From: an uncultured Candidatus Saccharibacteria bacterium
Lineage (GTDB): Bacteria; Patescibacteriota; Minisyncoccia; Phycocordibacterales; UBA10002
Direction of reading: 5' to 3'
DNA length: 57,608 nucleotides
Assembly: GCA_964373775.1 (NCBI GenBank)
Contig: CAYJWA010000001.1
Location: 1-57,608 of the forward strand
The position numbers and the translations under genes are program-made. Of this stretch, positions 1 through 57,608 are shown piece by piece. The notes beneath the pieces were generated by a model. That model was not told where the DNA came from. It saw nothing but the letters and a program-made list of their open reading frames with translations, and ran no database searches. Numbering within the stretch: position 1 is the first letter of the stretch; each line of letters begins with the position of its first letter.

Positions 1-64
1 ACGATCCGCTTTCTTTTTGTCGAATTCCTCGTCCAAGAATGGCTAACAGTTCAATAGTTTGCAA
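1..64 (-). CDS. 5' end of an unidentified ORF running off the window (partial)
   Basis: On the minus strand AAGGAGG (77..71) lies 6 nt upstream of TTG (64..62). The frame stays open to position 1 (about 21 codons, MQTIELLAILGRGIRQKESGS). Too short to assign. Confidence 0.3.
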   Translation of the reverse strand, partial: MQTIELLAILGRGIRQKESGS

Positions 65-170
65 TCAGTACCTCCTTCTTTTATTTTGTGTTTTGTGCAG
101 TGAAATCCTGAAACTATCCTATATCATTTGATGGTTCTTGTCAAGGTTTTAGCGCGCGATAGGACAGTAT

Positions 171-716
171 ATGCTTGATGTAATGCAAGATAAAAAAAGG
201 AAAGCGGTTTTTTTTGACCGAGACGGAGTTATCCTCAAACCGATTGTGATGGATGGGAAGCCGCGGCCTCCGCACAGCATTGCGGAATATAAAGCGCTCA
301 GCGGCATTTTGCCTGGCGCAAAGGAGGCCGTGGAGAAGGTGAAGGCCGCCGGTTTTCTCGCGATTCTTGTTTCCAATCAGCCGGATATTGCTTACGGCGT
401 GATTTCAAAAACAGAATGGCAATGGATACAGGACCAGCTCAAAGATATTCCATTTGATGATGTTTTTATCTGCTTTCACAGGAGAGATGACAACTGCGAC
501 TGTATGAAGCCAGAACCTGGAAAGTTTTTTGAAGCCGCTAAGAAATGGAATCTAGATCTTACGCAGTCGTTTTTGGTTGGAGATACCAAAGACGATGTTG
601 GCGTGGCAAAAAACGCGGGGTGCAAAAGTATTCTCATTCGCCAACCATATAATGAAAAAGTGTCTGTCGATATAGCGATTGACGACATCAGTGAATTAAG
701 CCGGCTATTTCAGTAA
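171..716 (+). CDS. gmhB: D-glycero-D-manno-heptose 1,7-bisphosphate phosphatase (HAD, GmhB/histidinol-phosphatase family)
   Basis: HAD motif I FFDRDGVI, VSNQPDIAYG, the Zn-finger-like CFHRRDDNCDCMKPEPG and VGDTKDDVGVAKNAG are typical of GmhB. Confidence 0.8.
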   Translation: MLDVMQDKKRKAVFFDRDGVILKPIVMDGKPRPPHSIAEYKALSGILPGAKEAVEKVKAAGFLAILVSNQPDIAYGVISKTEWQWIQDQLKDIPFDDVFICFHRRDDNCDCMKPEPGKFFEAAKKWNLDLTQSFLVGDTKDDVGVAKNAGCKSILIRQPYNEKVSVDIAIDDISELSRLFQ

Positions 717-778
717 CACGCACGAAAAGACCGACTCGTGTTCTCTCGTGTCGGCCAAAAGCGCTTCGGTTGCGATGT

Positions 779-1678
779 CTAGACGCTCGGTGCAATATCC
801 AACATATGTCTCAGTGCGTCTGTAAGAATCATCTCCGCTGCGATGTGTCGTTTTTTGGCATACGCGAGCGATGCTTCGTTTCCCGCGGCGCAAAGCCGAA
901 TGTTTCCCAACGAGTCTTTGTAGAAGAACATCTTTCCACCTGCGCCACGGACGATCGGGATTCCGGGAAGATAATCCCAAGGCTTACGCGAACCTGTCGC
1001 TATATCCAGCGACCCTCTCCCGATTGCCACGAAATTGAGCGAGGATGAACCAAACATGCGAATTGCTCGTGCCGATCCTTTTGGAGGTATTAGATTTTCA
1101 GCGATTCGGAATCCATCCGAGAAATTTTCTTTCGCGGTGTCAAAAGCGTCCATTTCCGCGGATACGATGAAATCTCCCGATGCGGTTCTTGAAGAAGTGC
1201 GGCAGGGGATCAGTTTAGTGCCCTGTACGGTCCATGTTTGCCAGCGGTTTTTTATCAAACCTCCACATACAATGTCCAGAAGAAAGGCATCTCGCGCGCT
1301 TGTTGCGGTGAGCTGTCCGATAGCGGACAGAATTGGCTCCCCATTTCTCAAGTAGGCGACGGCACAACCAGTACCAGGGAGGTTGAAAAGAAATCCTCGT
1401 GTGCAGTCAATAGGATCTATCACCAAATCGTAGTCCTGTAAATTTACCGAAATCGGCGCCGTTTCCTCCACAAGGATCGAGATTTCTCCCAAGAGTTTGG
1501 TCGCCATTTTTACGAGAGCCCGGCCCACTTTGAGATCGGCCAGGGCGGTTTCAGTATGGCTTTTCTTGTCGGCAAGTCGCTGTGTTGATTTTTCCGAGCT
1601 CGCGCTGGTAATTTCTTGCAGTCCCGTTCTGACGAGAGCGATGAGCGCCTTTAGTATTGTTTCTTCTTTCATATGCAT
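779..1678 (-). CDS. inositol monophosphatase / FBPase-family phosphatase
   Basis: Contains DPIDCTRGF (DPIDGT motif) and WDYLPGIPIVRGAGG (WD..G....AGG motif). The ORF track extends to 1933, but that extension overlaps the divergent gene at 1755, so the start was moved to the ATG at 1678 (MHMKEETILK). Confidence 0.7.
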   Translation of the reverse strand: MHMKEETILKALIALVRTGLQEITSASSEKSTQRLADKKSHTETALADLKVGRALVKMATKLLGEISILVEETAPISVNLQDYDLVIDPIDCTRGFLFNLPGTGCAVAYLRNGEPILSAIGQLTATSARDAFLLDIVCGGLIKNRWQTWTVQGTKLIPCRTSSRTASGDFIVSAEMDAFDTAKENFSDGFRIAENLIPPKGSARAIRMFGSSSLNFVAIGRGSLDIATGSRKPWDYLPGIPIVRGAGGKMFFYKDSLGNIRLCAAGNEASLAYAKKRHIAAEMILTDALRHMLDIAPSV

Positions 1679-1754
1679 GTGCGTGATTTTGCGATTTGCG
1701 ATTGTTGTTTCTCTGCATTTGTTATATAGTAAAGAAACCAAATAGTCAATTCGC

Positions 1755-2450
1755 ATGAAAGCCATTATTCTTGCCGCCGGAGAAGGAAAAAGAATGTTGC
1801 CGCTTACACTCTCGACTCCCAAACCCCTACTTATGATTGGGGGAAAGACGGTGCTGGACCATATCGTTGGAGGGTTTCCGAGCGAAATCACGGAAACGGT
1901 CATTGTGGTAAAGTATTGTGGAGAAAAAATCAAAGCGTATTGTGGTAATGTCTTTCATGGCAGACCCATCCGGTACGCGGAAGGGAGCGAAAAGGGGAAT
2001 GCCTTTAGTTTTCTTGCCGCGGCGCCGTATGTGAACAAAGACGAGCGGGTTATGATACTCTACGCGGATGAAATCCCGAGTGCCGAGAATATGCAAAAGT
2101 GCCTCGCGCATAAATATAGTTGGCTTTGCAAGGAAACCGCACGGCCAAAAGCGGCAGGGGTCGTGAAGTTACGAAGTGACGGGACGATTGAAGAAATTGT
2201 GGAGAAATCAGAGAATCCACCGTCCAACATTGCGGCTATCGGACTTATGGTGCTTCCAGGAGAAGTATTTAAGTACACGCCGATACAAAATGCAAATGGA
2301 GAGTATTATTTTTCGTCCATGGCGAATCAATTCTTGAGAAAAGGAAAGGTCTATGCGGTCGTAACTAAAGGGGGCTGTTCTTTGACGAAACCGGAGGATA
2401 TACCAAAGGTTGAGGCATTTCTCGCGAGCAGGAGTAACTCTCTGGTTTAA
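1755..2450 (+). CDS. sugar-1-phosphate nucleotidyltransferase
   Basis: The N-terminus MKAIILAAGEGKRMLPLTLSTPKPLL carries the G-x-G-x-R signature of NDP-sugar pyrophosphorylases. Confidence 0.75.
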   Translation: MKAIILAAGEGKRMLPLTLSTPKPLLMIGGKTVLDHIVGGFPSEITETVIVVKYCGEKIKAYCGNVFHGRPIRYAEGSEKGNAFSFLAAAPYVNKDERVMILYADEIPSAENMQKCLAHKYSWLCKETARPKAAGVVKLRSDGTIEEIVEKSENPPSNIAAIGLMVLPGEVFKYTPIQNANGEYYFSSMANQFLRKGKVYAVVTKGGCSLTKPEDIPKVEAFLASRSNSLV

Positions 2451-2505
2451 GACGATATACCGCTCATTAAATGGCGTCTTTAAGTGTTATAGTGGGTGAA
2501 TCGCT

Positions 2506-3222
2506 ATGAAGAGCATCACAGATTTCAAAATAAAGATTTTTGCGGACGGGGCGGAGAAGACCGCGATGCTTGAACTCGCCCAAAAACCCTTCATCAGGGG
2601 TTTTACCACCAACCCGACGCTCATGCGAAAGGGTGGAGTAAACGATTACGCCGGGTTTGCGAAAGAGATTCTCGCGGCGATTTCGGACAGGCCGATTTCT
2701 TTTGAGGTGTTCTCGGATGAGTTTTCCGAGATGGAGCGGCAAGCAAAGATTATTGCTTCGTGGGGAGAGAATGTGTATGTAAAGATTCCAATTACGAATA
2801 CGAAAGGGGAGTCCTCACTTCCGCTCGTTAGCCGCTTGGTGGCGAAGGGTATTAAAGTAAATGTAACCGCGATTCTCGCGCTGTCGCAGGTGAAGGAGAC
2901 GGCAGAGGCGCTTTCGCCGAGGGTCGCGTCAGTCGTCTCGGTCTTTGCCGGACGAATTGCAGACACCGGACGCGACCCCGTTCCGATAATGAAGGAGGCG
3001 AAGAAGCTTCTTGCGAAAAATAAAAAAGCCGAGCTTCTATGGGCAAGTACGCGGGAGGTCCTCAATGTCGCGCAGGCAGAAGAAGCGGGATGCGATATCA
3101 TTACCGTGCCGAGCGATATCCTGAAAAAACTGGATAAATGGGGTTATGATTTGGAGAAACTCTCTCTTGATACGGTCAAGATGTTTTATAAAGACGGGCA
3201 AGTGGCGGGATATAAAATCTAA
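2506..3222 (+). CDS. transaldolase / fructose-6-phosphate aldolase family (short TalC/Fsa type)
   Basis: KIFADGAE, GFTTNPTLM, VYVKIPIT, KVNVTAILA and SVFAGRIADTG match the short transaldolase family. It could supply sedoheptulose-7-P. Confidence 0.75.
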   Translation: MKSITDFKIKIFADGAEKTAMLELAQKPFIRGFTTNPTLMRKGGVNDYAGFAKEILAAISDRPISFEVFSDEFSEMERQAKIIASWGENVYVKIPITNTKGESSLPLVSRLVAKGIKVNVTAILALSQVKETAEALSPRVASVVSVFAGRIADTGRDPVPIMKEAKKLLAKNKKAELLWASTREVLNVAQAEEAGCDIITVPSDILKKLDKWGYDLEKLSLDTVKMFYKDGQVAGYKI

Positions 3223-3366
3223 ATTAGCAAATTACAAGTCCCAAATCACAAACAAATTCGAAATCTAAATATACAAATTCAAAAAGAAACACTGTCTAGT
3301 TTAAGTTTATAATTTGAGTCATTTGGCATTGTTTGGAATTTGGTGCTTGTGATTTGTGATTTTCAC
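3223..3366. repeat. AT-rich imperfect inverted-repeat intergenic element (copy A); inverted copy of the element at 12643..12817
   Basis: The arms are built from caaat/cacaa/attac words. The 36-mer at 3328..3363 matches the reverse complement of 12648..12683 at 34/36. The 16-mer at 3247..3262 is identical to the reverse complement of 12739..12754. Confidence 0.8.
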
Positions 3367-3370
3367 GCTT

Positions 3371-3982
3371 ATGTATCTACCCTATATAGAACAATATCTC
3401 GCAGAGGCCAAGCAGATTATCGACGCGCTTGATCGCCCATCTATTGAACGGATGATAGAAGTCCTGAAGCAGGTTCGCGACGAACGTGGCAGGCTTTTCA
3501 TATTGGGCGTTGGCGGCGGCGCGGGGCACGCTAGTCACGCGGTGAATGATTTCAGGAAGATTGCGGGCGTAGAGGCATACACGCCTATGGATAACATCTC
3601 GGAATTCTCGGCGCGGGTAAATGACGACGGCTGGGAGAATGTACTAGCCGACTGGCTCAAAGGAAGCTTTCTATCCTCTAAAGACGCCATACTGGTATTT
3701 TCGGTGGGAGGAGGAAATGCTGAAAAGAATATCAGCGTCAATATTGTCGCGGGCGTGAAGTACGCGAAAAAAGTCGGAGCAAAAGTGCTTGGCGTGGTTG
3801 GTCGCGATGGAGGATACACAAAAAGCGTGGCGGACGCGTGCGTTTTGGTGCCGAATGTAAATCCGGAGACCGTCACCCCGCATACCGAGAGTTTTCAGGC
3901 GGTCATTTGGCACCTCGTTGTGAGCCACCCACTGTTCTTGAAGCAGAAAGGAAAGTGGGAATCGGTAGAGAAGACGAAATAA
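3371..3982 (+). CDS. SIS-domain sugar-phosphate isomerase (phosphoheptose isomerase-like)
   Basis: LFILGVGGGAGHASHAVNDFRK and VFSVGGGN are SIS-fold features. The ATG at 3371 is preferred over the GTG at 3356, which lies inside the repeat. Confidence 0.65.
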   Translation: MYLPYIEQYLAEAKQIIDALDRPSIERMIEVLKQVRDERGRLFILGVGGGAGHASHAVNDFRKIAGVEAYTPMDNISEFSARVNDDGWENVLADWLKGSFLSSKDAILVFSVGGGNAEKNISVNIVAGVKYAKKVGAKVLGVVGRDGGYTKSVADACVLVPNVNPETVTPHTESFQAVIWHLVVSHPLFLKQKGKWESVEKTK

Positions 3983-4006
3983 TCGTTTTTGTCCATATAC
4001 GCGAGG

Positions 4007-4034
4007 TTGAGAAAACTTCGCCGCTATGTATAAT
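4007..4034 (+). promoter_or_regulatory. sigma70-like promoter TTGAGA-16-TATAAT
   Basis: TTGAGA at 4007..4012, a 16-nt spacer, and TATAAT at 4029..4034. The box overlaps the ATG at 4026 and lies 9 nt before the in-frame ATG at 4044, so a leaderless start is possible. Confidence 0.4.
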
Positions 4035-4790
4035 GCTTCTGTTATGACAAGCGCGCGCAGCATCTCGGTCTTTGTGCCGGTCTATAATGAGCGGGGTAGC
4101 GTGCGGGCTATAGCCGAAGAGATTGACCGCTATCTGAAAGACAGATTCACGGACTATGAGATTCTTCTCGTTACGAGTGAACAAAGCACTGATGGGACGA
4201 ATGCGATCGCGCAAGACCTCGAACAAGAGATCGCGCATCTACGAGTGGTAAACCGCGGCAATGATGTAAGTTATGCCGGAGCGCTTCGCGCGGGCTTTAA
4301 AAGCGCGACGAAGGAACTTATCTTTTTCACCGACGGCGACCGCCAGTTTGACATCAAAGAGATCGATCTCTTACTGCCGCTCATAGAGCGCTACGACATG
4401 ATTACGGGATATAAAATCAAGCGGAATGACCCTCTGATGCGTATATGGATGTCGTGGCTCTACAATCTAACTATGCGCCTGTTTTTTGGCGTAACGCTCC
4501 GGGATGTAAATTGCGCGTTTAAGCTCTATCGCCGGTATGTCATAGACGCAGTTGATTTTCTTCCTAACCTTACGCAAGGAGTCATTCATGTTGAGGTGTA
4601 TCTTACCGCGCTTAAAAAAGGATATACTATTGCCGAGGTGGGAGTGCATCATTTTCATAGATTGACGGGATTTCCTGATTCTGAGATCGGTCCTCGCGGA
4701 AAGATTATCGCATTCGTGCGCCCGCGAATTATTCTAGAATCCTTAAAAGATACCTATGCGCTCTGGAAAAAAGTACACAGGGAAGATTAA
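4026..4790 (+). CDS. GT2 glycosyltransferase, polyprenyl-phosphate sugar synthase type (Dpm1/GtrB/ArnC-like)
   Basis: ISVFVPVYNERGS, TDGDRQFD, GYKIKRND and DVNCAFKLYRR match the Dpm1/GtrB/ArnC-like pattern. The start may be 4044 if the promoter call is right. Confidence 0.7.
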   Translation: MYNASVMTSARSISVFVPVYNERGSVRAIAEEIDRYLKDRFTDYEILLVTSEQSTDGTNAIAQDLEQEIAHLRVVNRGNDVSYAGALRAGFKSATKELIFFTDGDRQFDIKEIDLLLPLIERYDMITGYKIKRNDPLMRIWMSWLYNLTMRLFFGVTLRDVNCAFKLYRRYVIDAVDFLPNLTQGVIHVEVYLTALKKGYTIAEVGVHHFHRLTGFPDSEIGPRGKIIAFVRPRIILESLKDTYALWKKVHRED

Positions 4791-4955
4791 AGCACAAAAC
4801 ACAATACTCAAAAATCCAAACAAACATTTCAAAGCACAGTATCCAAAAGACCAAACAGAGAGCGGAGTAGTCGTAGACTGATGAGTTTGTGTTTTGAGAG
4901 TTTGCCGTTTTGTTTGGGTTCTGTGCGGTCTGTGTTTTGGTAAGTTTCCTTTTTT
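4791..4955. repeat. AT-rich imperfect inverted-repeat intergenic element (copy C)
   Basis: The left arm is rich in caaaaca/ccaaaca words. The right arm is rich in the complementary tgttttg/tgtttgg words (gagtttgtgttttgag, gttttgtttgg, ctgtgttttgg). Confidence 0.6.
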
Positions 4956-5897
4956 ATGGTAATACACACTAAGAAAGTCTTGGTCACCGGAGGCGCCGGA
5001 TTTATAGGTTCGAATGTCGTACGGTATCTGTGTGATAACGGATACTGCGTGTTGGTGATTGATGATCTCTCTTCAGGTTTTCGCCGGCTGGTAGACAAAC
5101 GGGCGAGATTCTTCAAAGGTTCTATTGCCAACCAATCGCTTCTTTTGTGGATACTTCCCGGCATCACCGCTGTTTTTCATCTGGCAGCCACCTCAACCGT
5201 TACCTATTCAGTAAGTAACCCTCGGTTATACTTTGAGAATAATTTCATGAACGGAATACAGCTTCTTGAAGCCATGAGAAAGGCCGGCGTAAAAAAAATG
5301 GTGTATGCGTCCAGCGCCGCTTCATATAACGGTCTAAAGTGCACCTCCATTGCCGAAGATGACGCCGTAGGCCCGCTTACCCCCTACGGCGCCTCCAAGC
5401 TCGCGTTTGAGTGCGCCATGAGCGCGTACTGGCACTCCTTTAAGATAGAAGGAATCGCTTTGCGTTTTTTTAATGTCTACGGACCGAATGATGAGCAACC
5501 CAATAATTCGCGGGCTATCCCGATGTGGCTTGAAGCGGCGCTCTCGGGGGAAAAAGTCCCCTATCATTGGAAAGGAAAGCAGAAGCGCGATTATATCTTT
5601 GTTGAAGATGTGGCGCGCGCGATGGTGCTTGCCGCCGAAAAAGCCCGCGGTTTCAATGTGTATAATGTGGGAAGCGGGAAAGGGATATGGATGATAGATA
5701 TTTTGAAAAAAATAGAAGACATTCTCGGAGAAAAGCTCATTTTACAGGATATGGGTTCGCGACCGGGGGATCCGAAGTATGCCATTGCCAATATCAAGAA
5801 GATTCAGAAAGGACTTGGTTGGGAGCCGCGTATCGGTTTAGATGAAGGCTTGCGACGGACTATTGCCTATTTCAAGAAGCGATTTAAAAAGACATGA
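4956..5897 (+). CDS. NAD-dependent sugar-nucleotide epimerase/dehydratase (GalE-like SDR)
   Basis: VLVTGGAGFIGSN and YGASKLAFE (YxxxK) are the SDR signatures. Confidence 0.7.
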   Translation: MVIHTKKVLVTGGAGFIGSNVVRYLCDNGYCVLVIDDLSSGFRRLVDKRARFFKGSIANQSLLLWILPGITAVFHLAATSTVTYSVSNPRLYFENNFMNGIQLLEAMRKAGVKKMVYASSAASYNGLKCTSIAEDDAVGPLTPYGASKLAFECAMSAYWHSFKIEGIALRFFNVYGPNDEQPNNSRAIPMWLEAALSGEKVPYHWKGKQKRDYIFVEDVARAMVLAAEKARGFNVYNVGSGKGIWMIDILKKIEDILGEKLILQDMGSRPGDPKYAIANIKKIQKGLGWEPRIGLDEGLRRTIAYFKKRFKKT

Positions 5898-5921
5898 GTC
5901 CCATACTGGATCTCCATCATC

Positions 5922-6632
5922 ATGGTGCTTAGCCATATTTCAACATATCTAAAAAAGATAGTCCGGCGATGCGGGCTTATGCCCATGGTTACTGCCCTAA
6001 ACAATCTTCGCTGTCGTGTCATAAAAAAAATATGCCTCCTTACGGGGAGAAATCCTCTGGAGTATGTCTATACCGATTCTTTCTTCAGCATAGCTCGGCA
6101 CGAACATGTCTTGGGAAATACACCGAAGATAGTGGCTGATATTGTTTCTCATTTTTATAAACCGAAAAAGGTTGTTGATTTCGGTTGCGGGTGCGGTATA
6201 TATCTGCGCGAATTCGAGCGTCTGGGAGCCGAGGTGTTCGGCATTGATGGAAGTCCGGCCGCGGAAAGGAATCTCGCTATACCTCGGAAGAAATTCCGGC
6301 TCGCCGATCTTACTAAGAATATTTACTTACCGGAGCGTTACGACTGTGCCATTTGTTTTGAAGTTGCCGAGCATATACCCACCAGTGCTTCTGAAACTCT
6401 GGTAGATAACATAACTCGCGGAAGTAACCTCGTCGTTTTCAGCTCTGCTCATAAAGGGCAAGGCGGACACGATCATATCAATGAGCAAGACCCTGAATTC
6501 TGGGTTAGCGTTTTTCAAAAAAAAGGATTTGAGTTTCTCACAAAAGACACTCAAAGAATCAGGACGGCGCTTAGAGATGCCGGGGCCATATTTTGGCTCG
6601 TTGATAACATCGCGATATTCAGAAAGCGATAA
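5922..6632 (+). CDS. class I SAM-dependent methyltransferase
   Basis: VVDFGCGCGIY (motif I) and YDCAICFEVAEHI. Confidence 0.6.
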   Translation: MVLSHISTYLKKIVRRCGLMPMVTALNNLRCRVIKKICLLTGRNPLEYVYTDSFFSIARHEHVLGNTPKIVADIVSHFYKPKKVVDFGCGCGIYLREFERLGAEVFGIDGSPAAERNLAIPRKKFRLADLTKNIYLPERYDCAICFEVAEHIPTSASETLVDNITRGSNLVVFSSAHKGQGGHDHINEQDPEFWVSVFQKKGFEFLTKDTQRIRTALRDAGAIFWLVDNIAIFRKR

Positions 6633-6653
6633 ACGAGTTCACTGTTCCTGCCC

Positions 6654-7559
6654 TTACCGCCGCTTCTCGCCGATAAAATATATAAAAGCAGATACTTCTA
6701 TGGAACGGGGAAAGAGATTGAAAAGCAGGTCAAGGACTCGGAGCGGCGAGAGTATCACCATAAATAAATATGTTGCGAGGTTATAGACCGCTTCGGATAT
6801 AAGTGAAAACGGCAGAGCCAGAAAATACATTAAAAATGTAACGAGAGCTGACGCGGGTCCGCCAAGGACCCCCATTTTTATAAGCGTGAAGTCATAGAAC
6901 TTCTGCTGCAAACCCTCGTGTGTCAGTCGTATGTAGTCATTGGGCGAAGCGTGGAAAGGCATGATGAACGGGATGCTCACATAGACAAATCCTCCCGGCT
7001 TTACCACGCGGTACATCTCTCGTATGGCCTGTTCCGCGTCAGGCGTGTGTTCTATGGTGGATTCGGAGATGAGCATGTCAAGCGAATTGTCTTTGAACGG
7101 AAGCGCGGCGGCATCGGCAACGATGTCCACATTCTTAAACGGAAAGATATCGAGATTGATGACCGCGGGATGCACATTGGTGATGCCCGAGCCGACATTA
7201 ATGATGATTTTATCCTTCGCCCGTTCCCCGTAGAGTTGCTCAATGGCTTTTTTCGGCCTCTGCCCAAAGTAAGAAACACTTCCGATCGCATAGGTGAGAA
7301 AGACAAAAAAGGCGGGCCACTTTTTCACCAGCGATTTGAAGCGGTTCACGAATTGCTTCGCTTCCGCGTCGTATTTTCGTATGCTCTCATCCGCGTTCTT
7401 GGTGAAGTAGAGCACGGAGTCTCGAACAGGATATTCAATGAAGCATCCATCGCAGGTAAGTTTTTGCTCCCGAATCGAAAGCGAACTTCTCCTACAAGCA
7501 GGGCAGAGGAGGAGGGGAAGAAGTTTATCTATCAGTGTTTTCTTATCTTCTCTATACAT
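6654..7559 (-). CDS. membrane-anchored SAM methyltransferase with an N-terminal Trm112-like zinc ribbon
   Basis: LLCPACRR...LTCDGCFIEYPVRDSVLYF forms the zinc ribbon. IINVGSGI and DMLISESTIEH match Methyltransf_11. Hydrophobic segments lie mid-protein and at the C-terminus. Confidence 0.6.
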   Translation of the reverse strand: MYREDKKTLIDKLLPLLLCPACRRSSLSIREQKLTCDGCFIEYPVRDSVLYFTKNADESIRKYDAEAKQFVNRFKSLVKKWPAFFVFLTYAIGSVSYFGQRPKKAIEQLYGERAKDKIIINVGSGITNVHPAVINLDIFPFKNVDIVADAAALPFKDNSLDMLISESTIEHTPDAEQAIREMYRVVKPGGFVYVSIPFIMPFHASPNDYIRLTHEGLQQKFYDFTLIKMGVLGGPASALVTFLMYFLALPFSLISEAVYNLATYLFMVILSPLRVLDLLFNLFPRSIEVSAFIYFIGEKRR

Positions 7560-7602
7560 GTTTCATATATACGGGTATCATAGTAAGCTATACTATAAAA
7601 AT

Positions 7603-9384
7603 ATGCTATCCATAATCCGCTCACATGCGCTGGCCATAGCCACCGCGTTTCTCATCGGTCTCATCTACGGCCTCCCCCACCTTTTCTTTATCGTGTTCTT
7701 GGACGGTGCGTATCGGGATATCCCGATGTTACGGACACCAAATGAGGGTTCGTACCTAGGAAGAGTTCAGGACATCATTGACGGCCATGGAGCGCTCGGG
7801 TCTCCTTTCTTTTTTGAGTATAAGAATCAGCCGCCGCTTTCTCCGCCGACCGGGGAATGGTTCTATGCGTTACCTGCTTTGGTGTTTGGAATTTCTCCCG
7901 CCACGGTGCTTGTGATAAGCAAATTCATACTGCCTTCCGTTCTGTTTCTTCTCATCTACGCGCTTATGTTACGGCTTACGGGAAGTGGAGGAATGTCGCA
8001 AAAAATAAACGCGATTGCCTGCGGCTTGCTCATCGTTCTCGGCTACGACCTCATAGATTACCGCACCGTCCTTGCTTATTTTCAGGAGACCGATTCGCCG
8101 GTGTCTTTTTTATTGTGGGCGAAGCCAGTTAACCCGACTCTTGGCGCACTTTTCTTAATCCCTTTTTTGACTCTGGTTTTGGCGCTTATACAGAGGACGA
8201 AACGCCACATAAGCGCGTGTATAGGGGCTTCACTGCTCCTCGCCCTCATGTTCAGCAGTTATTTTTTTAGCTGGGGCATCGCTGTCTCCGTGCTCGCCGC
8301 GCTTATTGTACTCTTTCTCTTTCAGAAAGAATACAAAATTGCCTGTACGCTTGCGTTTGTCGTGCCCCTTGGTGTTTTATTTTCCTCGCCCTATTGGATA
8401 GGCGTGTGGCGCGCCTCGCAGAGTCCGTGGTACGAAGAATCAGTTCTGCGGAACGGACTTTTTCTGACGCACTACCCGATTCTCAATAAGCTCCTCCTCG
8501 CGGCGCTTGTGTTCTATCTGCTCACATTGGCCGCGGATTTCTTCTGGAAAAAGAAGAACCATGTCGCGTATCGCTTTGAGGCATGGCACTCCTTTACGCT
8601 CGCGCTTCTCCTCGGGGGTTTATGGGCATATAGCCAGCAAATGATTACCGGTCGGACTATCTGGCCGTATCATTTCGTGCAATACACCATCCCGCTCGCG
8701 ATGGTCGCGGGTTTTGCGCTCCTCTACCACATCATCCGAGGATGGAATCGCTATCTGTGGGCGGGAGTGGTAGCGCTCGCTTCCCTCTCCTCGCTCTGGT
8801 TCGGCGTATACACGCAGATGAAAGTGTACACGTCCGCTCGTTCCGAATCCGCGAAGCTTCAAGACCGCGCGCCTCTATTCGAGTGGTTGAACACGCGAGA
8901 AAAGGACTGCGTCGTCTTCGTGAATGAAGACAGTCCAGACATGTCAGCGTTAAATACGCTCATCCCGGCATTTACTCATTGCAATCGTTACGCATCCACC
9001 GAATTTTACGCTCTTATACCGTACGAGAGAGGGCTTTATAGTTATCTCGCGCTACTACGTCTTAAAGGCGTATCCGCTGATGCCATTGACGAATATATGC
9101 TCGCGCATGGGCGCGATGCCGCCCCGTATCTTTATTCCAATTGGAAAGGGTTATTCGGTGTCAAAGACTTTCCTGATTTCTCCGACCCGCTTCTCGAGGA
9201 GCGCATAAGCGCTTTTCCCAAACAATATCGCGAGTATGCCGCTTTGGATTTTAAAACCGAACTAGAGCGATACCGAATCGATTATATTCTATCGGCCGGG
9301 CCGCTTGATACAAAAGTTGCCGCGCAGCTTCCGCACATAGCAAAGGTATTCGAAAACAAAGGCCTCGTGCTCTATGAGTTCTAG
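7603..9384 (+). CDS. large polytopic membrane protein, putative GT-C-fold glycosyltransferase (divergent paralog of 21063 and 28757)
   Basis: More than 10 hydrophobic segments are followed by a soluble C-terminal domain. The first loop NEGSYLGRVQDIIDGHG aligns with DEFHYL.KG.E.LDGNG of the paralogs. The ATG at 7603 (MLSIIRSHAL) was chosen because the longer ORF overlaps the divergent gene. Confidence 0.5.
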   Translation: MLSIIRSHALAIATAFLIGLIYGLPHLFFIVFLDGAYRDIPMLRTPNEGSYLGRVQDIIDGHGALGSPFFFEYKNQPPLSPPTGEWFYALPALVFGISPATVLVISKFILPSVLFLLIYALMLRLTGSGGMSQKINAIACGLLIVLGYDLIDYRTVLAYFQETDSPVSFLLWAKPVNPTLGALFLIPFLTLVLALIQRTKRHISACIGASLLLALMFSSYFFSWGIAVSVLAALIVLFLFQKEYKIACTLAFVVPLGVLFSSPYWIGVWRASQSPWYEESVLRNGLFLTHYPILNKLLLAALVFYLLTLAADFFWKKKNHVAYRFEAWHSFTLALLLGGLWAYSQQMITGRTIWPYHFVQYTIPLAMVAGFALLYHIIRGWNRYLWAGVVALASLSSLWFGVYTQMKVYTSARSESAKLQDRAPLFEWLNTREKDCVVFVNEDSPDMSALNTLIPAFTHCNRYASTEFYALIPYERGLYSYLALLRLKGVSADAIDEYMLAHGRDAAPYLYSNWKGLFGVKDFPDFSDPLLEERISAFPKQYREYAALDFKTELERYRIDYILSAGPLDTKVAAQLPHIAKVFENKGLVLYEF

Positions 9385-9425
9385 CTCGCAAACAACTTCT
9401 GGTGAGAGCGGTAGGTTTTAGATGT

Positions 9426-10640
9426 ATGGCCTGTTTCATCTGTGGTGGGGGAAGACCTCGTAAGTTCCTGGACCTTGGGTCCCAACCTCCGAGCGACGCG
9501 TTTTTGCGAAAGAAGGATTTGACGAAGCCGGAAGCGAAGTATCCGCTCGCGTTGTATTCCTGTGAGAAGTGCGGTCTCGTCCAACTCGGCTATGTGGTAG
9601 ATCCGAAGGTGTTGTTTACCGAGTATGTCTACACTACCGGCATGAATAACAGCCTACGGAAAAATTTCAAAGAATTGGTCGAAAAACTCGTCTCCCGCTT
9701 CGCGCTCGGTGCGAACGACCTTGCGGTCGACATCGGTTCAAATGACGGGACATTGCTCACCAATTACGCGCCATACGGAGTGAAGATTCTTGGTATTGAC
9801 CCATCCAGCGCAGGCAAGATTGCGCAGGAGAGCGGAATTCCCACACTGACTGAATTTTTCAACGAGAAAACCGCAAAGGAAGCAGCAAAAACACACGGGC
9901 AGGCAAGAGTGATTACCGCGACCAATGTTTTCGCGCATGTGGATAATCTTGATTCATTCATGCGTGGCCTTCAAGCTGTTCTTGCTAAAGACGGCGTGTT
10001 CGTCTCCGAATCGGGCTACCTTCTCGATATGGTAGAAACTCTCGGATACGACGCGATTTACCACGAGCATCTTCGGTACTATTCGCTTCGACCACTTGCG
10101 GCGCTGTTCAAGAGATTCGGTATGGAGATAATCGATGTGGAGCGGATACCGAGTCATAACGGCTCGATCAGAGTCTACGCGGCGTTTAAGGGAGCATACA
10201 AAAGAGCGGCATCGGTAAGCAAACTTTTGGCGCTTGAAGAGAGCAAAGCCCTGCATAGGAAAGAAACCTTCGTTCAATTTGCAAAGCGCGTTCATGAACA
10301 CCGCGACTCGTTAGTCGCGCTTCTTACCGGCGCGAAAAAATCCGGGCAACGCATTGTCGGCATAGGGGCTCCGGCAAAGGGGAACACACTCCTTAATTTT
10401 TGCGGATTTAGCAGCGAACAAGTAGAGTATTTGGTAGAAAAAAGCAACCTCAAGATCGGGCTTTTCGCGCCCGGGTCGCGTATTCCCGTCGTTGCAGAGG
10501 ATAAGCTGTTTGAAGACCAGCCGGATTATGCACTTTTGCTGTCTTGGAATCTTGCTCGTGAACTCATTCCAAAACTTAAGCAAAAAGGATTTAAAGGAAA
10601 GTTTATTATTCCGTTTCCGGAACTAAGAATTTTGGGTTAG
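9426..10640 (+). CDS. NDP-sugar C-methyltransferase (TylCIII-like, Zn-ribbon plus class I SAM methyltransferase plus C-terminal domain)
   Basis: CFICGG...LDLGSQPPSD...CEKCGLVQLG forms the zinc ribbon, followed by AVDIGSNDGTLL. It is a paralog of 23688..24875. Confidence 0.6.
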   Translation: MACFICGGGRPRKFLDLGSQPPSDAFLRKKDLTKPEAKYPLALYSCEKCGLVQLGYVVDPKVLFTEYVYTTGMNNSLRKNFKELVEKLVSRFALGANDLAVDIGSNDGTLLTNYAPYGVKILGIDPSSAGKIAQESGIPTLTEFFNEKTAKEAAKTHGQARVITATNVFAHVDNLDSFMRGLQAVLAKDGVFVSESGYLLDMVETLGYDAIYHEHLRYYSLRPLAALFKRFGMEIIDVERIPSHNGSIRVYAAFKGAYKRAASVSKLLALEESKALHRKETFVQFAKRVHEHRDSLVALLTGAKKSGQRIVGIGAPAKGNTLLNFCGFSSEQVEYLVEKSNLKIGLFAPGSRIPVVAEDKLFEDQPDYALLLSWNLARELIPKLKQKGFKGKFIIPFPELRILG

Positions 10641-10742
10641 GGTTAAGAAACCCGTTTGGTCTAAAGGTTAGGGTTAGGAATGACATAACCCATGAATCTA
10701 ACCCATTCTGATATCCTAACCTTTAACCTAACTTCTCTTACT
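10641..10742. repeat. imperfect inverted-repeat intergenic element built from GGTTAG/CCTAAC words (copy D)
   Basis: ctaaaggttagggttagga (10661..10679) pairs with tcctaacctttaacctaac (10714..10732). There is an internal direct repeat taaccca x2. Confidence 0.6.
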
Positions 10743-11567
10743 ATGAATCTTCCTTTACTTGGCATGGGGACTTGGGGCATGGGAGGTAAGTTCGAAAAAG
10801 ACCCCTCCAACTTTGACGAATCGGTTGAGGCGCTCCGGTTCGGATTTGCGCTCGGCATTTTTCTGGTGGATGTAGCAGAGCTTCACGGTGGGGGACTTAC
10901 CGAGAAAATAGTCGGCGAGGCCATTAAGGGCTACCCGAGAGAAAAGATTCAAATCATTTCCAAAGTTTCCCGTGACCATTTGAAATATGATGAGGTGCTC
11001 AAAGCCGCCGAGGGAAGCCTAAAACGCCTCAATACGGACTACATTGACCTCTATATGATTCATAAACTTCCTTTGGGGGTATCGGAGCCGGCTGCTCTAA
11101 CATTATCGGCTCTCGAGCGGTTATTTAAGGACGGCCTTGTTCGACATATCGGAGTGAGCAATTTTAGCAAAGTCCAGATCGAAACAGCGCAAGACCACCT
11201 TACCGAAGCGAGAATTGAAGCGAATGAAATAGAATACAATCTTCTGTTTCAAGAGGCGGGAGATGAAGTCGCACCGTTTTGCAAAAAGAACGGTATCAAG
11301 ATAATCGCGCATCGTCCTTTAGCGAAGGGTATGCTTACTTCAGGCAAGTCGAAAATACTGGATAGGTTGTCGCGCAAATACAACAAGACTCCAGCCCAGA
11401 TTGCGCTGAATTTTATTATGTCGCAGGATATGACGGCGATACCAAAAGCAAGCAACAAGGAACATATCAAGGAAAATATCGGTGCGCTCGGCTGGAAACT
11501 CTCTGAAGAGGATATCACACTACTTCAAACGCTCGACGGATCATTACCTTATGAACAAATTAAGTAA
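10743..11567 (+). CDS. aldo/keto reductase
   Basis: [16 protein letters not shown] and HIGVSNF are AKR signatures. The start was set at the ATG at 10743, downstream of the repeat. Confidence 0.7.
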
Positions 11568-12642
11568 AGGCAAAAAACAGAAAAAGGCGATTATAAGCGG
11601 CATTACCGGCCAAGACGGTTCGTACCTTGCCGAGCTTTTACTTCTAAAAGGGTATGAAGTTTACGGACTTCAGCGCCGCGCGTCTCTTCCGAATACCGGA
11701 CGCATTGACCATCTCTACGGCAAAAAGGGTTTCAATATGACCTACGCCGATCTCTCGGATAGTTCAAATCTGCTTCGCGTGATCAAGAAAATCGAGCCGG
11801 ATGAGTTCTACAATCTCGGGGCGCAGAGTCACGTTTCGGTGAGCTTTGATGTGCCTGAATTTACAGTGAACACAAATGCGCTAGGACCTCTTCGTATTCT
11901 TGAGACGATACGAAACCTAGGACTTCCAATAAAGTACTATCAGGCAAGTTCGTCGGAGATGTTCGGAAAGGTGCTCGAGATACCCCAAAGAGTGACGACT
12001 CCGTTCAACCCTCAATCACCCTACGGCCTCTCAAAAGTATTCGCGTATCACATCACCAAGATTTACCGCACCGGCTACGGCATTTTTGCTTCAAACGGCA
12101 TTCTCTTCAATCATGAATCTCCGCGTCGAGGACTTACCTTTGTTACGAGAAAGATTACCGTCGGCCTATCGCGCATTTCACTCGGGCTCCAAAAAACACT
12201 CCGGCTCGGGAACCTCGACGCTAAACGTGATTGGGGATATTCTAAGGATTACGTCGAAGCCATCTGGAAGATTCTGCAACACAAAGAAGCGGATGATTTT
12301 CTCATCGCGACCGGAGAAACCCATTCGGTACGCGAATTTGTCGAGGAGGCGGGGAAGCATCTTAACATGGATATCGTCTGGAAAGGTAAGGGTCTTGACG
12401 AGAAGGGGATTGACCGAAAGACGGGAAGGATCGTCGTGGAGGTTGACCCAATTCACTTCAGGCCCAACGAAGTTGAGTTTCTGCAAGGGGACGCATCGAA
12501 AGCGCAGAACCTCCTCGGCTGGAAGCCCAAAACAACCTTTGCCGCGCTGGCGAAGCTTATGGTGGAGCAGGACATTGTGTACGTGAGGCGTGAGCAGGCA
12601 ATCGGGCATCCGGTCGTGACGCAGAGGAAGTTCCAAGTGTAA
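11551..12642 (+). CDS. gmd: GDP-mannose (or GDP-heptose) 4,6-dehydratase
   Basis: [58 protein letters not shown] and [12 protein letters not shown] are all Gmd hallmarks. Confidence 0.85.
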
Positions 12643-12817
12643 AAAGAAAAATCCCAAATCACAAGCACCAAATTACAAACAATATCCAATTCCGAAATTC
12701 CAATTGCCGAAATTGATTCTGGGTTCTGAATTTGAAAGTTCGAATTTGTTTGTGGTTTGTCTGGCTTTGCCAGATCTCGCAAAGCGAGAGAATTTGTAAT
12801 TTGTGATTTAATTTTCT
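12643..12817. repeat. AT-rich imperfect inverted-repeat intergenic element (copy B), inverted relative to copy A
   Basis: The 36-mer at 12648..12683 and the 16-mer at 12739..12754 match copy A in reverse complement. It contains two GC mini-hairpins: ctggc-ttt-gccag (12761..12773) and tctcgc-aaa-gcgaga (12775..12789). Confidence 0.8.
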
Positions 12818-13207
12818 ATGGACAAGATATTTTTAGGCAAAAAACTTGTTGCGATTCGTGTTAGAAAGTTCCCTAACGGAACGAATCCAGTGTCGTCTCC
12901 TAACGGCGCCCTCCAGCTCCTTACCATGAAACGTCCAAAAGGGCATATCGTCAAAGGACATCTGCATGTTCCTAAAACGCGCGTGACGAGGGTGCTTCAA
13001 GAGTGCCTCATCGTCATTAAAGGAAAAATACGGTACGACCTTTTCGATAAGAAAGGGAAATGCCTTAAGAAAGTGTTGGTAAAGGCGGGGGAGGCAATGC
13101 TTATTTTAGACGCTCCCCACTCCGTTCATTTTCTTGAAGACACAGTTGCCTATGAGCTCAAAAACGGTCCGTTTATAGACGACAAAGAATTTCTTAAAAT
13201 CAGTTAA
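12818..13207 (+). CDS. small cupin-fold protein (WbuC/RmlC-like, function uncertain)
   Basis: 129 aa with a beta-rich pattern (GHLHVP...LIVIKGKIRYDLFD...APHSVHFLEDTVAYELKNGPF). It lies directly downstream of gmd. Confidence 0.4.
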   Translation: MDKIFLGKKLVAIRVRKFPNGTNPVSSPNGALQLLTMKRPKGHIVKGHLHVPKTRVTRVLQECLIVIKGKIRYDLFDKKGKCLKKVLVKAGEAMLILDAPHSVHFLEDTVAYELKNGPFIDDKEFLKIS

Positions 13208-13282
13208 AGCTGTGTCTTAGGGCGTTCTGCTCAAGCTACGTAAATACGATCGTGGTTATATGGCAGGTACCACACAAAGTCC

Positions 13283-13311
13283 TTGACTCGTTTATATATC
13301 TGTGCTAATGT
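13283..13311 (+). promoter_or_regulatory. sigma70-like promoter TTGACT-17-TAATGT with a TGn extension
   Basis: TTGACT at 13283..13288, a 17-nt spacer ending in tgc, and TAATGT at 13306..13311. Confidence 0.5.
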
Positions 13312-13334
13312 TCCTTTCAAACAAAGAAAGGAAC
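13310..13334 (+). promoter_or_regulatory. perfect 9-bp hairpin in the 5' leader covering the only purine-rich SD-like stretch
   Basis: gttcctttc-aaacaaa-gaaaggaac. The 3' arm GAAAGGAAC ends 7 nt before the ATG at 13342. Confidence 0.4.
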
Positions 13335-13341
13335 ATTGACA

Positions 13342-14016
13342 ATGAACTCATGTTTGTGGAAATCCTTCCCACAGTTAGTACAGGCGGTGAAAGCGGACCA
13401 TGTTGCCCACGGAGCCGTGGGCGGCGGGCATGACTTTTACCACGCACTTATGGTAGCGCAGTATGCCGAGCTTATTGTGCCAGATCAAGAGACGGCTACC
13501 CTCGGGTGGGTCGCCGGCATCCTTCACAACACCGATCGGATGTACCCGAAGGATGAGGTGATTCCAGTTCTGTCGAGACACCTTCAACTGGTGAATTCGA
13601 ACATTCCGTCGGGCAACATTTACATCCTTCGGGCCGTTCTGGAGCATAGCAAACGGAACGACCCAAACGACCCTCCGGTTACGATTGCGCTCAAGGATGC
13701 CGACCGGCTTGGAAACATCGGGTCGCTTCACTTCCTGCGGTGCGGGCAGTTCCGGCCGAATATTCCTGCAGTGGATCCGAGGTTCATCACTACGTCCGAT
13801 CCCAAGACCACATTCCGCCACCCGAGGTCGCTTCTAGAGAACCTCAAGCACACCCTTGAATGGGAGAGTTGGCTTCGTCTTCCGAAAGCAAAGGAACTTG
13901 GCAAGCCGATGTTTGACGAGATTCGGCGGCTCATAGGGAACATCGAAAGTCAGTTTGAAACGCTGGGTCTCCTGCCGTTTCCCGATGAACTGGTAGTTGA
14001 GCCAGTATCGGCATAG
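13342..14016 (+). CDS. HD-domain phosphohydrolase-like protein
   Basis: GGGHDFYHALMVA (H..HD), ILHNTDR and LKDADRLGNIGS. Confidence 0.5.
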   Translation: MNSCLWKSFPQLVQAVKADHVAHGAVGGGHDFYHALMVAQYAELIVPDQETATLGWVAGILHNTDRMYPKDEVIPVLSRHLQLVNSNIPSGNIYILRAVLEHSKRNDPNDPPVTIALKDADRLGNIGSLHFLRCGQFRPNIPAVDPRFITTSDPKTTFRHPRSLLENLKHTLEWESWLRLPKAKELGKPMFDEIRRLIGNIESQFETLGLLPFPDELVVEPVSA

Positions 14017-14038
14017 GGATTTCGTAGAATGTTCACGG

Positions 14039-14070
14039 GCCGGGAACGCAATTGCGTTCCCGGCTTTTTT
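14039..14070 (+). terminator. rho-independent terminator
   Basis: The stem gccgggaacgc-aatt-gcgttcccggc is followed by TTTTTT. The 25-mer acgcaattgcgttcccggctttttt recurs at 15814..15838. Confidence 0.8.
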
Positions 14071-14073
14071 GTA

Positions 14074-14304
14074 GGTAATCAGTAATCATTTCGGACTAAA
14101 CTTGAGGACTTCTGGAGTTACGCCAAGCACTGGCTGTACCAGTATTGCGGAGTGCATAAAAGTTTCTTTCATTTGTACCTTGGTGAGATTTCGTACCGCT
14201 TCAACAACCGCGAAGAAGATATTTTACCCTTACTTGAAGCCATGATGAAGAAAAACAAAAAGTCAGAAATATGAGAAATTAGTCCGAATTGTTTACTAAT
14301 TACC
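14074..14304. mobile_element. MITE-like non-autonomous element (26-bp TIRs, 8-bp TSD)
   Basis: The TIRs at 14074..14099 and 14279..14304 match at 23/26. They are flanked by direct repeats TTTTTGTA at 14066..14073 and 14305..14312. No transposase ORF lies inside. Confidence 0.7.
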
Positions 14305-14321
14305 TTTTTGTAAGGTATAAT
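14293..14321 (+). promoter_or_regulatory. sigma70-like promoter TTACTA-17-TATAAT, with the -35 box contributed by the MITE right TIR
   Basis: TTACTA at 14293..14298, a 17-nt spacer, and TATAAT at 14316..14321, which ends 9 nt before the ATG at 14331. Confidence 0.45.
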
Positions 14322-14330
14322 GCACACACG

Positions 14331-14693
14331 ATGATTTTGTCATCTCTGTCCCTGTGTGGCGTTGGCTTGCTTTTTATCTACTCCCACCTCATTGATAAAC
14401 GGTTGCCGTACACACGCGCCTATTGGCACTTTGAAATGTGTCATTTTCTGGCGGGATTCTTTATTGCTGCCGCAGTTGCGGGAATTTTTGAGAGCAGGTG
14501 GGTTGTGTTTGGAACTACACTAGCCGTTGGTCTTGTGTGGGAGGTATGGGAATTTATGTTGGAACGCCGCCTTCTTTCGCGGTTATTTTCCCGACTTGGC
14601 TGGAGACACGGGCCATGGACACTACCTGATACTATTTTGGATTTGATACTTGACGTGGCAGGTGCGGGCGCATTTCTGACGTTACTTCTCTGA
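14331..14693 (+). CDS. small integral membrane protein (unknown function)
   Basis: About 4 hydrophobic segments (MILSSLSLCGVGLLFIY..., FLAGFFIAAAVAGIF, VFGTTLAVGLVWEVW, ILDVAGAGAFLTLLL). The ATG at 14331 is preferred over the TTG at 14289. Confidence 0.45.
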   Translation: MILSSLSLCGVGLLFIYSHLIDKRLPYTRAYWHFEMCHFLAGFFIAAAVAGIFESRWVVFGTTLAVGLVWEVWEFMLERRLLSRLFSRLGWRHGPWTLPDTILDLILDVAGAGAFLTLLL

Positions 14694-14737
14694 GTGTCAA
14701 AGAGAGCTGAAAGGAAAAGAATATTCCTACAACAAAA

Positions 14738-14766
14738 GGCCGCTCTCTACGGAGTAGAGAGCGGCC
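14738..14766 (-). terminator. 13-bp hairpin with a T-tract on the minus strand, between convergent ORFs
   Basis: ggccgctctctac-gga-gtagagagcggcc. On the minus strand it is followed by TTTTGTTG. Confidence 0.55.
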
Positions 14767-14779
14767 GAGATTCATGGAA

Positions 14780-14962
14780 TTATTTCGCCTTGCGTCTCTG
14801 GCCCCATCGTTGCTTGATCTCCGTCCAAAGAGCATGAGCCATCATAGAAACCAGAACAACTTCGTACACGATGTCAACAGCGAAATAAATCCCTATCACG
14901 CAAGACACCACCACTTTCCGAGTCATCACAAAGACTCGTTCATTTGAGGAATATTCTAACAT
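14780..14962 (-). CDS. possible small hydrophobic protein (48-60 aa)
   Basis: The ORF is followed directly by the hairpin/T-tract at 14738..14766. It has one TM-like segment (VVVSCVIGIYFAVDIVYEVVLVSMM) and a basic tail (KQRWGQRRKAK). There is no SD. Confidence 0.3.
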   Translation of the reverse strand: MLEYSSNERVFVMTRKVVVSCVIGIYFAVDIVYEVVLVSMMAHALWTEIKQRWGQRRKAK

Positions 14963-14983
14963 CTGATGGCCGGTTGGTCAATG

Positions 14984-15013
14984 TTGACACGTGTAGATTA
15001 TCCATGCTACTAT
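14984..15013 (+). promoter_or_regulatory. sigma70-like promoter TTGACA-18-TACTAT
   Basis: TTGACA at 14984..14989 and TACTAT at 15008..15013. This would give a leader of about 125 nt before the GTG at 15146. Confidence 0.45.
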
Positions 15014-15145
15014 ACTTCACGCTGTTCTTTGATTTGAAACGGCTTTAGCCGCTCTTACCATAAGAGGGCTCTTCCTAAAATAAATCCAGGGTTCGGGCTG
15101 AAAACCTGAAATCTGCTAAAAAAATTCTGAAAAGAAAGGATCCTT

Positions 15146-15778
15146 GTGATTCGGAAAATTCTGCGTTGTCTTCTCACTTGGCGGATTCGGTACTCAGGAT
15201 GGGAAGAGTTTCAAAAGCGTGTTGATAAAGCTTTCGGGCAGAATCAGGCGGTCATCGTGGTTACTCACGACATCGGCATGTCCAAGGGCAATAAGCCGGG
15301 ATGCGGGAACACGCTTATGGCATGGGCATTGAAACGGGTAGCAGACAGATACCCGACCGTACCGATACTCGCCCAGCTTGGCGTCGCCCTTGCGGCAAAG
15401 GAGATCGGAGTTCCTGTAACTAAAACCATTGGGCCTCCGAAGACGGATACACCGCTTAACCGCTCGGGGGCCGATTATAATTCCCTGACGGTCATTCGTG
15501 ATCAGAAACGCTGGTGTCAGGAGAATGAGCAGTTTCCAGCACTAGCACTTACCCTCACGAACCCCATCCATATGGGACGGGTCCAGTGGATCATGGAGCG
15601 GGAAGGGTTTGAGGTTCTACCGATTCCGCTCCTCTCCTCCCGGCAGAAGGATTACATGGACCCAGAGAGCTTGTATCTCTCGGTTCGGCTTGCGGGCAAG
15701 ACATGGTGGGGAATGATTCTCGTGTACTTGCGCGAGGTTGCCGCGCGTCTGCTGTTTCTCAAAAACGGGTGGATGTGA
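15146..15778 (+). CDS. DUF218/YdcF(ElyC)-like protein
   Basis: LTLTNPIHMGRVQWIMEREGFEV resembles the VTS.YHM.RA...F...G signature of the family. GTG start, with AAAGGA 6 nt upstream. Confidence 0.4.
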   Translation: MIRKILRCLLTWRIRYSGWEEFQKRVDKAFGQNQAVIVVTHDIGMSKGNKPGCGNTLMAWALKRVADRYPTVPILAQLGVALAAKEIGVPVTKTIGPPKTDTPLNRSGADYNSLTVIRDQKRWCQENEQFPALALTLTNPIHMGRVQWIMEREGFEVLPIPLLSSRQKDYMDPESLYLSVRLAGKTWWGMILVYLREVAARLLFLKNGWM

Positions 15779-15802
15779 TTTTCGAGAGGAGTTTCTACAG
15801 GT

Positions 15803-15838
15803 CGGGAATGCGCACGCAATTGCGTTCCCGGCTTTTTT
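15803..15838 (+). terminator. rho-independent terminator, degenerate duplicate of the 14039 terminator
   Basis: cgggaa(tgcgc)acgcaattgcgttcccg followed by gcTTTTTT. It lies 25 nt after the stop at 15778. Confidence 0.7.
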
Positions 15839-15843
15839 ATTAC

Positions 15844-17043
15844 ATGATGGTGGTCATGCGGATTTTTCTCATCACCTCCAAATTGAAGTTTGAAGACAAC
15901 GGCTCACCGATTGGCGGGTCGGTGGTTGATTTGCACCTTAAAGCGAAAGGGCTTGGTGAGCTCGGACATGAAGTCTGTGTCGTGACGGCGTTTTCAAACG
16001 AAGATCGGATTCCGTGCCCTTTGCCATATGCGGTGTTTGAACGGAGGATAAAAAAACGAGGGCTTCTTGGACTTCAATTTGGCATATACTCAATTCTTAG
16101 AGAGTTTTCAAATCGGGCGGATGTGTTTTATATCGACGGCCACATGTTTCTTTACGGCGGAGGAGCTTATCGACTGCTTGGCGGGAAGGTGCCGGTAGTC
16201 GCGTTTTCTAATGTCCGGTTAAATCTTTGGGCCGATGCATCGGGCAATGCGCTCCGCCCGCCATTTTTAAAACGCGTCAAGAAAAGTGTGCGATATTTCA
16301 TCGAACGGTGGATCGGCGTACCTATTGCCAATCACCTAGATGCATTCATTTTCAATACGCCGCAGGTGCAGAAGCTGTACCATGACTTTGGCGTCGGCAC
16401 GAAGAAACCGAATACGGTTATTGAGGATTTTATTGCAACACGCGAGATTATGGAGCGCTTCAATATCACTGCGGAAGGGGTGCGAGCGCACCAGGAAAAA
16501 ACGGAGCGGATAACACTATTAGCCACCGGCCGGATGCTTCCTGAAAAAGGATTTGAGCTTTTGGTTCACGCGCTTGCAAAAGTGAAGGACAGGAAAAATT
16601 TCAAAGTGATTCTTTCTGGAGGCGGACCGGACAAAGAGCGGCTTCTAACCCTTACAAAAGAGCTCGGACTATCTGAGACGATTGAATTCCCCGGCTGGGT
16701 GGAGAAGGAAAAGCTGTACGAATTCTTCAAAGGGGCGTATGTCTTTGTGTTCCCGCGCTGGTGGATCGAGTACGGTTCGGCGGTGCTTACTGAAGCAATG
16801 GCGTTTGGCCTTCCTTCCATCATTCCGGGTGGGGGAGCGCTTGAATGGCTAACGGCAGGTTCGGCCCTTACTTTTCAAAACGAAAATGTTAATGAACTTG
16901 CAACGCAAATAGAGACATTGATAGAAAATAAATCTTTTCGCCTGGAACTTGCGGAACGGGCGCTCAAAAGAGCAAATGACCTTGATTATTTGAAGTTGTC
17001 AACGCGATTGGAACGGACCATGATTTCTGTCGCGCGCCATTAA
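15844..17043 (+). CDS. GT4 (GT-B fold) glycosyltransferase
   Basis: MRIFLITSKL...GGSVVDLH at the N-terminus, then GRMLPEKGFELL and FVFPRWWIEYGSAVLTEAMAFGLP (the E-x7-E region). The ORF-track start at 15703 runs through the terminator, so it was moved to 15844. Confidence 0.7.
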   Translation: MMVVMRIFLITSKLKFEDNGSPIGGSVVDLHLKAKGLGELGHEVCVVTAFSNEDRIPCPLPYAVFERRIKKRGLLGLQFGIYSILREFSNRADVFYIDGHMFLYGGGAYRLLGGKVPVVAFSNVRLNLWADASGNALRPPFLKRVKKSVRYFIERWIGVPIANHLDAFIFNTPQVQKLYHDFGVGTKKPNTVIEDFIATREIMERFNITAEGVRAHQEKTERITLLATGRMLPEKGFELLVHALAKVKDRKNFKVILSGGGPDKERLLTLTKELGLSETIEFPGWVEKEKLYEFFKGAYVFVFPRWWIEYGSAVLTEAMAFGLPSIIPGGGALEWLTAGSALTFQNENVNELATQIETLIENKSFRLELAERALKRANDLDYLKLSTRLERTMISVARH

Positions 17044-17108
17044 TTTGTGCGCAGGTGATGGTCGTGGCGACCGAGAGGGTCAATGCACTGTGGTGTCGCT
17101 CTTAAAAT

Positions 17109-18272
17109 TTACGGTTTAAGCAAAGACGCGAGCACACGAAGTTCTCCTGAAGTGAGTTCCGCATTATTTGCAAAATAAAATCCATTATTGTGAATATAAT
17201 TGGCGTTCGGGCATGACGGTTGATTACCGACATACTTTCTGAAAAACGGCTGTTTGGTAATGTCCCCTGCGATGATGGGGCGTATCTCCACCTTGCTCTT
17301 TTTGAATCGGGTTTGATACTTCAGATAGGCCTTCTTTGTCCGTGCTATAACGGGAACCGCAAAGTTGGAGACCGTATCCATATGGCTCGTACGGATCGGG
17401 AACAGTTCCGGATTCGCCGCGATCAGTGGCTGCAATCTAAAGAAATTTTCCTCGCGCTTCCTAATCATAATCGAAAGATACTTGAGTTGTTCGTTGCCTA
17501 AGAATCCCTGCAAATCAGTCGGTCGGATATTAAACGCAAGATCGTAAAATGTGTAGCTGGCAAGAAAATCGTCAACTTTGAAACGCTTCCGCAATTCAAT
17601 CTGCTCTTTTTTAGGCAGTTGCCGATCCCAGCCGTGGGCGCGCACCATACGAAGAGCGAGATACAATTTCTTATCGTCAGTAACAATCATGCCCCCTTCA
17701 ATTGTAGACAGATGATGTCCGACAAAGAATGAAAAAGTTGAGGCCATGCCGAAATTTCCGAGAAGCATTCCTGATGTCTTTGAACCAAGCGATTCACAGT
17801 TATCCTCAAGCAAAAGAACGCGTGAATTTTTACACATGGCGGCAATGGTTTGAATGTCATCTGAAAATCCAAGAACATTTGTGATGAAGAGCGCGTTAAG
17901 TGAAGAAAGGGTTTTTGCTAAAGTTGCGGGCGATATATTGAGCGTATCTAGCGTGCAGTCAATAGCGACTGGCACCATGCCAAGTTGGACAATAGGCATG
18001 ATATTTGTAGACCATGTTACCGAAGAAACGCCAATCCTATCCCCTTGCTTGAGCGTGCCGATATTCTGCAGAGCTTGAAGAAGTGCTAAGTTGGCACTGC
18101 TCCCGCTGTTCACAAAGACAGCAAACTTTCTCTGCTGCTTTTTTGCAAACGTTTTCTCAAAACGCTCTGTTTCTTTCCCCATACTTAATCTGTCTGCCGA
18201 CTGTATAAAGTCCGCGAGCTTTTTCTTGGTCTCAATTTCATTATAAAAACTTGATTTTGCGAGTTTAATCAT
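17109..18272 (-). CDS. colD: PLP/PMP-dependent GDP-4-keto-6-deoxy-sugar 3-dehydratase (ColD-like, DegT family)
   Basis: It aligns by eye with E. coli ColD ([26 protein letters not shown]). The active-site Lys position is His ([17 protein letters not shown]), as in ColD/E1 dehydratases. Confidence 0.75.
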
Positions 18273-19275
18273 GTGTGGTTAGTTTGACGCCGAGCTTCTC
18301 GCAGTCAGCATGAATCATAATTTGCACCAATTCCTTGAATTTAACTTTCGGTTTCCAACCAAGCTTTCGACGCGCTTTCCCCGAGTCGCCTATTAGAATA
18401 TCAACTTCCGCCGGGCGGAAATATCTCTTGTCAGTGACAATATGCTTCTTCCAGTTGTCGATGTGAGCAACCCTAAATGACTCCTCAATAAATTCTCTGA
18501 CGCTGTGCGTCTCGCCTGTAGCAATTACATAATCATCTGGTGTATCTTGTTGGAGCATAAGGTACATTGCCTCAACATACTCTGGAGCATATCCCCAGTC
18601 CCTTTTAGCTTCCAGATTGCCGAGGAAGATCTTGTCGCGTTTTCCTGCCAGTATCTCGGCAACTCCAATACTTATTTTTCGTGTTACAAAATTTTCACCG
18701 CGACGCGGAGATTCATGGTTAAACAATATACCGTTTGACGCATGTAGACCATAGGCCTCACGGTAGTTAACCGTGATAAAGTGAGCAAATACCTTCGCTA
18801 CAGCATACGGACTACGAGGATAAAATGGAGTACTCTCGTTCTGCGGGGTTCCATACGCCTTACCGAACATCTCGGAAGACGAGGCCTGATAGAATCTCGT
18901 CTTTATTCTTGCCTCTCGTATCGCTTCAAGGAGCCGGAGCGTTCCCAATCCGACAACATCAGCAGTATATTTCGGCACATCAAAACTAATGCCAACATGG
19001 CTCTGCGCGCCGATATTGTATATCTCCGCAGGATTGATCCTTTCAATCAGTCTTGCCAGATTAGAAGAATCTGAAAGATCTCCATAGTGTAAGATTATGT
19101 TTGCAATTTGTTGAGCATCAGAATAAATATTAGCGATCCGTTCTCGGTTAAAGCTACTTGAACGACGCACCAATCCATGGACCTCATATCCCTTTTTAAG
19201 TAAGAGTTCCGCAAGATATGATCCGTCCTGACCGGTGATGCCAGTAATGAATGCTTTCTTCTTTTTATTTTCCAT
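18265..19275 (-). CDS. gmd: GDP-mannose 4,6-dehydratase (second copy)
   Basis: [58 protein letters not shown] and [12 protein letters not shown]. Confidence 0.85.
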
Positions 19276-20140
19276 ATTGTTCCAATAAGTAGGCCCGAAG
19301 CGAAACTCGCCAATCTGGAAACTGACGGAATTTCGTATTTACAAGAACCGCACTTGTCGGGTAAGAGACCCTAAGTATATCCTCTCCATGCGCACTTTTA
19401 AGAGAGCTTGAGTCAAAGTAAAGCGTCTTTGCAATTTCGCGCGCGATCTCGTATTTTGTTACTCCACCGTCACTCTTGTTGGAAAAATGATAAATACCTG
19501 AAGAATACTGATCTTGTGTTATGAGTTCTTCTATACCAAGCGCCATATCTTTGGCGGAAGTCACTACGCTTTTATGGTCATCAATGGCTTCAAACAAATC
19601 ATGTTCTTGAAGCCTTTTTACAATCACATCAACGAATGTAGGTCGGAATCGTCCGTAAAGCCATGATGTTCTGATAATGAAAAAGCGAATACCTGCGGCA
19701 CGGGCTTCTGCTTCAACCAAACGCTCCCCCATTAGTTTCGAGATTCCGTAATTGTTGACCGGGCGCGCCTCGTCATTCTCACGAAATTCCTTCCGATCGT
19801 TGCCAAACACATATGCGCTGCTTATATTTACCATAGAAGCTTTTAGACCGAGTCTGCGAATTGCATGTGCGATTGCTCCAGACCCGAATGCATTAATCCT
19901 GCACGCTTCAAACGGATTTGCTTCGCAATATTCTACATTGATTAGAGCTGCGCAATTAATTATGGTATCTGGTTTATAGTTTGATAAGGACATATAAATT
20001 CTTTTTTCTTCTGTAATGTCTGCGTCAGCGCGGGTGAGCCCAACGACGGAGTACAAACCGGCGCGTTTAAAAAAATCTGTCAGCTCTGCGCCAAGCAATC
20101 CTTCTGCGCCGAATATCAATATTTTTAAAGGTTGTTTCAT
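19265..20140 (-). CDS. RmlD-like NAD(P)H-dependent 4-keto-sugar reductase
   Basis: [29 protein letters not shown] and IIRTSWLYG match the RmlD substrate-binding family. It overlaps the gmd start by 11 nt. Confidence 0.65.
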
Positions 20141-20296
20141 ATGCCAAGATCGTTTTTCCCAGACCTTTTTTGAAGACCTATTTTAGAATGATTGTAGAAT
20201 TATGCTACGCATATCTTTTTTTAACAAGCGAATGGCCGTTATGTTCAACAAATCAGTTGCGCTGACGGTATATTGAAGATACAATTGGATTCTCCT

Positions 20297-21028
20297 ATGG
20301 AACGCCCGAGATTTTCAATAATTTTCCCCTGCTTTAATGAAGTCGGAAACATCAAGATACTCATAGAGCGAATCATTGAGAGTTTTAGGCGCGACCGCAT
20401 AGAACTTATTTTTGTTGATGACGGTTCGACCGATGGTACGATTGAACTTTTGGAGAATTTTCGTCGCAGATACACTTTCATATCGGTTATAAAAAGATCC
20501 ACACTTTTAGGTCTCGGGTCGGCGCTTAGGGACGGCTTTGATGCAGCTAAGGGAGATTATTTTATTTCATTTGATTGTGATCTGCCTGTGCCTATTGCGG
20601 ACGTAAGAAAAATCGCAGACACGATTTCTGCGGACACTTATGATCTTGTGCTGGGGTCGCGGTACCTTAAAGGATCTTTTTATGAAACGCCTAACATGAA
20701 TATTTTGAAAAAGAAAATTGTCAGTCGGTGCGCTAACTTTTTCTTTAAGGTTGTAAATTTAATCAATGTAACCGATTTTACTTTCAATTGTCGCGGAATG
20801 AGGAGGGAGGTGTGGCAAAAAATTCAACCGCAGAGCAGCAACAATTTCTTCCTCTGTGAAATGGTCTGGCGCGCTTCACGACACAAACTTCGCATTGCCG
20901 AGGTACCGGTCCGGTTTTATGATCGCAAGTTTGGAACCTCAAAATTGCAGTTAGGAAGCGAGATGAAGAAGTATCTCAGGCAGTTCCTCAAGCTTCGTTG
21001 GATGTATTTGTTTAAGAAACTTCAGTAA
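20297..21028 (+). CDS. GT2 glycosyltransferase, polyprenyl-phosphate sugar synthase type (Dpm1/GtrB-like)
   Basis: FSIIFPCFNEVGNI, FVDDGSTDGT, SFDCDL and LVLGSRY. Confidence 0.7.
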   Translation: MERPRFSIIFPCFNEVGNIKILIERIIESFRRDRIELIFVDDGSTDGTIELLENFRRRYTFISVIKRSTLLGLGSALRDGFDAAKGDYFISFDCDLPVPIADVRKIADTISADTYDLVLGSRYLKGSFYETPNMNILKKKIVSRCANFFFKVVNLINVTDFTFNCRGMRREVWQKIQPQSSNNFFLCEMVWRASRHKLRIAEVPVRFYDRKFGTSKLQLGSEMKKYLRQFLKLRWMYLFKKLQ

Positions 21029-21062
21029 TTTCTTTCGAAAAACTCAAGTGGCAAACACCTTT

Positions 21063-22751
21063 ATGTCGTATCATGAACGAATCACGCATGTTATACGGGA
21101 ACACCGCGGAGCGCTTGTGGGAGCTCTCGCCGCGGCTTCTTTGGTTTTTTCCCCACTTGCAGGTTTTCTCTTTTTGTCAGATTCATATCAAGGTATCAAT
21201 GTGGGGAATTACTTTCAGGACGAGTTTCATTATCTTGCCAAGGGAAGGGAGGTGTTGGACGGCAACGGCTTGGGAAACATTATTTTGCATGAGGGGAAGG
21301 ATTGGTATAACCCTGAACAGAAATACGCCGAATATCTTGTCCTGCCGCTTCGTTGGCTGGGATTGTCGCAAAAGGTAGACATATCGGTTGTTTTCACCGT
21401 CTATGGTTTTGTCGGTGTCTTTGTACTTGTGCTCCTTATTTATTCTTTTCTTCTCCAACTCTCTCGAGATAAGAGATTAGCCCTCTTGTCGGCGCTTTTT
21501 ATCGTTCTCGCTTACAATGTTGTCACCAGATATAACTTCATTGATTATTTTAATATCAACGGTAGACCCGCCTACCCGCTCTTCAGCTCGTTGATCTTCT
21601 TTTTTTACTTAAATCTCCTGGTCAAGAGTTTGAAGTCAACAAAGCGTGTCCATGTGCTTGGTGCCGCTGCGGCTTTCGGTCTGTCATTTTACATCTATCT
21701 TTTCTGCTGGAGCTTTATCCTTGTGCTGAATGTCCTCCTCGCTGCTATTTATCTTCTTAAGAGAGAGCAAGAACAGTTTAGAAAAATACTCACGATCTCG
21801 TGTCTCGGACTTCTTGCTGGTTCTTTTGAAGTACTCATTTTATACTTCTACGCTCAAACTGACATGGGACGACAGATTTTAAATTTTACAGGCGGCGCTT
21901 TTTCCCGCGAGTTTACGCTTATCAAGATATCATGGATTGCACTGGCGTTTTTCTTCTTTTATCGCTCTCGTAGGAAAAGCGATGAGAACTTGCCTCTGCT
22001 TCTCGCACTTATTCTTGCCGGCATCGTTTCCATCAATCAGCAGCTCGTCACGGGGAGGGGTTTTCAATCCTTTCATTATTTTTGGAACTTTATCATACCG
22101 ACCGTGAGCGCGGTCGGTCTCTATATGACTTGGTTCGTCATTGAGTCCGCCGGACTCCGGCGCGTTTTCTTTTACGCCTTGCTTGTTTTGATATTTGTGA
22201 ATAGTGCAACCCAATCTTTTCTCGGTACCCTTTCAACGCTTGAGTTAAAGAATTATGCCCAGAACTATCGTCCCGTTATTGACTATTTGAACACAGACAA
22301 AAACCCTTCGGTAATTTTGGCGTCAGACCCATTTTATGAACTGTTGTTCATCGTCTATACCCCGCATGATCTATTTTGGAACGGCATGGCACTCGCTTTT
22401 AACACCCCCGGCAGCGCTCTGCGAGACGCATTTGTAGTGTACCGCTATCTTAATAAAGACTTGCGTACAGAGCCGCTTGATTATGCGGGCAGCAGTGCTA
22501 TGCCTGCCGGTCAATATAAAGAGCTTTATGTTTCCTTTAAGCACTATATGGTTAATTTTTTGGGGAAGGATGACGCCGCTTTTTACACGGCACTCGCTGC
22601 AGCGGAAGACATAACAGATATCCTGAAGAGGCACCAGGTGAAGTATATTGTTTGGGATAAAAACAAAAATCCAGAATGGGACCTCTCCATCCTTCGCGGA
22701 TTACGGGAGGTATTGGTGTACCGCAATATATATGTATACCTCATCTCATAG
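21063..22751 (+). CDS. large polytopic membrane protein, putative GT-C-fold glycosyltransferase
   Basis: More than 10 hydrophobic segments. The first loop NVGNYFQDEFHYLAKGREVLDGNGLGN carries a DE-x-H motif like the PMT DEVHFG motif. It is a close paralog of 28757..30496, and the start was set by homology (MSYHERI vs MSHSERI). Confidence 0.55.
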   Translation: MSYHERITHVIREHRGALVGALAAASLVFSPLAGFLFLSDSYQGINVGNYFQDEFHYLAKGREVLDGNGLGNIILHEGKDWYNPEQKYAEYLVLPLRWLGLSQKVDISVVFTVYGFVGVFVLVLLIYSFLLQLSRDKRLALLSALFIVLAYNVVTRYNFIDYFNINGRPAYPLFSSLIFFFYLNLLVKSLKSTKRVHVLGAAAAFGLSFYIYLFCWSFILVLNVLLAAIYLLKREQEQFRKILTISCLGLLAGSFEVLILYFYAQTDMGRQILNFTGGAFSREFTLIKISWIALAFFFFYRSRRKSDENLPLLLALILAGIVSINQQLVTGRGFQSFHYFWNFIIPTVSAVGLYMTWFVIESAGLRRVFFYALLVLIFVNSATQSFLGTLSTLELKNYAQNYRPVIDYLNTDKNPSVILASDPFYELLFIVYTPHDLFWNGMALAFNTPGSALRDAFVVYRYLNKDLRTEPLDYAGSSAMPAGQYKELYVSFKHYMVNFLGKDDAAFYTALAAAEDITDILKRHQVKYIVWDKNKNPEWDLSILRGLREVLVYRNIYVYLIS

Positions 22752-22830
22752 ATCATATTGCATGATAAGACGATGACTTAAAAAGTGGATATTCTAAACC
22801 CCCTCTTTCATTTACGGTAACATTGTTCCT

Positions 22831-23571
22831 ATGAAAACGGATGTTGAACTCTCAATTATCATCGCGTGCTACAACGAAGAGCGGCGGATAGCCGTTGCTT
22901 TACCAAATCTGCTTTCGTATTTGGAACGCATGGCGATTTCGCATGAAATCATTATTGTTGATGACGGGAGCAGTGATTTAACTCGCTCCATTGTCGAAGA
23001 TATCGCAAAAACGCATCACGCCGTGCGCCTGGTCTCGCACTTTCCGAATCGAGGCCGCGGGGCCTCAATTCGGGAGGGGGTATTCGCATCGGTAGGAGAA
23101 GTCATTCTTGAGACAGACGCCGATATGAGTACTGCCAAAGAAGCTATCGGGAGGTTTCTTAACTATCTTCGGGAACATCCGGATGTGTCGGCCGCTTTTG
23201 GAAGCCGCAATCTTCCGGCCTCTCGTATCATAAAGGGTAAGACGTTTGTCCGATGGTTTCTGGGCAGCTGTTTTTTGTATATCGCGAGATTTCTTTTTAT
23301 GTGTCCGTCGGTTACCGATCTTACGCTCGGATTTAAGATGCTTCGTCGAAATGCCGCGCTGGATATCTTCGCTCGCCAATATGATAATCATTTCGTCGCG
23401 GAGGCTGAAATCGTCTACGTCACCAAACTTCGCGGCTTTGCGATGGTCGAACTTCCGATTTCATGGAATAATGAACGCGATTCAAGAGTGAAGGTGATAC
23501 GCGATTCTCTACGTTCACTAAGCGGTCTGGCGCGTATCTTACTGCGCCGCGTCCAAGGCAAATATCGCTGA
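22831..23571 (+). CDS. GT2 glycosyltransferase, polyprenyl-phosphate sugar synthase type (Alg5/Dpm1-like)
   Basis: LSIIIACYNEERRI, IIVDDGSSD, ETDADMS, FGSRN and DLTLGFKMLRR. Confidence 0.7.
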   Translation: MKTDVELSIIIACYNEERRIAVALPNLLSYLERMAISHEIIIVDDGSSDLTRSIVEDIAKTHHAVRLVSHFPNRGRGASIREGVFASVGEVILETDADMSTAKEAIGRFLNYLREHPDVSAAFGSRNLPASRIIKGKTFVRWFLGSCFLYIARFLFMCPSVTDLTLGFKMLRRNAALDIFARQYDNHFVAEAEIVYVTKLRGFAMVELPISWNNERDSRVKVIRDSLRSLSGLARILLRRVQGKYR

Positions 23572-23687
23572 TCACGAATTTTCCGAGCCTTTAGTTGTTT
23601 TTTAGCGGCTGCAGTATAGACTTAGCTAAGCATCTTACGTGAGTTGATGCCCTTGTTCGTGGTTACTCGTATTTTCCTTTTAACTCT

Positions 23688-24875
23688 ATGAAATGCTTGT
23701 TGTGCCGCAAGAATAAAACCATTAAACTTCTTGATCTTGGGAAACAGCCTCTCGCGAATAAATATCCCGCGAGCGAGGCGCTATTCAAAACGGAAGATTT
23801 TTTCCCTCTGGTCGTTTTTTTCTGCGCCAATTGCAAAAATGTCCAACTCGGGACCATCGTCTCCCGAGAAAGGATGTTTGAGGACTATTATTACCTCTCT
23901 TCAGTCAACCCGGGACTGGTAAGACATTTTGAACAACTGGCAGAGAATCTGTCCAAGGCAAAATTTGTCGTGGATATCGGTTCTAATGACGGCATCTTGC
24001 TTAAACCTCTGAAGGAGAGGGGCGTAAAAGCGATTGGAGTTGACCCCTCTATCAATGTCGGGAAAATTGCCAATGACGCGGGGCTCACGACCATTGTCGC
24101 CTTCTTCAATCAAGAGATTGTCCAAACAATAATAAAGCAGTACGGTAAACCGGATGTGGTGGTCGCATCAAGTATCTTCACTCACCTCGAAGACCCTCAT
24201 CAGTTTATTGAGGCAGTGAAAGAGTTGATGACTCCAGACGGTGATTTTATTATAGAGGTTGAGTATATAGGAGATATCTTAAAAGAGGTTCAGTTTGAAA
24301 GATTCTATTTGGACAGAGTATTTTATTATTCACTGACCTCGCTCAAGCATCTATTTGAAGCGCACGAGATGTACATAGCCGACGCGGAAAAGATAGAACC
24401 CCACGGTGGATCGCTCCGGGTAATCGCTCGCAAAAGAGGAGCTCCGGGAAAAATGTCGGCGAGGACTAAACGCGTGCTTCGCGAAGAGGCAGCAAAATTG
24501 ACTCCGACCACACTCAAGAAATTTAAACAAAAAGTGGAAAGTTATATCGGCGCTTTTCGCGACAAACTCAAAGAATACAAGAAGCTGAAATTAAAAGTTG
24601 CAGGGTATGGCGCTCCCGCCCGAGTGGCGACCATAACCAATTTCGGCAAAATCGGGCAGGAGCTTATTGAATTTATTGTGGATGACAGTCCTCTGAAACA
24701 AAACAGGTTTAGTCCGGGAATGCACATTCCGATTGTGCCAAATAATTATCTTGGGAGACATAAACCAGATATTTTGGTAGTCTTTGCCTACGAATATTTT
24801 GATGACATTAAGAAAAAAACCGTGGGTGGAAATTATCGGTATCTTATTGCCATTCCGCCAAGAGAGGTTACATAA
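23688..24875 (+). CDS. NDP-sugar C-methyltransferase (second copy)
   Basis: CLLCRK...LDLGKQPLAN...CANCKNVQLG forms the zinc ribbon, followed by VVDIGSNDGILL. It has the same architecture as 9426..10640. Confidence 0.6.
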   Translation: MKCLLCRKNKTIKLLDLGKQPLANKYPASEALFKTEDFFPLVVFFCANCKNVQLGTIVSRERMFEDYYYLSSVNPGLVRHFEQLAENLSKAKFVVDIGSNDGILLKPLKERGVKAIGVDPSINVGKIANDAGLTTIVAFFNQEIVQTIIKQYGKPDVVVASSIFTHLEDPHQFIEAVKELMTPDGDFIIEVEYIGDILKEVQFERFYLDRVFYYSLTSLKHLFEAHEMYIADAEKIEPHGGSLRVIARKRGAPGKMSARTKRVLREEAAKLTPTTLKKFKQKVESYIGAFRDKLKEYKKLKLKVAGYGAPARVATITNFGKIGQELIEFIVDDSPLKQNRFSPGMHIPIVPNNYLGRHKPDILVVFAYEYFDDIKKKTVGGNYRYLIAIPPREVT

Positions 24876-24889
24876 CTGTTTAAACAACC

Positions 24890-26026
24890 ATGTCCGAAAA
24901 AATAATTAAGGAAGATATAGCGACCATCGCCAAGGGTTTGGGGAAAGATGCCAAAAAATTAGAGGGCAAAACCGTTTTTCTTAGTGGAGGCGGAGGATTT
25001 TTGGGAAAGTATATCGTTGGCACGATCTGCTACTTGAACGATAATATACTCTCGAAACCCTGTCGCGTCATATCCGTTGATAACTTTATCACCGGTAAAG
25101 CTCATCCACACTTCAATTACAAAGGGCGTCATGACGTTCTTGAGGTCTGGGGCGACATTACGGAGCGGCTTCCGATCCGCGAGTCTCTTCACTACATTAT
25201 TCACGCCGCGGGGCTCGCTTCGCCGGTCTACTACAAAAAATATCCTCTTGAAACTATTGACAGTGCGGTTGCCGGAGTCAGGCATCTCTTGGAGCTCGCC
25301 AGAAAAAATAAAGAAACCATAGAAGGGTTCCTATTTTTCAGTTCTAGCGAAATCTACGGTGACCCAGATGAAAAGGCGGTGCCGACGCCCGAAACCTACC
25401 ACGGATATGTTTCTTCCGTAGGTCCCCGCGCCTGTTATGATGAATCAAAGCGTCTGGGTGAAACCATTACCACTATCTATTTCGAGCAATTTGGAATACC
25501 GGGCAAAATTGTCAGACAGTTTAACGTGTTCGGCCCCGGCATGGACCACAATGACCGTAGAGTGGTTCCGATGTTCGCGTACAAGGCGCTTAACAAAGAG
25601 TCAATTCCGGTGCACGGCGATGGTCGCCAGACCAGGACATTCTGCTACATCACCGACGCCATCACCGGTTTTTTAAAGGTGCTTCTGCTGGGCAAGCCAG
25701 GCCATGCCTACAATATCGGCAACAAAGACAATGAGATTTCCATGCGCGACTTAGCGCGACTCTTCGTAGACATTGAAGGCGGCGGTGCTTCATTTGAGCT
25801 CATACCCTATCCTGAAACGTATCCCGCGGGAGAGCCCCAAAGACGCTGTCCCGACCTCTCAAAAGCCGAGCTACACCTCGCATACAAAGCGGCCGTGTCT
25901 CTCAAGAAAGGGTTGGCTCGCTTCATTGATTGGTGCCGAAGCGAAGAAATGTATGTTGGAAAGACGCACACAACGAAAACCAAAGTAAAATTTCAACCGA
26001 AGCGAAAAACTAGAAAAACTCGCTAA
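24890..26026 (+). CDS. extended SDR, UDP-glucuronate decarboxylase / 4,6-dehydratase-like
   Basis: VFLSGGGGFLGKY, SSSEIYG, YDESKRLGE and GDGRQTRTFCYITD. Confidence 0.6.
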   Translation: MSEKIIKEDIATIAKGLGKDAKKLEGKTVFLSGGGGFLGKYIVGTICYLNDNILSKPCRVISVDNFITGKAHPHFNYKGRHDVLEVWGDITERLPIRESLHYIIHAAGLASPVYYKKYPLETIDSAVAGVRHLLELARKNKETIEGFLFFSSSEIYGDPDEKAVPTPETYHGYVSSVGPRACYDESKRLGETITTIYFEQFGIPGKIVRQFNVFGPGMDHNDRRVVPMFAYKALNKESIPVHGDGRQTRTFCYITDAITGFLKVLLLGKPGHAYNIGNKDNEISMRDLARLFVDIEGGGASFELIPYPETYPAGEPQRRCPDLSKAELHLAYKAAVSLKKGLARFIDWCRSEEMYVGKTHTTKTKVKFQPKRKTRKTR

Positions 26027-26949
26027 TGAAAACTCTTGCGCTAATCGGTGTCGGCAAATGGGGTAAGAATATAGTTTCAACTTTGGAAACAATTCCCGAC
26101 GCCAATTTAAAATATCTATCCGCTCGCGACCTAGAATCGCTGTCTTCGTATGGAGAGAAACATGAAAAGGTATCTGACTGGCATGTACTTCTAAAAAAGA
26201 AAGATCTTGATGCGGTACTCATCGCTACCCCTCCCTCCCCGCACTGCATGCTCATAGAATCAGCCCTCAAAGCCGGCAAGCATGTTTTTGTGGAGAAACC
26301 GATGGTGCTTTCTTCGGATGAGGCAAAACGAATTCAAAAGCTCGTTGCTTCAACGGGGAACGTTTTCATGGTGGGCTATCAGTACCTCTTTAACGACAAT
26401 ATACGCTACATAAAAAAGGAAATTGAGAAGGGAACACTTGGGAAGATTCTCTCCGTTAAGAGCGAACATATCGTAAGTCCCTCGCGCCCAGATGTGAACA
26501 TCTTCTGGGATGCCGGACCACACCCGCTCTCGGTGTTTCAATATTTATTCAATCCTCAAAATTTGATTTCCGCCGAAGGAAGCATCAAACATGACAGAGC
26601 TTCCATACAACTAAAATTTTCCGCCAGAGGCGGATCCGCCTCTGGCGGAGAAAACGCTTCGTCACTCGAAATTATCGCCGCTTGTTTCGGGCAAACCAAA
26701 GTTAGAAAACTGACCGTTACGGGGGAAAAAGCGACTGCGGTCTTGGACGAAACTTTGGAAAGAAATAAACTCGCTATTCTCAAAGACGGAACCGTCTGTT
26801 ACCCGGAAATTGATTCAAGAGAATCGCTTCGAAACGAACTGGAACATTTCATCCGTTGCATTCAAACCGGCTCGACACCGCTCACTGATATTCATTTCGG
26901 CTGTCGGATAACCGAGTGGCTTGAAACCATTTCAAAGCTACTTACATAG
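26026..26949 (+). CDS. Gfo/Idh/MocA-family oxidoreductase carrying an in-frame palindromic insert
   Basis: MKTLALIGVGKWGKN (Rossmann fold) and HVFVEKPM. The start overlaps the upstream stop (TAATG). Residues SARGGSASGGE are encoded by the palindrome at 26617..26654. Confidence 0.7.
   Translation: MKTLALIGVGKWGKNIVSTLETIPDANLKYLSARDLESLSSYGEKHEKVSDWHVLLKKKDLDAVLIATPPSPHCMLIESALKAGKHVFVEKPMVLSSDEAKRIQKLVASTGNVFMVGYQYLFNDNIRYIKKEIEKGTLGKILSVKSEHIVSPSRPDVNIFWDAGPHPLSVFQYLFNPQNLISAEGSIKHDRASIQLKFSARGGSASGGENASSLEIIAACFGQTKVRKLTVTGEKATAVLDETLERNKLAILKDGTVCYPEIDSRESLRNELEHFIRCIQTGSTPLTDIHFGCRITEWLETISKLLT
26617..26654. repeat. 38-nt GC-rich palindromic element, copy 1 (inside a CDS, in frame)
   Basis: ttttCCGCCAGAGGCGGATCCGCCTCTGGCGGagaaaa. 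The core at 26621..26648 is a perfect 28-nt palindrome. A second copy lies at 28500..28546. Confidence 0.85.
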
Positions 26950-26993
26950 GGTTACCCTTGTATTTTAAGTGAACAAGCCGGGCATAAAAATCC

Positions 26994-27022
26994 TTGACAT
27001 CTTGTTGCTAGTATGATAGACT
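26994..27022 (+). promoter_or_regulatory. sigma70-like promoter TTGACA-17-(TGa)TAGACT
   Basis: TTGACA at 26994..26999, a 17-nt spacer ending in tga, and TAGACT at 27017..27022. Confidence 0.4.
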
Positions 27023-27114
27023 ACGGACAGTGAAGTTCACAATCCAAAAATCAAATAAGACCTAAGAAAAAGCTCAATACAGACACGGAAACGGGTACAG
27101 AAAGTTTCTGTAAG

Positions 27115-27651
27115 TTGCTAAGTACGCCGCCGAGAAGAGACAGGGGATTCGTCAAGGAACGCAGGTTTGAAAAAGTTTCCACTGCCCATTTGCTGGCAGT
27201 GTTGCTTCCTCCACTCGACGAAATCAAAGACGAGCTCGAGGCCCGCGGTCCAGAAATTGTTTGGAAAGTTATTGCAAGACTGAGACGTTTCCAGGACACA
27301 CAGTATGGCTATTACCCTTGGAGCGTCAAGAAAGATTATTGGGAGGTTTTTCTGCTCCTCTCGGTGATTCTGGAAAATGCCCGACCAAAACACGCCAGGA
27401 CACTTGCGGGAATGCTCTCCTGGGAAAGCATGGTCGGTATGAGTTATGGTGGAATGATCGTGGAAACACTCGAAAAGATCGGCAACAGTTCGGTTGTTCG
27501 TCTACTCAGGGAACATCGAAGAATGCTCAAGGCATTCTATCGGAAAAACCCTTCCAGTGATCGTGAGTCAGAGAAAGAGACACCGACTGCGAGATCATAT
27601 CGTTTGAAGGGTATCAAAAGGGCCATTAAGGCCTGTGATCAAAGAGAATGA
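27115..27651 (+). CDS. hypothetical protein
   Basis: The only long ORF between the promoter at 26994 and the terminator at 27717. It has a TTG start, no SD and no recognisable motif. Confidence 0.35.
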   Translation: MLSTPPRRDRGFVKERRFEKVSTAHLLAVLLPPLDEIKDELEARGPEIVWKVIARLRRFQDTQYGYYPWSVKKDYWEVFLLLSVILENARPKHARTLAGMLSWESMVGMSYGGMIVETLEKIGNSSVVRLLREHRRMLKAFYRKNPSSDRESEKETPTARSYRLKGIKRAIKACDQRE

Positions 27652-27716
27652 AAAACGAAACCGTCTGCCTAGGTCTTTCTGGTAGCAAAGCGCTGATCCT
27701 TCGAAGCCATAGCGAG

Positions 27717-27760
27717 CCGGTAGTTTTGCCAACGTTTAGAAGCAAAACTACCGGTTTTTT
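27717..27760 (+). terminator. rho-independent terminator
   Basis: ccggtagttttgc (27717..27729) pairs with gcaaaactaccgg (27742..27754), followed by TTTTTT. Confidence 0.8.
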
Positions 27761-27798
27761 ATAAACCAAGAATCGAAAAAATTGTACTAAATAGAAAA

Positions 27799-27821
27799 GG
27801 GCCGTGAACTGGTCACGGCCC
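27799..27821 (-). terminator. rho-independent terminator for the minus-strand cupin gene
   Basis: gggccgtga-actgg-tcacggccc, followed on the minus strand by TTTTCTATTT. Confidence 0.7.
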
Positions 27822-27865
27822 TGCGAAAACTGAAAAGAGAAACTATTTTACTATTGATGCCGCGT

Positions 27866-28252
27866 TCATTCCCGGCACTCCGGCACTGAAGGCCAACGCA
27901 CGGTCATACCAAATGATGGCGCTTCGATAACCCGGACTTGCTTTTTGCAACCTGGCGGAAGGATAACATAGTCCCGGTTGGAGCCCTTGAGTTCAATAGC
28001 CTGGGGAACAAAAGCACCATTCCCGTCGGGGACTTCAAGCATGAGCCTAAGCGTACCCTTTTCCACTATGATGAACTCGGTACCCCCGAACTCTTTCTGC
28101 CCGTAGTTCGGCTGGCTATCGTAGTGCCAGATTTTAATCTCTAAGTCTTTGCTGTTGCCGAGACCTTCCGGGATAAAGTACCCCACCACCCATCCTTTTC
28201 TTGCCGATGCGGCTGCGTCTGCCGCGTTTCCAACGATAATTTCCTGAAGCAC
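27866..28252 (-). CDS. cupin-fold protein (unknown function), monocistronic
   Basis: 128 aa with a beta-barrel-like pattern (GTEFIIVEKGTLRLMLE...YVILPPG). GTG start, with GGAGG 4 nt upstream. It has its own promoter and terminator. Confidence 0.5.
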   Translation of the reverse strand: MLQEIIVGNAADAAASARKGWVVGYFIPEGLGNSKDLEIKIWHYDSQPNYGQKEFGGTEFIIVEKGTLRLMLEVPDGNGAFVPQAIELKGSNRDYVILPPGCKKQVRVIEAPSFGMTVRWPSVPECRE

Positions 28253-28280
28253 GAGACCTCCATGGCTGAGATTAGACGAT

Positions 28281-28317
28281 GATCAGCGAAAATGTTCCCA
28301 AGGAACGTTTATTGATC
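28281..28317 (-). promoter_or_regulatory. 37-nt palindrome at the predicted start of the cupin transcript (operator or 5'-UTR hairpin)
   Basis: gatcagcgaaaatgttcc-caa-ggaacgtttattgatc. The outer pairing is gatca/tgatc and the inner stem is 9 bp with one G.T pair. Confidence 0.45.
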
Positions 28318-28324
28318 TCCCTAC

Positions 28325-28352
28325 ATTATACACATATTTGCTAGCCTGTCAA
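28325..28352 (-). promoter_or_regulatory. consensus sigma70 promoter TTGACA-16-TATAAT (minus strand)
   Basis: The reverse complement of 28347..28352 is TTGACA, and the reverse complement of 28325..28330 is TATAAT. Confidence 0.6.
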
Positions 28353-28364
28353 GCTTTCGTGCGG

Positions 28365-28582
28365 TAACTATCCACACCTCTTAATTCTCCCTTTACTAAA
28401 GGGAGTGGCCATAGGCCGAGGGATTTTTCTGATTCATAATAAATACTCTCTATGGGCGAGCTCGCCCCGAGCTTTAGCCGCCCTCGAAGACTCGGGCACC
28501 TCCTTTTCCGCCGAAGGCGGATCCGCCTTTGGCGGAAGAAAAGGAGGAATTAAGCCATTTTTCGGGAGGTGTGGACACTTAC
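28365..28582. mobile_element. MITE-like element (16-bp TIRs, 9-bp TSD) carrying palindrome copy 2
   Basis: TIR taactatccacacctc (28365..28380) matches gaggtgtggacactta (28566..28581) at 14/16. Direct repeats TTCGTGCGG lie at 28356..28364 and 28583..28591. Confidence 0.7.
28500..28546. repeat. GC-rich palindromic element, copy 2 (intergenic, nested in the MITE)
   Basis: ctccttttCCGCCGAAGGCGGATCCGCCTTTGGCGGaagaaaaggag. The core at 28508..28535 differs from copy 1 by paired substitutions. Confidence 0.85.
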
Positions 28583-28756
28583 TTCGTGCGGGGAAACGAT
28601 TCGTATTCTCATTCGCCTTTTTCCTTTATTATTTTTCTTCATAACGCTTAATTTTACCTTAAGCGTTGCATTTCATTGTTGAACTAGCCGTAGTCTCGTG
28701 TACGCTTTGGAGTACGTGTGATATGCTAGAAAACGTTTTTATAATATCCAAGGGAC

Positions 28757-30496
28757 ATGTCACACAGCGAACGTATCGCTTATTTTATTCACGAACATAA
28801 ATCGGCACTTTTAAGCGCGCTTGTTGCCGCGGTGGTGGTCTTTCTGCCCGCGTTCCTCTATCCGTTCATGGCGGATTCCTATAAAGGAATCAATGTCGGC
28901 AATTTTGGCGTTGATGAGTTTCATTATCTTTCCATGGGGAAGGAATTGTTAGAAGGGAATGGTTTGGGAAATTTGTTTTTGCGTGAAGGTAAAGATCAAG
29001 GTAACCCCGAGCAGAAATATACTCCGTATCTTGTGCTTCCCGTCAAATGGTTCGGGTTGGAGGATACCATCACGATTGTTACCTTGACCACTGTCTACGG
29101 AATGATTGGCGTCTTTATATTAGTGCTCCTCATTTATTTGTTCGCGTTGCAACTCTCTCACGATAAGCAACTTTCTCTTATCTCTGCGCTTTTTGTTGTG
29201 CTCGGCTATAATTTTCTGACGAACTATCTTCCATTTTATTTTGTTAACCTTTATTCGCGTCCTCTTATCCCGCTAACGCCTGCGCTCGGAGTATTCCTAT
29301 ATTTGAATTTATTATTGAAGAGCTTACAGAGTCCAAAGCGAAGATATGTATGGTTGGCCGGCATTGCTTTCGGGTTGTCATTTTATATTTATTTTTATGC
29401 GTGGACCTTTATCTCGGTAGTATCGGTTATTCTTTCTGCGTTTTATTTCTTTATTAAAAAAGAAACCGAGCAGTGCAAAAAAATACTTCAGATAACACTT
29501 ATTGGTTTTCTTCTGGGTTCCGTTGAACTCTTCCTTTTGTTTTCATTTTCCGCTACCGATATGGGCAAACAGATTTTGCTGTATGGGGGAGGGACATTAA
29601 CCAATGTTTTTACTATCGTGAAGATTTCATGGTTCGCGCTTATGTTCTCTCTTGTTTATTGGTATTGGCATCGAGACGACCCGAATATACCGATTATGCT
29701 CGCGCTTATTCTTTCCGGCATTGTGGCTATTAACCAGGGGGTTATCACAGGAAGAGAATTTCAACGGTTTCACTATTTCTGGTATTTCATCTTGCCAACG
29801 GTCACCGTTTTTGGGTTGTATATGACATGGAAGATTATCCAATCGGAGAAACTTCGGAAATTGCTGTTCTATTTTATTTTTACAGCGGCGTTTGTTAACG
29901 GCGCCGTTCAATCATACATAGGAACTCTTACCACACTCCCTATGAAAAACCACATGCAGTACTATCAGCCGATTATAGAGTACCTTAATCGAGAAGAAAG
30001 CCCAGCGGTTATTCTAGGGTCCGATCAGTTTAACGAAGGATTGTTTACAACCTACACCAAACACGATTTATTTTGGCAACACCAAGCGTTGGTGTATAAC
30101 ACCTCCATCTTTACGCTTCGCGACGCTCTGTTCGTGTACCTCTATTTGAATAGAGAATCGCGTGATGACATTCTCGCGTTTGTGCGAGATTCAACGACAC
30201 CAAATAATGATTATAAAGATCTGTATACCCAACTCCGAAGATATTACACGGATCCAACTTCCCCTGGAAAAGAGCGACTTTCCGTAAAAGAGTTTGATGA
30301 GAGAATCGTATTTGACTATAATGTGTTCAGACAAAATCCGGACAATGTTAAAGATGTGTTGCGAGCGCACGGGGTAAACTATGTGGTATGGGATAAAAGT
30401 GTAAATCCAGAGTGGGACCTTTCTCCTATATCAGGTCTTACGACACTTGTTTCCAGCAATGATATTTATCTATATTCCATAGAGTATGGAAATTAA
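28757..30496 (+). CDS. large polytopic membrane protein, putative GT-C-fold glycosyltransferase
   Basis: A paralog of 21063..22751 along its whole length (NVGNFGVDEFHYLSMGKELLEGNGLGN ... VVWDKSVNPEWDL). Confidence 0.55.
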   Translation: MSHSERIAYFIHEHKSALLSALVAAVVVFLPAFLYPFMADSYKGINVGNFGVDEFHYLSMGKELLEGNGLGNLFLREGKDQGNPEQKYTPYLVLPVKWFGLEDTITIVTLTTVYGMIGVFILVLLIYLFALQLSHDKQLSLISALFVVLGYNFLTNYLPFYFVNLYSRPLIPLTPALGVFLYLNLLLKSLQSPKRRYVWLAGIAFGLSFYIYFYAWTFISVVSVILSAFYFFIKKETEQCKKILQITLIGFLLGSVELFLLFSFSATDMGKQILLYGGGTLTNVFTIVKISWFALMFSLVYWYWHRDDPNIPIMLALILSGIVAINQGVITGREFQRFHYFWYFILPTVTVFGLYMTWKIIQSEKLRKLLFYFIFTAAFVNGAVQSYIGTLTTLPMKNHMQYYQPIIEYLNREESPAVILGSDQFNEGLFTTYTKHDLFWQHQALVYNTSIFTLRDALFVYLYLNRESRDDILAFVRDSTTPNNDYKDLYTQLRRYYTDPTSPGKERLSVKEFDERIVFDYNVFRQNPDNVKDVLRAHGVNYVVWDKSVNPEWDLSPISGLTTLVSSNDIYLYSIEYGN

Positions 30497-31208
30497 GACA
30501 TACAATGATTTGGATGTCTTTGAGGAAACACATTGGTGGTATATAGGGAGGTATCGTATTATTGAAAGCTTTTTACAAAGATATTCTTTCAAAATAGGGC
30601 GAGTTCTTGATATCGGAGCTGGAACCGGCTACAACACACTTCTCTTGGGGCGCTACGTTCGGGAAGTATATGCTCTTGAACCAGCCGAGGCTGCAATTAA
30701 ACTATTTAAAAACAAGCAGGTAACTGTTTTTCAAAGCGATCTTACTTCGTTTGTTCCTCCTTTCCAGTTTGACTTGGCCACCCTTTTTGACGTATTAGAA
30801 CATATCAAAGACGATACTACCGCTCTGATTCGGATTAGAAGTTTCCTTTCTAGCAACGGGAAGGTTATTATTACAGTTCCCGCTTTACCGATATTGTGGA
30901 GCGCCCACGATAAAGTCCATCATCATTTTAGGAGGTATACGAAACGGACATTAAAAGAAGTCGTTGAAAAGGCAGGTTTTTCGATCGTTCGAATGACCTA
31001 TTTCAATTTTTATCTTTTTCCTATTATTTTAATTGTCAGGATTTTAGGAAGAGTGTTTCCCCAAAAACAGGACTCCGATTTCAGGCATCTCCCTAAACTC
31101 ATCAATACATTTCTTGCCTCAGTGTTTGGTTCCGAACGATATCTACTTCAGTTTCTGGATATCCCGCTTGGCGTGTCACTTGTATGCGTTTTAGAAAAAG
31201 CCGAATAA
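30486..31208 (+). CDS. class I SAM-dependent methyltransferase
   Basis: VLDIGAGTGYNT and FDVLEHIKDD. It overlaps the upstream gene by 11 nt. Confidence 0.65.
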   Translation: MEIKTYNDLDVFEETHWWYIGRYRIIESFLQRYSFKIGRVLDIGAGTGYNTLLLGRYVREVYALEPAEAAIKLFKNKQVTVFQSDLTSFVPPFQFDLATLFDVLEHIKDDTTALIRIRSFLSSNGKVIITVPALPILWSAHDKVHHHFRRYTKRTLKEVVEKAGFSIVRMTYFNFYLFPIILIVRILGRVFPQKQDSDFRHLPKLINTFLASVFGSERYLLQFLDIPLGVSLVCVLEKAE

Positions 31209-31211
31209 TTC

Positions 31212-32093
31212 TCACAACGTTGCTTTTTCGTTTTTGACACACCATATATTGAAAAACTCACTGGCGTGTGAGCCGTCCTTGGGTTTTGGTAGCAACGCGT
31301 CAAACTTAGTGTTTCGGACCGGCGAAAGCCTGGTAAGACCGTTTTGAGTTACTGCGGAAATCTCAAATCCGTGCCGTTCAATACTTTGTAGAAACGCGAG
31401 CGGAGTGCTTCCGGCCGCTTCTATCCACGCCGGCGCGAATTCCGTGACAAGAATCTTTGCGCTAGCGAGCGTTCGTGTCATTCCGCGAAGCGCAGATACC
31501 TCTCCGCCTTCAATATCCATTTTTATGATATCGACGCGCTGGATGTGTTTTTGTTCGCGCCACGAATCAAGCGTTGTAGAGATTACCGTAATCTTTTTCT
31601 TAGCAAAATTAAGCGGCACATTCGGAAGGGTGCTGTGCGCTCCGCTTTTGTCGTCATAGTGATAAAAATCAATGACGCCGCCCCTATCTGTAAGCGCAAG
31701 TTGTTCGCGGCACACATTACCGCGTCCTCGCGTATTCTGTTCAAGTAACGCATAGTTTGTCGGGTCAGCCTCAAATGCGTACACGCAACCGCGCTTCCCG
31801 ACTAGAGCGGAAAAAAGGCGAGTGAAATACCCGATGTGCGCTCCTATATCAACGACTACCATTCCTGGTTTTAGAATTTTTTTGAAGAGCGCGCACGTAT
31901 CTTTTTCGTACATTCCGAAAAGCATATCCAGTTTCCACCGGCGGATATAGTTTGTCGGGAACGAAAAACATTTTGCGAGGGCAATAAGTTTTGTCAGAAA
32001 ATCAAGAATCGCGTAAATACCTCGGTCAAGCCAAGGAGCGTGTACCCATGTTCTATATAACTTCCGGAGTGCGGTTATCATATGCGTAAACAT
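31212..32093 (-). CDS. FkbM-family methyltransferase
   Basis: VVVDIGAHIGYFT, AFEADPTNYALLEQN and IIKMDIEGGE. Confidence 0.65.
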   Translation of the reverse strand: MFTHMITALRKLYRTWVHAPWLDRGIYAILDFLTKLIALAKCFSFPTNYIRRWKLDMLFGMYEKDTCALFKKILKPGMVVVDIGAHIGYFTRLFSALVGKRGCVYAFEADPTNYALLEQNTRGRGNVCREQLALTDRGGVIDFYHYDDKSGAHSTLPNVPLNFAKKKITVISTTLDSWREQKHIQRVDIIKMDIEGGEVSALRGMTRTLASAKILVTEFAPAWIEAAGSTPLAFLQSIERHGFEISAVTQNGLTRLSPVRNTKFDALLPKPKDGSHASEFFNIWCVKNEKATL

Positions 32094-32149
32094 TGATATA
32101 TAAAGTATACCGCATAACTTTGCGTTAATACTCTAGTTATTTATACTAT

Positions 32150-32371
32150 TAGGACTTACGCACTTTCTCGTTTTCCGGTGTCATTCTAGTGAAAACTGGA
32201 ATCGAGAGTATGCAGTATAGTCCTGGATCCCCGCCTCCGCGGTTGAGAAGCGAAACCTCCCGCTTCGCAAGACTTTTTGAGATAATTTCCGAATTATCCA
32301 AAAGGTGGACAGTTCCTGTATGGAATGATAGAGGAAGAATACACGAAATATGCTAAAATGCGTAAGTCCTG
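32150..32371. mobile_element. MITE-like element, family with TAGGACTTACGCACTT termini (copy 1)
   Basis: The left end is taggacttacgcactt and the right end is aaatgcgtaagtcctg. It is flanked by 5-bp direct repeats ACTAT at 32145..32149 and 32372..32376. Confidence 0.65.
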
Positions 32372-32419
32372 ACTATAACTGTTACTCGAGGATTTTTAAA
32401 TGTTTTTGATGCCGTCACC

Positions 32420-33946
32420 ATGAAAGGATGTTTTTATCTGCAGCGTCAATTTGCCTATATTGGGCACACGATGATTTCCTTACTTAAGGAGCGTCATAAC
32501 ATAAACGACTTTTGCGGGTATGTGTTGCTTCGCTCAAGTTTTCAATTTCTGCGGAACCAAAAAGAAGTTTCTTATACTTCCTTGCTTCTTGAAGATGATA
32601 TTCTTGCGCAGTATAAAAATGAAAAAATAGATTATACCTACTTATCGTATCTTGAAAAAGAGTATGGCATCCCTAACCTATGGCCGTTTATCATTCCTGA
32701 CAGAGTGATTCGGTACAATCTTTATCTTCGCGCGTATCCTCATGATGTGTCAGTCTATACGCATGAAGATATGATAAAGATGTTGCAGGTCACCGCTCGC
32801 GCAATCATTGAATTCTTTGAAAAGGAAAATCCCGATTTCATTGTTTTTTCTGTCGTTGGAAATTTGAGCAGCATGCTTTTGTACCACATCGCAAAGAAGA
32901 AAGGCATAAGAACATTTATTATTGAAGGGCCAAGGATCGGTATAAGATATTTCTTCACTGAACGGTATGACCGTTCAACATTCCTTGAGCAGCGGCTCAA
33001 AGAGATGCAAAAGATCACTCCGTCGGAGAACAAGCCATGTTTTGCGGAGGCGCGGAAATTTTTGTCTGATTTCCAGAGCGCTCCGCGTTATTTCCTGCAA
33101 GGGGCAAGCATTGCAGAGGTTGTCACAACAAATTTTGATGTGCGACGACTCCGTTATTTCAAATTTTTGCTACCTCATAATCTCTTTCGTTCAATGCGAT
33201 GGACAGTTCATGCGGTTCTTCAGTATCTGTGCAATACGAACAAAGATGATTACATCATCATGAAGCCGTGGCACGAACTCATAGACAAAGTCACGAGAAA
33301 GGTGAGAATCCTCCGGGGTTATGGAGATCTCTATGATAAGCCTGTTTCCGGAGAAGATTTTGCCTATTTCGCGCTTCATACAGAGCCAGAGGCGTATCCG
33401 ATGGTTTTGGCGCCTTTTTATATTGACCAGCTCTGGCTCGCGAAGCAAATTGCACGCTCGCTTCCGCTATCGTACAAATTGTATGTGAAGGACCACCCAG
33501 TTATGATGGGTCTTCGGACTCGCGGATACTACAAGGAATTAAAAAAGATTCCAAATATCCGTTTGATTAACCCTGCGGTGTCCAGTTTGGAGCTGATTCA
33601 AAAAGGGAAACTCACTCTCACTATTACCGGAACGACAGGGTGGGAAGCGGCGCTGCTCAAAAAGCCAGTTATTATCTTTGGTAATATGTATTATGATACA
33701 CTGGCTGGAGTTAAAAAATGTCTTAATATTCAGGATTTGCCATTTCTCATAAAGCAGCAATTGGAATCATTTTTTTATGACGAAGAAGAACTTCTTGATT
33801 TGATTGCGTCTGCAATTGAGGAAAGTGTTGATGTTGACTTCATACAAATGTGGGATATTGAGGGAGGGGTAGAGTTTAAGAAAAATAGAGAACGGTTGAT
33901 ACCCTTTGTTGATTTGCTGGCAAAAAAGCTCTCAAATAAAAGATAA
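32420..33946 (+). CDS. capsule polysaccharide biosynthesis protein (KpsS/KpsC Capsule_synth-like)
   Basis: FALHTEPEAYPMVLAPFYIDQLWLAKQIARSLP...LYVKDHP and TITGTTGWEAALLKKPVIIFG resemble the capsule_synth family. Confidence 0.5.
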   Translation: MKGCFYLQRQFAYIGHTMISLLKERHNINDFCGYVLLRSSFQFLRNQKEVSYTSLLLEDDILAQYKNEKIDYTYLSYLEKEYGIPNLWPFIIPDRVIRYNLYLRAYPHDVSVYTHEDMIKMLQVTARAIIEFFEKENPDFIVFSVVGNLSSMLLYHIAKKKGIRTFIIEGPRIGIRYFFTERYDRSTFLEQRLKEMQKITPSENKPCFAEARKFLSDFQSAPRYFLQGASIAEVVTTNFDVRRLRYFKFLLPHNLFRSMRWTVHAVLQYLCNTNKDDYIIMKPWHELIDKVTRKVRILRGYGDLYDKPVSGEDFAYFALHTEPEAYPMVLAPFYIDQLWLAKQIARSLPLSYKLYVKDHPVMMGLRTRGYYKELKKIPNIRLINPAVSSLELIQKGKLTLTITGTTGWEAALLKKPVIIFGNMYYDTLAGVKKCLNIQDLPFLIKQQLESFFYDEEELLDLIASAIEESVDVDFIQMWDIEGGVEFKKNRERLIPFVDLLAKKLSNKR

Positions 33947-33968
33947 AGAAAGGTAGGATAACTAACAC

Positions 33969-34901
33969 ATGAATATACTTGTAACAGGGGGTGCTGGGTA
34001 CATCGGTTCGGTTCTTGTGCCGACGCTCCTTTCGGGCGATCATACGGTAACGGTCATTGATAATTTCATGTACCGCCAGAGTTCTCTTTTGGATGTGTGC
34101 CACGATGCGCGGCTTCGCATCATACGCGGCGACGCGCGTACTGGAGATCTCATTCGTCGGGAGATTGAAGCGGCTGATGTGATTCTACCGCTTGCGTGCC
34201 TGACGGGTGCGCCCATCTGCGACCGGTATCCAGAAGAGGCGAGATCGATAAATCTGGGAACTATTAAGTTGATTTTGAAACACCGGCGTCCTGAACAAAA
34301 AATTATCTTCCCCACGACGAATAGCGGGTATGGGATCGGGGAGGAAAGTATGTATTGCACCGAAGAAACTCCCTTACGACCTGTTTCGCTCTACGGTCGT
34401 CTTAAAGTGGAAGCAGAACAGGTGATACTCGAAGGCGGTAATGCGATTACCCTTCGTCTCGCCACGGTATTCGGTGTGAGCCCGCGGATGCGTTTGGATT
34501 TGTTAGTGAATGATTTTGTGTATCGCGCGGTTCGGGACGGATTTATCGTTCTCTTTGAGTCGCACTTCAAGCGGAACTTTGTGCATATCCGGGATGTTGC
34601 CGGCGCGTTTGTGCATTGCCTCAATCATTTTGATTCCCTGAAAGGCGGCGCCTACAATGTTGGTTTGAGCACGGCGAATTTGAGCAAGAAAGAGCTGTGT
34701 GAAGAAATCAAGAAGCAACTGCCGAATTTTTATTTCGTGGAAGCCCCGGTTGGCACAGATCCGGACAAACGAAACTATATGGTGAGCAACGAGAAGATTG
34801 AGAAGACCGGATTTTCCGCGCGCATCTCTCTTTCCGAAGGCATCGCGGAACTCATCAAAGGGTATCAGGCACTGCCGGGCAGTCAGTTTTCCAATATATA
34901 G
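33969..34901 (+). CDS. NAD-dependent sugar-nucleotide epimerase/dehydratase (SDR)
   Basis: MNILVTGGAGYIGS and YGRLKVEAE. Confidence 0.65.
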   Translation: MNILVTGGAGYIGSVLVPTLLSGDHTVTVIDNFMYRQSSLLDVCHDARLRIIRGDARTGDLIRREIEAADVILPLACLTGAPICDRYPEEARSINLGTIKLILKHRRPEQKIIFPTTNSGYGIGEESMYCTEETPLRPVSLYGRLKVEAEQVILEGGNAITLRLATVFGVSPRMRLDLLVNDFVYRAVRDGFIVLFESHFKRNFVHIRDVAGAFVHCLNHFDSLKGGAYNVGLSTANLSKKELCEEIKKQLPNFYFVEAPVGTDPDKRNYMVSNEKIEKTGFSARISLSEGIAELIKGYQALPGSQFSNI

Positions 34902-34908
34902 ATTGTGT

Positions 34909-35919
34909 ATGTTTCGAACTATGTTCTGCATCACGCGAACGCCCTTGCGCATTTCTTTTTTCGGCGGAGGCACTGATTATCCGGCGTGGTACGAAAAACA
35001 CGGCGGCGCGGTTTTGAGCGCTTCCATTGACAAGTACTCGTACATCACCTGCCGGTATCTGCCTCAATTTTTTGAGCACAAATATCGCATCGCATATTCC
35101 GTCATAGAGAAGCGGAAGCGGTGGGAAGATATAGACCATCCGTCAGTGCGGGAGAGCATTGGCTTTCTGGGGGTCACCGACGGTCTTGAGATTTCTTATA
35201 CCAGCGATGTCCCAGCGAAGTCCGGGCTTGGCTCCAGTTCTGCGTTTACCGTCGGTTTACTCCACGCGCTCTATGCACTGCAGGGAAAGACGGTCACCAA
35301 ACGGCAGCTTGCGCTTGACGCAATGTATGTTGAGCAGAAATTGATTCAGGAGCATGTCGGTTCGCAGGACCAGGTGGCGGCTGCGTTCGGAGGATTCAAC
35401 AAAATTGAGTTCAAGGCGAAGAACTCTTTTCAGGTAACGCCGTTTCCCGTTGCGCGCGAGCGGTTACAGTCGCTGCAAAAACATTTGATGCTTTTTTTCA
35501 CCGGCATCTCGCGCAACGCGTCTGATATTGCCTGCGAACAGATTAAGGGCATCAAGCGGCATACCGTTAACCTGCATTCGCTTTCCGAACTTACTGCTGC
35601 GGCGGAAAAATTGCTCATTGTCCCCCGCGCGCCGCTTGATGAGTTCGGGCGGTTGCTCCACGAGAGTTGGCAGATTAAGCGCGCGGTAACGAATAAAATT
35701 ACCACGCCGTTTATTGACAGCATCTATGAGGATGCGCGAGCCGCCGGGGCGCTCGGCGGAAAGCTTCTTGGCGCCGGCGGCGGCGGATTTATGCTCTTTT
35801 TTGTGCAGCCGGAAAAACAGGCCAAGGTGCGCGCGCGGCTCCGAAAGTTGTTGGAAGTGCCCTTTGCTTTTGAACATCTGGGAAGCCAGCTTATTTACTA
35901 TGGACCGACCACTGCATAA
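34909..35919 (+). CDS. hddA: D-glycero-alpha-D-manno-heptose 7-phosphate kinase (GHMP kinase)
   Basis: ITRTPLRISFFGGGTDYPAWY, PAKSGLGSSSAF and GGKLLGAGGGGF. The start was moved to the ATG at 34909, after the upstream stop. Confidence 0.75.
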   Translation: MFRTMFCITRTPLRISFFGGGTDYPAWYEKHGGAVLSASIDKYSYITCRYLPQFFEHKYRIAYSVIEKRKRWEDIDHPSVRESIGFLGVTDGLEISYTSDVPAKSGLGSSSAFTVGLLHALYALQGKTVTKRQLALDAMYVEQKLIQEHVGSQDQVAAAFGGFNKIEFKAKNSFQVTPFPVARERLQSLQKHLMLFFTGISRNASDIACEQIKGIKRHTVNLHSLSELTAAAEKLLIVPRAPLDEFGRLLHESWQIKRAVTNKITTPFIDSIYEDARAAGALGGKLLGAGGGGFMLFFVQPEKQAKVRARLRKLLEVPFAFEHLGSQLIYYGPTTA

Positions 35920-36703
35920 ACTCGCTGCGGCAGGGGAAGGGGGAACCGCGCTTGATGTGGTAATCCTCTGCGGCGGGCAGGGGACGCGGCTTCGCCCGGT
36001 CATCTCCGACCGGCCGAAAGTGCTTGCGACGGTCGGAGGAAGGCCGTTTCTCTCGCTTTTACTGGAGCGGGTGCGGGCGCAGGGATTTGAGCGGATTATT
36101 CTCTGCATCGGATACAAGGGCGGCATGGTGCGGAAAGTCCTCAAAAGTGAAGTTCCTCCGCTTATATTTTCTGAAGAAAATGAGCCGCTCGGAACAGGCG
36201 GGGCGCTCAAAAAAGCCCTTCCATTAGTCCAGACCCCGGATTTTATCGTAATGAACGGCGACACATTCTGTCCCGTATCCCTTCACGAGCTGGTCAATTT
36301 CCACCGCGCGCGCCGCGCTTTGCTTTCTCTTGTGCTCAACCGCAGCGCGCGTTCTGACGGAGGCAGCATTATGCTTGATGCCGACCGAAGAATTACTCAT
36401 TTTAAGGAAAAAGAATCCATTGCCGGCACACCCCCGCGCCAATCTGGCGCAACGGATTTGCGTGGGGGTAAAGGTTGCTTAAGCGCTGGTGTCTATATGA
36501 TGAAAAAGGAGGTGGAGAGATTTATGCCAAAGAGACCAATGTTTTCTTTGGAATACGATTTTTTTCCTAAAATTATACGCTCCGTCCCCTGTTTCGGGTT
36601 TGTCACCAGTGAAGATGCTATTGATATCGGCACACCCGAACGGTATCATGAAGCTACGCGGCGTTTTAGAAAACGAATGCGTGGTGGCACAGGCAGGTTA
36701 TGA
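35900..36703 (+). CDS. hddC: D-glycero-alpha-D-manno-heptose 1-phosphate guanylyltransferase
   Basis: VVILCGGQGTRLRPVISDRPKVLATVGGRPFL. The start at the ATG at 35900 overlaps hddA by 20 nt. Confidence 0.7.
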   Translation: MDRPLHKLAAAGEGGTALDVVILCGGQGTRLRPVISDRPKVLATVGGRPFLSLLLERVRAQGFERIILCIGYKGGMVRKVLKSEVPPLIFSEENEPLGTGGALKKALPLVQTPDFIVMNGDTFCPVSLHELVNFHRARRALLSLVLNRSARSDGGSIMLDADRRITHFKEKESIAGTPPRQSGATDLRGGKGCLSAGVYMMKKEVERFMPKRPMFSLEYDFFPKIIRSVPCFGFVTSEDAIDIGTPERYHEATRRFRKRMRGGTGRL

Positions 36704-37269
36704 AAGAAGAAATAGTCGCACAACTGAAAGAAAGCGCGCGCGTGAAGCTTGCGGTCGCGGATTCGCTTGCCGATGTCATAGCGGGGGCGGCGAAGGCGAT
36801 TGCGGAGGCGTTTCGCGCGGGAGGAAAACTCTTGATTATAGGGAATGGCGGCAGCGCCGCGGACGCGCAACACATGGCCGCAGAATTGGTCAGCCGTTTT
36901 AAACTGGAAAGAAAAGCGCTTCCGGCGCTCGCGCTGACGACCGACACCTCAATTCTCTCTGCTATCGGCAATGACAGCGGTTTTGAGTTCGTCTTCTCCC
37001 GTCAGGTGGAAGCGCTCGCGAATCATCCATCGGATATTTTACTTGCGATCTCCACGAGCGGAAACTCTCGCAATGTGCTCAAGGCGGTGACGGCTGCGAA
37101 AAGGAGAAAACTTCAGACCGTTTGCCTCACCGGGCAGGGCGGCGCTCTTCGGACTATGGTTGATTTTGCCATTGCCGTGCCGTCAAAAGACACACAGCGC
37201 ATTCAGGAAGCGCACGGTACCATCGGCCACATCCTCTGTGGTCTTGTTGAGCAGGAGCTTTTCTCATAG
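36700..37269 (+). CDS. gmhA: sedoheptulose-7-phosphate isomerase
   Basis: LLIIGNGGSAADAQHMAAELVSRF, LLAISTSGNS and the QE.H motif. ATGA overlap with hddC. Confidence 0.85.
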   Translation: MKEEIVAQLKESARVKLAVADSLADVIAGAAKAIAEAFRAGGKLLIIGNGGSAADAQHMAAELVSRFKLERKALPALALTTDTSILSAIGNDSGFEFVFSRQVEALANHPSDILLAISTSGNSRNVLKAVTAAKRRKLQTVCLTGQGGALRTMVDFAIAVPSKDTQRIQEAHGTIGHILCGLVEQELFS

Positions 37270-37275
37270 ACCTGT

Positions 37276-37983
37276 ATGGAGCAGTATCTTATCACGGGAG
37301 GTTTTGGGAGAATGGGGTCGGAGCTTCGCGGCAAGATTTCTGCTGTGACGCCTACCTCCGCGGAGATGGATATTCTTGATGAGGACCGCGTCGCTCATTA
37401 TTTGTTGCATTATCCGGTCACCGCTATTTTGCATCTTGCCGCTATAAGCAATAGCGTGCTCGCGGAGAAGGAAAAACTTAATTCATATCGCGTGAATGTG
37501 CAGGGTACGGCGGTAACGGCCCGCGTTGCCGCAAAGTTCCACAAGAAGATTATTTACCTTTCCACTGATTATGTCTTTCCCGGGACCAGGGGGAGGTACA
37601 AAGAAACCGACGAGCCAGCTCCGGCGAATTGGTACGGTTTTACCAAGTATGCCGGGGAGCTGGAGATTCAAAGTCGCACCGAGAACTTTTTGATTATTCG
37701 GACCGCCTTTCGGCCAACCGCTTGGCCGTTTTCTACCGCATATAGCAATGTCTTGACCAGCGCGGATTATGCGGATGTGATTGCGCAGGAAATTCTCCTT
37801 GCGCTCTCACTCAATCTTTCCGGCATTCTTCACATCGGTACTGCGCCAAAGACCCTTTTTGAACTTGCGCGGCGCCGTAATCCGGAAGTCGGCGAGGAAT
37901 TAGCTCCGGAGTCGTTTCCGAAGCGGAAGGATTTATGCATTGACAAATGGGAAAAGATTAAAAGAAAAGCATTGAATACATAA
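37276..37983 (+). CDS. short RmlD-like sugar-nucleotide reductase
   Basis: ITGGFGRMGSEL, LSTDYVFPG and WYGFTKYAGE. At 235 aa it is shorter than canonical RmlD. Confidence 0.5.
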   Translation: MEQYLITGGFGRMGSELRGKISAVTPTSAEMDILDEDRVAHYLLHYPVTAILHLAAISNSVLAEKEKLNSYRVNVQGTAVTARVAAKFHKKIIYLSTDYVFPGTRGRYKETDEPAPANWYGFTKYAGELEIQSRTENFLIIRTAFRPTAWPFSTAYSNVLTSADYADVIAQEILLALSLNLSGILHIGTAPKTLFELARRRNPEVGEELAPESFPKRKDLCIDKWEKIKRKALNT

Positions 37984-37998
37984 AGCGATGCATTCATT

Positions 37999-38916
37999 AT
38001 GAAAATCATTGTATTAGGGAGCAAAGGATTTATCGGGAAGAATATGCTGCGGCATCTTGCAAAGACCCGCCACAAGGTCTTTCCGTTTTCCCGCGAGACC
38101 GTTGATTTGCTTGACCGCGAAGCGCTGACGCAGCAATTTAAGCGGGTGAAGCCCGACGCGATTATTAACTGCGCGGCTCACACCGGGAGCGGCCGCTATG
38201 TGAATACCCACGCCGCTGATGTGTTTAGCGATAATGCGCAGATGTCGCTCAATCTTTACGCGGCTGTTTTGCAAGAAAGCCCGAAGGCGCGGGTTATCAA
38301 TATTCTTTCCAACTGTTCCTATCCTGGAGATAGGGGATTTCAACATGAAGCCGAGTGGCTCCAAGGTCCTGTGCATGAGTCCATCTTTGCGTACGGAAAT
38401 GCGAAACGCACGCTATATTACATTGCATACTGTTTCGACAAACAATATGGAATAAGGAGCGTTAATTTCTTAATACCCGAAGTGTTCGGGCCAGGCGATT
38501 ATACCGACCCTTCCCATACACACGCGGTAAACGGAATGATTATTCGCATGGTAAAGGCAAAGCGCAATGATGACGCGGAGTTTGAAATTTGGGGTTCGGG
38601 AAAGCCAATTCGTGAAGCCATGTATGTTGACGATGTGGTTAAACTTCTGTTATTTGGTTTGAATACGAACAATGATTTCTTGTACCCTGTTAACCTAGGA
38701 CAAGGGAAGGGACATTCTATAGCAAAGACCGCTGGAATCATTGCTTCTATTTTGAAGTACAAAGGTAAACTAGTGTGCAACAAAAAGTACCAGGACGGCG
38801 CCTTTAAAAAAGTGTTGTCGGCGCGTAAATTTAAGAAAACATTTCCTGGCTATTCTTTTGTTGATTTCAGGAAAGGCATAAAAAAGACGATTGCATATTA
38901 TGAATCTGTGTTGTAA
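37999..38916 (+). CDS. GDP-L-fucose synthase-family epimerase/reductase (Fcl-like)
   Basis: It aligns by eye with E. coli Fcl (IWGSGKPIREAMYVDD vs VWGSGTPMREFLHVDD; YGNAKR). Confidence 0.65.
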   Translation: MKIIVLGSKGFIGKNMLRHLAKTRHKVFPFSRETVDLLDREALTQQFKRVKPDAIINCAAHTGSGRYVNTHAADVFSDNAQMSLNLYAAVLQESPKARVINILSNCSYPGDRGFQHEAEWLQGPVHESIFAYGNAKRTLYYIAYCFDKQYGIRSVNFLIPEVFGPGDYTDPSHTHAVNGMIIRMVKAKRNDDAEFEIWGSGKPIREAMYVDDVVKLLLFGLNTNNDFLYPVNLGQGKGHSIAKTAGIIASILKYKGKLVCNKKYQDGAFKKVLSARKFKKTFPGYSFVDFRKGIKKTIAYYESVL

Positions 38917-38918
38917 GC

Positions 38919-39749
38919 ATGGTTACTGATTTTAGGAAGTGGGAATACAAGCGGAAACTTATCGATCGATTGGTAAGCGCTTTTCAAGCTGCTCGTTTTG
39001 CCGTACTTGAGCCGATTCTTCTTAGGATAGCAAGAATGCGCTTTGAGAATGCGTATCAAGATAAAAATGAGCGGCCTCTTATTTCAGTTGTGATGACCAC
39101 ATTTAAACGCGCCCGCCTCCTAGTTGACCGCTGTCTTCCTTCTATTCTGAATCAAACATACAAAAATTTTGAAATTGTAATAACCGCGGACAGCCGCGTT
39201 GATGAAACAGCCAAACTGCTGAAAGAGGTTAATGATCCTCGCGTGAAGTTCTTTGATGTGCCGGAGTACGAGCATTATTCCAAAGAAACAAAATTGCGAT
39301 GGTATGTTGGCGGAGTTCCAAGCAGAAATAAGGCCTTGGATTTTGCAAAAGGGAAGTGGATTGCGGAGATAGATGATGACGATATTTTTCTTCCAGAGCA
39401 TCTTGAAGCATTGCTTGAGTTTGCAAAAAATGGGAACTATGAGATGGTCTCTGCGCAGTATTTGCGGGAAGAAAAGGGTGAAAAGAAAATTGTCGGCGCG
39501 CAGGATTCCATTCCACCTATCGGCGGAGTGCAAACATGGCTTTATAGGTCATATCTCAGATTTTTTAAATGGAACGTGCACTCTTGGCGGAAAAGTTATA
39601 ACCGCCCGCCAGATATTGAGCGTTCTCTTCGTATGGGCTTTGCCGGCGTGCGAACCGGTTTTCTGAATAAAGTCGTTACTAAAGTAACACCCGTACCCGG
39701 TAAAGACACTACAGGACTTGATTCGTTGACCGAGGATCGTTACGACTAA
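38919..39749 (+). CDS. GT2 glycosyltransferase (paralog of 44323..45135)
   Basis: ISVVMTTFKRARLL...ILNQTYKNFEIVITAD and WIAEIDDDDIFLPEHLEALLEFAKNGNYEMVS. Confidence 0.7.
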   Translation: MVTDFRKWEYKRKLIDRLVSAFQAARFAVLEPILLRIARMRFENAYQDKNERPLISVVMTTFKRARLLVDRCLPSILNQTYKNFEIVITADSRVDETAKLLKEVNDPRVKFFDVPEYEHYSKETKLRWYVGGVPSRNKALDFAKGKWIAEIDDDDIFLPEHLEALLEFAKNGNYEMVSAQYLREEKGEKKIVGAQDSIPPIGGVQTWLYRSYLRFFKWNVHSWRKSYNRPPDIERSLRMGFAGVRTGFLNKVVTKVTPVPGKDTTGLDSLTEDRYD

Positions 39750-39799
39750 CCGATAATCTTTTTTGTTGCGTAAGAGTAGTAGGAAGTATTTGTAGCGCT

Positions 39800-40777
39800 A
39801 TGGCACTAAAGGTATTTCATGATTATGTAAAAAACAGCATTAAGCCGAGATGGCCGAATGTTTTTGTCGCAATGCGCTGGTTCTATCGGGAACTGTTGAG
39901 TTTGCGATATTATCTTCAGTCAAGGATGCATCATGTCCGTTGGCTATGGCAATATGCGCAATTGTGCTTAAAGGTTTTGCAAGAACAAACGCGAAAACAA
40001 TCTGCTTTGAACATTGTGGATGTAGCCCACAATTCAGGACCAATAACTCCCGCTGATTTTTCTGAATCCGTGAAAAGTGTATTAGAGAAATATGCTGGTG
40101 GTAAAAAGAGGTCGGTTCTTTCAGGAAATCTTGCTGGTTATGCTGAAAATGATGCTTTGTGCTGGAATGCTCCCTATGCGTATTATAGTTTTTCAGGATT
40201 GGCTATGAATATGCTTGCTTGCGCCAGAAGTATATTGAGGTTGTCGCCCGATAGATTGAGTATTTTGGAATTAGGGTGCGGGTCTGGCGCTCTAGGCAAT
40301 TTACTGCTTCGTCTCGGTGTTTCAAGATATGTCGGTATAGACGGCAACGCGTTGGCTGGAAGATTCTCTCCATATATGCGTTACTGCAAAAACAATTTTC
40401 TGTTCCTGAATTTACAAGAGCCGATTAAATTGTATGCCAATGAAACAAGACTTTATTTTGATATCGTATGTTCATTTGAAGTGCTGGAGCATATTGCGGA
40501 GAACGCCTTGAATATATTATTGCAGAACATTACATTTCATCTGCGCGCAGGCGGACTTTTTATCTGTAGCGCATCAACGGGGGACTGGGGCGATGTGCAT
40601 GTGACGGTGCGAGCGCGAGCATGGTGGATTGAACGATTTTCCAAATACGGATTGGTAGAGGTTGGGTCGCGCAATTGGGAACGAAAGATTGCCCATGGGC
40701 ACCCCCACAACTGGATTCCGGAACTTTCCAATGTGTTTATACTAAGAAATAAGAAGTCATTGCGCCGAAGTGAGTAA
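39800..40777 (+). CDS. class I SAM-dependent methyltransferase with an N-terminal extension
   Basis: ILELGCGSGALGNLL and FDIVCSFEVLEHI. Confidence 0.6.
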   Translation: MALKVFHDYVKNSIKPRWPNVFVAMRWFYRELLSLRYYLQSRMHHVRWLWQYAQLCLKVLQEQTRKQSALNIVDVAHNSGPITPADFSESVKSVLEKYAGGKKRSVLSGNLAGYAENDALCWNAPYAYYSFSGLAMNMLACARSILRLSPDRLSILELGCGSGALGNLLLRLGVSRYVGIDGNALAGRFSPYMRYCKNNFLFLNLQEPIKLYANETRLYFDIVCSFEVLEHIAENALNILLQNITFHLRAGGLFICSASTGDWGDVHVTVRARAWWIERFSKYGLVEVGSRNWERKIAHGHPHNWIPELSNVFILRNKKSLRRSE

Positions 40778-40794
40778 CTATATAATGCTGAAAA

Positions 40795-40974
40795 TGGGAT
40801 GTGCAATCGTGGCGAAAAGGATATAACCGCACTCCGGATATTGAATGGAAGCTTCGCATGGGCTATGCCGACATAATGACCGGTTTTCTTGAGCAAGTGG
40901 TCACGCTCGTACTGCCTATTCCGCGGAAGGAAACCACCGGGCTTGATGCTTTAACCTCGGACCGGCATCAGTAA
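40795..40974 (+). pseudogene. 3'-terminal remnant of a third GT2 paralog
   Basis: The translation WDVQSWRKGYNRTPDIEWKLRMGYADIMTGFLEQVVTLVLPIPRKETTGLDALTSDRHQ* aligns with the last 59 aa of 38919..39749, about 38/59 identical by manual count. An in-frame TGA lies immediately upstream at 40789..40791, and there is no start codon. Confidence 0.75.
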
Positions 40975-41047
40975 TGGTATAGTGTCATTGGCGGTTCTGG
41001 AACGAATTGCTTCGGTGCGCAGTTTTAGGTAGTACGGCATTTATTAT

Positions 41048-42097
41048 ATGAAAACGGTCTTAATTACCGGCTCCGCGGGGCTTGTCGGCTCGGAAGCCGC
41101 AGTTTTTTTTGCGGGAAAAGGATTTCATATTGTCGGCGTTGATAACGACATGCGCCGCTATTTTTTCGGCGCGGACGCGAGCACCAAGTGGAATAGCAAC
41201 CGGCTTAAAAAGTCGCTCAAAGACGCGTATGAGCATTATGATGCGGACATTAGAGATGAAAAGGCGCTTGCGCGCATTTTTAAGAAACATTCCTTTGATC
41301 TTATCATTCACGCCGCGGCGCAACCCTCGCATGACTGGGCCGTTAAAGAACCGATGACGGATTTTACGATAAACGCGAACGGTACGCACCTTCTGCTGGA
41401 GCATTTTCGGAAATATTGTCCGGAATCGGTCTTTATCTTTACCTCAACCAATAAAGTGTATGGCGATCGTCCTAATACACTGCCGTTTGTTGAGAAGGAG
41501 ACGCGTTATGAACTGCCGAGGCGACACCGCTACTTCAACGGCATTGACGAATCAATGAGCATTGACGGTTGCATGCACAGCGTCTTCGGCGCGTCAAAGG
41601 TTGCCGCGGATGTGATGGTGCAGGAATACGGGAAATATTTTGGTCTGTACACATGTATCTTTCGGGGAGGGTGCCTTACGGGCCCTGCCCAGAGCGGCTC
41701 CCAACTTCACGGTTTTTTATCCTATCTCATCAAATGCATTGCTACGGGAAGGAAATACACTATTCTCGGCTATAAAGGGAAGCAGGTTCGTGATAACATC
41801 CATTCGTACGATTTGGTCAACGCTTTTTACCATGTGTACCGGAAACCGCGGCGCGGCGAGGTGTATAATATGGGAGGAGGGCGGCAGTCCAACATTTCGG
41901 TGCTTGAAGCAATTAAAAAGACAGAAAAGATTCTCAATAAAAAAGCGGTGTACGAGTATGTGGAGACCAACCGAGTCGGCGACCACCTTTGGTACATAAC
42001 CGACATGTCTAAATTCAAATCGCATTATCCGAAGTGGAAGTTCAAATACGGCATTGACGAAATAATAGAGGAGATTTGTAGGGCCGGTCATTTTTAA
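41048..42097 (+). CDS. NAD-dependent epimerase (CDP-paratose 2-epimerase-like SDR)
   Basis: [25 protein letters not shown] and FGASKVAAD. Confidence 0.6.
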
Positions 42098-42103
42098 TAG
42101 TTA

Positions 42104-42258
42104 TAGGACTTACGCACTTGGCCCCTCTCCCCCTTTCAAAGGGGGAGATAGAGAGGGGGTCATGTATAACAACGATCTTACTACCACCCCTCATTCCCAT
42201 CCTTGGAAAGGAGGGGAGGGTAGAACCACAGAGTCCACTCGAAAGCGCGTAAGTCCTA
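42104..42258. mobile_element. MITE-like element, TAGGACTTACGCACTT family (copy 2)
   Basis: The left end is taggacttacgcactt and the right end is aagcgcgtaagtccta. It is flanked by 5-bp direct repeats AGTTA at 42099..42103 and 42259..42263. The interior folds into two G/C-rich hairpins. Confidence 0.65.
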
Positions 42259-42276
42259 AGTTAATTAATACTCTCT

Positions 42277-43218
42277 ATGCCAGAACAATTTCCACAGCAG
42301 GGAACATCATCGGGTTCGGAAGAAAGGTTTAACTTGAAAAAACCGCTAAATTTACTCGAGCGGGATGGCGACCCGCGCAAAAGCGCGTACGTGAGAAAAC
42401 TTGTCAATGACGCGCGAGAGTATTGGCATACCTTCTCTGCTGGGAAAGGCGGGAGCATACGCCCTTCCATCTTCCGTCTCCATAAAGCCGAAGGGCTGTT
42501 TGAGAAAAAACCCGATGGCGGAAGAAAACATATGGCCCCTGAACACATCCTTACGGTGATGGCCGGCTGTTTTGCGTTGGCGCGTCTTTTGAAATTAAGC
42601 GAACAAGATACGCGCGACCTTTTGTTAGGAGCCGCGGTTCATGATGTGAACAAAGATATTGAGTTCCAACTTGTTCGGGAGTCAATCAAAAATCCGGAAG
42701 CGGGGTATGGCCAGCGGGGGTATGACACTGCGGGCAACATAAGCGCGCAGAAACTGAAATTCGCCGGAGTTCCGGCAAACATCATTCGCATTCATGGCGT
42801 GTGCGGACATGCGGCATGTCCGGACACAGAAACCGCGCTTCAAAAAGAAGAGCTGTCATCGGAAGATATCCAAAAACTTGTTCTCCATTACATTGACGAT
42901 ATTGTTACCAATCCGAACATTATTGACCCGGCCATTACGCATGATGAACAAGGAAAAAGGTTGAATGCGCTTGATAGGAGATGCATTCAAAACGAGAAAA
43001 ATCAATCCTATGTAGAGTATAACGAGGCATGGAAAAATGACCCTCGGAATAAAACTGGCGAAACGGCTTTTGTCATGCAGCGAAGAGTCGGTCATCTGGT
43101 AGAGAACAAGCTGGCGGAGCTTCTCGGTGTCAATGACCCAGTAACCTTACCGGAGGTTATATACAAACAGATGCAAAAAGATATTCAAGACCATTGGGAC
43201 AAGGGTAACAAAGGATAA
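42277..43218 (+). CDS. HD-domain-like protein (unknown function)
   Basis: HILTVMAGCFALARLL...LLLGAAVHDVNKD (H...HD spacing) and LVLHYIDD. Confidence 0.4.
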   Translation: MPEQFPQQGTSSGSEERFNLKKPLNLLERDGDPRKSAYVRKLVNDAREYWHTFSAGKGGSIRPSIFRLHKAEGLFEKKPDGGRKHMAPEHILTVMAGCFALARLLKLSEQDTRDLLLGAAVHDVNKDIEFQLVRESIKNPEAGYGQRGYDTAGNISAQKLKFAGVPANIIRIHGVCGHAACPDTETALQKEELSSEDIQKLVLHYIDDIVTNPNIIDPAITHDEQGKRLNALDRRCIQNEKNQSYVEYNEAWKNDPRNKTGETAFVMQRRVGHLVENKLAELLGVNDPVTLPEVIYKQMQKDIQDHWDKGNKG

Positions 43219-43227
43219 CTCCATCGC

Positions 43228-44304
43228 ATGACGAATTACAAACATATTTTAATCACCGGCGGAGCGGGGTTTGTGGGTTCGCATCTCGCGCTCAACCTGA
43301 AGGAACTGTTCCCCGGCGCGGTTGTTACCGCGTTTGATAATCTCCATCGCCGCGGTTCGGAGCTTAACCTCCCTCGGCTTGCGAAAAACGGCGTGCAGTT
43401 TCTCCACGGCGACATCCGCAGCAAAGAGGACTTGAGGGAAGTTGTAAAGGCGGATTTGATAGTGGACTGCGTCGCCGAGCCGTCTGTTTTGGCCGGCATC
43501 AACTCGTCGCCGGAGTATCTGCTCGGCACCAATCTTTTTGGAACCGTGAACGCTCTTGAGTTGGCGCGAATATGCAAAGCTGATTTTATCTTTCTGTCAA
43601 CAAGCCGGGTGTACCCACTTAAGGAACTCCGAGAGCTTGAGCTCAAAGAAACCGACACCCGATTTACATTGAAGGGCAAACAGAGAATCTATGGAGTTTC
43701 TTCTGCCGGTATTACGGAGGAGTTCCCTCTGGGAAAAAGCAGAACGCTCTACGGCGCCACTAAGCTCGCTTCCGAGCTTTTGGTTCAGGAATATGTTGCT
43801 TCTTACGGCATGCGCGCGGTTATCAACAGGTGCGGCGTTATAGCCGGTCCTTGGCAGTTCGGAAAAGTTGACCAAGGGGTAATGACATTATGGATGGCGC
43901 GCCATATATACAAAGACAGGGGACTCTCGTATATTGGGTATGGCGGTACGGGCAAACAAGTGCGGGATTTTCTCCATATTGATGATGTGTGTACCGCTAT
44001 CCGTGCCGAGCTTGCGAAGTTTGAGAAGCTTAATAGCGAGGTTCTTAATGTCGGCGGAGGACTTGCGAACTGTCTGTCGCTACAGGAGATGACCAAACTA
44101 TGTCAAGAGATTACCGGCAATCATATTGAGATTGCATCAATACCCGAAGACCGTCCGGGAGACATACCGCTCTATATTACAGACCATGCGAAGTTTACCG
44201 GCCTAACGGGTTGGCGTCCGAAAAAAGACGCGATGCGTACCTTTACTGATATATATGATTGGATTACGCGCCACAAGGATGCCCTGCGCGGGATATTAGA
44301 ATAG
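43228..44304 (+). CDS. NAD-dependent epimerase (CDP-paratose 2-epimerase-like SDR)
   Basis: ILITGGAGFVGSHL, FDNLHRRGSELNLPRL and YGATKLASE. Confidence 0.6.
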   Translation: MTNYKHILITGGAGFVGSHLALNLKELFPGAVVTAFDNLHRRGSELNLPRLAKNGVQFLHGDIRSKEDLREVVKADLIVDCVAEPSVLAGINSSPEYLLGTNLFGTVNALELARICKADFIFLSTSRVYPLKELRELELKETDTRFTLKGKQRIYGVSSAGITEEFPLGKSRTLYGATKLASELLVQEYVASYGMRAVINRCGVIAGPWQFGKVDQGVMTLWMARHIYKDRGLSYIGYGGTGKQVRDFLHIDDVCTAIRAELAKFEKLNSEVLNVGGGLANCLSLQEMTKLCQEITGNHIEIASIPEDRPGDIPLYITDHAKFTGLTGWRPKKDAMRTFTDIYDWITRHKDALRGILE

Positions 44305-44322
44305 CTATTCAATACGACCGTC

Positions 44323-45135
44323 ATGCACACACGCACCATCGAGGACAGGATTATCAGCAGTTTCAACGCGATACGGTATCGGCTTGTAGAGCCGCTCCTT
44401 CTGTATTTTGCCAGGCGCAGGTACGCGAAAGAATATTCGGATAATGCCGACAATCCGCTCGTTACCATTTTGTTTCCCACTTATAATCGCGGACGGCTTG
44501 TGGTAGAACGGACTTTGCCTTCGCTTTTTTCCCAGACCTACCAAAACTTTGAGATAGTCATCGTGGGCGATGGGCCGACTGACGGGACTAAAGAATTGCT
44601 CGCGAAGATTCCGGACCCGCGGCTTCGTTACTATGAGATTCCGCACTATACGCAGTATCCCAAGGAGGTGAAGTCGCGTTGGTTTGTCGGGGGCGTCCCG
44701 CCACGAAATAAGGGTCTCGAACTAGCTCGAGGAGAATGGATTGCCGAGCTGGACGATGACGATGTCTTTACCCCAGACCATGTTGAGTCCCTTCTTCGTT
44801 TCGCCAAAAAGGGCGGGTATGAATCTGTTTCAGGTTTATGTATGGAGGAGAGGCACGGAAAGCATCGGGTGGTACCAGCCGAAGGCAACCCCCCCATCGG
44901 TGGAGTATCGACATGGCTCTATCGTTCGTATCTTCGGTTTTTTCGGTACAATATCAATAGCTGGAGAAAGGCCTATCACTGCCCCCAGGAAATAGACAGA
45001 TTCCGCCGCATGGTCAGTTGCGGAGTGCGTACCGGCTTTCTTGAAAAAGTTGTGACATTCGTCTTGCCTTTGCCAGGAGCTAAGACGGTTGGGTTGGACG
45101 CGCTTGAGATACAGACGGGGCAGAAGCTTCGCTAA
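44323..45135 (+). CDS. GT2 glycosyltransferase (paralog of 38919..39749)
   Basis: VTILFPTYNRGRLV...LFSQTYQNFEIVIVGDGPTDGT and WIAELDDDDVFTPDHVESLLRFAKKGGYESVS. Confidence 0.7.
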   Translation: MHTRTIEDRIISSFNAIRYRLVEPLLLYFARRRYAKEYSDNADNPLVTILFPTYNRGRLVVERTLPSLFSQTYQNFEIVIVGDGPTDGTKELLAKIPDPRLRYYEIPHYTQYPKEVKSRWFVGGVPPRNKGLELARGEWIAELDDDDVFTPDHVESLLRFAKKGGYESVSGLCMEERHGKHRVVPAEGNPPIGGVSTWLYRSYLRFFRYNINSWRKAYHCPQEIDRFRRMVSCGVRTGFLEKVVTFVLPLPGAKTVGLDALEIQTGQKLR

Positions 45136-45192
45136 GAGACGAGAGCAAGTTCTGTTGAAATCGCAGAGAGACGCAAGCGCACCCGCTTTCTT

Positions 45193-46290
45193 ATGGATAC
45201 GATTCTGACAAACGAGAAGGAACTGTTGGCAAAAGGCGACCGTTACCTCGCTTCCATTCTTCTGGCGATTAAACGGAAGGGACCTCTTGGTTTGTTCGGC
45301 GCCGGCGATTTGGGGCGGAGAATGAAGAATCTTTTCGAAGAGCGGGGAGTCCGTGTCGCGTTCTTTACGGATAACGACAAAAATAAACAGGGTAAGGAAA
45401 TTGCTGGTCTCCCGGTTTTTCCCCCAAGCGAAGCAGCGAAACATCGGGGTGTCTTTTTTGTTGCGTGTTCGGGAGATGCCCCGGTTATAGCAGAACAGCT
45501 GCAGCAGCTCGGCGTGCCGGAGTGCGATACCGAAATCTATTTGGCTTGTCAGGTTGTCTTTTACTCACACGCCCCGTTCCGGAGACATCGCAAGGAGCTT
45601 GCGGAGCTTTACTCGCTCCTCGCGGATGAGGCGTCACGGGAGACGCTCAGGCGCTTGGTTCTGTATGTCTATACATTAGAGTGGACTCATATCAGTGCGA
45701 TACAAGAGAGTCCGCAATATTTTTTCTCTGACACATTTGCTATTCATGAGGGAGAAACAGTGGTGGACGCTGGCGCGTACACCGGGGACACTGTGCGGGA
45801 TATGGTGGCGCGGTTCGGCGCGGTCTTTAAGGCGGCTCACTGTTTTGAGCCGAACAGAGAGAATTTCACTCGTCTGCGCGAGTATGTCAAGCACGCAGGC
45901 CTTGGCGGGAAAGTTGTTTTGCATCGCCTCGGGCTTTCAGACAAAAAAGAGACCCTTTGTTTTTCTGGCTCTGGAGTTGCTTTTCATATGGACCGAAAAG
46001 CAGGTAGGACCGGAGAGGTTGTTCGCACAGACACGATAGACCGTCTGTTTTCACGCCGCCCAGTGGATTTTGTTAAAATGGATATTGAAGGAGCAGAGCC
46101 TTGGGCGCTTGCAGGCGGGGCAGAGGTGATTAGACGCGACCGTCCGCGCTTGGCAATCTGTGTGTACCATGCTCCGGAACATCTCTGGACTATTCCGTTC
46201 TTTATTAAGGAGATTGTTCCCGAGTACCGTCTCTTTTTGAGGCATCACAGCGCGAGTACGCATGAGGCCGTGCTGTACGCGACCTTGTAG
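45193..46290 (+). CDS. FkbM-family methyltransferase with an N-terminal Rossmann-like domain
   Basis: VVDAGAYTGDT, CFEPNRENFTRL and FVKMDIEGAE. The N-terminus LGLFGAGDLGRR...FTDND resembles PglD/NeuD N-domains. Confidence 0.6.
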   Translation: MDTILTNEKELLAKGDRYLASILLAIKRKGPLGLFGAGDLGRRMKNLFEERGVRVAFFTDNDKNKQGKEIAGLPVFPPSEAAKHRGVFFVACSGDAPVIAEQLQQLGVPECDTEIYLACQVVFYSHAPFRRHRKELAELYSLLADEASRETLRRLVLYVYTLEWTHISAIQESPQYFFSDTFAIHEGETVVDAGAYTGDTVRDMVARFGAVFKAAHCFEPNRENFTRLREYVKHAGLGGKVVLHRLGLSDKKETLCFSGSGVAFHMDRKAGRTGEVVRTDTIDRLFSRRPVDFVKMDIEGAEPWALAGGAEVIRRDRPRLAICVYHAPEHLWTIPFFIKEIVPEYRLFLRHHSASTHEAVLYATL

Positions 46291-46313
46291 TATTCGTCTC
46301 TTTCCACAGTACC

Positions 46314-47075
46314 ATGAAGAATACCCGCATCATTCCCGCCGTTCATATCAAGGGCCCGAATGTGGTCAAGCCGGTGCATACCGAGGCATTGCGCGTGGTC
46401 GGCAATCCGAAAGAATTGGCGAGGCGGTATTACGAGGAGGGAGCCGATGAGCTCATCTATCTTGATATTGTCGCGAGTTTGTACCAGAGGAATCTGGATT
46501 TTGAGTTGCTTAAATCAGTTACCGATGGCATTTTTATTCCGGTAACGGTAGGCGGCGGCATCCGGAGCATTCACGACATCAATAACGCGCTGCGCGCCGG
46601 TGCGGACAAGGTCGCCATAAATACTCATGCCATCCAGCATCCGGAATTCATTTCCGAGGCCGCGAAGGAGTTTGGGTCCCAGTGCATTATTCTCTACATT
46701 GAGGCAAAGAGGCAGCCCGCGGGTCACTATGAATGCTATACTGACGGAGGCCGAGAGAAGTCAGGAGTAGATACCGTGGAGTGGGCGAGGCGCGGTATCG
46801 GCCTCGGAGCCGGCGAGATCCTTATTTCATCAATTGATCGGGACGGCACGCGGCGCGGGTATGATGTGGAACTCGTGCGGCAGATTACCGCGTTTGCGCC
46901 TGTTCCGGTTATCGCGCATGGCGGGGCCGGCAACTTTGAGTCCATAGAGCAGGTTATTAGGGAGGGGAAGGCAGACGCGGTTGCCGCATCTTCGGTATTT
47001 CATTATGAGGATTATTCGATTGGGGAGTTAAAGGAGTATTTGAGAAAGAAAAGAGTGAGTGTGAGAGAAAATTGA
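46314..47075 (+). CDS. HisF-like imidazole-glycerol-phosphate synthase cyclase subunit paralog (WbuZ/PseA-associated type)
   Basis: IIPAVHIKG, ADELIYLDI, VTVGGGIRS and VIAHGGAG. It lies in a glycan context next to the HisH-like protein and the amidotransferase. Confidence 0.75.
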   Translation: MKNTRIIPAVHIKGPNVVKPVHTEALRVVGNPKELARRYYEEGADELIYLDIVASLYQRNLDFELLKSVTDGIFIPVTVGGGIRSIHDINNALRAGADKVAINTHAIQHPEFISEAAKEFGSQCIILYIEAKRQPAGHYECYTDGGREKSGVDTVEWARRGIGLGAGEILISSIDRDGTRRGYDVELVRQITAFAPVPVIAHGGAGNFESIEQVIREGKADAVAASSVFHYEDYSIGELKEYLRKKRVSVREN

Positions 47076-47217
47076 CCTAATTATTCTAATTACTCTAAAC
47101 AAACCCCAAACACCAAGTCTGAATTTGGAATTAGGTATTAGACATTCCTTAGGTTAATTAGGTTAATTTCTTCACTATGAGTAATTAGACGAATTAGAAT
47201 AATTCGATTTCATTCTT
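47076..47217. repeat. AT-rich imperfect inverted-repeat intergenic element built from AATTAG/CTAATT words (copy E)
   Basis: cctaattattctaattactc (47076..47095) pairs with gagtaattagacgaattagaataattcg (47179..47206). Confidence 0.6.
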
Positions 47218-47856
47218 ATGAAATCCATCACTATCGTTGACTACGGCGTCGGCAATCTGCAGAGTTTAAAGAAGGCGTTTGCGCATGTTGGCGCGGACGC
47301 GCGGGTCTCTGAAGATGCGGAGGAGATACGAAATGCTCATGCGGTTGTTCTTCCCGGGGTCGGTTCTTTTGAGGCCGGCATGCGCGGACTCCGGCTCCGC
47401 GGGTTGATTGAAGCGGTAAAAGAGTTTGCGCGAAGCGGCAAGTCTCTCCTCGGCATCTGTCTTGGCGCCCAGTTGCTTCTTGACCGTGGGCATGAGTTCG
47501 GAGTGCATGAGGGGTTAGCCGTCATGGAGGGAGAAGTAGTTCGGTTCCCCCCTCTTTCCGGTAACGAGAAGATCCCGCAGGTGGGTTGGAATGCGGTACG
47601 GCAACCAGAGGGGGTATCCTGGAAGGGAACGATTTTTGATTCATTCGCGAATACAGAACCGGATGTGTACTTCGTGCATTCCTATATACTGAAACCGGAA
47701 AAGAACGAGCATATTCTCGGCGCGACTGTCTACGGCGGTTTCAAGTTTGCTTCTGCCATCCGACGGGGACGCATCTTCGGGACCCAGTTTCATCCGGAGA
47801 AAAGCGGCACGGCGGGATTGGAAATAATCAAGAATTTTGTTACGCTCGTTTCATGA
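47218..47856 (+). CDS. HisH-like glutamine amidotransferase subunit paralog (WbuY type)
   Basis: ITIVDYGVGNLQS, LPGVGSF, GICLGAQLL (catalytic Cys) and FHPEKS. Confidence 0.75.
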   Translation: MKSITIVDYGVGNLQSLKKAFAHVGADARVSEDAEEIRNAHAVVLPGVGSFEAGMRGLRLRGLIEAVKEFARSGKSLLGICLGAQLLLDRGHEFGVHEGLAVMEGEVVRFPPLSGNEKIPQVGWNAVRQPEGVSWKGTIFDSFANTEPDVYFVHSYILKPEKNEHILGATVYGGFKFASAIRRGRIFGTQFHPEKSGTAGLEIIKNFVTLVS

Positions 47857-49040
47857 AAGTAAAAAAATTAGACAAACAATTGGAGACACAACCGAAAAAA
47901 GTGCGATTTTGCGCGCGGTGCGTGGTCTCCAACCAACGGCCGCGCATCACCTTTGATGCGCATGGCGTCTGCAGCGCGTGCCGCTACACCTGGAAGAAAC
48001 ATCATGAAATTGACTGGAAGAAACGCGAGAGAGAATTGCAGGAACTCTGCAATCGACACCGTTCCACAGACGGCTCTTTCGATGTCGTGGTGCCCGCAAG
48101 CGGCGGTAAGGATAGCGGCTATACTGCTCATATCCTAAAAACAAAATACGGCATGCATCCGCTCTGCGTGACATGGGCGCCGTTTGAATACACGGACATT
48201 GGCTGGAAGAATTTTCAGAATTTCGTGAAGTCCGGATTTACGGTGCTCAATTGTTTTCCCAGCGGAGTACTGCATCGGAAATTGGCGCGCGTGGCGTTTG
48301 AGCTTAAGGGAGATGCCTGGGAGCCGTTTGCATTCGGGCAGAAGGCGTATGCGTTTCATATTGCGCTTACATTCGGCATCCCGCTCATCTTCTACGGAGA
48401 GAACGGAGAAGTGGAGTACGGCGGCTCTTTGAAAAATGCGGATAAGCCGTTTGAGTCGGTCGCGGACTGGGAGCATCTGTATTTTAAGGGTGCTGGCGTG
48501 GACGCGCTTCTTGGGGCGGGCCGTAAGCTGGGTATCTTTACCAAAGAGGAGATGCGAGATTCGTCATTTAATCTGTACCGCCCGCCGAAACTCCGCGACA
48601 TTGAAAAACTCGGTGCCGAGATGCACTGGCTCTCGTATTACCGCAAGTGGGTGCCGCAGGATAATTTTTATTACGCGCAGAAATACACCGGGTTTACCGC
48701 GAATGAAGAGGGTCGTTCAGAAGGCACCTACTCAAAATATGCAAGTTTGGACGACAAACAGGACGGATTTCATTTTTATCTCGCCTTCATCAAGTTCGGC
48801 ATCGGGCGGGCGACTTCTGACGCGGCGCATGAGATTCGCGATGGGCACATTACGCGGGAGGAGGGTGTGACGCTCGTGCGGCGCTACGATGGAGAATTCC
48901 CCAAAAAGCATTTTCAATGGTTTCTTGACTACCTCGGTATTGACGAAAAACATTTCTGGGAAGTCGTGGATTCATGGCGGCCGCCGCATGTGTGGAAAAA
49001 GGTGAACGGAGAGTGGAAAGTAAGAAAGCAGGTGGAATAG
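47853..49040 (+). CDS. N-acetyl-sugar amidotransferase (PP-loop ATPase, WbpG/WbuX/PseA-like)
   Basis: CARCVVSNQRPRITFDAHGVCSAC forms the zinc ribbon. VVVPASGGKDSGY is the SGGKDS PP-loop. ATGA overlap with the upstream gene. Confidence 0.75.
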   Translation: MKVKKLDKQLETQPKKVRFCARCVVSNQRPRITFDAHGVCSACRYTWKKHHEIDWKKRERELQELCNRHRSTDGSFDVVVPASGGKDSGYTAHILKTKYGMHPLCVTWAPFEYTDIGWKNFQNFVKSGFTVLNCFPSGVLHRKLARVAFELKGDAWEPFAFGQKAYAFHIALTFGIPLIFYGENGEVEYGGSLKNADKPFESVADWEHLYFKGAGVDALLGAGRKLGIFTKEEMRDSSFNLYRPPKLRDIEKLGAEMHWLSYYRKWVPQDNFYYAQKYTGFTANEEGRSEGTYSKYASLDDKQDGFHFYLAFIKFGIGRATSDAAHEIRDGHITREEGVTLVRRYDGEFPKKHFQWFLDYLGIDEKHFWEVVDSWRPPHVWKKVNGEWKVRKQVE

Positions 49041-49116
49041 TTTTTGAGTGAACGGTGAATGGGGTTGCGGTGAAGCGAACTTGATTTTTACCTTTTCGTT
49101 GCGTAGCATAGTTTCT

Positions 49117-50346
49117 ATGAGTAAGAATACTGACGATATAAAAAAGGTGGAAAGCGAGACGCTTGCAACCTTTCAGGAAGAGATTCCTTCGCAATACTTT
49201 TCGCATAAAAGCGAAGCAGAGTATCGGGATTATGTAAGGAACGCCGAGTTTGTTTATCGGGAGTTGTTCAAATTTCCTCCTCAGATGTTCCAAGGCGCGG
49301 AACTGATAGATTTCGGAGCGGGAACCGGAGAAAACACTGTGTACATGGCAAACTGGGGCGCTACATGCACGCTTGTGGAAATGAACTCCAAGGCACAGAG
49401 TATCTCAAAGGAAGTGTTTCAAAAATACGCGCAGAATCCTGACGGCCATACATTTATCTGTGCATCAATTTTTGACTATGCGCCGATCAATGACAAGAAA
49501 TATGACCTTGTTCACTGTAGGGGCGTTCTTTCACATACTGCAGCTAATGAAGTGGCTTTCCAAAAAATCGCGAACTTGGTTACACCGGGCGGGTATCTCA
49601 TTTTTGGAGACCCCAATAAGGCGGGGGGATTTCAGAATATGTTGCAGCGCTTTGCCGTCTATCATTTTGCTTCAACGCCCGATGAAATGGTGGCAGTGTG
49701 CGAACTTCTCTTTAAGGAAGACATTGACCGCAGCGAGAAATTTATTCCTCGCACCCGCCGCGCCATTATTTTTGACCGATGGGTGATTCAATCCCAAGAT
49801 GACCCTTCGGTTGCGGAAGTTATTGGTTGGATGGGTACGAGCGGCTTACGGCTGTATTCGTCATATCCCTCATTTATGCTGCCGTTAGTAAGTGATTCGG
49901 TTCATCATACGCCGAAGTTTGATTCAACATTGGTAGCTAACCACGGTGTGCTCGCTGAACTGGCGTGGATGTTACGGACCGAATCGGATAGCGAAGCGTT
50001 TCCTCAGTTAGTGAGCAAACTAGATCCGCTTTCGGCCGCCTTTGCAAATTTTACCTCATATGTAGCGAATCTAAATAAAAATACCAAGATTGATGCCGGC
50101 CGCTTCAAAGAATTATCGCGCGAGTTAGCACAATCTTCTGATTCGCTCAATTTTCTTCAGCTGCTTCGCGATAAATTGTTGCAGATTCTTATAGAAGCGG
50201 ACGAATTTGTCAGTTTGGTCCAGGAATCTGATTTGAAGAAACTTCGTAAGTTTATTGAAAACACTAAAGTTCTTTTTAAAAGCGCGTGCGGCGTACGCCA
50301 TGTTGACTTCATTGCTTATAAACCTATAGAAACCAATGCGAATTAA
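49117..50346 (+). CDS. class I SAM methyltransferase with a C-terminal extension of about 230 aa and unknown function
   Basis: LIDFGAGTGENTVYMA and YDLVHCRGVLSH. The ATG at 49117 is preferred over the GTG at 49048. Confidence 0.55.
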   Translation: MSKNTDDIKKVESETLATFQEEIPSQYFSHKSEAEYRDYVRNAEFVYRELFKFPPQMFQGAELIDFGAGTGENTVYMANWGATCTLVEMNSKAQSISKEVFQKYAQNPDGHTFICASIFDYAPINDKKYDLVHCRGVLSHTAANEVAFQKIANLVTPGGYLIFGDPNKAGGFQNMLQRFAVYHFASTPDEMVAVCELLFKEDIDRSEKFIPRTRRAIIFDRWVIQSQDDPSVAEVIGWMGTSGLRLYSSYPSFMLPLVSDSVHHTPKFDSTLVANHGVLAELAWMLRTESDSEAFPQLVSKLDPLSAAFANFTSYVANLNKNTKIDAGRFKELSRELAQSSDSLNFLQLLRDKLLQILIEADEFVSLVQESDLKKLRKFIENTKVLFKSACGVRHVDFIAYKPIETNAN

Positions 50347-51466
50347 TAGTCACAATGAATGGGATACATTGCGAGAAATTATTGTAGGCAGGGGAGACGG
50401 CCATGCTCATCTAGTTTTTCCGCATGGGCCGGTATCGGAAGAATTGCTTCATAGAGCGACTGCTTTGGCAAAAAAAGCTTTTCCGCAGTGGCTTATAGAT
50501 GAAATCAATGAAGATCTAGAAGGACTCTGCCATGTTTTAAAATCTTTCGGCGTTAAAGTGTATCGGCCGGATCTTTCTCACAACAATAAATTTTTTGCAA
50601 CCCCGTATTTTAGCGCCGTTGGCGACCATGTATATAACATGAGAGATTTACATTTGGTTGCTGGCAACACGGTAGTAGAGTCTCCTTCCCAGGAACAGCA
50701 TCGTTATTTTGAGGCGATGGGTCTGTATCCCATTTGGTATGAATATCTTAAAGAGGGTTTCCGCTGGATAGTTGGTCCAAAACCAAGAATTCCAGGAGAT
50801 CATATGATTGTATATACTGCTGACGGAAAGGATGGGTATGACGATGGGCAAAAGTATATCAAATTAAAAGAAGAAGAAATCTTATTTGAAGCAGCCAACA
50901 CGGTACGGTTAGGGAGAGACCTTTTGTATTTGGTGTCCAGATCCGGTAATTATCTTGGCGCGCAATGGCTGCAAACCGTTTTAGGCGATGAATACCGGGT
51001 TCATACCACTGATAAGATCTATCGTTCCAGCCACATTGATTCTACCGCTTTAGCCTTAAGACCAGGGGTGATTCTTTTGAATGGCACCCGGGTACATGAA
51101 AAGAATTGCCCGGAGATTTTGAAAAAGTGGGAAAAACTTTATTTTACCGATATTGTTCCCACTCCGGAAAGAACCCTAGATTTTCACGAAAAAGTCAGGA
51201 AGAAGGTGCATCAGAAACTTTTAGAAATGGGGGTAGACTCCGGTTTGGAATCGGTGGCTTCTCCATGGATTGGTATGAATGTGCTCTCAATTGATCCAAA
51301 AACGATTGTGGTGGATAAGATTCAAATTCCACTCATCAAATTCTTTGAGAAAAAAGGTTTTACCGCTGTGCCTATTAGTTTTAGACATTCTTATTACATG
51401 GGTGGAATCCATTGCAGCACCTTAGACACGGTTCGGGATAGCACATTAGAAAGTTATTGCGATTAA
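50336..51466 (+). CDS. amidinotransferase (glycine amidinotransferase / StrB1-like, GME superfamily)
   Basis: The N-terminal INSHNEWDTLREIIVG resembles the NEWDPL.EVIVG signature. The C-terminal GGIHCSTLD carries the catalytic Cys. Confidence 0.65.
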   Translation: MRINSHNEWDTLREIIVGRGDGHAHLVFPHGPVSEELLHRATALAKKAFPQWLIDEINEDLEGLCHVLKSFGVKVYRPDLSHNNKFFATPYFSAVGDHVYNMRDLHLVAGNTVVESPSQEQHRYFEAMGLYPIWYEYLKEGFRWIVGPKPRIPGDHMIVYTADGKDGYDDGQKYIKLKEEEILFEAANTVRLGRDLLYLVSRSGNYLGAQWLQTVLGDEYRVHTTDKIYRSSHIDSTALALRPGVILLNGTRVHEKNCPEILKKWEKLYFTDIVPTPERTLDFHEKVRKKVHQKLLEMGVDSGLESVASPWIGMNVLSIDPKTIVVDKIQIPLIKFFEKKGFTAVPISFRHSYYMGGIHCSTLDTVRDSTLESYCD

Positions 51467-51468
51467 AA

Positions 51469-52602
51469 ATGAATAAAGTTTTAGCAGTGATCCACGCGCG
51501 TAGCGGTTCAAAACGGATACCGAACAAGAACATTCGGGATTTTTGCGGCAAGCCCCTGATTGCGTATACGATTGAACAGGCGTTACGGTGCGCGTTTGTT
51601 GAGCGAGTGATTGTAGATACGGATTCGCCGGCTATTGCCGCTGTCGCAAAAAAGCATGGCGCAGAAGTTCCGTTTCTGCGCCCAAAACAGCTTGCCGCCG
51701 ACACCTCGCAGGTTGCAGATGTGCTCTTCTGCCTTCTCTCGCGGCTGAAAGAGGAAGAAGGGTATGAACCGACGCATGTGCTCATTTTGCAGACGACATC
51801 GCCGCTTCGCGAACAAAGAGATATAGACGCCTGCTTCGCGCTTATGGAACAGACCGATGCGACCACCGTGCTTACGGTGGCGCCGACGCATCCGAGGTTA
51901 TATCATCTCGACGCGGAAAAGAACCTCGTGCTCGGAAACAAGTTTGTTGTGGACTCCACCAATGTACAGGAATGGAAACCGGCCTACCTCCTCAACGGGT
52001 GTTTCGTGTATCTGGTCAAGACCGAGGCGCTGCTGCGCGAAAAGCGCATCATCACGAAACGCACCAAAGCGGTCATTTGCGACAAATGGCGCTCAGTTGA
52101 TTTGGATTCGCCGGAGGACTGGGTCGTGGCGGAGCTTTTGTATACGCATAGGGAGGAAATAAAAAAGAGTTTGGGACGCATTAAGAAACAGAAACAGACA
52201 GTACCGTCTGCTTCGTCCCCGTATAAAGATTTCGACGGATGGAATGAAGTGAAGAAGCACACGCATGCAGAACCGCCGCGTCTATATACCGTGCGCGAGA
52301 TTTGGTGGTGCCGGCTGGGCGAAAATGTCGGAACCGAACAGAACGGAACAGGGGATGTATTTGCTCGACCTTGCATTATTCTCCGCCCGTTCGGTCCAGG
52401 GGCCTGTCTTGTAGTGCCCCTTACTACCTCTCCGCGGGAGCACCCATTGCGTGTTCCTGTTGGGCTAGTTAACGGAAAGCAGGCTCGCGCGAATCTCTCC
52501 CAGATGAGAGTCGTTGATACACGGCGATTCACCCTTAAAATCGGTTTCCTTTCCCGGAATGCGTTTGATAAACTGAAAAAAGCCGCCGGAGATTTATTCT
52601 GA
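51469..52602 (+). CDS. neuA: CMP-nonulosonic acid synthetase (NeuA) fused to a C-terminal MazF/PemK-like domain
   Basis: Residues 1 to about 225 (LAVIHARSGSKRIPNKN, LQTTSPLR) match a cytidylyltransferase. Residues from about 258 to the end (EIWWCRLGENVGTEQNGTGDVFARPCIILRPF..CLVVPLTTS...ANLSQMRVVDTRR) align by eye with E. coli MazF. The reading frame is uninterrupted. Confidence 0.7.
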   Translation: MNKVLAVIHARSGSKRIPNKNIRDFCGKPLIAYTIEQALRCAFVERVIVDTDSPAIAAVAKKHGAEVPFLRPKQLAADTSQVADVLFCLLSRLKEEEGYEPTHVLILQTTSPLREQRDIDACFALMEQTDATTVLTVAPTHPRLYHLDAEKNLVLGNKFVVDSTNVQEWKPAYLLNGCFVYLVKTEALLREKRIITKRTKAVICDKWRSVDLDSPEDWVVAELLYTHREEIKKSLGRIKKQKQTVPSASSPYKDFDGWNEVKKHTHAEPPRLYTVREIWWCRLGENVGTEQNGTGDVFARPCIILRPFGPGACLVVPLTTSPREHPLRVPVGLVNGKQARANLSQMRVVDTRRFTLKIGFLSRNAFDKLKKAAGDLF

Positions 52603-52710
52603 CGACTCTTTTGCACTTTTTCCCCTCCGTAGGAGGGGCGAGGCCGAAGCCAACTGTGTTTCGATGCTAGCATATATCTTTAAGAAAAGCAAGCAAACTA
52701 ATGTAACCCT

Positions 52711-53682
52711 ATGAAGTTCCTCATTGCTGGACTCGGTTCAATGGGCAAGCGGAGAATCCGTAATCTGTTCGCCAATGGCGAGAAAAACATTGTGGGTTTT
52801 GACATTCGTCAAGACAGAAACAAAGAGGTACAGCAGAAATACGGCATTCACATTCTGAATCGTCTCGGAGAGATTTCACCGAAGGATTTTGACGCGCTTA
52901 TCATTTCCACTTCGCCCGACGCGCACGGTAATTATATCCGCTATGCCCTGAAGCATAAGAAGCACTTTTTTGTGGAGCATCCGACAAGCGACGATGGATA
53001 CAAAGAAATTCTCAAGAACAAAGACGCAACCGTTAAAGCTCCCTCCTGCACATTTTTATTCAATCCAGCCGTCAAGCTCATGAAAAAGATTTTGGGAGAA
53101 GGAAAGATAGGGAAGGTGCTGGCGTTCCAGTATCACATGGGGCAATATCTTCCGGACTGGCATCCGTGGGAGGACTACCGTACGGTATATTTCTCAAAGA
53201 AAGAAACAGGCGCTTGCCGCGAGATGTTCTGCTTTGAACTTATCTGGCTGAATTATCTTATGGGTTCGCGCGTGAGAGAAGTCAAGGGTTCAATCACCAA
53301 ACTCTCTGCTCTTGATATGGATGCCGACGATACGATTACGGCTGCGGTTGCGTATGAGAACAGCGTGCGCGGCACGCTTCTTATTGATGTCATTGCGCGA
53401 AAGCCGTTCCGCACGCTCCGCGTTCTCGGCTCCGAGGGCGTGCTTGAGTGGGAGCGATTTGACTACGCGATAAAGATATTCAACGCCGCGACCAAAGAAA
53501 CCGAAGTTATCCCCGTGCCGAAGGGGAATCCGGAAAAAGGGTATGTCAACGAGGAGGAGATGTACATTGAGGAAATCAAGGCATTTTTGGATGCTATCTA
53601 CGGTCGCTCGCCTTACCCATACTCGTTTGAGGAGAACCTCCTGAATCTGCGGGTTTTTGAGCGGGTTGAACGGGAGAGTTGA
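52711..53682 (+). CDS. Gfo/Idh/MocA-family oxidoreductase
   Basis: MKFLIAGLGSMGKRRIRN and HFFVEHP. Confidence 0.65.
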   Translation: MKFLIAGLGSMGKRRIRNLFANGEKNIVGFDIRQDRNKEVQQKYGIHILNRLGEISPKDFDALIISTSPDAHGNYIRYALKHKKHFFVEHPTSDDGYKEILKNKDATVKAPSCTFLFNPAVKLMKKILGEGKIGKVLAFQYHMGQYLPDWHPWEDYRTVYFSKKETGACREMFCFELIWLNYLMGSRVREVKGSITKLSALDMDADDTITAAVAYENSVRGTLLIDVIARKPFRTLRVLGSEGVLEWERFDYAIKIFNAATKETEVIPVPKGNPEKGYVNEEEMYIEEIKAFLDAIYGRSPYPYSFEENLLNLRVFERVERES

Positions 53683-53740
53683 AGGGGCGGGTAACTTTAC
53701 GCAGGCGGTCTTTGCGTCTGTTTCTTCTCCGTTTTTACAT

Positions 53741-54670
53741 TCATTTTCTTATTTCCTTGATTAAATACGCCTGGTCCAACCGAGGGAACTCAAGTTTGGA
53801 GAGTATCGCCTTGTCCATGGTCGCTCTAAAACCTATCTCTACGCCAATGTCTGTAAGAATTCGTAGCGTGCTCCGGCTGTATGAATTGTCAGGGTGAGCC
53901 GCAGTTATGATGTTTTTATGGAGCAGACCAGTGAGCATCGAGAGGTTTTTCTCGTATTCTTTTCGTTGTTCTTCGTCGGGCAGTCTTTTTAGGTTAGTGG
54001 GGTGCGTATGACTATGCAATCCGATGATATGTCCGAGATTTGAAAGCTCTATGATACGCTCCGGGTTGATCCAGAGCAGTGCAAGCAATCTTTTCGGTTC
54101 GAGTCCGGAGCCTCTAATCATGCGGTTCATGATATGTTCATATTCAGCCCGGTTTAGTATGATATCCCGCACATATCTGAACTTTTTATCCTCCGGCGTA
54201 TAGATGTGGTACGGCGTAAATATTTTTCTGTGGTCAAAATTTCGGAGTCCCCGTGCCACTTTTTCTCGGAGAGGTGACTTTGCGACGCTCTCATCGAAGG
54301 CAGCATAAAAGTCATTTATTCGCTTAAATTTCTTAAACCGGTAATATCGATAGATCTCGAGTTTGGGAGGACTTTTTTGGAAGACCCCGCTGCAAATGAA
54401 CCAAAATGCTTTGAGATTGTGTTTCCGGAGAACCGGCAGGGCAATATCGAATTGGCATCGGAGCGCATCGTCGAATGTTATGCAGACATCCCGTCCGGTA
54501 AGCGTGTTGCCGCGCGCCTTTTCAAGCCATTTTTCTGCTGAAAGTATGTTGAATCTTTTTTTGTAGAACGATAACATGCGGTCAAATTCATTGGCCGTTA
54601 TCGATCCTTGGCTCGGAATATATTTTTTATTGTCGTGAAAATAATGGAACATCAATCCGTGAGGGACCAT
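53741..54670 (-). CDS. polysaccharide deacetylase (NodB-like)
   Basis: ITFDDALRCQ and IGLHSHTHP. The ATG at 54670 (MVPHGLMFHYFHD) is preferred over the TTG at 54739. Confidence 0.55.
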   Translation of the reverse strand: MVPHGLMFHYFHDNKKYIPSQGSITANEFDRMLSFYKKRFNILSAEKWLEKARGNTLTGRDVCITFDDALRCQFDIALPVLRKHNLKAFWFICSGVFQKSPPKLEIYRYYRFKKFKRINDFYAAFDESVAKSPLREKVARGLRNFDHRKIFTPYHIYTPEDKKFRYVRDIILNRAEYEHIMNRMIRGSGLEPKRLLALLWINPERIIELSNLGHIIGLHSHTHPTNLKRLPDEEQRKEYEKNLSMLTGLLHKNIITAAHPDNSYSRSTLRILTDIGVEIGFRATMDKAILSKLEFPRLDQAYLIKEIRK

Positions 54671-54799
54671 AGCGTCTTTTTTTAGGAATAAGTGCCACTT
54701 TGCGGTTCGTAGCCGTATACCGTTACTATTTAAGCTCAACTTTAGTTATACTAGCATACAGTCGTGGAAAACGGATGCGGGCGGTAATGTCACCATACT

Positions 54800-55858
54800 A
54801 TGGCGAAACAAATCTTCATAGGGGGGAAAAAGATTGGCGCCTGCCAGCCGGTGTTTATCATCGCGGAGGCCGGAGTGAATCACAATGGAAAATTGTCGCT
54901 TGCGAGAAAACTCATTGACGCGGCGGCGGACACGGGTGCGGACGCCGTGAAGTTTCAGACATTTTCTCCTGACGAGTTGGTGACGAAGAGCGCGGCAAGA
55001 GCAGCGTATCAGACGAAGAACGAAAAGAGAAAAACCGAATCCCAGTATGCGATGCTGAAGCGCCTTGCGTTGCCGCGCGAGTGGCACGCGGAATTGAAAC
55101 GATATGTTGAAAAGAGGGGATTGGTATTTTTATCCACGCCATTTTCTTTTGCCGATGCGGAGTTTCTTCGGAAGCTCGGCGTTGAAGCCATTAAGGTGAG
55201 TTCCGGCGATGCCAACAACTATCCGTATCTTCGCCGCATCGCGGCGTGGGGGTTGCCGATTCTGCTTTCTACTGGCATGGCGGATATGAAGGAAGTGCGC
55301 GAGGCAGTCCGAACAGTAGAGAAGGCCGGAAACAAAAAATTAATTCTTTTGCAGTGCACCACGAATTACCCAACGCCGTTTCGAGAAGTGAATCTACGGG
55401 CCATAACGACTCTGCAAAAAGAATTCGCCGTGCCCGTGGGTTTTTCCGACCACACCGTTGGGAGCGAAGCCGCAATCGCGGCAGTGGCGCTCGGCGCGTG
55501 CGTTATTGAAAAACATTTCACTCTGGATAGAAATCTTCCCGGACCCGACCACAAGGCATCACTTGAACCCGATGAGCTTAAAGATTTTGTGAAGAAGATA
55601 CGGAATATCGAGTCCGCGCTCGGCACCGGGGAAAAGATTCCATTTGCCAGCGAGCGGGAAACCGCGAAGGTTGCAAGAAAGAGTTTGGTTACACTTAAAC
55701 GAGTCAAAAAGGGAGAACGGTTCACGACGGAAAACTTCACCGTCAAGCGTCCCGGGACAGGTCTTCCGCCAAAGAACTATGATAATGTTATTGGAACCCG
55801 TGCGGCGCATAACATTTCCGCGGACACTCTTTTAGCCGAGCATGACTATACCGCGTAA
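54800..55858 (+). CDS. neuB: nonulosonic acid synthase (N-acetylneuraminate/legionaminate synthase family)
   Basis: FIIAEAGVNHNG, ADAVKFQTF, GFSDHT and a C-terminal SAF-like domain (FTVKRPGTGL). Confidence 0.8.
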   Translation: MAKQIFIGGKKIGACQPVFIIAEAGVNHNGKLSLARKLIDAAADTGADAVKFQTFSPDELVTKSAARAAYQTKNEKRKTESQYAMLKRLALPREWHAELKRYVEKRGLVFLSTPFSFADAEFLRKLGVEAIKVSSGDANNYPYLRRIAAWGLPILLSTGMADMKEVREAVRTVEKAGNKKLILLQCTTNYPTPFREVNLRAITTLQKEFAVPVGFSDHTVGSEAAIAAVALGACVIEKHFTLDRNLPGPDHKASLEPDELKDFVKKIRNIESALGTGEKIPFASERETAKVARKSLVTLKRVKKGERFTTENFTVKRPGTGLPPKNYDNVIGTRAAHNISADTLLAEHDYTA

Positions 55859-56996
55859 AAAAATAGCATACATCTCTGGAACCCGCGCCGACTTCGGACT
55901 TATGACCCCGGTACTGTTGGCTATTGAAAAAAGCAAAAAACTTTCGCTTCAAGTGTACGCGACCGGGATGCACCTCATGCCGGAGTTCGGGAGCACCATT
56001 CAAGAGGTCAGGAAGTTGTTTCGGAGGACGAAAATAATTGATGCGCGATTTGACACCGACGACCGTCGCGGCATGGCGGAATTTATTGGGGTGTTCCTTC
56101 CGAAAGCGGTTGCTGCATTCAAGAAAGACCGCCCCGACCTCGTGCTTTTGCTCGGAGATCGCCCCGAGATGCTGACAACGGCGCTTGCATGTTTGTACCT
56201 TGGTATCCCAACGGGGCATCTGCACGGGGGAGAGAGGACGGCGACGGTTGATGAAGTCGCTCGACATGCTATCACGAAGCTCGTTTCTCTTCATTTTCCG
56301 GCGACGAAAGAGTCCGCAGAGCGGCTCAAAAAAATGGGGGAGGAGGCATGGCGGATTCATGCGGTCGGCGCACCGACCTTGGATACGATTACGCAGGGGA
56401 GGATTCTTTCCCGCCACGCGGTAGCGAAGTTTTTGAAGATTGAGGAGAATGAGAGTTTTATTTTAGTGGTGCAGCACCCGGTAAGCGAAGAGTGGAGAGA
56501 TGCGGGTCGGCAGATGAGAGAAACGCTTCACGCGACAAAAAGTTTCGGTATGCCGGTCGTGGTTCTGTATCCTCACGCCGATGCGGGCGGACGCCGTATG
56601 ATTACGGAGATTGAAAAAGAACGCGGCAATCCGTTGTTCCGGATTTTTTCCAGCGTGTCCTATAAGATGTTTCTTGCGTTGGAGCGGGACGCGGCGGTGT
56701 GGGTTGGGAACTCAAGCGCCATGTGCATTGAATCCGCTTCCTTTCAGACGCCGTGCGTGAATGTGGGAGAGAGGCAGAGCGGGAGGATGCGCGGAAAGAA
56801 TGTGCTTGATGTCGGGTACCGCCGAGACGAGATACGGGCGGCAATAGAGAAATCGCTCCACGACAAGTCATATCTAGCGCGGGTGCGGCGCGTAAAGAAC
56901 CTGTGGGGAGATGGGAAGACCGCAAAGCGGGTCGTTCGCATGCTGGAACACCTTCCTTCCCGCGAGAAACTGACAGCGAAACAGATTGCGTATTAA
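55842..56996 (+). CDS. neuC: hydrolysing UDP-N-acetylhexosamine 2-epimerase
   Basis: KIAYISGTRADFGLM, VLLLGDRPEML and HLHGGERT. It overlaps neuB by 17 nt. Confidence 0.75.
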   Translation: MTIPRKKIAYISGTRADFGLMTPVLLAIEKSKKLSLQVYATGMHLMPEFGSTIQEVRKLFRRTKIIDARFDTDDRRGMAEFIGVFLPKAVAAFKKDRPDLVLLLGDRPEMLTTALACLYLGIPTGHLHGGERTATVDEVARHAITKLVSLHFPATKESAERLKKMGEEAWRIHAVGAPTLDTITQGRILSRHAVAKFLKIEENESFILVVQHPVSEEWRDAGRQMRETLHATKSFGMPVVVLYPHADAGGRRMITEIEKERGNPLFRIFSSVSYKMFLALERDAAVWVGNSSAMCIESASFQTPCVNVGERQSGRMRGKNVLDVGYRRDEIRAAIEKSLHDKSYLARVRRVKNLWGDGKTAKRVVRMLEHLPSREKLTAKQIAY

Positions 56997-57021
56997 GTAA
57001 GTTGTAATACTGTCCCTTACT

Positions 57022-57423
57022 ATGGTAGAAAAGCGCTTCACACAATGGAAAAAACCAGATATACAGCATGGTAGACCAACCAAGTGGAATTGGTTGGTGT
57101 TGTATCCTAAGGCACTTTCTTTGGGTCTGCATACAGATATCGGCGCATACACGCTCATTATGGCAAAGTATGGTGTGGAGATTGAAGATGAGGTACAGAT
57201 TGGTTCTCATTGCTCCATCTATTCCTATTCCACGATTGATGACAAAGCGGGGAAGGTTGTGCTAAAGAAAAATTGTCGCATCGGCACGCACAGTTCTATC
57301 ATGCCGGGGATTACGGTGGGGGAGAACGCGATTGTCGGCGCGCACAGTTTTGTCACCAAAAATGTGCCGGCGAACACGACGGTCGCCGGCGTGCCGGCAA
57401 AACCCTTAAAGAAATTCACCTAA
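57022..57423 (+). CDS. hexapeptide-repeat (LbH) acetyltransferase
   Basis: VQIGSHCSI, CRIGTHSSIMPGITVGENAIVGAHSFV and VAGVPAKP. Confidence 0.7.
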   Translation: MVEKRFTQWKKPDIQHGRPTKWNWLVLYPKALSLGLHTDIGAYTLIMAKYGVEIEDEVQIGSHCSIYSYSTIDDKAGKVVLKKNCRIGTHSSIMPGITVGENAIVGAHSFVTKNVPANTTVAGVPAKPLKKFT

Positions 57424-57608
57424 TTGTCTAATTTCTAATTCACCTAATAAAAGGTCAAAGGCCTAATTCTAGAATCATTTGGCATTTTGTTTATTTGAGA
57501 TTTTATTAGAAATTAGGTGAATTAGAAATTAGAAATTTCTCATGCGCTATTCCAGAATCATTTGGCATTTTGTTTATTTGAGATTTTATTAGAAATTAGG
57601 TGAATTAG
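57424..57608. repeat. AT-rich inverted-repeat element (copy F) with a 59-nt tandem duplication reaching the window edge
   Basis: The arms at 57428..57452 and 57501..57532 are complementary. The 59-mers at 57467..57525 and 57550..57608 match at 58/59 with an 83-nt period. Confidence 0.75.

Follow-up and report, generated by a model that had tools for sequence, protein, structure and literature searches.

What are the two long hairpins, A and B, that fill spacers between genes of the window, the stretch of 57,608 nucleotides analysed here, and how did they come to lie there? The window holds a long polysaccharide/heptose-type biosynthesis cluster, encoded almost entirely on the + strand. A Shine-Dalgarno sequence was seen at none of the 42 gene starts inspected, and the nearest named homologues of the transaldolase upstream of A (69-80% identity) belong to Patescibacteria, including Parcubacteria and Taylorbacteria, so that the DNA probably comes from a Patescibacteria genome. 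Element A begins at the stop codon of this transaldolase gene and extends to a few bases before the start of the SIS gene, which was set by homology with two related loci (L124 and L130; Table 1). An earlier note on this DNA had described A and B as inverted copies of one repeat family and offered two readings, a structure-based role in RNA (processing, stability or a termination punctuation mark) and a mobile palindromic element. We conclude that A and B probably represent, in gene-less ('miniature') form, a palindromic cassette that belongs to the intervening-sequence (IVS) type.

Table 1. Positions of elements A and B, their neighbouring genes and related hairpins in the window
Feature	Position	Strand	Description
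Transaldolase/FSA-family gene	2506..3222	+	Pfam PF00923, E 4.9e-46; upstream of A
Element A	3221..3366	.	Gene-less hairpin, CCAAAT 'dialect'; occupies the spacer between the transaldolase-like and SIS (GmhA-like) genes
A 5' arm	3221..3269	+	C/A/T-rich heptamers: CAAATTA CAAGTCC CAAATCA CAAACAA ATTCGAA
A 3' arm	3321..3366	+	G/T-rich; its reverse complement is the best-conserved family core AAAATCACAAATCACAAGCACCAAATTCCAAACAAT, then AAATGAC
SIS-domain (GmhA-like) gene	3372..3982	+	Downstream of A
Long hairpin filler, same class	4791..4955	.	Between co-directional genes; CA-rich 5' arm, GT-rich 3' arm
GDP-mannose 4,6-dehydratase gene	11482..12642	+	Pfam PF16363, E 9.3e-131; upstream of B; true start may be later than 11482
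Element B	12643..12817	.	Second copy, in the opposite orientation to A; flanked by the GDP-mannose 4,6-dehydratase gene and the 129-codon ORF
B 5' arm	12647..12712	+	Family core AAAATCCCAAATCACAAGCACCAAATTACAAACAAT...
B 3' arm, inner part	12724..12759	+	Paired with 12669-12682
Two tiny G+C-rich stem-loops	12760..12789	+	TCTGGCTTTGCCAGA, TCTCGCAAAGCGAGA; interrupt B's 3' arm
B 3' arm, outer part	12790..12817	+	AATTTGTAATTTGTGATTTAATTTTCT; paired with 12645-12665
129-codon ORF	12818..13207	+	Downstream of B; no family above threshold
Hairpin filler	47076..47217	.	Between co-directional genes; 9-nt units (CTAATTACT / TAATTAGAA); putative family member
Related gene-less hairpin	57424..57540	.	CTAATTT 'dialect'; within the hairpin-bearing gap 57424-57608

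A and B are inverted copies of one near-palindromic element

Direct reading bore out the matches that the earlier note had listed. The reverse complement of 3328-3363 (AAAATCACAAATCACAAGCACCAAATTCCAAACAAT) and the segment 12648-12683 (AAAATCCCAAATCACAAGCACCAAATTACAAACAAT) are identical at 34 of 36 positions, and the 16-mer 3247-3262 (CACAAACAAATTCGAA) is the exact reverse complement of 12739-12754. In a repeat search the inverted match comprised a block of 43 nt with 88% identity (3321-3363 / 12648-12690) and a second one of 28 nt with 86% (3242-3269 / 12732-12759), and these are colinear in inverted orientation, so that the shared blocks indeed keep the same relative order. The local alignment of the reverse complement of A with B scores 76 over about 125 nt, compared with 37 in direct orientation and a maximum of 27 in 300 shuffles, which confirms a single repeat family whose two copies here lie in opposite orientations between co-directional genes. 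The 22-nt core pattern ACAAGnnCCAAATYnCAAACAA occurs three times in the window (0.08 expected), and both arms of A match it.

Element A folds into a single long imperfect hairpin of -36.4 kcal/mol (z -4.46), in which 3221-3255 pairs with 3329-3362; B folds likewise, with -48.1 kcal/mol (z -4.57). As none of 200 shuffles was as stable in either case, the comparison with shuffled controls proposed in the earlier note upholds its description of each copy as a long imperfect hairpin. The two stem-loops at 12760..12789 make up part of B's extra length. Over the whole of A, self-identity at a lag of 7 nt is 0.46. Because each element is nearly palindromic, A resembles B in direct orientation too (26 nt, 85%), and only the imperfections and the central portion justify the term 'inverted'. 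The reverse complement of a hairpin also keeps the same polarity, so a C-arm on the 5' side and a G-arm on the 3' side carry no information on orientation relative to the genes; on this ground we rejected the idea that a C-rich 5' arm and a G-rich 3' arm mark a fixed orientation to transcription.

Neither A nor B matched an Rfam 15 family at the gathering threshold (best sub-threshold matches over A and B, E 0.14 and 0.81), and the window as a whole gave no hits. Rfam searches with four further loci of the family returned a tRNA as the sole hit, and a literature search for the sequence gave chance matches only, apart from the omega heptads of pSM19035 discussed below. The earlier note's remark that no family with this sequence had been described thus holds for both sources. 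An exact-sequence look-up of the 129-codon ORF beside B found no record.

The family is present in many phyla

The motif search that the earlier note had suggested turned up further copies. We searched a single genome of each GTDB species for the 22-nt core ACAAGNNCCAAATYNCAAACAA, which is common to three of the four arms, and found it in at least 119 contigs of species-representative metagenome-assembled genomes (MAGs), compared with about nine expected by chance according to our own estimate for uniform base composition. Counted by record title among the matches listed, Desulfobacterota together with 'Deltaproteobacteria' account for about 24 loci, Patescibacteria for about 22, Planctomycetota for about 15, Gammaproteobacteria bins for about 12, Aminicenantes/Acidobacteriota for about nine, Omnitrophota for about six, Bacteroidota and archaeal bins for five each and Chrysiogenales for three. 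These taxon labels are those of MAG bins and call for caution, as the position of many copies at the end of a contig leaves room for mis-binning; bins rich in G+C have versions of the element that are shifted towards G+C (AAGCTCC...), which argues for residence there and against mis-binning. Three matches (L030, L034 and L098) lie in sequence that resembles coding DNA and appear to be chance matches. A pattern scan of IMG/VR viral contigs did not find the family, and BLAST of B against plasmid and phage records gave no match, a search in which the low-complexity filter may hide weak ones.

The copies elsewhere share the architecture of A and B, being similar hairpins of 95-230 nt built from 7-nt units with a sharp 5' boundary. 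The two free positions of the core are CA in most matches. The 12 bases upstream of it are conserved (AAATyCCAAATy), and conservation ends sharply at AAAT, which marks the 5' boundary; downstream follow ATTCCAA units, which often end in AATGACCAAAAC. Delimited by arm profiles, a C-arm is closely followed by a G-arm in 71 of 123 elements. Fifty-one of these paired elements have a median length of 142 nt and a median fold z of -5.2, and z is below -3 in 44 of the 51. Strict Watson-Crick alignment of the arms underestimates this pairing, and minimum-free-energy folding used to delimit the hairpins overextends them. In MAGs of other phyla A finds matches along its entire length (139-157 nt, 73-77% identity). 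The heptad register drifts within an arm. When 30 copies were aligned with MAFFT, the variable parts became misaligned, so that the RNAalifold consensus comprised no more than an invariant core of 13 bp and showed hardly any covariation; concordance of the arm 'dialects' (see below) was used in its place. Profiles built from other genomes recognize both elements in the window, with family arm profile scores of 31.5 and 38.4 for the arms of A and of 50.1 for B.

The gene-bearing form encodes a PF05635 protein

Clustering of the long ORFs at the 119 loci gave generic families only, plus one small protein located between the arms. By tblastn and by Pfam and NCBIfam searches this protein belongs to PF05635/TIGR02436, the '23S rRNA intervening-sequence protein' or four-helix-bundle family; it is Avd-like, related to PDB entry 2rld and encoded by about 115 codons. 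Arms of the same family, a C-arm and a G-arm, enclose a PF05635 ORF in L055, L119 and L040, and decayed remnants of the gene lie between the arms in L048 (56 codons) and L056 (50 codons). Four of the proteins (L055, L119, L094 and L128) score above both the Pfam and the NCBIfam threshold. The start codon of the gene is the ATG of the AATGAC motif in the arm, and consequently the ORF always reads out of a C-arm. The motif is kept in 22 of 51 gene-less 5' halves, compared with 6.9 expected from shuffles, and the AAATGAC that follows the core in the reverse complement of A's 3' arm is such a start-codon relic.

For an independent view of how general this association is, 80 metagenome loci were collected by PF05635 protein similarity alone, with no DNA pattern, and 72 of them had enough flanking sequence. 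Most of the 72 carry heptamer arms. The 96 nt that precede the ORF and the 105 nt that follow it have an average complementarity score of 34.5, compared with 16.2 in shuffles (p = 4e-13), G exceeds C downstream of the ORF in 68 of the 72 loci, and on both sides self-identity peaks at lag 7 (0.44) and lag 14 (0.39). The arms occur in 'dialects' (CCAAAT, CTAAAT, CGAAAT), and the two arms of one cassette agree in 43 of 49 cases, which shows that the arms keep their complementarity, or a specificity common to both, as their sequence changes. A profile made from PF05635 flanks only recognizes B (E 2.3e-11; outer 3' arm, E 0.004) and both arms of A (E 1.2e-09 and 4.9e-07) and, weakly, the hairpin near the end of the window (57452-57554, E 0.031), which has a lag-7 identity of 0.47; it matches nothing else in the window. 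Beyond what the earlier note had seen, the hairpin is thus probably the gene-less form of a PF05635 cassette, and its family crosses phyla.

The gene itself has left little in the two copies studied here. Neither A nor B contains an ORF, tblastn with the PF05635 protein found no match anywhere in the window, and the AATGAC-like motif is the only gene trace. It is accordingly the family as a whole, and not A or B, that points to descent from a gene-bearing cassette. The reverse order of events, with PF05635 genes settling in hairpins that already existed, is also conceivable.

Among the gene-bearing cassettes, the ORF points in the same direction as both neighbours in 31 of 33 tandem contexts, as expected if it depends on read-through transcription; gene-less copies are free of this constraint. 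Beside the cassettes, neither a reverse transcriptase nor template or variable repeats came to light. Five conserved motifs of 16S and 23S rRNA were absent from all 211 sequences searched (the window and 210 loci), and none of the copies was seen at the site typical of IVSs.

The site of A is occupied in different ways in relatives

The gene order around the site of A is conserved in relatives with 79-82% identity in the transaldolase. In two of them (L124 and L125) the transaldolase and SIS genes are separated by a spacer of 7 nt, which represents the empty site. Two others (L128 and L129) carry a complete PF05635 cassette at this position, with arms of the CTAATTT dialect, and the whole cassette folds with its arms paired. 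In L126 the site holds a 5' arm and a 29-codon remnant of the gene (MPNGDNAKKYDLEERT...) and no 3' arm, which explains the 'solo arms' seen elsewhere. L130 has a different hairpin of 65 nt, built from ATCCTTA units. The insert begins at the stop codon in the window, in L128 and in L126. Arms nearly identical to those at the PF05635 gene of L128 and L126 are present within the window as well, in the gene-less hairpin at 57424..57540.

Copies of the family are therefore insertion-polymorphic DNA that reaches from a stop codon to just before the next start in co-directional gene clusters, in either orientation. The two readings left by the earlier note both stay compatible with these data; the evidence leans towards the mobile element, because the site of A is empty in relatives, the family occurs in many phyla, its orientation is unbiased and the two strands fold equally well.

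Alternative explanations

Host-selected punctuation of mRNA is one alternative, and it would work by the same mechanism as the model proposed below. Hairpins could be kept as determinants of processing sites or for the stability of the cistron on either side in long polysaccharide-biosynthesis operons, like some ERIC and REP copies, and the strong folds, the extension from a stop codon to just before the next start and the predominance of co-directional neighbours (64 tandem, 16 convergent and 10 divergent elements by a crude longest-ORF assignment) are in agreement with such a function. Many elements begin within 0-20 nt of the upstream stop codon. However, these context proportions resemble the typical genome background by our own estimate, the same gene pair lies 7 nt apart with no element in close relatives, and the site of A shows four different states across relatives. 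The folds likewise give the transcribed strand no advantage: in 34 tandem contexts the sense strand is more stable in 15 and the antisense strand in 19 (p = 0.8), and by our own count of gene-less tandem copies the better-conserved arm is the one near the upstream gene in 16 and the distal one in 18. With no strand difference in fold or arm position, there is no sign of strand-specific RNA selection or of a preferred orientation. We regard a role in mRNA punctuation as unlikely.

The 7-nt units could alternatively act at the DNA level, as an array bound by a heptad-coating protein, perhaps the PF05635 protein itself. The omega/ParB protein of plasmid pSM19035 binds WATCACW heptads in direct and inverted arrays (PMC9499535), and A contains AATCACA AATCACA, an exact omega heptad (PMC9499535). 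The lag-7 periodicity of 0.44-0.47 is in keeping with such an array, and a dialect common to both arms of a cassette would be expected if one protein binds both. Yet the match to omega amounts to 7 nt of low-complexity sequence, the heptad register shifts inside an arm, neither a ribbon-helix-helix protein nor any other candidate recurs beside the elements, and the complementarity of the arms, including the start-codon region, is explained equally well by pairing. A protein-coated array appears quite improbable to us.

Being small, non-coding and multi-copy, with terminal inverted repeats, sharp ends and empty sites in relatives, the elements also recall a classical MITE of a DDE transposon, mobilized in trans by a transposase whose gene lies elsewhere in the respective genome. 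This explanation is very improbable, as 35 well-delimited copies (delimited by arm profiles) show no consistent direct repeat at their flanks that would mark a target-site duplication, clustering of long ORFs at the 119 loci revealed no recurrent transposase-like neighbour, the only gene found between arms is PF05635, no known transposase, and near-identical arms across more than 12 phyla would be unusual.

A bidirectional intrinsic terminator (A-tract, stem, T-tract), which the AAAT...ATTT ends of a symmetric hairpin might suggest and which would correspond to the termination mark of the earlier note, can be set aside almost entirely, since a site scan found neither a promoter-like nor a terminator-like site within A or B (3221-3366, 12643-12817), the long stems are A+U-rich with no G+C-rich base adjoining a T run, the elements are embedded in a cluster of pathway genes that directly adjoin one another in relatives, and PF05635 ORFs co-oriented with their neighbours imply read-through.

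Relation to known elements

The closest parallel to the family are the ORF-bearing intervening sequences of 23S rRNA. [quoted passage not shown] ORF-bearing IVSs are also found in Leptospira and Brucella (PMC4990558). They agree with the family described here in several respects: their terminal inverted repeats pair into a long stem whose loop holds a PF05635/S23p four-helix-bundle ORF, this ORF, which is directly preceded by tandem heptamers, tends to decay, and the elements are viewed as selfish. In contrast to A and B, which lie between protein-coding genes and have lost the ORF, they occupy helix 25 or 45 of 23S rRNA and retain it, and their 28-bp stem compares with arms of 45-70 nt of heptamer units in the family, for which excision by RNase III is suggested by analogy only. 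Since the location that defines an IVS differs, we class the elements as a variant of the IVS kind and not as members. Short ORF-less IVSs of 23S rRNA are known from Salmonella (83-99 nt) and Photorhabdus (112 nt) (PMC2672173). They resemble A and B as non-coding hairpin inserts of about 100 nt, and are tolerated since the stem is removed from the RNA; unlike A and B they lie in rRNA, occur in particular species only and have no known sequence relation to the family.

Intergenic palindromes of other kinds share some of these features. ERIC/IRU elements of enterobacteria, Correia elements of Neisseria and REP doublets (REPINs) are imperfect palindromes of about 100-150 nt. They occur as many copies of either orientation in intergenic DNA that is transcribed, and some copies are processed by RNases. 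Each of these families is confined to one genus or family; Correia elements make TA duplications, and REPINs have a GTAG head and a RAYT partner. The family described here, by comparison, spans phyla, has heptamer-built arms and includes a gene-bearing form with PF05635. REP/REPIN elements with a RAYT were considered and rejected, as the arms are not themselves palindromic and start with AAAT, and no cluster resembling a Y1 transposase recurs at the 119 loci. Integron attC sites were rejected as well: A and B are mutually inverted while their flanking genes are co-directional, and these genes form a conserved syntenic pathway cluster.

Heptamers that cross phyla have been described before. The STRR heptamers of Cyanobacteria and the TAACTGA repeats of Beggiatoaceae, Cyanobacteria and Bacteroidetes are intergenic, lie near start codons, occur in hosts with few Shine-Dalgarno sites and are distributed across phyla with no known means of transfer (PMC4679880). 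They share the intergenic 7-nt units and the cross-phylum distribution with our family, but are direct tandem arrays of a single heptamer, whereas here the units vary, two arms are complementary and a fixed non-repetitive core (ACAAGCACC) is present. Finally, PF05635 resembles Avd, the reverse-transcriptase cofactor of diversity-generating retroelements (PMC10053308). Avd shares fold and family with the cassette protein; it has a reverse transcriptase as its partner, whereas the cassettes have none adjacent and no template or variable repeats.

A model for the origin and tolerance of the hairpins

On the basis of these observations, we propose that the full cassette would consist of a C-arm of ~7-nt units (AAATYCN ... 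CAAACAA ... AATGACCAAAAC) that supplies the start codon, a PF05635/TIGR02436 gene of about 115 codons for a four-helix-bundle homologue of Avd, and a complementary G-containing arm. If the gene body is lost from between the inner arm ends, a hairpin of 95-230 nt would remain. In the read-through transcript of the host, the arms would pair to a stem of ~30+ bp with a few interruptions of 1-2 nt, and RNase III may cut this stem as it does in 23S rRNA IVSs; in the folds of A and B the stems are long enough for this enzyme. Such a cut would remove the insert from the transcript and part the two cistrons, which would account for the tolerance of an insert between genes spaced 7 nt apart in relatives. 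We think that the copies are mainly selfish or neutral and not a device of the host.

To our knowledge, the origin and spread of rRNA IVSs and the role of their S23p/PF05635 ORF are still unexplained 35 years after the elements became known, and the only member studied of the very large PF05635 family is Avd, the helper of a reverse transcriptase. A wider reading would take heptamer-armed hairpins with or without an Avd-like gene as a distinct, transposase-free class of mobile elements that occupies stop-codon-proximal sites in operons, depends on host read-through and spreads across bacterial and perhaps archaeal phyla; rRNA IVSs would then be only its best-known landing site, and movement might proceed via the excised hairpin RNA and the Avd-like cofactor. 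We consider this rather unlikely as a whole, and the resemblance of PF05635 to Avd keeps RNA-mediated spread conceivable.

The same kind of cassette, with conserved heptamer arms, is common between ordinary genes in many uncultured phyla and decays to a gene-less hairpin that is still recognizable. A single intergenic site presents an allelic series of empty site, full cassette, decayed cassette and gene-less hairpin, and this series provides concrete material on how such elements insert and how cells tolerate them. The family also causes contig breaks in metagenome assemblies, and a simple profile suffices to mask or annotate it.

In compact Patescibacteria genomes the family accounts for a share of the intergenic 'filler'. 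The window contains two further fillers of this sort, whose membership in the family is putative. That at 4791..4955 has the same build, with a fold of -39.8 kcal/mol, a lag-7 identity of 0.42 and no profile match; that at 47076..47217 matches L063 with 73.5% identity. The identical locus is present in four public sequencing runs.

Hairpin fillers and nested stem-loops

The hairpin at the 3′ end of the window has arms almost identical to those flanking the PF05635 gene (23S rRNA intervening-sequence protein) in L128 and L126, relatives with a full or decayed PF05635 cassette at the site of the intergenic hairpin A. Its 3′ part is a tandem duplication with a period of 83 nt (57466-57525 and 57549-57608, 98% identical), the second duplicate being cut off by the window end. 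L063, a locus from an unclassified bacterial MAG, has a 95% match to positions 57412-57452 and, over 102 nt, a 73.5% match to the filler that separates the HisF-like gene from the HisH-like one.

The filler between the glycosyltransferase and epimerase genes, with its CA-rich 5′ arm and GT-rich 3′ arm, is built like A and its inverted family member B, yet it gave no match to the profile from family arms or PF05635 flanks; it may therefore represent another dialect, that is, an arm sequence variant.

B carries two small stem-loops in its 3′ arm, and several other family copies (L007, L010, L013 and L026) have G+C-rich hairpins too, in their case nested in the loop, some of them with a GTAGGGG head resembling REP sequences. 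The loop of L026, from a Saccharibacteria MAG, holds sequence similar to the G+C-rich perfect-type palindrome TTTTCCGCCAGAGGCGGATCCGCCTCTGGCGGAGAAAA, whose two copies (26617-26654 and 28504-28541) are 87% identical.

Features of the window and of locus L124
Feature	Position	Location or relation	Detail
Two adjoining 15-nt stem-loops	12760-12789	Inserted within 3′ arm of B	TCTGGCTTTGCCAGA + TCTCGCAAAGCGAGA
165-nt hairpin filler	4791-4955	Between glycosyltransferase and epimerase genes	Fold -39.8 kcal/mol
Hairpin filler	47076-47217	Between HisF-like and HisH-like genes	9-nt units CTAATTACT, TTAGGTTAA, TAATTAGAA
3′-terminal hairpin	57424-57608	3′ of last gene	CTAATTT/AATTAGA units
Second repeat family, two intergenic elements	32138-32380; 42098-42276	Unrelated to A/B family	~170-240 nt
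Long ORFs	21048-22751; 28757-30496	Hold 147-nt direct repeat	567 codons; 579 codons
Insert	L124 2840-3030	SIS-glycosyltransferase gap	Perfect 21-bp inverted repeat at ends, GAACTCATTTCAAAACCTATC ... GATAGGTTTTGAAATGAGTTC

Translation starts

At several gene starts in the window, a hairpin arm ends within 5-10 nt of the start codon. No Shine-Dalgarno-like sequence precedes the start codon in any of the 42 gene starts inspected (for example 2506, 4026, 12818 and 47218), and translation initiation in this organism is presumably SD-independent.

Other repeats and inserts

The elements of the second repeat family have inverted repeats at their ends, AGGACTTACGCAC ... GCGCGTAAGTCCT, and contain G+C-rich inner stem-loops (GGGGGAG.../CCCCTC...); the family pattern occurs 5 times in the window, compared with 1.9 expected. 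The gap separating the SIS gene from the glycosyltransferase gene measures 240 nt in L124, a relative that is empty at the site of A, as against 43 nt in the window, and the insert in L124 represents yet another type of intergenic insertion. A direct repeat of 147 nt (21219-21365 and 28913-29059, 70% identity) lies within two long ORFs, which are probably paralogous genes of the cluster.

Copies in archaeal bins

L086, L103, L111 and L114, MAG contigs from bins labelled Methanosarcinales, Methanophagales and Halobacteria, carry the same family arm. Since these copies are mostly located at contig ends, either a genuine transfer into archaea or a binning error could account for them. Before the arm they share the sequence GTATTTGTATAGAGCGAAAATCTCAAATT, and L086 bears PF05635 fragments besides the arm.

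Follow-up and report, generated by a model that had tools for sequence, protein, structure and literature searches.

A 30-nucleotide double-hairpin insertion, probably mobile, in genes and intergenic DNA of many uncultured bacterial phyla

Introduction

A 57,608-nt stretch of DNA from an uncultured Candidatus Saccharibacteria bacterium (referred to below as the window) encodes a Gfo/Idh/MocA-family oxidoreductase whose gene (positions 26026 to 26949, plus strand) contains a GC-rich palindrome and remains open across it. This raises the question of what the palindrome is and how it came to lie in frame within a coding sequence. A first-pass annotation had described ttttCCGCCAGAGGCGGATCCGCCTCTGGCGGagaaaa at 26617-26654, where it was found exactly as claimed, as a 38-nt inserted palindrome and had likened it to the in-frame palindromic insertions known from Rickettsia. 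Rickettsial palindromic elements (RPEs) are repeats of ~100 to 150 nt that are restricted to Rickettsia, lie in frame in conserved genes, and are translated as a surface peptide. We consider it probable that the present element is instead a non-autonomous mobile DNA of only 30 nt, which spans phyla, is translated where it lies in genes, and has a GIY-YIG nuclease as its candidate mobiliser.

Results

The 307-amino-acid ORF matched GFO_IDH_MocA in a Pfam search (PF01408, E = 1.2e-21; domains PF01408/PF02894), as the first reading of the locus had proposed, and is located in a sugar-modification gene cluster. Read off the sequence, the perfect palindrome measured 30 nt rather than the 28 nt first reported and occupied positions 26620 to 26649 (TCCGCCAGAGGCGGA joined to TCCGCCTCTGGCGGA; hairpin features are given without strand). 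It has the form TCCGCC-AGA-GGCGGA / TCCGCC-TCT-GGCGGA and encodes SARGGSASGG in frame. The GC content of the element (~73%) was high, and that of the surrounding DNA was 0.46, so that the description of the locus as AT-leaning holds only mildly. Homologs of the oxidoreductase were 42 to 74% identical to it, and in an alignment with 24 of them the 10 residues SARGGSASGG formed an exact gap. The syntenic ortholog on contig L123 retained an empty site at the DNA level, TTC^GAAAAC, in the context CGA TTC^GAA AAC. The 5' half of the target site in the window, TTT at 26617 to 26619 (plus strand), is the codon of Phe198, which was invariant across the homolog alignment and is TTC in L123. The 3' half, GAAAA at 26650 to 26654 (plus strand), belongs to Glu-Asn codons, and GAA AAC directly follows TTC in L123. 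These results indicated that both halves are older than the insertion and that the claim of an insertion was correct but the unit is 30 nt, not 38 nt. Copy 1 entered between TTY and GAAAA with no target bases duplicated or deleted, and, as an insert of 30 nt that lacks stop codons in the relevant frame, it leaves the host gene open.

The position of the insert in the host protein was examined in an AF2 model (pLDDT of 94). Strands 191-198 and 213-219 flanked the insert in this model, and the pLDDT fell below 50 for residues 203 to 209. The copy 1 peptide is therefore predicted to be a surface beta-hairpin loop that is modelled with low confidence, in agreement with the surface location suggested earlier. 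The translated insert would be a flexible, tolerated 10-residue Gly/Ser loop at the hairpin turn.

A second copy, with the form TCCGCC-GAA-GGCGGA / TCCGCC-TTT-GGCGGA, was present in intergenic DNA at 28507 to 28536; the span of 28500 to 28546 previously assigned to it takes in flanking bases. The two copies differed at three positions, all in the loops, and were the top two inverted repeats of the window. Copy 2 lies between divergent ORFs (27866-28252, minus strand; 28757-30496, plus strand) and within ~1.65 kb of DNA that is absent from the syntenic L123 locus. An inverted-repeat search and outer-stem analysis detected an outer inverted repeat around it, with a left arm, CCTCCTTT, at 28499 to 28506 and a right arm, AAAGGAGG, at 28540 to 28547. 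Without the copy this site reads CCTCCTTT-AGA-AAAGGAGG, and copy 2 therefore entered the loop of a pre-existing hairpin. Allowing up to one mismatch, CCGCCNNNGGCGG occurred 7 times in the window against 1.5 expected, a number reached in 0 of 100 shuffles, and a generic double-hairpin scan returned 3 matches in the window versus 0 in 20 shuffles. The third match, an intergenic double hairpin at 12760 to 12789 (TCTGGC-TTT-GCCAGA / TCTCGC-AAA-GCGAGA), shares the 15+15 layout with other stems and a reversed loop order and may represent a related family. ORFs 27115-27651 and 27866-28252 had no match in Pfam or NCBIfam.

Further copies, both coding and intergenic, were detected in a scan of species-representative genomes, with a family of at least 120 loci, those listed all being in metagenome-assembled genomes (MAGs). 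The carriers listed, with taxonomy as given in the records and spot-checked, were Patescibacteria, Omnitrophota, PVC, Ignavibacteria, Chloroflexota, and others. The family thus spans many uncultured phyla; the in-frame analogy with RPEs stands, but the element is neither lineage specific nor an RPE. Exact copies appeared to be few per genome among the matches listed, with one in each of two 1.6-Mb contigs. Among 125 copies in the matches listed, a flanking T and A that pairing does not force were found in 120 and 122 copies, respectively, which sets the unit at 30 nt; the loops followed NRA in the first hairpin and TYN in the second; and the flanks were T-rich at -3 to -1 and A-rich at +1 to +3. 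The insertion target is TTY^RAA, with both flanks conserved jointly. No target-site duplication was observed in four kinds of empty-site comparison, and no general direct repeats were present in the flanks of the copies. Copies in ALAD and TsaD likewise corresponded to exact 10-amino-acid gaps against solved structures, and intact tRNAs beside interrupted fragments provided internal empty-site references. A stem-loop context was no more frequent than at control TTY^RAA sites and was rejected as a general target requirement. Viral vectors were rejected with 2 matches in 2.9 million viral contigs and 0 in 50,697 phage records, as were plasmids, for which chance partial matches alone were obtained. 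In a literature search, no published description was found of the element, its 20-nt palindrome, or the tRNA/GIY-YIG cassette described below, and as far as that search shows the family is previously undescribed.

The element contains GGATCC, encodes Gly-Ser, and is carried in the matches listed by MAGs alone, and the literature matches to GGCGGATCCGCC all appear to come from unrelated cloning papers. An assembly, sequencing, or cloning artefact, such as a Gly-Ser linker with a BamHI site or a chimera with an adapter, would account for these features. Several different assemblers, however, yielded contigs with copies, and long-read MAG contigs as large as 1.6 Mb also contained them, with variable loops, covarying stems, specific insertion sites, and frame selection, and an artefactual origin has a negligible probability.

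Covariation analysis was utilized to determine the conserved structure, which consists of two tandem 15-nt hairpins, T-stem-NRA-stem-A followed by T-stem-TYN-stem-A. With this model 99.4% of cells paired and 7 of the 12 pairs were compensatory, a result matched by 0 of 500 shuffles. One long palindromic hairpin was rejected, as the loops did not covary and a long helix did not outperform shuffled pairings; nearest-neighbour folding of the two copies in the window favoured the single long hairpin. NRA triloops are unusually stable in DNA. The element could accordingly be REP/REPIN-like or derived from IS200/IS605, with single-stranded hairpins moved by an HUH Y1 transposase (RAYT/TnpA) encoded elsewhere, and the two GC-rich hairpins in inverted relationship, the purine-rich NRA triloops, the T-rich 5' flank, and the lack of target duplication would all fit. 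Both flanks are conserved together, however, and not the 5' flank alone; half of the copies among the matches listed are intragenic; the GTAG/CGTC tag that serves as a criterion (PMC3733652) is absent; and the copies have no recurrent Y1 family among their neighbours. A phmmer search with IS200, IS608, and RAYT queries detected one IS200-type TnpA in 912 kb, and the hairpins surrounding it were unrelated. Movement by a Y1 transposase is improbable on this evidence.

The stems are strongly conserved and the loops nearly saturated across copies, and copy 2 lies in a divergent promoter region. Such features could indicate that the element is retained for a host function, as a regulatory or protein-binding hairpin, a terminator, an mRNA stabiliser, or a linker peptide, and is not selfish. 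Stem conservation is equally expected, however, if intact copies alone give rise to new ones. The host genes and insertion positions were unrelated, with 99 Pfam families among the matches listed, and orthologs function without the insert. No match to Rfam 15 at the gathering threshold was obtained anywhere in the window. On both strands the hairpins have a T-run on their 5' side and an A-run on their 3' side, whereas an intrinsic terminator is a GC-rich hairpin with a U-tract after it, placed where a transcription unit ends; with this reversed polarity, and with copy 1 in a coding sequence and copy 2 between divergent genes, a terminator was rejected. A host function is very improbable as the reason for the presence of the element.

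Among the matches listed, 63 of 127 copies lay inside long ORFs, and the host genes, some of them essential, included RpoB/C, GyrA, RF1, tRNA synthetases, ALAD, and TsaD. The reading frame of these copies was then compared with that of their targets. In 57 of the 63 genic copies listed, the element was in frame 0 and encoded SAxGGSAxGG, whereas just 40 to 47% of target hexamers were in phase 0 in a codon-phase control (binomial P = 3e-13), which ruled out target preference as the source of the bias. As this preference does not explain the use of one frame in 57 of 63 copies, the insert is therefore translated and selected. Ser was enriched at the second variable position of coding copies (P = 0.005), and the same type of peptide was encoded by the element in either orientation. 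On these sequence patterns, genic copies persist almost solely in the SAxGGSAxGG frame, with selection on frame and codons. The stable hairpin predicted in mRNA by folding and the copies in essential genes might also suggest that expression of the gene involves loss of the insert, as a mini-intron, or its bypassing in translation, as with yeast mitochondrial byps, leaving the protein unaltered. Removal would make the frame irrelevant, and the frame bias, the amino acid selection at loop codons, and flanks that, TTY/RAA apart, have no conserved signals for take-off or landing make it highly improbable.

All-versus-all clustering of 1,788 ORFs neighbouring the copies returned common sugar epimerases and ribosomal proteins, no transposase among the recurrent neighbours, and a small GIY-YIG cluster as the sole lead. 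The genes in this cluster encode tiny YhbQ/SLX1-like nucleases (UPF0213/SLX1-like, 80 to 95 amino acids) and are embedded in tRNA loci. Double hairpins were found 20 to 120 nt upstream in 19 of 71 GIY-YIG relatives, at a density of 1.42 per kb compared with 0.007 per kb elsewhere, a difference of ~200-fold. These hairpins sit in the loops of duplicated tRNA fragments, and some cassettes have near-identical hairpin copies on both sides. Of 40 upstream tRNA fragments, 36 were interrupted, chiefly by inserts in the D loop or the anticodon loop that can fold into hairpins. Interrupted cassettes involved Ser, Lys, Gln, and Asn tRNAs, and the insertions were therefore repeated and independent. Other cassette clades bore quite different palindromes. 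Every copy within tRNA sequence lay in a truncated fragment that adjoins an intact gene, and after in silico removal 0 dispersed copies lay in a full-length tRNA, which excluded a tRNA intron.

A GIY-YIG gene was present in just 4 of the 122 element-bearing loci among the matches listed, leaving 118 without one, and the 57.6-kb window contained neither a GIY-YIG gene nor a tRNA. At L089, L107, and L050, loci that have no GIY-YIG gene close by, dispersed copies occupied T-loops of 3' tRNA fragments. The ~10 kb beside cassettes L204 and L205 contained 0 dispersed copies, a stretch that is uninformative at the expected density. A less probable alternative is that the element is mobile by means of a mobiliser unrelated to the cassette and that tRNA fragments merely accumulate hairpins. 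The general target TTY^RAA does not require a stem-loop, tRNA-like loops (TTC^RAAT and TTG^AAAA) fit this preference, and pseudo-tRNA fragments are neutral DNA in which insertion may even be favoured, for example by breaking a direct repeat that could delete the cassette; the differing palindromes of the cassettes could reflect host lineage rather than nuclease clade. The 200-fold concentration and the repeated insertions in at least four tRNA types are, however, hard to produce by preference with low-copy elements, and no other mobiliser recurs near the copies. The tiny YhbQ/SLX1-like nuclease is thus the leading candidate mobiliser, and mobility would act in trans. The nuclease genes lie in tRNA loci, the loops of the adjoining tRNA fragments bear the hairpins again and again, and a cassette that targets conserved tRNA genes would also explain the spread across phyla.

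Discussion

The double-hairpin element resembles several known systems and differs from each. It shares with RPEs the in-frame insertion of a translated palindromic repeat in coding genes but is 30 nt long, GC-rich, built of two mini-hairpins, and found across phyla. The very small dispersed repeats (SDRs) of cyanobacteria, which Elhai and colleagues described in 2008 in work cited by PMC3116915 and PMC2884548, are reportedly 21 to 27 nt long, with some forming hairpins, and are said to look mobile and to nest in one another. We know of no transposase for SDRs, nor of any reported frame-locked insertion in essential genes or link to a nuclease/tRNA cassette; their sequences differ from that of the present element, and their hosts are cyanobacteria only. 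[quoted passage not shown]

The double-hairpin elements, GC clusters, and repetitive hairpin-forming elements of fungal, sponge, and algal mitochondria are likewise pairs of neighbouring GC-rich hairpins in DNA of higher AT content, spread within genomes, and have occasional copies in coding regions (PMC2800124). They are confined to organelles, however, and have other lengths and sequences, with no associated nuclease gene in the descriptions compared. REPs are short imperfect palindromes of 20 to 40 nt, extragenic, with a GTAG/CGTC tag (PMC3733652) and a Y1 RAYT gene flanked by the repeats. The short (20 to 40 nt), GC-rich hairpin repeats of the REP/REPIN-RAYT system, in which REPINs are inverted hairpin pairs, are similar in form, and a small nuclease gene flanked by cognate, clade-specific repeats is proposed as a further parallel (PMC3116915, PMC3733652). 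In contrast to that system, the tag is missing here, the ends being T-CCGCC...GGCGG-A with T-rich and A-rich flanks; half of the present copies are in genes and in frame rather than extragenic; the copy number appears far lower, with the same stems across phyla; and, apart from the single TnpA noted above, no Y1/HUH gene was detected in the 912 kb scanned, with a GIY-YIG nuclease in a tRNA locus instead.

SegB of phage T4 is a free-standing homing endonuclease of the GIY-YIG family with specificity for tRNA gene sequence (PMC2330249). Its gene is located in a tRNA region, as in the cassettes, and what the protein recognises is a conserved tRNA stem-loop sequence (PMC2330249). SegB differs in being a phage protein of greater size that also has a DNA-binding part, whereas the putative nucleases described here are cellular, of 80 to 95 amino acids and of the YhbQ/SLX1 type, and are accompanied by a duplicated 5' part of the tRNA with hairpin inserts.

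A more specific proposal, which we offer tentatively, is that the double hairpins are the mobile DNA partner of an unrecognised selfish nuclease/tRNA-cassette system. The GIY-YIG cassettes would split tRNA genes yet bring a replacement copy, keeping the tRNA functional, and the cassette may hold the tRNA hostage. The nuclease would cut TTY^RAA sites that resemble tRNA loops throughout the genome and leave 30-nt hairpin "plugs" at them, and the universally conserved tRNA target would permit the crossing of phylum boundaries. Under selection, the plugs would have come to specify an innocuous Gly/Ser loop whichever way round they insert, and could thereby survive within essential genes.

At 30 nt, the element would rank among the smallest mobile elements known and would be one of few that share one sequence among many bacterial phyla. 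Core enzymes of uncultured lineages, including RNA polymerase, gyrase, release factor, and tRNA synthetases, absorb identical 10-residue loops, a fact that bears on protein alignment, phylogenomic analysis, and the prediction of structures from CPR and Omnitrophota genomes. Should the enzyme be identified, the element could provide a natural in-frame tagging device that is 30 nt long, stop-free, and scarless at TTY^RAA, with a benign peptide on both strands. Furthermore, the GIY-YIG link suggests a concrete function for the widespread YhbQ/UPF0213-type family and a new route by which a selfish gene may enter tRNA loci.

Results

The sequence at 26617-26654 noted in the first-pass annotation was present as stated and lay within an ORF (26026-26949, + strand) encoding a 307-aa Gfo/Idh/MocA oxidoreductase by Pfam, part of a sugar-modification cluster with a C-methyltransferase, an epimerase/dehydratase, and glycosyltransferases. 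The palindrome was perfect but spanned 30 nt (copy 1; 26620-26649, TCCGCCAGAGGCGGA followed by TCCGCCTCTGGCGGA) rather than the 28 nt claimed. A second, intergenic copy reported by the annotation was borne out, with a core at 28507-28536 (copy 2) that was unlike copy 1 at three loop positions. These were the top inverted repeats of the whole window. The half-motif was much commoner in the window than in shuffled sequence, and double hairpins of the element's layout, two tandem 15-nt hairpin units, were absent from 20 window shuffles.

The nearest homologs of the oxidoreductase are 297 to 300 aa long, and alignment with 24 homologs (42 to 74% identity), as the annotation had proposed, detected one clean 10-residue extra segment, SARGGSASGG, in the window protein and in none of the homologs. 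It was preceded by an invariant Phe198 and followed by a conserved ENA motif. The contig of the closest ortholog was syntenic with the window. Comparison of the empty site in this ortholog (CGA TTC^GAA AAC GCT) with the window (AAA TTT-[30 nt]-GAA AAC GCT) indicated a gain of 30 nt with no duplication and no loss; copy 1 is a precise, scarless insertion. An AlphaFold2 model (pLDDT 94, pTM 0.91) provided the structural placement also proposed, with residues 199 to 208 between strands 191 to 198 and 213 to 219. The sole segment with a pLDDT of <50 was 203 to 209, which overlaps the insert, and a low-confidence stretch between two strands indicated that the insert is predicted to lengthen a beta-hairpin turn.

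Copy 2 was located near the right end of ~1.65 kb of DNA (window 26950-28750) without a counterpart in the syntenic ortholog locus, L123, the spacer of which is only ~150 nt. Two ORFs in this extra DNA (27115-27651, + strand; 27866-28252, - strand) had no Pfam or NCBIfam match. A third intergenic double hairpin, at 12760-12789 (TCTGGC-TTT-GCCAGA then TCTCGC-AAA-GCGAGA), had stems unlike those of copies 1 and 2 and the opposite loop order, and was flanked by direct repeats of GAATTTGT.

Further copies, which the annotation had suggested seeking, were found both in genes and outside genes: at least 120 loci in a species-representative genome collection matched the pattern CCGCCNNNGGCGGATCCGCCNNNGGCGG, all those listed being MAGs. 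Among the matches listed, record titles assigned about 70 loci to Patescibacteria lineages, about 11 to Omnitrophota, about 13 to PVC lineages, about 13 to 'Gammaproteobacteria' bins, and a few each to Ignavibacteria, Bacteroidota, Chloroflexota, Deltaproteobacteria, Firmicutes, Firestonebacteria, Margulisiibacteriota, and Auribacterota. The suggestion of a lineage-specific insertion was supported by the 24 homologs without the insert but not by this spread of the element family over many phyla by record title. One host protein (L031) contained a Por_Secre_tail (T9SS sorting) domain, the distribution of which agrees with the Ignavibacteriota label of that locus. Since carriers among the matches listed came from several assemblers and on contigs of up to 1.6 Mb, an assembly artefact was rejected. 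Searches for the element gave two matches in viral contigs, none in phage records, and only chance fragments in plasmids.

The bases bordering the searched 28-mer were T in 120 and A in 122 of 125 copies, which defined the 30-nt sequence T-CCGCC-NRA-GGCGG-A + T-CCGCC-TYN-GGCGG-A; owing to its symmetry, this reads identically on either strand. No covariation was detected between the two loops in these 125 copies, as pair 7-22 was Watson-Crick in 31 copies versus 50 expected under independence. These middle loop bases were anticorrelated, with G-T and A-C in excess of Watson-Crick combinations, and hence perfect 30-nt palindromes such as copy 1 were rarer than expected. This shortage may result in part from codon selection (Ser at the second variable codon) or from avoidance of long perfect palindromes.

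Folding as a single long hairpin or as a double hairpin was compared using 14 variant sequences, 4 of which were first found by pattern. Compensated stem variants (CAGCC/GGCTG, GCGCC/GGCGC, CTGCC/GGCAG, CCAGC/GCTGG, and CCTCC/GGAGG, plus an outer C-G pair) were obtained from degenerate copies and from copies defined solely by position within tRNA fragments. In the two-hairpin structure 99.4% of cells paired, 7 of 12 pairs were changed on both sides, and none of 500 shuffles was as good, whereas the long hairpin exhibited 83.7% pairing versus 83.9% with shuffled partners. Nearest-neighbour models preferred the long hairpin for copies with shared stems in both units, including both window copies. 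Both folds are physically available, but evolution conserves only the double hairpin. Overall, the element is a structured, diversified family. One Kiritimatiellae MAG and one Verrucomicrobia MAG (L006 4563-4647 and 6384-6468; L053; L003; L029) had a longer repeat of ~80 to 180 nt around the core (CATAGGAATTTT-core-ACAATCCGTCTTTGTTGTCATTCCG), which suggests that composite elements have formed around it.

The flanks, T-T-Y 5' and R/C-A-A 3', were conserved simultaneously, and there was in general no target duplication around family copies. Precise empty sites were known from four sources: the ortholog, protein alignments, intact tRNAs, and T-loops. Inserts in ALAD and TsaD each produced an exact 10-residue gap against solved structures, and that in RF1 was in a variable turn. 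Intact tRNAs adjoining their own interrupted copies gave CTTG^AAAACCGC in tRNA-Ser(UGA) and CCCTTTT^AAGGAG in tRNA-Lys, and T-loop sites in tRNA 3' fragments were GGGTTC^AAATCCC. These results indicated that the target is TTY^RAA. A few intergenic copies, including copy 2, were centred in longer palindromes, occupying the loop of an earlier hairpin, but stem-loop context was not generally enriched relative to control TTY^RAA sites. Insertion of units within the loop of an earlier unit, nested or serial, was detected in L139, where a second hairpin pair lies within a TTT loop (1380-1440), and in L027, where four to five units form a row in one anticodon loop (7416-7478). Short tandem or low-complexity direct repeats were present beside several intergenic copies (L062 2440-2520, with AAGATTGAAGATTAA on both sides; L038 4720-4800; L064 7340-7420; L108 6190-6270; L063; L036); such tracts are either preferred landing sites or generated locally.

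Of 127 copies, 63 were in open stretches of ≥150 codons. The S-A-x-G-G-S-A-x-G-G frame was used by 57 of these 63, an Arg-rich frame by 4, and a Pro-rich frame by 2. As preferred target hexamers in the same coding DNA were in codon phase 0 in 40 to 47% and phase 2 in 42 to 55%, this bias requires selection on the peptide (P = 3e-13). Ser and hydrophobic residues occupied the second variable codon at a ratio of 39:17 in coding copies and 19:27 in copies that were clearly non-coding (P = 0.005). Only non-coding copies had stops at the first variable codon, which is not independent evidence because an uninterrupted open frame was the criterion for calling a copy coding. The insert might be removed from the RNA or bypassed by the ribosome, but the frame and codon biases disfavoured both; the element is translated and under frame and codon selection. 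The host proteins were unrelated (99 Pfam families in 62 proteins) and included DnaG, RpoB, RpoC, GyrA, RF1, class I and II tRNA synthetases, ALAD, TsaD, adenylosuccinate synthetase, FolD, a Mur ligase, and TIM.

No recurrent transposase near copies emerged when 1,788 ORFs from the loci were clustered, and Y1/HUH queries found one IS200-type gene, surrounded by hairpins unrelated to the element. Among these ORFs, only one family was located near copies, a small GIY-YIG protein of the UPF0213/YhbQ type, whose next-nearest solved relatives are SLX1 structure-specific endonucleases. In two element loci, L027 (7375-7835) and L117 (6500-6990), this gene was flanked by a duplicated 5' part of tRNA-Ser(UGA), with hairpin units in its anticodon loop, and an intact tRNA-Ser(UGA). 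Neither a GIY-YIG gene nor a tRNA was present in the window, and no dispersed copies were detected in ~10 kb adjoining two cassettes.

Using the protein alone as the query, 80 relatives were obtained from metagenome contigs (L124-L205, gene start mostly 1501). At +220 to +300 after the gene, 49 of 73 relatives had a tRNA (Ser, Arg, Lys, Gln, Asn, Ala, Gly, Leu, or Met) gene, and in most of them tRNA positions 1-21/36 were repeated exactly upstream. The cassette layout was a 5' tRNA fragment, an 80- to 95-aa YhbQ/SLX1-like ORF, and an intact tRNA at or overlapping the ORF 3' end. The 15-nt unit was present 20 to 120 nt upstream of the start codon in 19 of 71 relatives, and the density of generic double hairpins was 1.42 per kb in the upstream 160 nt versus 0.007 per kb in the rest of these loci, a strong and recurrent spatial association. 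Inserts of at least 10 nt broke 36 of 40 recognisable upstream fragments and were mostly hairpin forming and located in the D-loop (about 21/22) or anticodon loop (about 35-37), although the non-palindromic segments obtained from some low-scoring alignments may be alignment artefacts. Inserts with Ser-, Lys-, Gln-, or Asn-derived sequence on both sides indicated several independent origins. The cassette looks like a homing-type element that restores the tRNA that it splits.

In another clade, a perfect 20-nt palindrome, CCTGCCTGCCGGCAGGCAGG, was found in the D-loop (position 21/22) of upstream fragments from Arg, Met, and Asn cassettes, about 60 to 90 nt upstream of the GIY-YIG start (L141, L144, L146, L148, L161, and L168; variants in L145, L149, and L182), and another nuclease clade may have this palindrome as its cognate repeat. 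In several cassettes (L138 1758-2100, in tandem; L177; L125; L170; L197), the intact tRNA was followed by a 3' tRNA fragment with a near-identical double hairpin at the same anticodon loop position. The ORF and intact tRNA are therefore bracketed by ~40- to 50-nt direct repeats, each an anticodon stem-loop plus hairpin insert. Candidate sources of this layout are staggered cuts at the stem-loop base, recombination between two hairpin-bearing loops, and repeated cleavage and repair. The pseudo-tRNA fragment of L117 carried an unrelated hairpin, CCCCGCA-TAACCTGCGGTT-TGCGGGG, in its D-arm (6930-6975, - strand) as well as the double hairpin in its anticodon loop.

Discussion

The element would move in trans, and the GIY-YIG nuclease is a candidate for its mobiliser or, at minimum, a functional partner. 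The tRNA-targeting cassette may be the vehicle that carries the element between phyla. A precedent is T4 SegB, a GIY-YIG homing enzyme reading tRNA stem-loop sequence (PMC2330249). No description of the element sequence, the cassette, or the 20-nt palindrome was found in the literature searched, coverage of which was incomplete, and an earlier description is possible. The element works like REP/REPIN sequences, cyanobacterial SDRs, Rickettsia RPEs, and organellar double-hairpin elements but is without the defining features of each. We rate it as belonging with the very small palindromic mobile repeats, a known kind. If the link to the nuclease is true, it could constitute a new type of selfish system.

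Follow-up and report, generated by a model that had tools for sequence, protein, structure and literature searches.

In streptomycin biosynthesis, the L-arginine:inosamine-phosphate amidinotransferase StrB1 (PDB 1bwd) transfers an amidino group to an amine carried by a sugar-like ring. In creatine synthesis, AGAT transfers an amidino group to glycine, and N-methylation by GAMT follows. Cationic nonulosonic acids are formed by a different chemistry: Campylobacter and Legionella make Leg5Am7Ac and Leg5AmNMe7Ac through WbuX/PtmG-type acetamidino formation, in which the acetyl carbonyl is amidated, and PtmH-type N-methylation. For Ca. Kuenenia, a preprint reports CMP-nonulosonates in which one amine is free or formylated and assigns them to a deacetylase and a formyltransferase in a Leg cluster (10.64898/2026.04.20.719630). 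Within the literature library searched, no paper connects these families; the amidinotransferase (AT) module described here predicts a natural guanidino-bearing surface sugar of a kind that is not known to have been described.

The window, that is the whole stretch of 57,608 nucleotides that was analysed, forms a glycan island of 57 kb in which many further sugar pathways are encoded. The genes considered here are the following:

46314..47075, + strand: HisF-like (WbuZ-like) cyclase subunit of an acetamidino-forming system (PF00977 His_biosynth, 1.7e-65)
47218..47856, + strand: HisH-like glutaminase subunit, class-I glutamine amidotransferase (PF00117, 1.9e-20; TIGR01855, 200 bits)
47853..49040, + strand: WbuX-type PP-loop N-acetyl sugar amidotransferase (TIGR03573, 1.5e-101, 340 bits, cut-off 203)
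49117..50346, + strand: 409-aa SAM methyltransferase (MT) with a helical C-terminal half (Methyltransf_23/11/31 matches)
50336..51466, + strand: predicted amidinotransferase from a separate clade linked to nonulosonate genes, with Cys360-His233-Glu185 (phmmer, Foldseek, conserved residues, tree)
51469..52602, + strand: NeuA/PseF-like CMP-nonulosonate synthetase, fused in frame to a PemK/MazF-like domain at its C-terminus (PF02348, 3e-27; PF02452, 1.9e-12)
52711..53682, + strand: GFO/IDH/MocA oxidoreductase (PF22725, PF01408)
53741..54670, - strand: CE4 (NodB-type) N-deacetylase that would make the acceptor amine available (PF01522, 5.1e-16)
54800..55858, + strand: nonulosonate synthase, NeuB/LegI-type (PF03102, 1.5e-101; TIGR03569, 464 bits, cut-off 399.65)
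55842..56996, + strand: hydrolysing NDP-sugar 2-epimerase, NeuC/LegG-type (TIGR03568, 365 bits)
57022..57423, + strand: short NeuD/PglD-type hexapeptide acetyltransferase (PF00132, 4.9e-15; TIGR03570, 71 bits, below cut-off)
32420..33946, + strand: candidate nonulosonate transferase in the distal part of the same island (PF05159 Capsule_synth, 3.3e-10)

The initial annotation had described a HisF-like/HisH-like/PP-loop triad followed by a methyltransferase and an amidinotransferase, and all five genes were found in their places. The window thus carries homologues of HisF, HisH and WbuX (46314-49040). The first scores 271 bits with the WbuZ model TIGR03572 (below its cut-off of 299.7) and 296.9 bits with the hisF model TIGR00735 (cut-off 294.55), the second shows a GICLG nucleophile and an FHPE motif, and the third has the PP-loop motif SGGKDS. 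Reading frames overlap between HisH and WbuX (4 nt) and, as noted initially, between the MT and AT (11 nt), but not between the AT and NeuA, since gene callers begin NeuA at the ATG at 51469, 2 nt past the AT stop.

The AT gene encodes a previously unannotated protein of 376 aa. In a Pfam and NCBIfam profile search no model reached threshold, the sole weak Pfam match being the arginine deiminase (ADI) model PF02274 (12.9 bits, cut-off 22.8). When the PDB was searched with phmmer, the matches were four characterised amidinotransferases (StrB1, 8e-66; SxtG, 2e-50; AGAT, 1e-46; HsvA, 1e-43) and no other member of the guanidino-modifying superfamily. Foldseek with the predicted fold agreed: the top seven PDB matches are all amidinotransferases (E 1e-31 to 1e-27), StrB1 being first (1.4e-31, TM 0.77-0.83), and TM values of 0.73-0.77 were obtained across StrB1, SxtG, AGAT and HsvA, whereas DDAH and ADI rank far lower (~1e-10). 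The earlier assignment to the StrB1/glycine-amidinotransferase family is therefore borne out, and the grouping with ADI or DDAH that would have spoken against it was not found. Judged by sequence and predicted fold, the protein is of arginine-type amidinotransferase lineage and groups with transferases rather than hydrolases.

The motifs quoted previously were located at residues 7-18 (NEWDTLREIIVG) and 356-362 (GGIHCST). Alignment with StrB1 and AGAT indicates that D104, H233, D235, R252, S309 and C360 are kept, so that the nucleophile Cys, the His and the arginine-binding Asp, Asp, Arg and Ser are alike in StrB1 and the AT. These six residues are invariant across 23 diverse homologues, and of the 120 closest homologues at least 118 keep them; R252 and S309 are the counterparts of the AGAT residues holding the arginine carboxylate. 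A Cys-His-Asp triad had been expected, of which the Cys and His are present while the family's catalytic Asp (StrB1 D179, AGAT D254) is replaced by Glu185, which is invariant in all 120 close homologues. The change is conservative. ADI and DDAH also use Glu at the corresponding position and, together with the weak ADI match, this might suggest that the exchange turned the clade into a deiminase-like hydrolase or a non-catalytic protein. We regard this as very improbable, since in sequence and fold the AT is at least 18 orders of magnitude nearer to the transferases than to ADI or DDAH, conservation is strict for the Cys, the His and every arginine-binding residue, and some amidinotransferases outside the clade have Glu too.

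The MT overlapping the AT start was described earlier as a methyltransferase with a C-terminal domain of unknown function, which agrees with our searches: a class I SAM domain is present at residues ~50-190 (the model matches cover 72-202 of a 432-aa ORF starting at an alternative GTG at 49048, ~49-179 in the 409-aa numbering), and the family search returned no match for the ~220-residue C-terminal half. Matches in the PDB and NCBIfam are generic class I enzymes, e.g., UbiG and sarcosine/dimethylglycine methyltransferases, and the predicted structure (AF2, pLDDT 82.8) likewise retrieved only generic class I methyltransferases with Foldseek. Homologues are 400-413 aa long and 58-82% identical, and the gene order MT-AT-deacetylase was found in the three contexts checked (3/3); the MT is part of a conserved MT-AT-deacetylase module. 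The pairing of an amidinotransferase with a SAM methyltransferase recalls AGAT and GAMT, but the MT is not a GAMT homologue and the predicted AT acceptor is a nine-carbon sugar instead of glycine.

The AT clade is monophyletic, with identities of at least 49% inside and at most 46% to StrB1-like enzymes. StrB1 itself (~34-40% identical) falls outside, has the triad Asp instead of Glu and lacks the extra segments of the clade, including a helix at ~278-297. Hosts include CPR bacteria, one DPANN archaeon, SAR11, Prochlorococcus, Planctomycetes, Acidobacteria and others, and the clade lies inside sialic-acid-like sugar clusters in more than 15 microbial phyla. Orthologues thus recur in nonulosonate clusters elsewhere, and the gene is not missing from all homologous clusters.

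To describe its surroundings, we compared 41 loci of the clade with 41 StrB1-like genes. The CE4 deacetylase family occurs in 39/41 AT loci and is adjacent (within 300 bp) in 33, often with overlapping reading frames. Within 10 kb, NeuA was counted in 29, NeuB in 26 and NeuC in 25 of the 41 loci; a DegT aminotransferase is present in 18 and a GFO/IDH/MocA oxidoreductase in 15. Some methyltransferase is found in at least 28, either of the large 409-aa type (21 loci, adjoining the AT in 17) or of an alternative small type (7 loci). By contrast, neither the deacetylase, NeuA/B/C, DegT nor a methyltransferase was seen near any StrB1-like gene (0/41). For NeuB within 10 kb, the difference (24/39 clade genes in genomes vs 0/41 StrB1-like genes) gives a Fisher p of 1.5e-10, the loci not being phylogenetically independent. 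The association of the AT with nonulosonate genes is far beyond chance, and its conserved partners are the CE4 deacetylase and the methyltransferase.

It should be noted that every characterised relative of the AT acts on small soluble amines, and that in one locus (L030) the gene stands beside arginine-cycle genes, with no sugar genes nearby. The product of the AT might then be a small guanidino compound in free form (guanidinoacetate, homoarginine or, as with HsvA, an amidinated polyamine), its cluster position being incidental. The counts above, and the same p value, leave this reading with very little probability.

The acetamidino triad, whose adjoining position had drawn attention initially, is not a conserved feature: it was found in only 4/41 AT loci, plus one further locus reached via the methyltransferase, and the 409-aa MT tracks the AT rather than WbuX. 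Both systems would convert a neutral N-acetyl of a nonulosonate into a cationic group with a methyltransferase nearby, but the AT route would replace the acyl with an arginine-derived amidino group.

The CE4 deacetylase gene of the window, whose family is the conserved AT partner, was overlooked in the initial annotation. The metal/catalytic motifs TFDD and HSHTH are invariant across the family. The window copy lies 2.3 kb from the AT on the opposite strand, is not adjacent to it, and places in a formyltransferase-linked branch; the AT-deacetylase pairing is therefore inferred here from other genomes. In Leptospira santarosai and Gimesia aquarii (L088, L089), Leg-type clusters contain a member of the family with a formyltransferase gene next in line. 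This pair and that of Kuenenia involve the same deacetylase family (41-46% identity), in the same place and with the partner immediately downstream, but the partner is a formyltransferase and the product carries a formamido group or free amine, whereas a guanidino group is predicted for the AT. The two partners are mutually exclusive: of 80 deacetylase loci from metagenomes, 50 carry a formyltransferase without an amidinotransferase, 8 show the reverse, and in no locus do the two occur together.

We consider it probable that the AT, which belongs to a clade of its own, is catalytically active as an L-arginine-dependent amidinotransferase and decorates a legionaminic-acid-type nonulosonic acid. 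What is established is its family, the conservation of residues for catalysis and arginine binding, and the recurrent gene neighbourhood, whereas for the proposed route we infer the acceptor, the modified nitrogen, the order of steps and what the methyltransferase acts on. The neu/leg genes would make a di-N-acetylated nine-carbon sugar, from which the cytoplasmic CE4 deacetylase would strip one N-acetyl, probably on the free sugar or CMP-sugar; no N-terminal hydrophobic signal was seen in the AT and deacetylase translations. The AT would take the amidino group of arginine onto Cys360, with release of ornithine, and hand it to the freed amine to give a guanidino substituent; the ornithine carbamoyltransferase gene directly after the AT gene in L030 fits ornithine as the by-product. 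The 409-aa MT may then methylate the product, formally as GAMT follows AGAT. In this window and a minority of genomes, WbuX/HisH/HisF would form an acetamidino group from the second N-acetyl, giving a sugar with two cationic groups against one carboxylate, to be activated by NeuA for transfer. The doubly cationic acetamidino and guanidino product, possibly N-methylated, is thus a reasonable prediction from gene context for a window with both modules.

The deacetylase and formyltransferase of Kuenenia may act on different nitrogens, so that occupation of the same slot is no proof of the freed amine being the one modified by the AT. The AT could act earlier, on the 4-amino group of an NDP-4-amino-4,6-dideoxy-hexosamine, replacing or competing with LegH, with the deacetylase acting separately on the other N-acetyl and leaving a free or methylated amine. 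The formyltransferases paired with the deacetylase family resemble dTDP-4-amino-4,6-dideoxyglucose formyltransferase, the Kuenenia product, with one formyl and one free amine, fits two enzymes on two nitrogens, and no LegH-type acetyltransferase was seen within 10 kb in 8 of the 18 loci showing an aminotransferase. We nevertheless find this order unlikely: LegH/PglD-type genes are kept in 10 of these 18 loci and in L170 and L171, which would mean that both amines are first acetylated and would explain the need for a deacetylase. Moreover, consecutive steps are the simplest explanation for the near-obligate AT-deacetylase adjacency, and the downstream 2-epimerase and synthase would need to take a guanidino substrate.

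In at least five loci whose flanks extend the full 10 kb in either direction (L016, L025, L030, L031 and L033), neuA, neuB and neuC are absent within 10 kb, as they are from what is visible at further loci with cut flanks. Given that L016, L025 and L031 carry the module, and that the window harbours so many sugar pathways, the module might modify another amino sugar bearing an N-acetyl (such as a hexosamine or uronic acid derivative) in the same glycan and travel with nonulosonate genes through shared glycan islands. This is slightly less likely still, since core nonulosonate genes surround the module in most loci, e.g., between neuD and a CBS-nucleotidyltransferase in L005 or directly downstream of the CMP-synthetase in L170 and L171, and the association persists over more than 15 phyla in which the rest of the island varies.

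The top PDB matches of NeuB and NeuC are SpsE (1vli, 1.6e-67) and GDP/UDP-N,N'-diacetylbacillosamine 2-epimerase (5zlr, 2e-52), respectively. No dehydratase or aminotransferase for a 5,7-diamino backbone was seen next to the neu genes within the window, because it ends (57608) in a repeat just after neuD. In NeuA, which scores 166.7 bits with the PseF model TIGR03584 (below cut-off), PF02348 covers residues 10-204 and PF02452 residues 280-377, a fusion unique among 31 homologues. The candidate transferase at 32420..33946 weakly matches NF046086 (NCBI name 'BFO_1060 family glycosyltransferase') and is 48% identical over 506 residues to a gene adjoining the deacetylase in L008.

The genes between 46314 and 57423 all lie on the plus strand, except for a CE4 deacetylase gene. 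ORF positions and profile matches confirmed the gene description that the initial annotation had given for 46314-51466, and the region reads as follows.

Genes of the nonulosonate region
46314-47075, plus strand: HisF-like protein (PF00977, 1.7e-65; WbuZ model, 271 bits, cut-off 299.7; hisF model, 296.9 bits, cut-off 294.55)
47218-47856, plus strand: HisH-like glutaminase (generic HisH model)
47853-49040, plus strand: WbuX-type PP-loop "N-acetyl sugar amidotransferase" (TIGR03573, 340.3 bits, cut-off 203.2; SGGKDS present)
49117-50346, plus strand: SAM methyltransferase of 409 aa, hereafter MT (C-terminal ~220 residues without any match)
50336-51466, plus strand: protein of 376 aa, hereafter AT (amidinotransferase matches in the PDB)
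51469-52602, plus strand: CMP-sugar synthetase NeuA (PF02348, 3e-27)
52711-53682, plus strand: GFO/IDH/MocA oxidoreductase
53741-54670, minus strand: CE4 polysaccharide-deacetylase-family protein (PF01522, 59.2 bits, cut-off 23.1)
54800-55858, plus strand: NeuB/LegI synthase (TIGR03569, 464 bits, above cut-off)
55842-56996, plus strand: NeuC/LegG hydrolysing 2-epimerase (TIGR03568, 365 bits, above cut-off)
57022-57423, plus strand: short NeuD-like acetyltransferase

The MT and AT genes overlap by 11 nt, and those of HisH and WbuX by 4 nt. The HisH-like and HisF-like genes adjoin WbuX; the HisF-like protein stays below the WbuZ cut-off and barely exceeds that of hisF, and the HisH-like protein fits the generic model. 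The C-terminal half of MT gave no Pfam, NCBIfam or PDB sequence match, and Foldseek recovered the N-terminal Rossmann half only.

The best Pfam match of AT was PF02274 at 12.9 bits, under the cut-off of 22.8, and no NCBIfam model matched at E <= 0.01. Its family was therefore assigned through PDB sequence and fold searches, and this lack of a curated profile match is also why public records label its relatives "hypothetical protein". With phmmer, AT matched StrB1 (1bwd, 8.2e-66), SxtG (6u1r, 1.8e-50), AGAT (1jdw, 1.5e-46) and HsvA (5wpi, 1e-43), the matches covering residues 3-376 in two stretches; amidinotransferases were its sole PDB sequence matches, the next ones having E > 0.1. The AlphaFold2 model (pLDDT 82.2, pTM 0.85) retrieved amidinotransferase chains as its top 7 Foldseek hits (E 1e-31 to 1e-27, TMq 0.73-0.77), DDAH and arginine deiminase (ADI) reaching only ~1e-10 with TMq 0.5-0.6. 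By these homology criteria, AT is a member of the arginine-type amidinotransferase family (AGAT/StrB1/SxtG/HsvA lineage). The initial placement of AT with the transferases, and not with ADI or DDAH, is thus borne out by both searches; a change to hydrolase activity we consider highly improbable.

Searching one genome for each GTDB species yielded 80 loci, which divide cleanly into 39 at least 47% identical to AT and 41 at most 40% identical, the latter being StrB1-like genes from Streptomyces, cyanobacteria and others. In a neighbour-joining tree the 39 loci and the window are monophyletic, with identities of at least 0.49 within this clade and at most 0.46 to outsiders. According to record titles, the carriers include CPR bacteria (the Parcubacteria lineages Harrisonbacteria, Giovannonibacteria, Yanofskybacteria and Paceibacterota), Binatia, Rokuibacteriota, Pirellulales, Planctomycetales, Dehalococcoidia, SAR202, Omnitrophota, Acidobacteriota, Gemmatimonadota, Latescibacterota, Lentisphaerae, Leptospiraceae, Gammaproteobacteria, Magnetovibrio, Actinomycetota, Pelagibacterales (SAR11), Prochlorococcus and the DPANN archaeon GW2011_AR10. 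All carriers found in the genome scan are MAGs or single-cell genomes, with no cultured carrier among them. The nearest relatives of the window AT are from CPR bacteria (85-87% identity), and these nearest homologues suggest a CPR/Parcubacteria origin for the window. Some clade members are mislabelled in databases as glycine amidinotransferase or DDAH.

We take StrB1 C332 and H227 to be the nucleophilic Cys and the His of the catalytic triad, its Asp to be StrB1 D179 (AGAT D254), and the arginine-binding residues of AGAT to be D170, D305, R322 and S355. Counting along the pairwise alignment with StrB1, AT C360 (in GGIHCST) corresponds to C332 and H233 (in SSHIDST) to H227. H233 is kept in 120 of the 120 closest homologues; two of these are gapped opposite C360, and the remaining 118 all have the Cys. 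Moreover, D104, D235, R252 and S309 align with StrB1 D108, D229, R246 and S280, and all four are invariant in the alignment of diverse AT homologues (A1). The Cys-His-Asp triad expected in the initial annotation is thus kept as regards Cys and His; in place of the Asp, AT has Glu185 (FEAAN, opposite D179 in FDAAN), a Glu found in 120/120 close homologues. Since the six residues D104, H233, D235, R252, S309 and C360 are conserved, the donor-binding and covalent-catalysis machinery thus appears intact, with one conservative, clade-wide substitution.

Glu occupies the triad position in 44 of 46 clade copies and Asp in all 41 StrB1-like copies; over the whole residue signature, DEHDSC occurs in 43/46 clade copies and DDHDSC in 37/41 outsiders. 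Glu185 was discarded as a unique clade marker, given that Glu also turns up in some distant 50%-identity representatives from outside the clade; one at 47% identity has Asp. Extra segments, absent from StrB1, SxtG and AGAT, also mark the clade at residues ~276-303 and ~150-178; a confidently modelled helix (278-297 in the AlphaFold2 model) coincides with the unaligned part between the two matched stretches of AT. From the model, these segments may shape the acceptor site.

To describe the neighbourhood of the clade genes, ORFs were called in the 39 clade loci, in a long metagenomic chromosome (L005) and in the window, and were clustered by all-against-all BLASTP.

Genes accompanying AT in the 41 clade loci
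CE4 deacetylase: 39/41 loci, at most 300 bp from AT in 33 and often overlapping it
NeuA: 29/41 loci, within 10 kb
NeuB: 26/41 loci, within 10 kb
NeuC: 25/41 loci, within 10 kb
409-aa methyltransferase: 21/41 loci, adjoining AT in 17
DegT aminotransferase: 18/41 loci
Alternative 242-aa methyltransferase: 7/41 loci, adjoining AT
WbuX, HisH and HisF: 4/41 loci

The surroundings of the 41 StrB1-like genes contained none of NeuA, NeuB, NeuC or the deacetylase (for NeuB, Fisher p = 1.5e-10, with loci that are not phylogenetically independent). The AT clade is near-obligately linked to a CE4 deacetylase, a methyltransferase and nonulosonate genes; that AT makes a free metabolite is, in our estimation, very improbable. 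The acetamidino triad (WbuX, HisH and HisF, or WbuXYZ) was rejected as a general functional partner of AT, co-occurring with it in merely 4 of the 41 loci.

The typical context is a complete legionaminic-type cluster in which the deacetylase, AT and MT trio is embedded. In L005, for example, the order is MT-GFO-NeuA-SDR-x-NeuB-NeuC-PglD-deacetylase-AT-CBS/NTP-transferase-dehydratase-aminotransferase. Three contigs reached independently via MT (L170, L171 and P0469) have the order NeuA-MT-AT-deacetylase, and that of P0469 runs on into WbuX, HisH and HisF, the combination of the window. Two loci depart from this arrangement. In a Terriglobia chromosome (L025, 6344-12319), an MT-deacetylase-AT cassette is flanked on one side by an IS transposase (rve integrase) and on the other by a gene of the DHDPS/NanA family, while neuA, neuB and neuC are all absent from the 10 kb around it. 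This context, an IS flank without neu genes, suggests that the cassette is mobile as one unit. In an Acidobacteriota MAG (L030, 9968-12254), a clade AT that has neither a deacetylase nor neu genes in its vicinity precedes an ornithine carbamoyltransferase; this second enzyme would recycle the ornithine released when arginine donates its amidino group.

The deacetylase of the window has intact CE4 motifs, TFDD (T65-D68) and H219-S-H-T-H223, both invariant in 24 homologues, and has no signal sequence at its N-terminus. Its family reaches cultured organisms, namely Leptospira santarosai (L088) and Gimesia aquarii (L089), in which the deacetylase gene is followed, within Leg-type (legionaminic acid) clusters, by an overlapping gene for a ~265-aa Formyl_trans_N protein resembling sugar N-formyltransferases. 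We fetched 80 metagenomic loci with a deacetylase alignment. The formyltransferase adjoins the deacetylase in 41 of the 79 scorable loci, and AT in 7. Over the whole loci (n = 80), the formyltransferase without AT is the commonest arrangement (50 loci), AT without the formyltransferase occurs in 8, and no locus has both. In Ca. Kuenenia, CMP-nonulosonates carrying a free amine and a formylated amine have been detected, and were credited to a deacetylase and a formyltransferase from a Leg cluster that act on nucleotide sugars (preprint, 10.64898/2026.04.20.719630). The deacetylase is paired with a formyltransferase in Kuenenia, L. santarosai and G. aquarii, whereas its partner in the clade loci is AT. 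Because AT alternates with the formyltransferase, and in view of the Kuenenia precedent, AT seems to take the position of an enzyme putting a new substituent on an amino group within the nonulosonate pathway; another amino sugar as the target of the module seems to us quite unlikely. "Deacetylate, then re-cap" would then be a general logic for diversifying nonulosonates, with formyl and amidino groups as alternatives, for which L. santarosai and G. aquarii offer tractable cultured systems.

We propose the following route. The deacetylase would first take one N-acetyl group off a di-N-acetyl sugar. A LegH/PglD-type acetyltransferase is kept in 10 of the 18 loci showing an aminotransferase, and since LegH is retained in many loci, both amines would have been acetylated beforehand; an action of AT on the NDP-4-amino precursor is in our view unlikely. 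In the proposed route, AT would next load the amidino group of arginine on Cys360, free ornithine and pass the group to the freed amine; ornithine as a by-product fits the one locus in which ornithine carbamoyltransferase follows AT. MT would then methylate the product, an order formally like that of AGAT followed by GAMT. In this window, finally, WbuXYZ would turn the other N-acetyl group into an acetamidino group, and the sugar would be net cationic where WbuXYZ is also present, as here.

The amidinotransferase, CE4 deacetylase, class I methyltransferase and WbuXYZ families are known. What is new is the clade, its fixed link to a nonulosonate deacetylase and methyltransferase, the alternation with formyltransferases and the predicted product. 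The genomic evidence is strong, and the guanidino nonulosonate is a prediction drawn from it. As to the broader proposal, that guanidino, often N-methylated, Leg-type nonulosonates are widespread undetected surface sugars made via a portable deacetylase-AT-MT cassette (in CPR, DPANN, SAR11, Prochlorococcus, Planctomycetes, Acidobacteria and others), we give it about an even chance.

Nonulosonic acids adorn flagella, pili, S-layers, capsules and LPS, and their N-substituents determine surface charge, recognition by phages and lectins, and how visible the cell is to the immune system. To our knowledge, the sole familiar guanidino example in this sugar class is the synthetic drug zanamivir. If the prediction is true, natural nonulosonic acids with a guanidino group would be a chemical novelty, the acidic sugar becoming a zwitterion or, where an acetamidino group is present too, a cation. 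It would also propose a function for a family so far annotated as "hypothetical protein" or mislabelled. SAR11 and Prochlorococcus, in which the cassette occurs, are among the most abundant marine microbes. The cassette is also present in ultra-small CPR and DPANN organisms, which rely on cell-cell contact, and could therefore matter for host attachment and phage defence.

A full-text search found no paper combining amidinotransferase with nonulosonic, legionaminic or pseudaminic acid, and none of the papers retrieved for guanidin* with nonulosonic dealt, by title and abstract, with natural guanidino-substituted nonulosonic acids; a Campylobacter phage paper and the papers retrieved on SAR11 likewise proved unrelated. 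Replacement of acetyl (C2H2O) by amidino (CH2N2) shifts the computed mass by +0.0112 Da (334.1488 vs 334.1376, 34 ppm). The composition space of the SugarBase survey extends to at most 4 nitrogens and would exclude the form with both acetamidino and guanidino groups, which has five (N5). Guanidino nonulosonates have possibly been overlooked because of this nitrogen limit, the tiny mass shift, the absence of a cultured carrier in the scan and the lack of a curated model. The prediction is sharp, and testable by high-resolution mass spectrometry.

The window itself shows several peculiarities. It is among the few loci that also have WbuX, HisH and HisF. In its closest relatives (L008-L011), the deacetylase is encoded directly downstream of AT, whereas in the window NeuA follows AT and the sole deacetylase lies 2.3 kb off, on the other strand. 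Its identity to the AT-linked copies in these relatives is 38-40%, against 85-87% for the ATs, and it branches among formyltransferase-linked copies in a neighbour-joining tree; on these grounds, orthology with the AT-adjacent deacetylase of the relatives was rejected. A search for a formyltransferase in the window found none. The cognate deacetylase seems to have been replaced by a paralogue, that is, by displacement within the module.

The best PDB relative of the window NeuC is the diacetylbacillosamine 2-epimerase 5zlr of the Leg pathway, and that of NeuB is SpsE. Relatives whose NeuC is 61-63% identical to that of the window carry an aminotransferase, and the closest relatives L010, L012, L015 and L018 have an aminotransferase and a dehydratase beside neuD or inside the same cluster. 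Because of the best relative of NeuC and the aminotransferase in loci with a similar NeuC, a Leg-type backbone is likely for the nonulosonate of the window. A search near the neu genes of the window found no Leg dehydratase or aminotransferase before its end at 57608, and the sole DegT gene (17109-18272, minus strand) is grouped with dTDP-sugar genes. The 185 nt past neuD are ORF-free and contain nothing but repeats. A 27-nt inverted repeat is present at 57422-57448 and 57512-57538, and the second copy of a 60-nt direct repeat (57466-57525 and 57549-57608, 98% identical, 83-nt period) extends to where the window ends. The repeat is probably the reason why the sequence stops there, hiding the rest of the nonulosonate pathway.

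The reading frame of the window NeuA (CTP_transf_3, residues 10-204) continues through a PemK/MazF-like toxin domain (PF02452, 1.9e-12, residues 280-377), without a stop codon in between or an obvious internal ATG. No such extension was found in 31 NeuA homologues of related loci (~225-350 aa, most ~240). A genuine fusion, the capture of a toxin gene between neuA and GFO, and an artefact of assembly are all conceivable origins of the extension.

The remainder of the 57.6-kb window is likewise devoted to sugar and glycan biosynthesis. Pfam and NCBIfam gave no match for a 313-aa protein (42277-43218) sited between two SDR epimerase/dehydratase genes, and further large ORFs without a match are 28757-30496 (579 aa), 21048-22751 (567 aa) and 7438-9384 (648 aa). 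The recognizable genes include the following.

Other sugar and glycan genes of the window
9402-10640 and 23688-24875: two NDP-sugar C-methyltransferases with zinc-binding N-termini
17109-20140, minus strand: dTDP-sugar genes and DegT aminotransferase
32420-33946: Capsule_synth/BFO_1060-like candidate nonulosonate transferase
34798-37269: GmhA-like SIS, GHMP kinase and nucleotidyltransferase genes

Several GT2 and GT4 glycosyltransferases and FkbM-type methyltransferases are also encoded in 1-46300.

Follow-up and report, generated by a model that had tools for sequence, protein, structure and literature searches.

The question raised by the locus described here is why a gene involved in the activation of surface sugars in an uncultured Candidatus Saccharibacteria bacterium should continue, in a single reading frame, into a ribonuclease toxin of the MazF/PemK type, and what could keep such a toxin in check when no protein antitoxin (MazE/PemI/AbrB or similar) is found in the window, i.e. 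in the whole stretch of 57,608 nucleotides that was analyzed. The first-pass annotation, made from the sequence alone, had offered three possible answers: an RNase gated by the sugar enzyme, a MazF fold repurposed for ligand or RNA binding, and a recent fusion by loss of a stop codon.

Domain architecture of the fusion protein

The fusion ORF (51469..52602, plus strand) runs without interruption from the ATG at position 51469 to the TGA at 52600-52602 and encodes 377 aa, as is evident from both the ORF list and the sequence. It is situated in a nonulosonic-acid cluster, in which Pfam also identifies NeuB, a UDP-GlcNAc 2-epimerase-type enzyme, a Gfo/Idh/MocA oxidoreductase, a polysaccharide deacetylase, a methyltransferase and a His_biosynth/GATase pair. 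The first-pass description proved correct in that a NeuA and a MazF/PemK domain share one frame, the junction contains no internal ATG and an upstream ORF resembling MazE is absent; both domains are recognized by Pfam. The first-pass statement that no NeuA of this architecture had been described agrees with our literature search, in which no paper of the collection searched dealt with such a combination.

The N-terminal part (aa 1-241, 51469..52191, plus strand) is a NeuA/LegF/PseF-like CMP-nonulosonate synthetase. It contains the CTP_transf_3 domain (aa 6-200, 96 bits) and corresponds to the full length of its stand-alone NeuA relatives (237-239 aa), and its structural matches found by Foldseek are synthetases of CMP-sialic, CMP-Kdn and CMP-pseudaminic acid (E-values from 1e-19 to 1e-21 against 9t4z, 6ifd, 9ftc and 1eyr, of which the first three are the best). 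The score against the PseF equivalog TIGR03584 (166.8 bits) lies below the cut-off of 205.7, and close relatives are named legionaminic-acid or N-acylneuraminate synthetases in their source annotations.

The two domains are separated by a short linker, KQTVPSASSPY (aa 242-252, 52192..52224, plus strand), which shows only 17-52% identity among the fusion orthologues, compared to about 70% in both domains. It had earlier been estimated at about 35 aa; the actual length is about 11 aa, because the sequences of the NeuA-only relatives stop at the position equivalent to K240/Q241 and the stand-alone toxins start with M-x-KDFDxWN, i.e. from aa 253 onward. The remainder of the supposed linker consists of the C-terminal helix of NeuA and of a family-specific N-terminal extension of the toxin (KDFDGWNEVKK..., about 25 aa, from aa 253 to about 277). 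In one orthologue (L001) the linker region reads M-A-KDFD, and we consider the linker to be probably the former 5' leader of an inserted toxin gene, which is now translated.

The C-terminal part (aa 253-377, 52225..52599, plus strand) is a complete MazF/PemK-like toxin module of 125 aa, extension included, as judged from its stand-alone relatives, Pfam and the fold; it is 70-78% identical to 127-aa stand-alone proteins from Patescibacteria. In an AlphaFold model of the whole fusion neither the arrangement of the two domains nor the position of the N-terminal toxin extension is confident (pLDDT 40-54 across aa 245-284).

Fold and conserved motifs of the toxin domain

The family PF02452 (PemK_toxin), which the first-pass annotation expected to find in the C-terminal part, was recovered at aa 276-373 with 47.8 bits (cut-off 23.1), covering profile positions 3-105 of 109. 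The score against the NCBIfam equivalog of E. coli MazF is far lower than required (12.7-15.2 bits versus a cut-off of 120), and the sequence similarity of the family profile to the solved MazF proteins is marginal (E-value 1e-4). The MazF fold itself is recognized: in the AlphaFold model of aa 246-377 (mean pLDDT 77, with 80-91 in the core) the top 50 matches in the PDB are all MazF proteins, with a Foldseek probability of 1.00 and TM-scores of 0.6-0.73. A C-terminal addition to a synthetase of the CMP-sialic-acid type is not unprecedented, as the bifunctional NeuA proteins of E. coli K1 and group B Streptococcus combine a CMP-Neu5Ac synthetase with a C-terminal esterase. However, the domain studied here is PemK/MazF by profile and fold and not an esterase of the SGNH/PAF-AH or acetylhydrolase type, and it represents a complete mobile gene rather than an activity related to the pathway.

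The residues that matter most for catalysis in MazF have apparent counterparts in the fusion. Arg300 (codon 52366..52368, plus strand) belongs to an RP motif that is invariant in 75 aligned family sequences (R55 and P56 of the alignment), and we take it to be the counterpart of the catalytic Arg of MazF (R29 in E. coli, R25 in B. subtilis); this correspondence rests on the shared VRP motif (cf. "GVRPVLV" in EndoA), because a 4-residue insertion before RP shifts the HMM alignment. Thr319 (codon 52423..52425, plus strand), aligned with "AAITAQ" of EndoA, lies in the LTTS motif, whose two threonines (T74 and T75; T319-T320 here) are conserved in at least 90% of the family, and is presumably the counterpart of the catalytic Thr (T52 in E. 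coli, T48 in B. subtilis). Together with the EQ and SQxR..D motifs, which are likewise invariant or nearly so in the family, R300-P301 and the threonine pair are present in all six orthologous fusions. This conservation speaks against the earlier suggestion of a repurposed, non-catalytic fold. With its putative catalytic Arg and Thr kept, the MazF half is most likely still a sequence-specific RNase and, as we infer, a toxin.

The fusion is real and old

Six orthologous NeuA-MazF fusions, 66-73% identical, were found in syntenic nonulosonic-acid clusters of Patescibacteria, in assemblies from different samples (one NCBI MAG, ENA contigs from Hainich and four Logan runs); one of them (P0006) is annotated by NCBI simply as a PemK/MazF toxin. 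It could be argued that, as the contigs are metagenome assemblies, a missed stop codon or an indel has joined two separate genes. We regard the probability of such an artefact as negligible: the six orthologues were assembled independently, are diverged by about 30% and yet all maintain one open frame across the junction, with linker lengths that differ by multiples of three. Both halves evolve under purifying selection (dN/dS 0.06-0.18), and synonymous sites are saturated in most pairs (pS about 0.5-0.88); therefore, the fusion is neither an artefact nor the result of a recent loss of a stop codon.

Wherever the context is long enough, the fusion lies within the nonulosonic-acid cluster and adjoins gfo. 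One orthologue (L001) has kept the original ATG of the toxin, and the other five of the six contain no internal start, so that in these the toxin can be made only as a part of the fusion. The long persistence of the fusion and the loss of the start codon are compatible with the fusion itself being selectively advantageous. A simple vertical descent from one event does not fit the sequence comparison of L001 and L073: the identity of these two proteins is 0.67 in the NeuA half and 0.88 in the MazF half.

Stand-alone relatives of the toxin

The toxin family comprises about 700 clusters at 50% identity. Sixty-five stand-alone relatives were found in genomes of Patescibacteria, and their neighbours are unrelated genes of housekeeping functions or surface proteins, among them those for RNA polymerase, AlaRS, GAPDH and IF3. 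Elsewhere, members of the family are fused to HD, RpiB, chorismate mutase, YdjC, MazG, a zinc ribbon and domains of unknown identity. A search of related genomes for fused versus split genes, as recommended in the first-pass annotation, revealed the six fusions, NeuA-only relatives and stand-alone toxins. The fact that the same module is mostly found alone or fused to unrelated proteins speaks against the proposal of an RNase gated by the sugar enzyme.

No recurring small partner ORF is present upstream or downstream of the 63 stand-alone homologues examined. The adjacent, co-transcribed protein antitoxin that characterizes type II systems is missing, and the proteins annotated as "type II PemK/MazF toxins" in the ultra-small Patescibacteria do not belong to this type. 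The sequences that precede the toxin start in the family copies share no conserved 5' leader and show no cassette boundary; in many copies a TATAAT box precedes the ATG by 8-15 nt.

A conserved predicted small RNA gene convergent with the toxin gene

The earlier statement that the locus lacks an antitoxin holds for proteins; it overlooked a conserved predicted sRNA gene, convergent with the fusion ORF, which is a candidate for an RNA antitoxin. The predicted sRNA of about 84 nt (52575..52658, minus strand, both ends being predicted) overlaps the last 28 nt of the ORF. Our covariance model R1 matches positions 52559-52664 of the minus strand with 78 bits (E-value 3e-21), and in the window the minus strand folds with -35 kcal/mol (z -3.9), compared to -23.5 kcal/mol (z -0.4) for the plus strand.

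The sRNA begins with an invariant 5' ACAGUU and contains three hairpins. Hairpin 1 (GGC-UUCG-GCC, 52642..52651, minus strand) has its UUCG loop in 73 of the 75 copies, and its middle pair is switched from G-C to C-G in six. Hairpin 2 (52622..52638, minus strand) is CCCCUCC-UAC-GGAGGGG in the window, against a family consensus of CCCCC-GCAA-GGGGG; compensatory changes occur at all 4 of its helix pairs, and a GNRA loop is found in 60 of the 75 copies. Hairpin 3 (52576..52612, minus strand) is an intrinsic terminator (a stem followed by U6) built of the last codons of the ORF, its stop codon (52600-52602) and 10 nt beyond, with compensatory changes at 14 of 15 pairs. A T-rich tail is present on the plus strand of hairpin 3 as well.

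Over the whole alignment 97.2% of the cells are paired and 19 of 23 pairs show compensatory changes, a value reached by none of 500 shuffles, and in slid controls only 44-64% of the cells are paired. RNAalifold, run on a MAFFT alignment that had not been fitted to the structure, recovers 16 of 20 pairs as compensatory. The strand-specific signals point to the minus strand: G-U cells outnumber A-C cells (104 versus 24), and the UUCG and GNRA loops exist on the minus strand only.

A sigma-70-like promoter with a TTGACT/TTGACA box stands at a fixed distance from the sRNA in 60 of the 75 family loci. In the window, boxes read by eye on the minus strand are TTGCTT at -35 (52687..52692), which corresponds to the family box, and TAGCAT at -10 (52664..52669), 17 nt past it; the automatic best match is a different, shifted hexamer pair (TTTGCT/TATGCT). 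Two fusion orthologues (L001 and L072) share TTGCYT-N17-TAGCAT. The promoter of the fusion clade, with 7 of 12 matches, is weak. This promoter and the mismatched stem do not satisfy the strict criteria of a generic promoter and terminator scan, which therefore missed the sRNA signals of the window.

The association of the sRNA with the toxin gene is strict. It was found on the minus strand behind all 63 stand-alone toxin genes examined and in all five fusion loci that have downstream sequence (partially in one, at a contig end), and no intact toxin gene of the close clade was seen without it among the loci examined. When a scan was seeded solely with the 5' motif of the sRNA, 69 of the 77 evaluable matches had a convergent MazF-like ORF, which in most cases ends 47-57 nt away; the other eight were orphan copies. 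An orphan copy at L048 preserves all three hairpins, with compensatory changes, and overlaps no toxin gene. The sRNA is also intact where the toxin gene has lost parts of its catalytic core by internal deletion (L069, L070). Such behaviour is what one expects of a toxin/antitoxin pair, and the deleted toxin genes beside an intact sRNA are indirect evidence of toxin activity. Tandem paralogues carry sRNAs of their own and diverged paralogous toxins are accompanied by diverged sRNAs, R1 giving weak or no matches at the most divergent ones (L008, L010).

The 5' half of the sRNA (ACAGUUGGCUUCGGCCUC...), which lies outside the ORF, hardly varies even among loci with a protein identity of only 46-78%, a degree of conservation that a pure antisense action does not explain. 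A comparison with Rfam, relaxed around the locus and with gathering cut-offs for the entire window, gave no family that corresponds to the sRNA; ARAGORN detected neither tRNA nor tmRNA, and viral contigs scanned for the 5' motif yielded no matches. We infer that the sRNA is the probable antitoxin of the MazF module, acting in one of the ways discussed below.

Proposed insertion at the neuA-gfo junction

Comparison with NeuA-only loci (L075-L077) suggests how the module came to its present position. In these relatives neuA either shares 4 nt with gfo or ends a single base ahead of the gfo start codon, and the fusion clade possesses about 530 extra bp at exactly this junction. The gene for the Gfo/Idh/MocA oxidoreductase, identified by Pfam at 52711..53682 (plus strand), therefore marks the right edge of the inserted module. 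The sRNA is absent from the uninserted neuA/gfo loci according to R1. We considered a target-site duplication at the insertion and rejected it, as the resemblance seen to the right (TTAAGAAA) is due to the -35 region of the sRNA.

The idea of a recent stop-loss fusion is thus half right. Read-through is in agreement with the direct contact of neuA and gfo in the NeuA-only relatives and with the toxin ATG preserved in L001; recent origin is contradicted by the saturated synonymous sites and the low dN/dS.

Relationship to known toxin-antitoxin systems

The closest known counterpart is pVir0047, a PemK/MazF-family protein encoded on the plasmid pVir of Campylobacter jejuni 81-176, which belongs to the same subfamily, as indicated by the N-terminal F-D-x-W-N-x-x-K-K signature (FDEWNEVKK in pVir0047) and 36% identity over 86% of the query, and has no annotated protein antitoxin. 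Behind it lies CJpv3, a convergent sRNA of 77 nt confirmed by Northern blotting, with a transcription start site step height of 16164 compared to 28 for the mRNA (PMC3656092, Tables S5 and S12). Like the predicted sRNA of Patescibacteria, CJpv3 has its own promoter, is transcribed from immediately downstream towards the toxin gene, and lies at a locus with a G+C-rich hairpin (CCCCG...CGGGG) adjoining the stop codon. On the other hand, it ends 5 nt past the stop codon, i.e. just outside the ORF, whereas the Patescibacteria sRNA terminates inside it, and pVir0047 stands alone on a conjugative plasmid, whereas the toxin in the window is chromosomal and fused to an enzyme. The sequences of the two RNAs show no detectable similarity (R1 finds none in the sRNAs of Campylobacterota), and because there is no covariance-model match, the homology of the RNAs in the two phyla rests on architecture. 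A type I system in which an antisense sRNA termed CjrA serves as the RNA antitoxin has been reported from pVir (PMC10470494; PMC7826846). pVir0047/CJpv3 is probably this CjrA/CjpT system (Shen et al. 2016); that CjpT, the toxin partner of CjrA, is the same protein as pVir0047 is our own deduction.

With the type II systems MazEF, PemIK and Kid-Kis (E. coli MazF, B. subtilis EndoA, M. tuberculosis MazF-mt1) the toxin in the window shares PF02452, the MazF fold and the Arg-Pro and Thr motifs. It differs from them in the extra N-terminal segment of about 25 aa, in the 4-residue insertion before RP, and in having an RNA as the candidate partner, with no neighbour of the MazE/PemI type either here or in any of the 63 stand-alone loci.

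A cis-encoded antisense RNA that overlaps the toxin mRNA, by which type I systems are defined, is found here computationally, with experimental support in the C. jejuni homologue alone. Typical, though not all, type I toxins are small hydrophobic membrane peptides, unlike the soluble 125-aa domain of the MazF fold described here. In the par locus of E. faecalis (RNA I/RNA II) and in txpA/RatA and bsrG/SR4 of B. subtilis, the convergent RNAs either have a terminator in common or overlap by their 3' ends. The arrangement in the window is similar, with a convergent candidate antitoxin RNA and the overlap confined to the 3' end and terminator of the toxin mRNA, but the non-overlapping part of our sRNA is unusually conserved in sequence.

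Type III systems (ToxIN, CptIN, TenpIN) consist of an RNA antitoxin and an endoribonuclease toxin with a fold akin to that of Kid/MazF. The tandem RNA repeats that precede the toxin in such systems were not found, the region 50800-53200 containing only two trivial micro-repeats; moreover, the RNA in the window is single-copy and encoded on the opposite strand, and the toxin is a true member of PF02452.

Proposed origin and control of the fused toxin

We propose, with a probability of about 70%, that a toxin/RNA-antitoxin module was inserted at the neuA-gfo junction and that the fusion arose by read-through, rather than as an RNase gated by sialylation. According to this scenario, a self-contained module, consisting of a gene for a MazF-family endoribonuclease of 125 aa and a convergent sRNA of about 84 nt with its own promoter, would have entered a nonulosonic-acid operon of Patescibacteria exactly between neuA and gfo. 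The stop codon of neuA would then have been lost and translation would have run through about 11 codons of the former leader into the toxin, which was able to happen because the toxin gene has no upstream partner gene, and the NeuA-MazF fusion would have been kept ever since. The NeuA half would activate the nonulosonic sugar as usual, and the antisense sRNA, transcribed towards the ORF and ending in its last codons, would hold the RNase in check; it may pair with the 3' end of the mRNA, as described for CjrA on pVir (type I logic), and it may also act through direct contact with the protein (type III logic). The link to NeuA would be incidental rather than regulatory.

It is tempting to assume the opposite, namely that the RNase is controlled allosterically or stoichiometrically by the CMP-sugar synthetase, so that growth arrest or phage defence would be tied to the state of the surface nonulosonic acid. 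The age of the fusion, the purifying selection on both halves, the loss of the toxin start codon in five of six orthologues and the persistence beside gfo could all be read in this way. Nonetheless, we find such coupling unlikely, as the toxin family is overwhelmingly stand-alone and occurs in unrelated contexts, its other fusion partners are enzymes without a common theme, the linker is short and poorly conserved, AlphaFold suggests no confident interface, the module keeps its own predicted sRNA regulator, and no defence-system model of PADLOC was matched. Even less credible, in our opinion, is a reading that denies the module any activity, with the downstream element serving merely as a bidirectional terminator, an insulator or a 3'-UTR stability element, and the fused toxin domain being an inert passenger. 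The T-rich tail on the plus strand and the weak promoter of the fusion clade would be compatible with it, but every strand-specific signal (G-U versus A-C cells, UUCG and GNRA loops, fold energies) favours the minus strand, the promoter is found at a fixed distance in most loci, the counterpart in C. jejuni is an abundant, discrete RNA with its own start site, the catalytic motifs of the toxin are intact with dN/dS of about 0.1, and the RNA is retained beside decayed toxin genes.

A possible alternative that we treat as tentative concerns the RNA rather than the fusion, which would be equally incidental: instead of antisense pairing, the sRNA may bind the toxin directly and neutralize it as a pseudo-substrate or an inhibitor. 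MazF enzymes recognize short single-stranded motifs such as ACA, and the sRNA begins with a conserved single-stranded ACA. Its near-invariant 5' half outside the ORF exceeds what antisense pairing alone demands, the orphan copy maintains its three hairpins although it overlaps no toxin gene, and diverged sRNAs accompany diverged toxins. On the other hand, repeats of the ToxI type are missing upstream of the toxin, a convergent gene that overlaps the ORF is the layout of type I, and the antisense antitoxin of pVir has been classed as type I (PMC10470494). Finally, one could imagine a distinct and widespread class of RNA-controlled toxins, common to Patescibacteria and Campylobacterota and at present misannotated as "type II", in which the near-invariant RNA is both a 3' antisense and a protein ligand, and which has been repeatedly welded by translation to host enzymes because the toxin gene lacks an upstream partner, with the weld to NeuA selected for tying the dosage of the toxin to the expression of the surface-sugar operon. 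This would make the operon or the genome region self-stabilizing or phage-responsive; as a whole, we consider it doubtful.

Implications

The case of the NeuA-MazF protein calls for caution in reading enzyme-toxin fusions as regulatory inventions, as here the landing site of a mobile module is the best explanation, and the consequence for surface-sugar biology is probably small. The finding also bears on the toxin family itself: a large group annotated as "type II PemK/MazF", with its roughly 700 clusters, is paired with a conserved predicted sRNA that is absent from Rfam, and our covariance model can be used to annotate this sRNA elsewhere. The sRNA provides a testable candidate for an RNA antitoxin of a true MazF-family enzyme, and it links an obscure plasmid system of Campylobacter to a major uncultured lineage.

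The fusion protein and its toxin part

According to the ORF list and the sequence of the window, the fusion is encoded by a single ORF, which runs from the ATG at 51469 to the TGA at 52600-52602 and specifies 377 aa. Pfam assigns aa 6-200 to the cytidylyltransferase family CTP_transf_3 (96 bits) and aa 276-373 to the PemK/MazF toxin domain (47.8 bits versus a cut-off of 23.1), the latter as the first-pass annotation had expected; the nearest NCBIfam model for the N-terminal part is that of pseudaminic-acid cytidylyltransferase (166.8 bits, under the cut-off of 205.7). In the AlphaFold model of the whole protein the N-terminal domain is confidently modelled, and its top PDB matches are CMP-Kdn, CMP-Neu5Ac and CMP-pseudaminic acid synthetases. 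For aa 246-377, modelled separately, the 50 best PDB matches are all MazF (probability 1.00, TM up to 0.73), so that a MazF fold is indeed recovered. These results bear out the view that a complete cytidylyltransferase and a MazF/PemK fold share one ORF, an architecture of which, as had also been supposed, no description was found in the literature searched.

The boundary between the two halves had been misplaced, with a linker of ~35 aa and a toxin domain of ~105 aa. The residues 253-377 are a complete copy of a 127-aa stand-alone Patescibacteria protein (70-78% identity), which starts with M-x-KDFDxWNxxKK and carries a ~25-residue extension ahead of the Pfam core, and the NeuA relatives without the toxin part stop at the equivalent of K240/Q241, so the true linker comprises aa 242-252. 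The stand-alone proteins are found in Kaiser-, Vogel-, Zambryski-, Yanofsky-, Taylor-, Lloyd-, Giovannoni-, Brennerbacteria and others, and an exhaustive HMMER search yielded 703 clusters (50% identity) at E < 1e-10, mostly of proteins of 125-135 aa. The RP motif is invariant within this family, and the LTTS, EQ and SQxR..D motifs, invariant or nearly so, are retained by all six fusions. RP and the first T align with VRP and ITA of B. subtilis EndoA, where the matched residues are the catalytic Arg25 and Thr48. Because of this conservation and of the match to EndoA, a degenerate or repurposed MazF fold, one of the explanations offered earlier, is unlikely, and we predict that the C-terminal part is an active endoribonuclease.

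Many stand-alone genes (L006, L014, L018, L020, L021, L024, L036, L044, L058, L059, L066 and other loci) have a TATAAT-like box 8-15 nt 5' of the toxin ATG, so near that the mRNA would have little or no leader; no Shine-Dalgarno sequence stands out there. The HMMER search also retrieved a protein of 4132 aa (P0310) with 27 separate matches to toxin-domain residues 25-71; it may consist of repeats of a piece of the MazF barrel, or else the match may be spurious and due to low complexity.

In the window, the fusion lies in a nonulosonic acid (NulO) cluster with NeuB, a UDP-GlcNAc 2-epimerase-type enzyme, a Gfo/Idh/MocA oxidoreductase (gfo), a polysaccharide deacetylase, a methyltransferase and a His_biosynth/GATase pair. 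Two conserved genes of this cluster, at 47853-49040 (395 aa, with an SGGKDS PP-loop-like motif) and 50336-51466 (376 aa), gave no Pfam hit at E <= 1e-5; related loci have, within two genes upstream of neuA, either the 376-aa gene or one of 394 aa in its place.

A small RNA gene convergent with the toxin gene

We compared the DNA 3' of the toxin stop codon in the window, in one fusion orthologue and in 63 loci with a stand-alone gene, and found a near-invariant element there. On the minus strand it begins with a promoter, whose -35 box is TTGACT or TTGACA in 50 of 75 copies and is separated by 16-17 nt (18 nt in 4 copies) from a -10 box TATACT, TATCAT or TATAAT. About 7 nt past the -10 box starts ACAGUUGGC-UUCG-GCCUCA-CCCCC-GCAA-GGGGG-AGAA..., followed by a long hairpin and a U-run; this hairpin is built from the last toxin codons and includes the stop codon in its stem. 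Read from the sequence of the window, all on the minus strand, the -35 box lies at 52692-52687, the -10 box at 52669-52664, the 5' end of the small RNA (sRNA) at about 52658, hairpin 1 at 52651-52642, hairpin 2 at 52638-52622, the terminator at 52612-52576 and the 3' end at about 52575.

In a plain MAFFT alignment, RNAalifold detects compensatory changes in 16 of 20 pairs. In the model-fitted alignment of 75 copies 97.2% of cells are paired and 19 of 23 pairs show double changes; in 500 column shuffles these values were never attained, and sliding the partner by 1-3 columns lowers the pairing to 44-64%. The helices contain 104 G-U versus 24 A-C cells, and the loops are of the UUCG (73/75) and GNRA (60/75) types on the minus strand only. 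The fold of the window copy has -35 kcal/mol on the minus strand (z -3.9, 0/200 shuffles) versus -23.5 kcal/mol (z -0.4) on the plus strand. The covariation, the G-U excess, the loop types and the fold energies thus identify the element as an RNA gene on the minus strand; no Rfam family matches it. The initial premise that the toxin part has no antitoxin overlooked this convergent RNA, which is a candidate for that role.

The "long" toxin variants of 146-148 aa are explained by translation that runs on into the sRNA gene once the stop codon is lost: the tail of the "148-aa" variants reads ..LPLAGARPKPTVQ. The long forms (P0122, P0123, P0128, P0138 and others; L007, L011, L017, L022) end ..SDSLPLAGARPKPTVQ, and in them gene callers translate non-coding RNA as protein. 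The window also has a 229-aa ORF (51984-52673, minus strand) antisense to the entire MazF part, which probably reflects composition rather than a gene; such long antisense ORFs may be why, at ~12 of the 63 homologous loci, a crude gene call, longest ORF first, bypassed the toxin ORF. Just 5' of the sRNA promoter, 5-18 nt upstream of the -35 box, 22 of 75 copies (L008, L009, L011, L012, L015, L017, L022, L026, L027, L033, L037, L038, L046, L050, L058, L066, L069 and others) carry the DnaA-box-like 9-mer TTATCCACA (<=1 mismatch, either orientation; estimated chance rate < 0.01 per locus). It is absent from the window, and could reflect DnaA-dependent control of the sRNA or mark an edge of the module.

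Mutual association of the RNA and the toxin

A covariance model of the sRNA (R1) matches behind 63 of 63 stand-alone genes and at every fusion locus with sequence there; elsewhere in 620 kb it matches only next to diverged toxin paralogues and at one orphan copy, and on the NeuA-only loci it finds no sRNA. For the converse test, a metagenome scan was seeded solely on 21 nt of the sRNA 5' end. Among its 77 evaluable sites, 69 have a convergent MazF-like ORF (56 of them full length), most ending 47-57 nt from the motif. The remaining 8 (among L081-L160), as well as L048 at 4820-4924 (minus strand), are orphans with no adjoining toxin ORF, which keep the promoter and all three hairpins. In L069 (about 229-443) and L070 (about 4955-5123) the toxin is a pseudogene, in which an internal deletion has taken out the catalytic core and changed the reading frame, and the adjoining sRNA is intact (84-94 bits). 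Among the intact toxin genes of the close clade, none was seen without the sRNA. A decayed toxin beside an intact sRNA is a pattern typical of toxin-antitoxin loci.

Paralogous modules also form tandem arrays of 2-4 copies, in L010, L036, L043, L051 and L008, the last with MazF-like genes at 28-402, 623-997, 1218-1598 and 3439-3807. Diverged copies have diverged sRNAs, the R1 score falling from ~100 to 16-60 bits; in the most divergent paralogues (L008, L010) matches are weak or absent, one L008 paralogue having none. It is as if the sRNA and the toxin protein co-diverged.

Origin and age of the fusion

In the NeuA-only relatives, neuA overlaps gfo by 4 nt or ends one base before its start codon. 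In the fusion clade, the former end of neuA is separated from gfo by ~530 bp, made up of a short leader, the toxin ORF, and the sRNA with its promoter, and the fusion orthologue L001 keeps the toxin's own start (..P-M-A-KDFD), where the window has Tyr. The otherwise tight junction, the extra DNA and the L001 start indicate that the module was inserted and the neuA stop lost: a toxin/sRNA module would have landed at the neuA-gfo junction, and loss of the stop would have created the in-frame NeuA-MazF.

Among 5.8 billion proteins this architecture is found in six, 66-100% identical, one of which NCBI labels as a Patescibacteria PemK/MazF toxin; the remaining close NeuA relatives (237-250 aa) all lack the C-terminal part. 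The other five fusion genes come from separate samples and assemblers, and the gene order is common to the fusion loci wherever context exists. Pairwise dN/dS is 0.06-0.18 in either half wherever computable, i.e. both halves are under purifying selection, and the junction region (11-23 residues) is only 17-52% identical. An assembly artefact is excluded by the six orthologues from different samples and assemblers and by this selection. The suggestion of a recent stop-loss fusion holds as to read-through after loss of the neuA stop; "recent" does not, as synonymous sites are saturated or nearly so.

L001 and another fusion orthologue, L073, are 67% identical in the NeuA half and 88% in the MazF half, which suggests that the halves do not have a single shared history, perhaps owing to module replacement or gene conversion. 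In L001 (1-17122), DNA methyltransferases, ResIII helicases, an NYN-domain gene and an M23 peptidase surround a block made up of the 394-aa gene, the fusion and gfo; the remainder of the NulO cluster is absent, and the setting is defence-island-like.

A counterpart on Campylobacter plasmids

Searches of plasmids with tblastn revealed homologues that share this N-terminal extension in Campylobacter, Helicobacter and Nitratiruptor; one of them, pVir0047 of C. jejuni 81-176, carries the annotation type II PemK/MazF toxin. Among the sRNAs reported from dRNA-seq by Dugar et al. (PMC3656092) is CJpv3, a Northern-confirmed 77-nt sRNA on the minus strand of pVir (31119 to 31043), between pVir0047 and pVir0048, with a TSS step height of 16164 versus 28 for the pVir0047 mRNA. 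By the record coordinates, CJpv3 is convergent with pVir0047 and ends 5 nt past its stop codon; pVir thus has a convergent sRNA beside a MazF-type gene, as in the Patescibacteria module. Inspection by eye shows a promoter and hairpins in the same layout on the Nitratiruptor and H. suis plasmids. PMC7826846 and PMC10470494, both citing Shen et al. 2016, describe an antisense sRNA, CjrA, as the RNA antitoxin of a pVir type I system. By our inference, CjrA corresponds to CJpv3, and CjpT, its toxin, to pVir0047.

Mode of action and implications

The same toxin family also forms fusions with many other partners, in which the unit is always complete: an HD domain, RpiB, chorismate mutase, YdjC, a zinc ribbon, a recurrent unknown domain (~72-84 aa) and MazG, the sole C-terminal partner. 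The stand-alone gene often begins a few bases from the end of a same-strand upstream gene, and a toxin gene without an upstream partner would readily fuse with any gene in front of it. So diverse a set of partners speaks against a regulatory invention specific to NeuA. An RNase gated by the nucleotide-sugar enzyme, one of the explanations proposed earlier, is therefore improbable; the NeuA part presumably works normally, its link to the RNase being incidental, and the architecture is best explained as a side effect of a mobile module. Two small recurrent N-terminal additions, the unknown domain (MSANNYI.IEE...YGIRFSL; P0242, L031, L039, L113, L127, L154) and the CxxC...CxxC zinc-ribbon-like segment of ~65 aa (P0138, L033), have no match in Pfam; each might regulate the toxin in cis.

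Our preferred reading, to which we assign a probability of roughly 0.7, is that a toxin/sRNA module was inserted next to neuA and that the RNase is restrained by the sRNA, with an incidental link to NeuA. That the sRNA, the putative restraint on the toxin part, is itself the antitoxin we consider probable, though slightly less so than the picture as a whole. It could act by overlap at the terminator: the convergent RNA and the terminator overlap give the layout of type I systems, and the pVir antisense antitoxin is classed as type I. On the other hand, the non-overlapping 5' half of the sRNA hardly varies among loci whose proteins share 46-78% identity, and the structure is retained in an orphan copy, which points to a sequence-specific partner of the sRNA, most simply the toxin itself, as in type III logic.

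There is strong support for regarding the RNA as a new family, attached to a large group of MazF toxins mis-annotated as "type II", and we consider it a more useful result than the NeuA-MazF architecture. These MazF toxins belong to an uncultured lineage, and it is the architecture of the sRNA that connects it with a little-noticed RNA-antitoxin system of Campylobacter.
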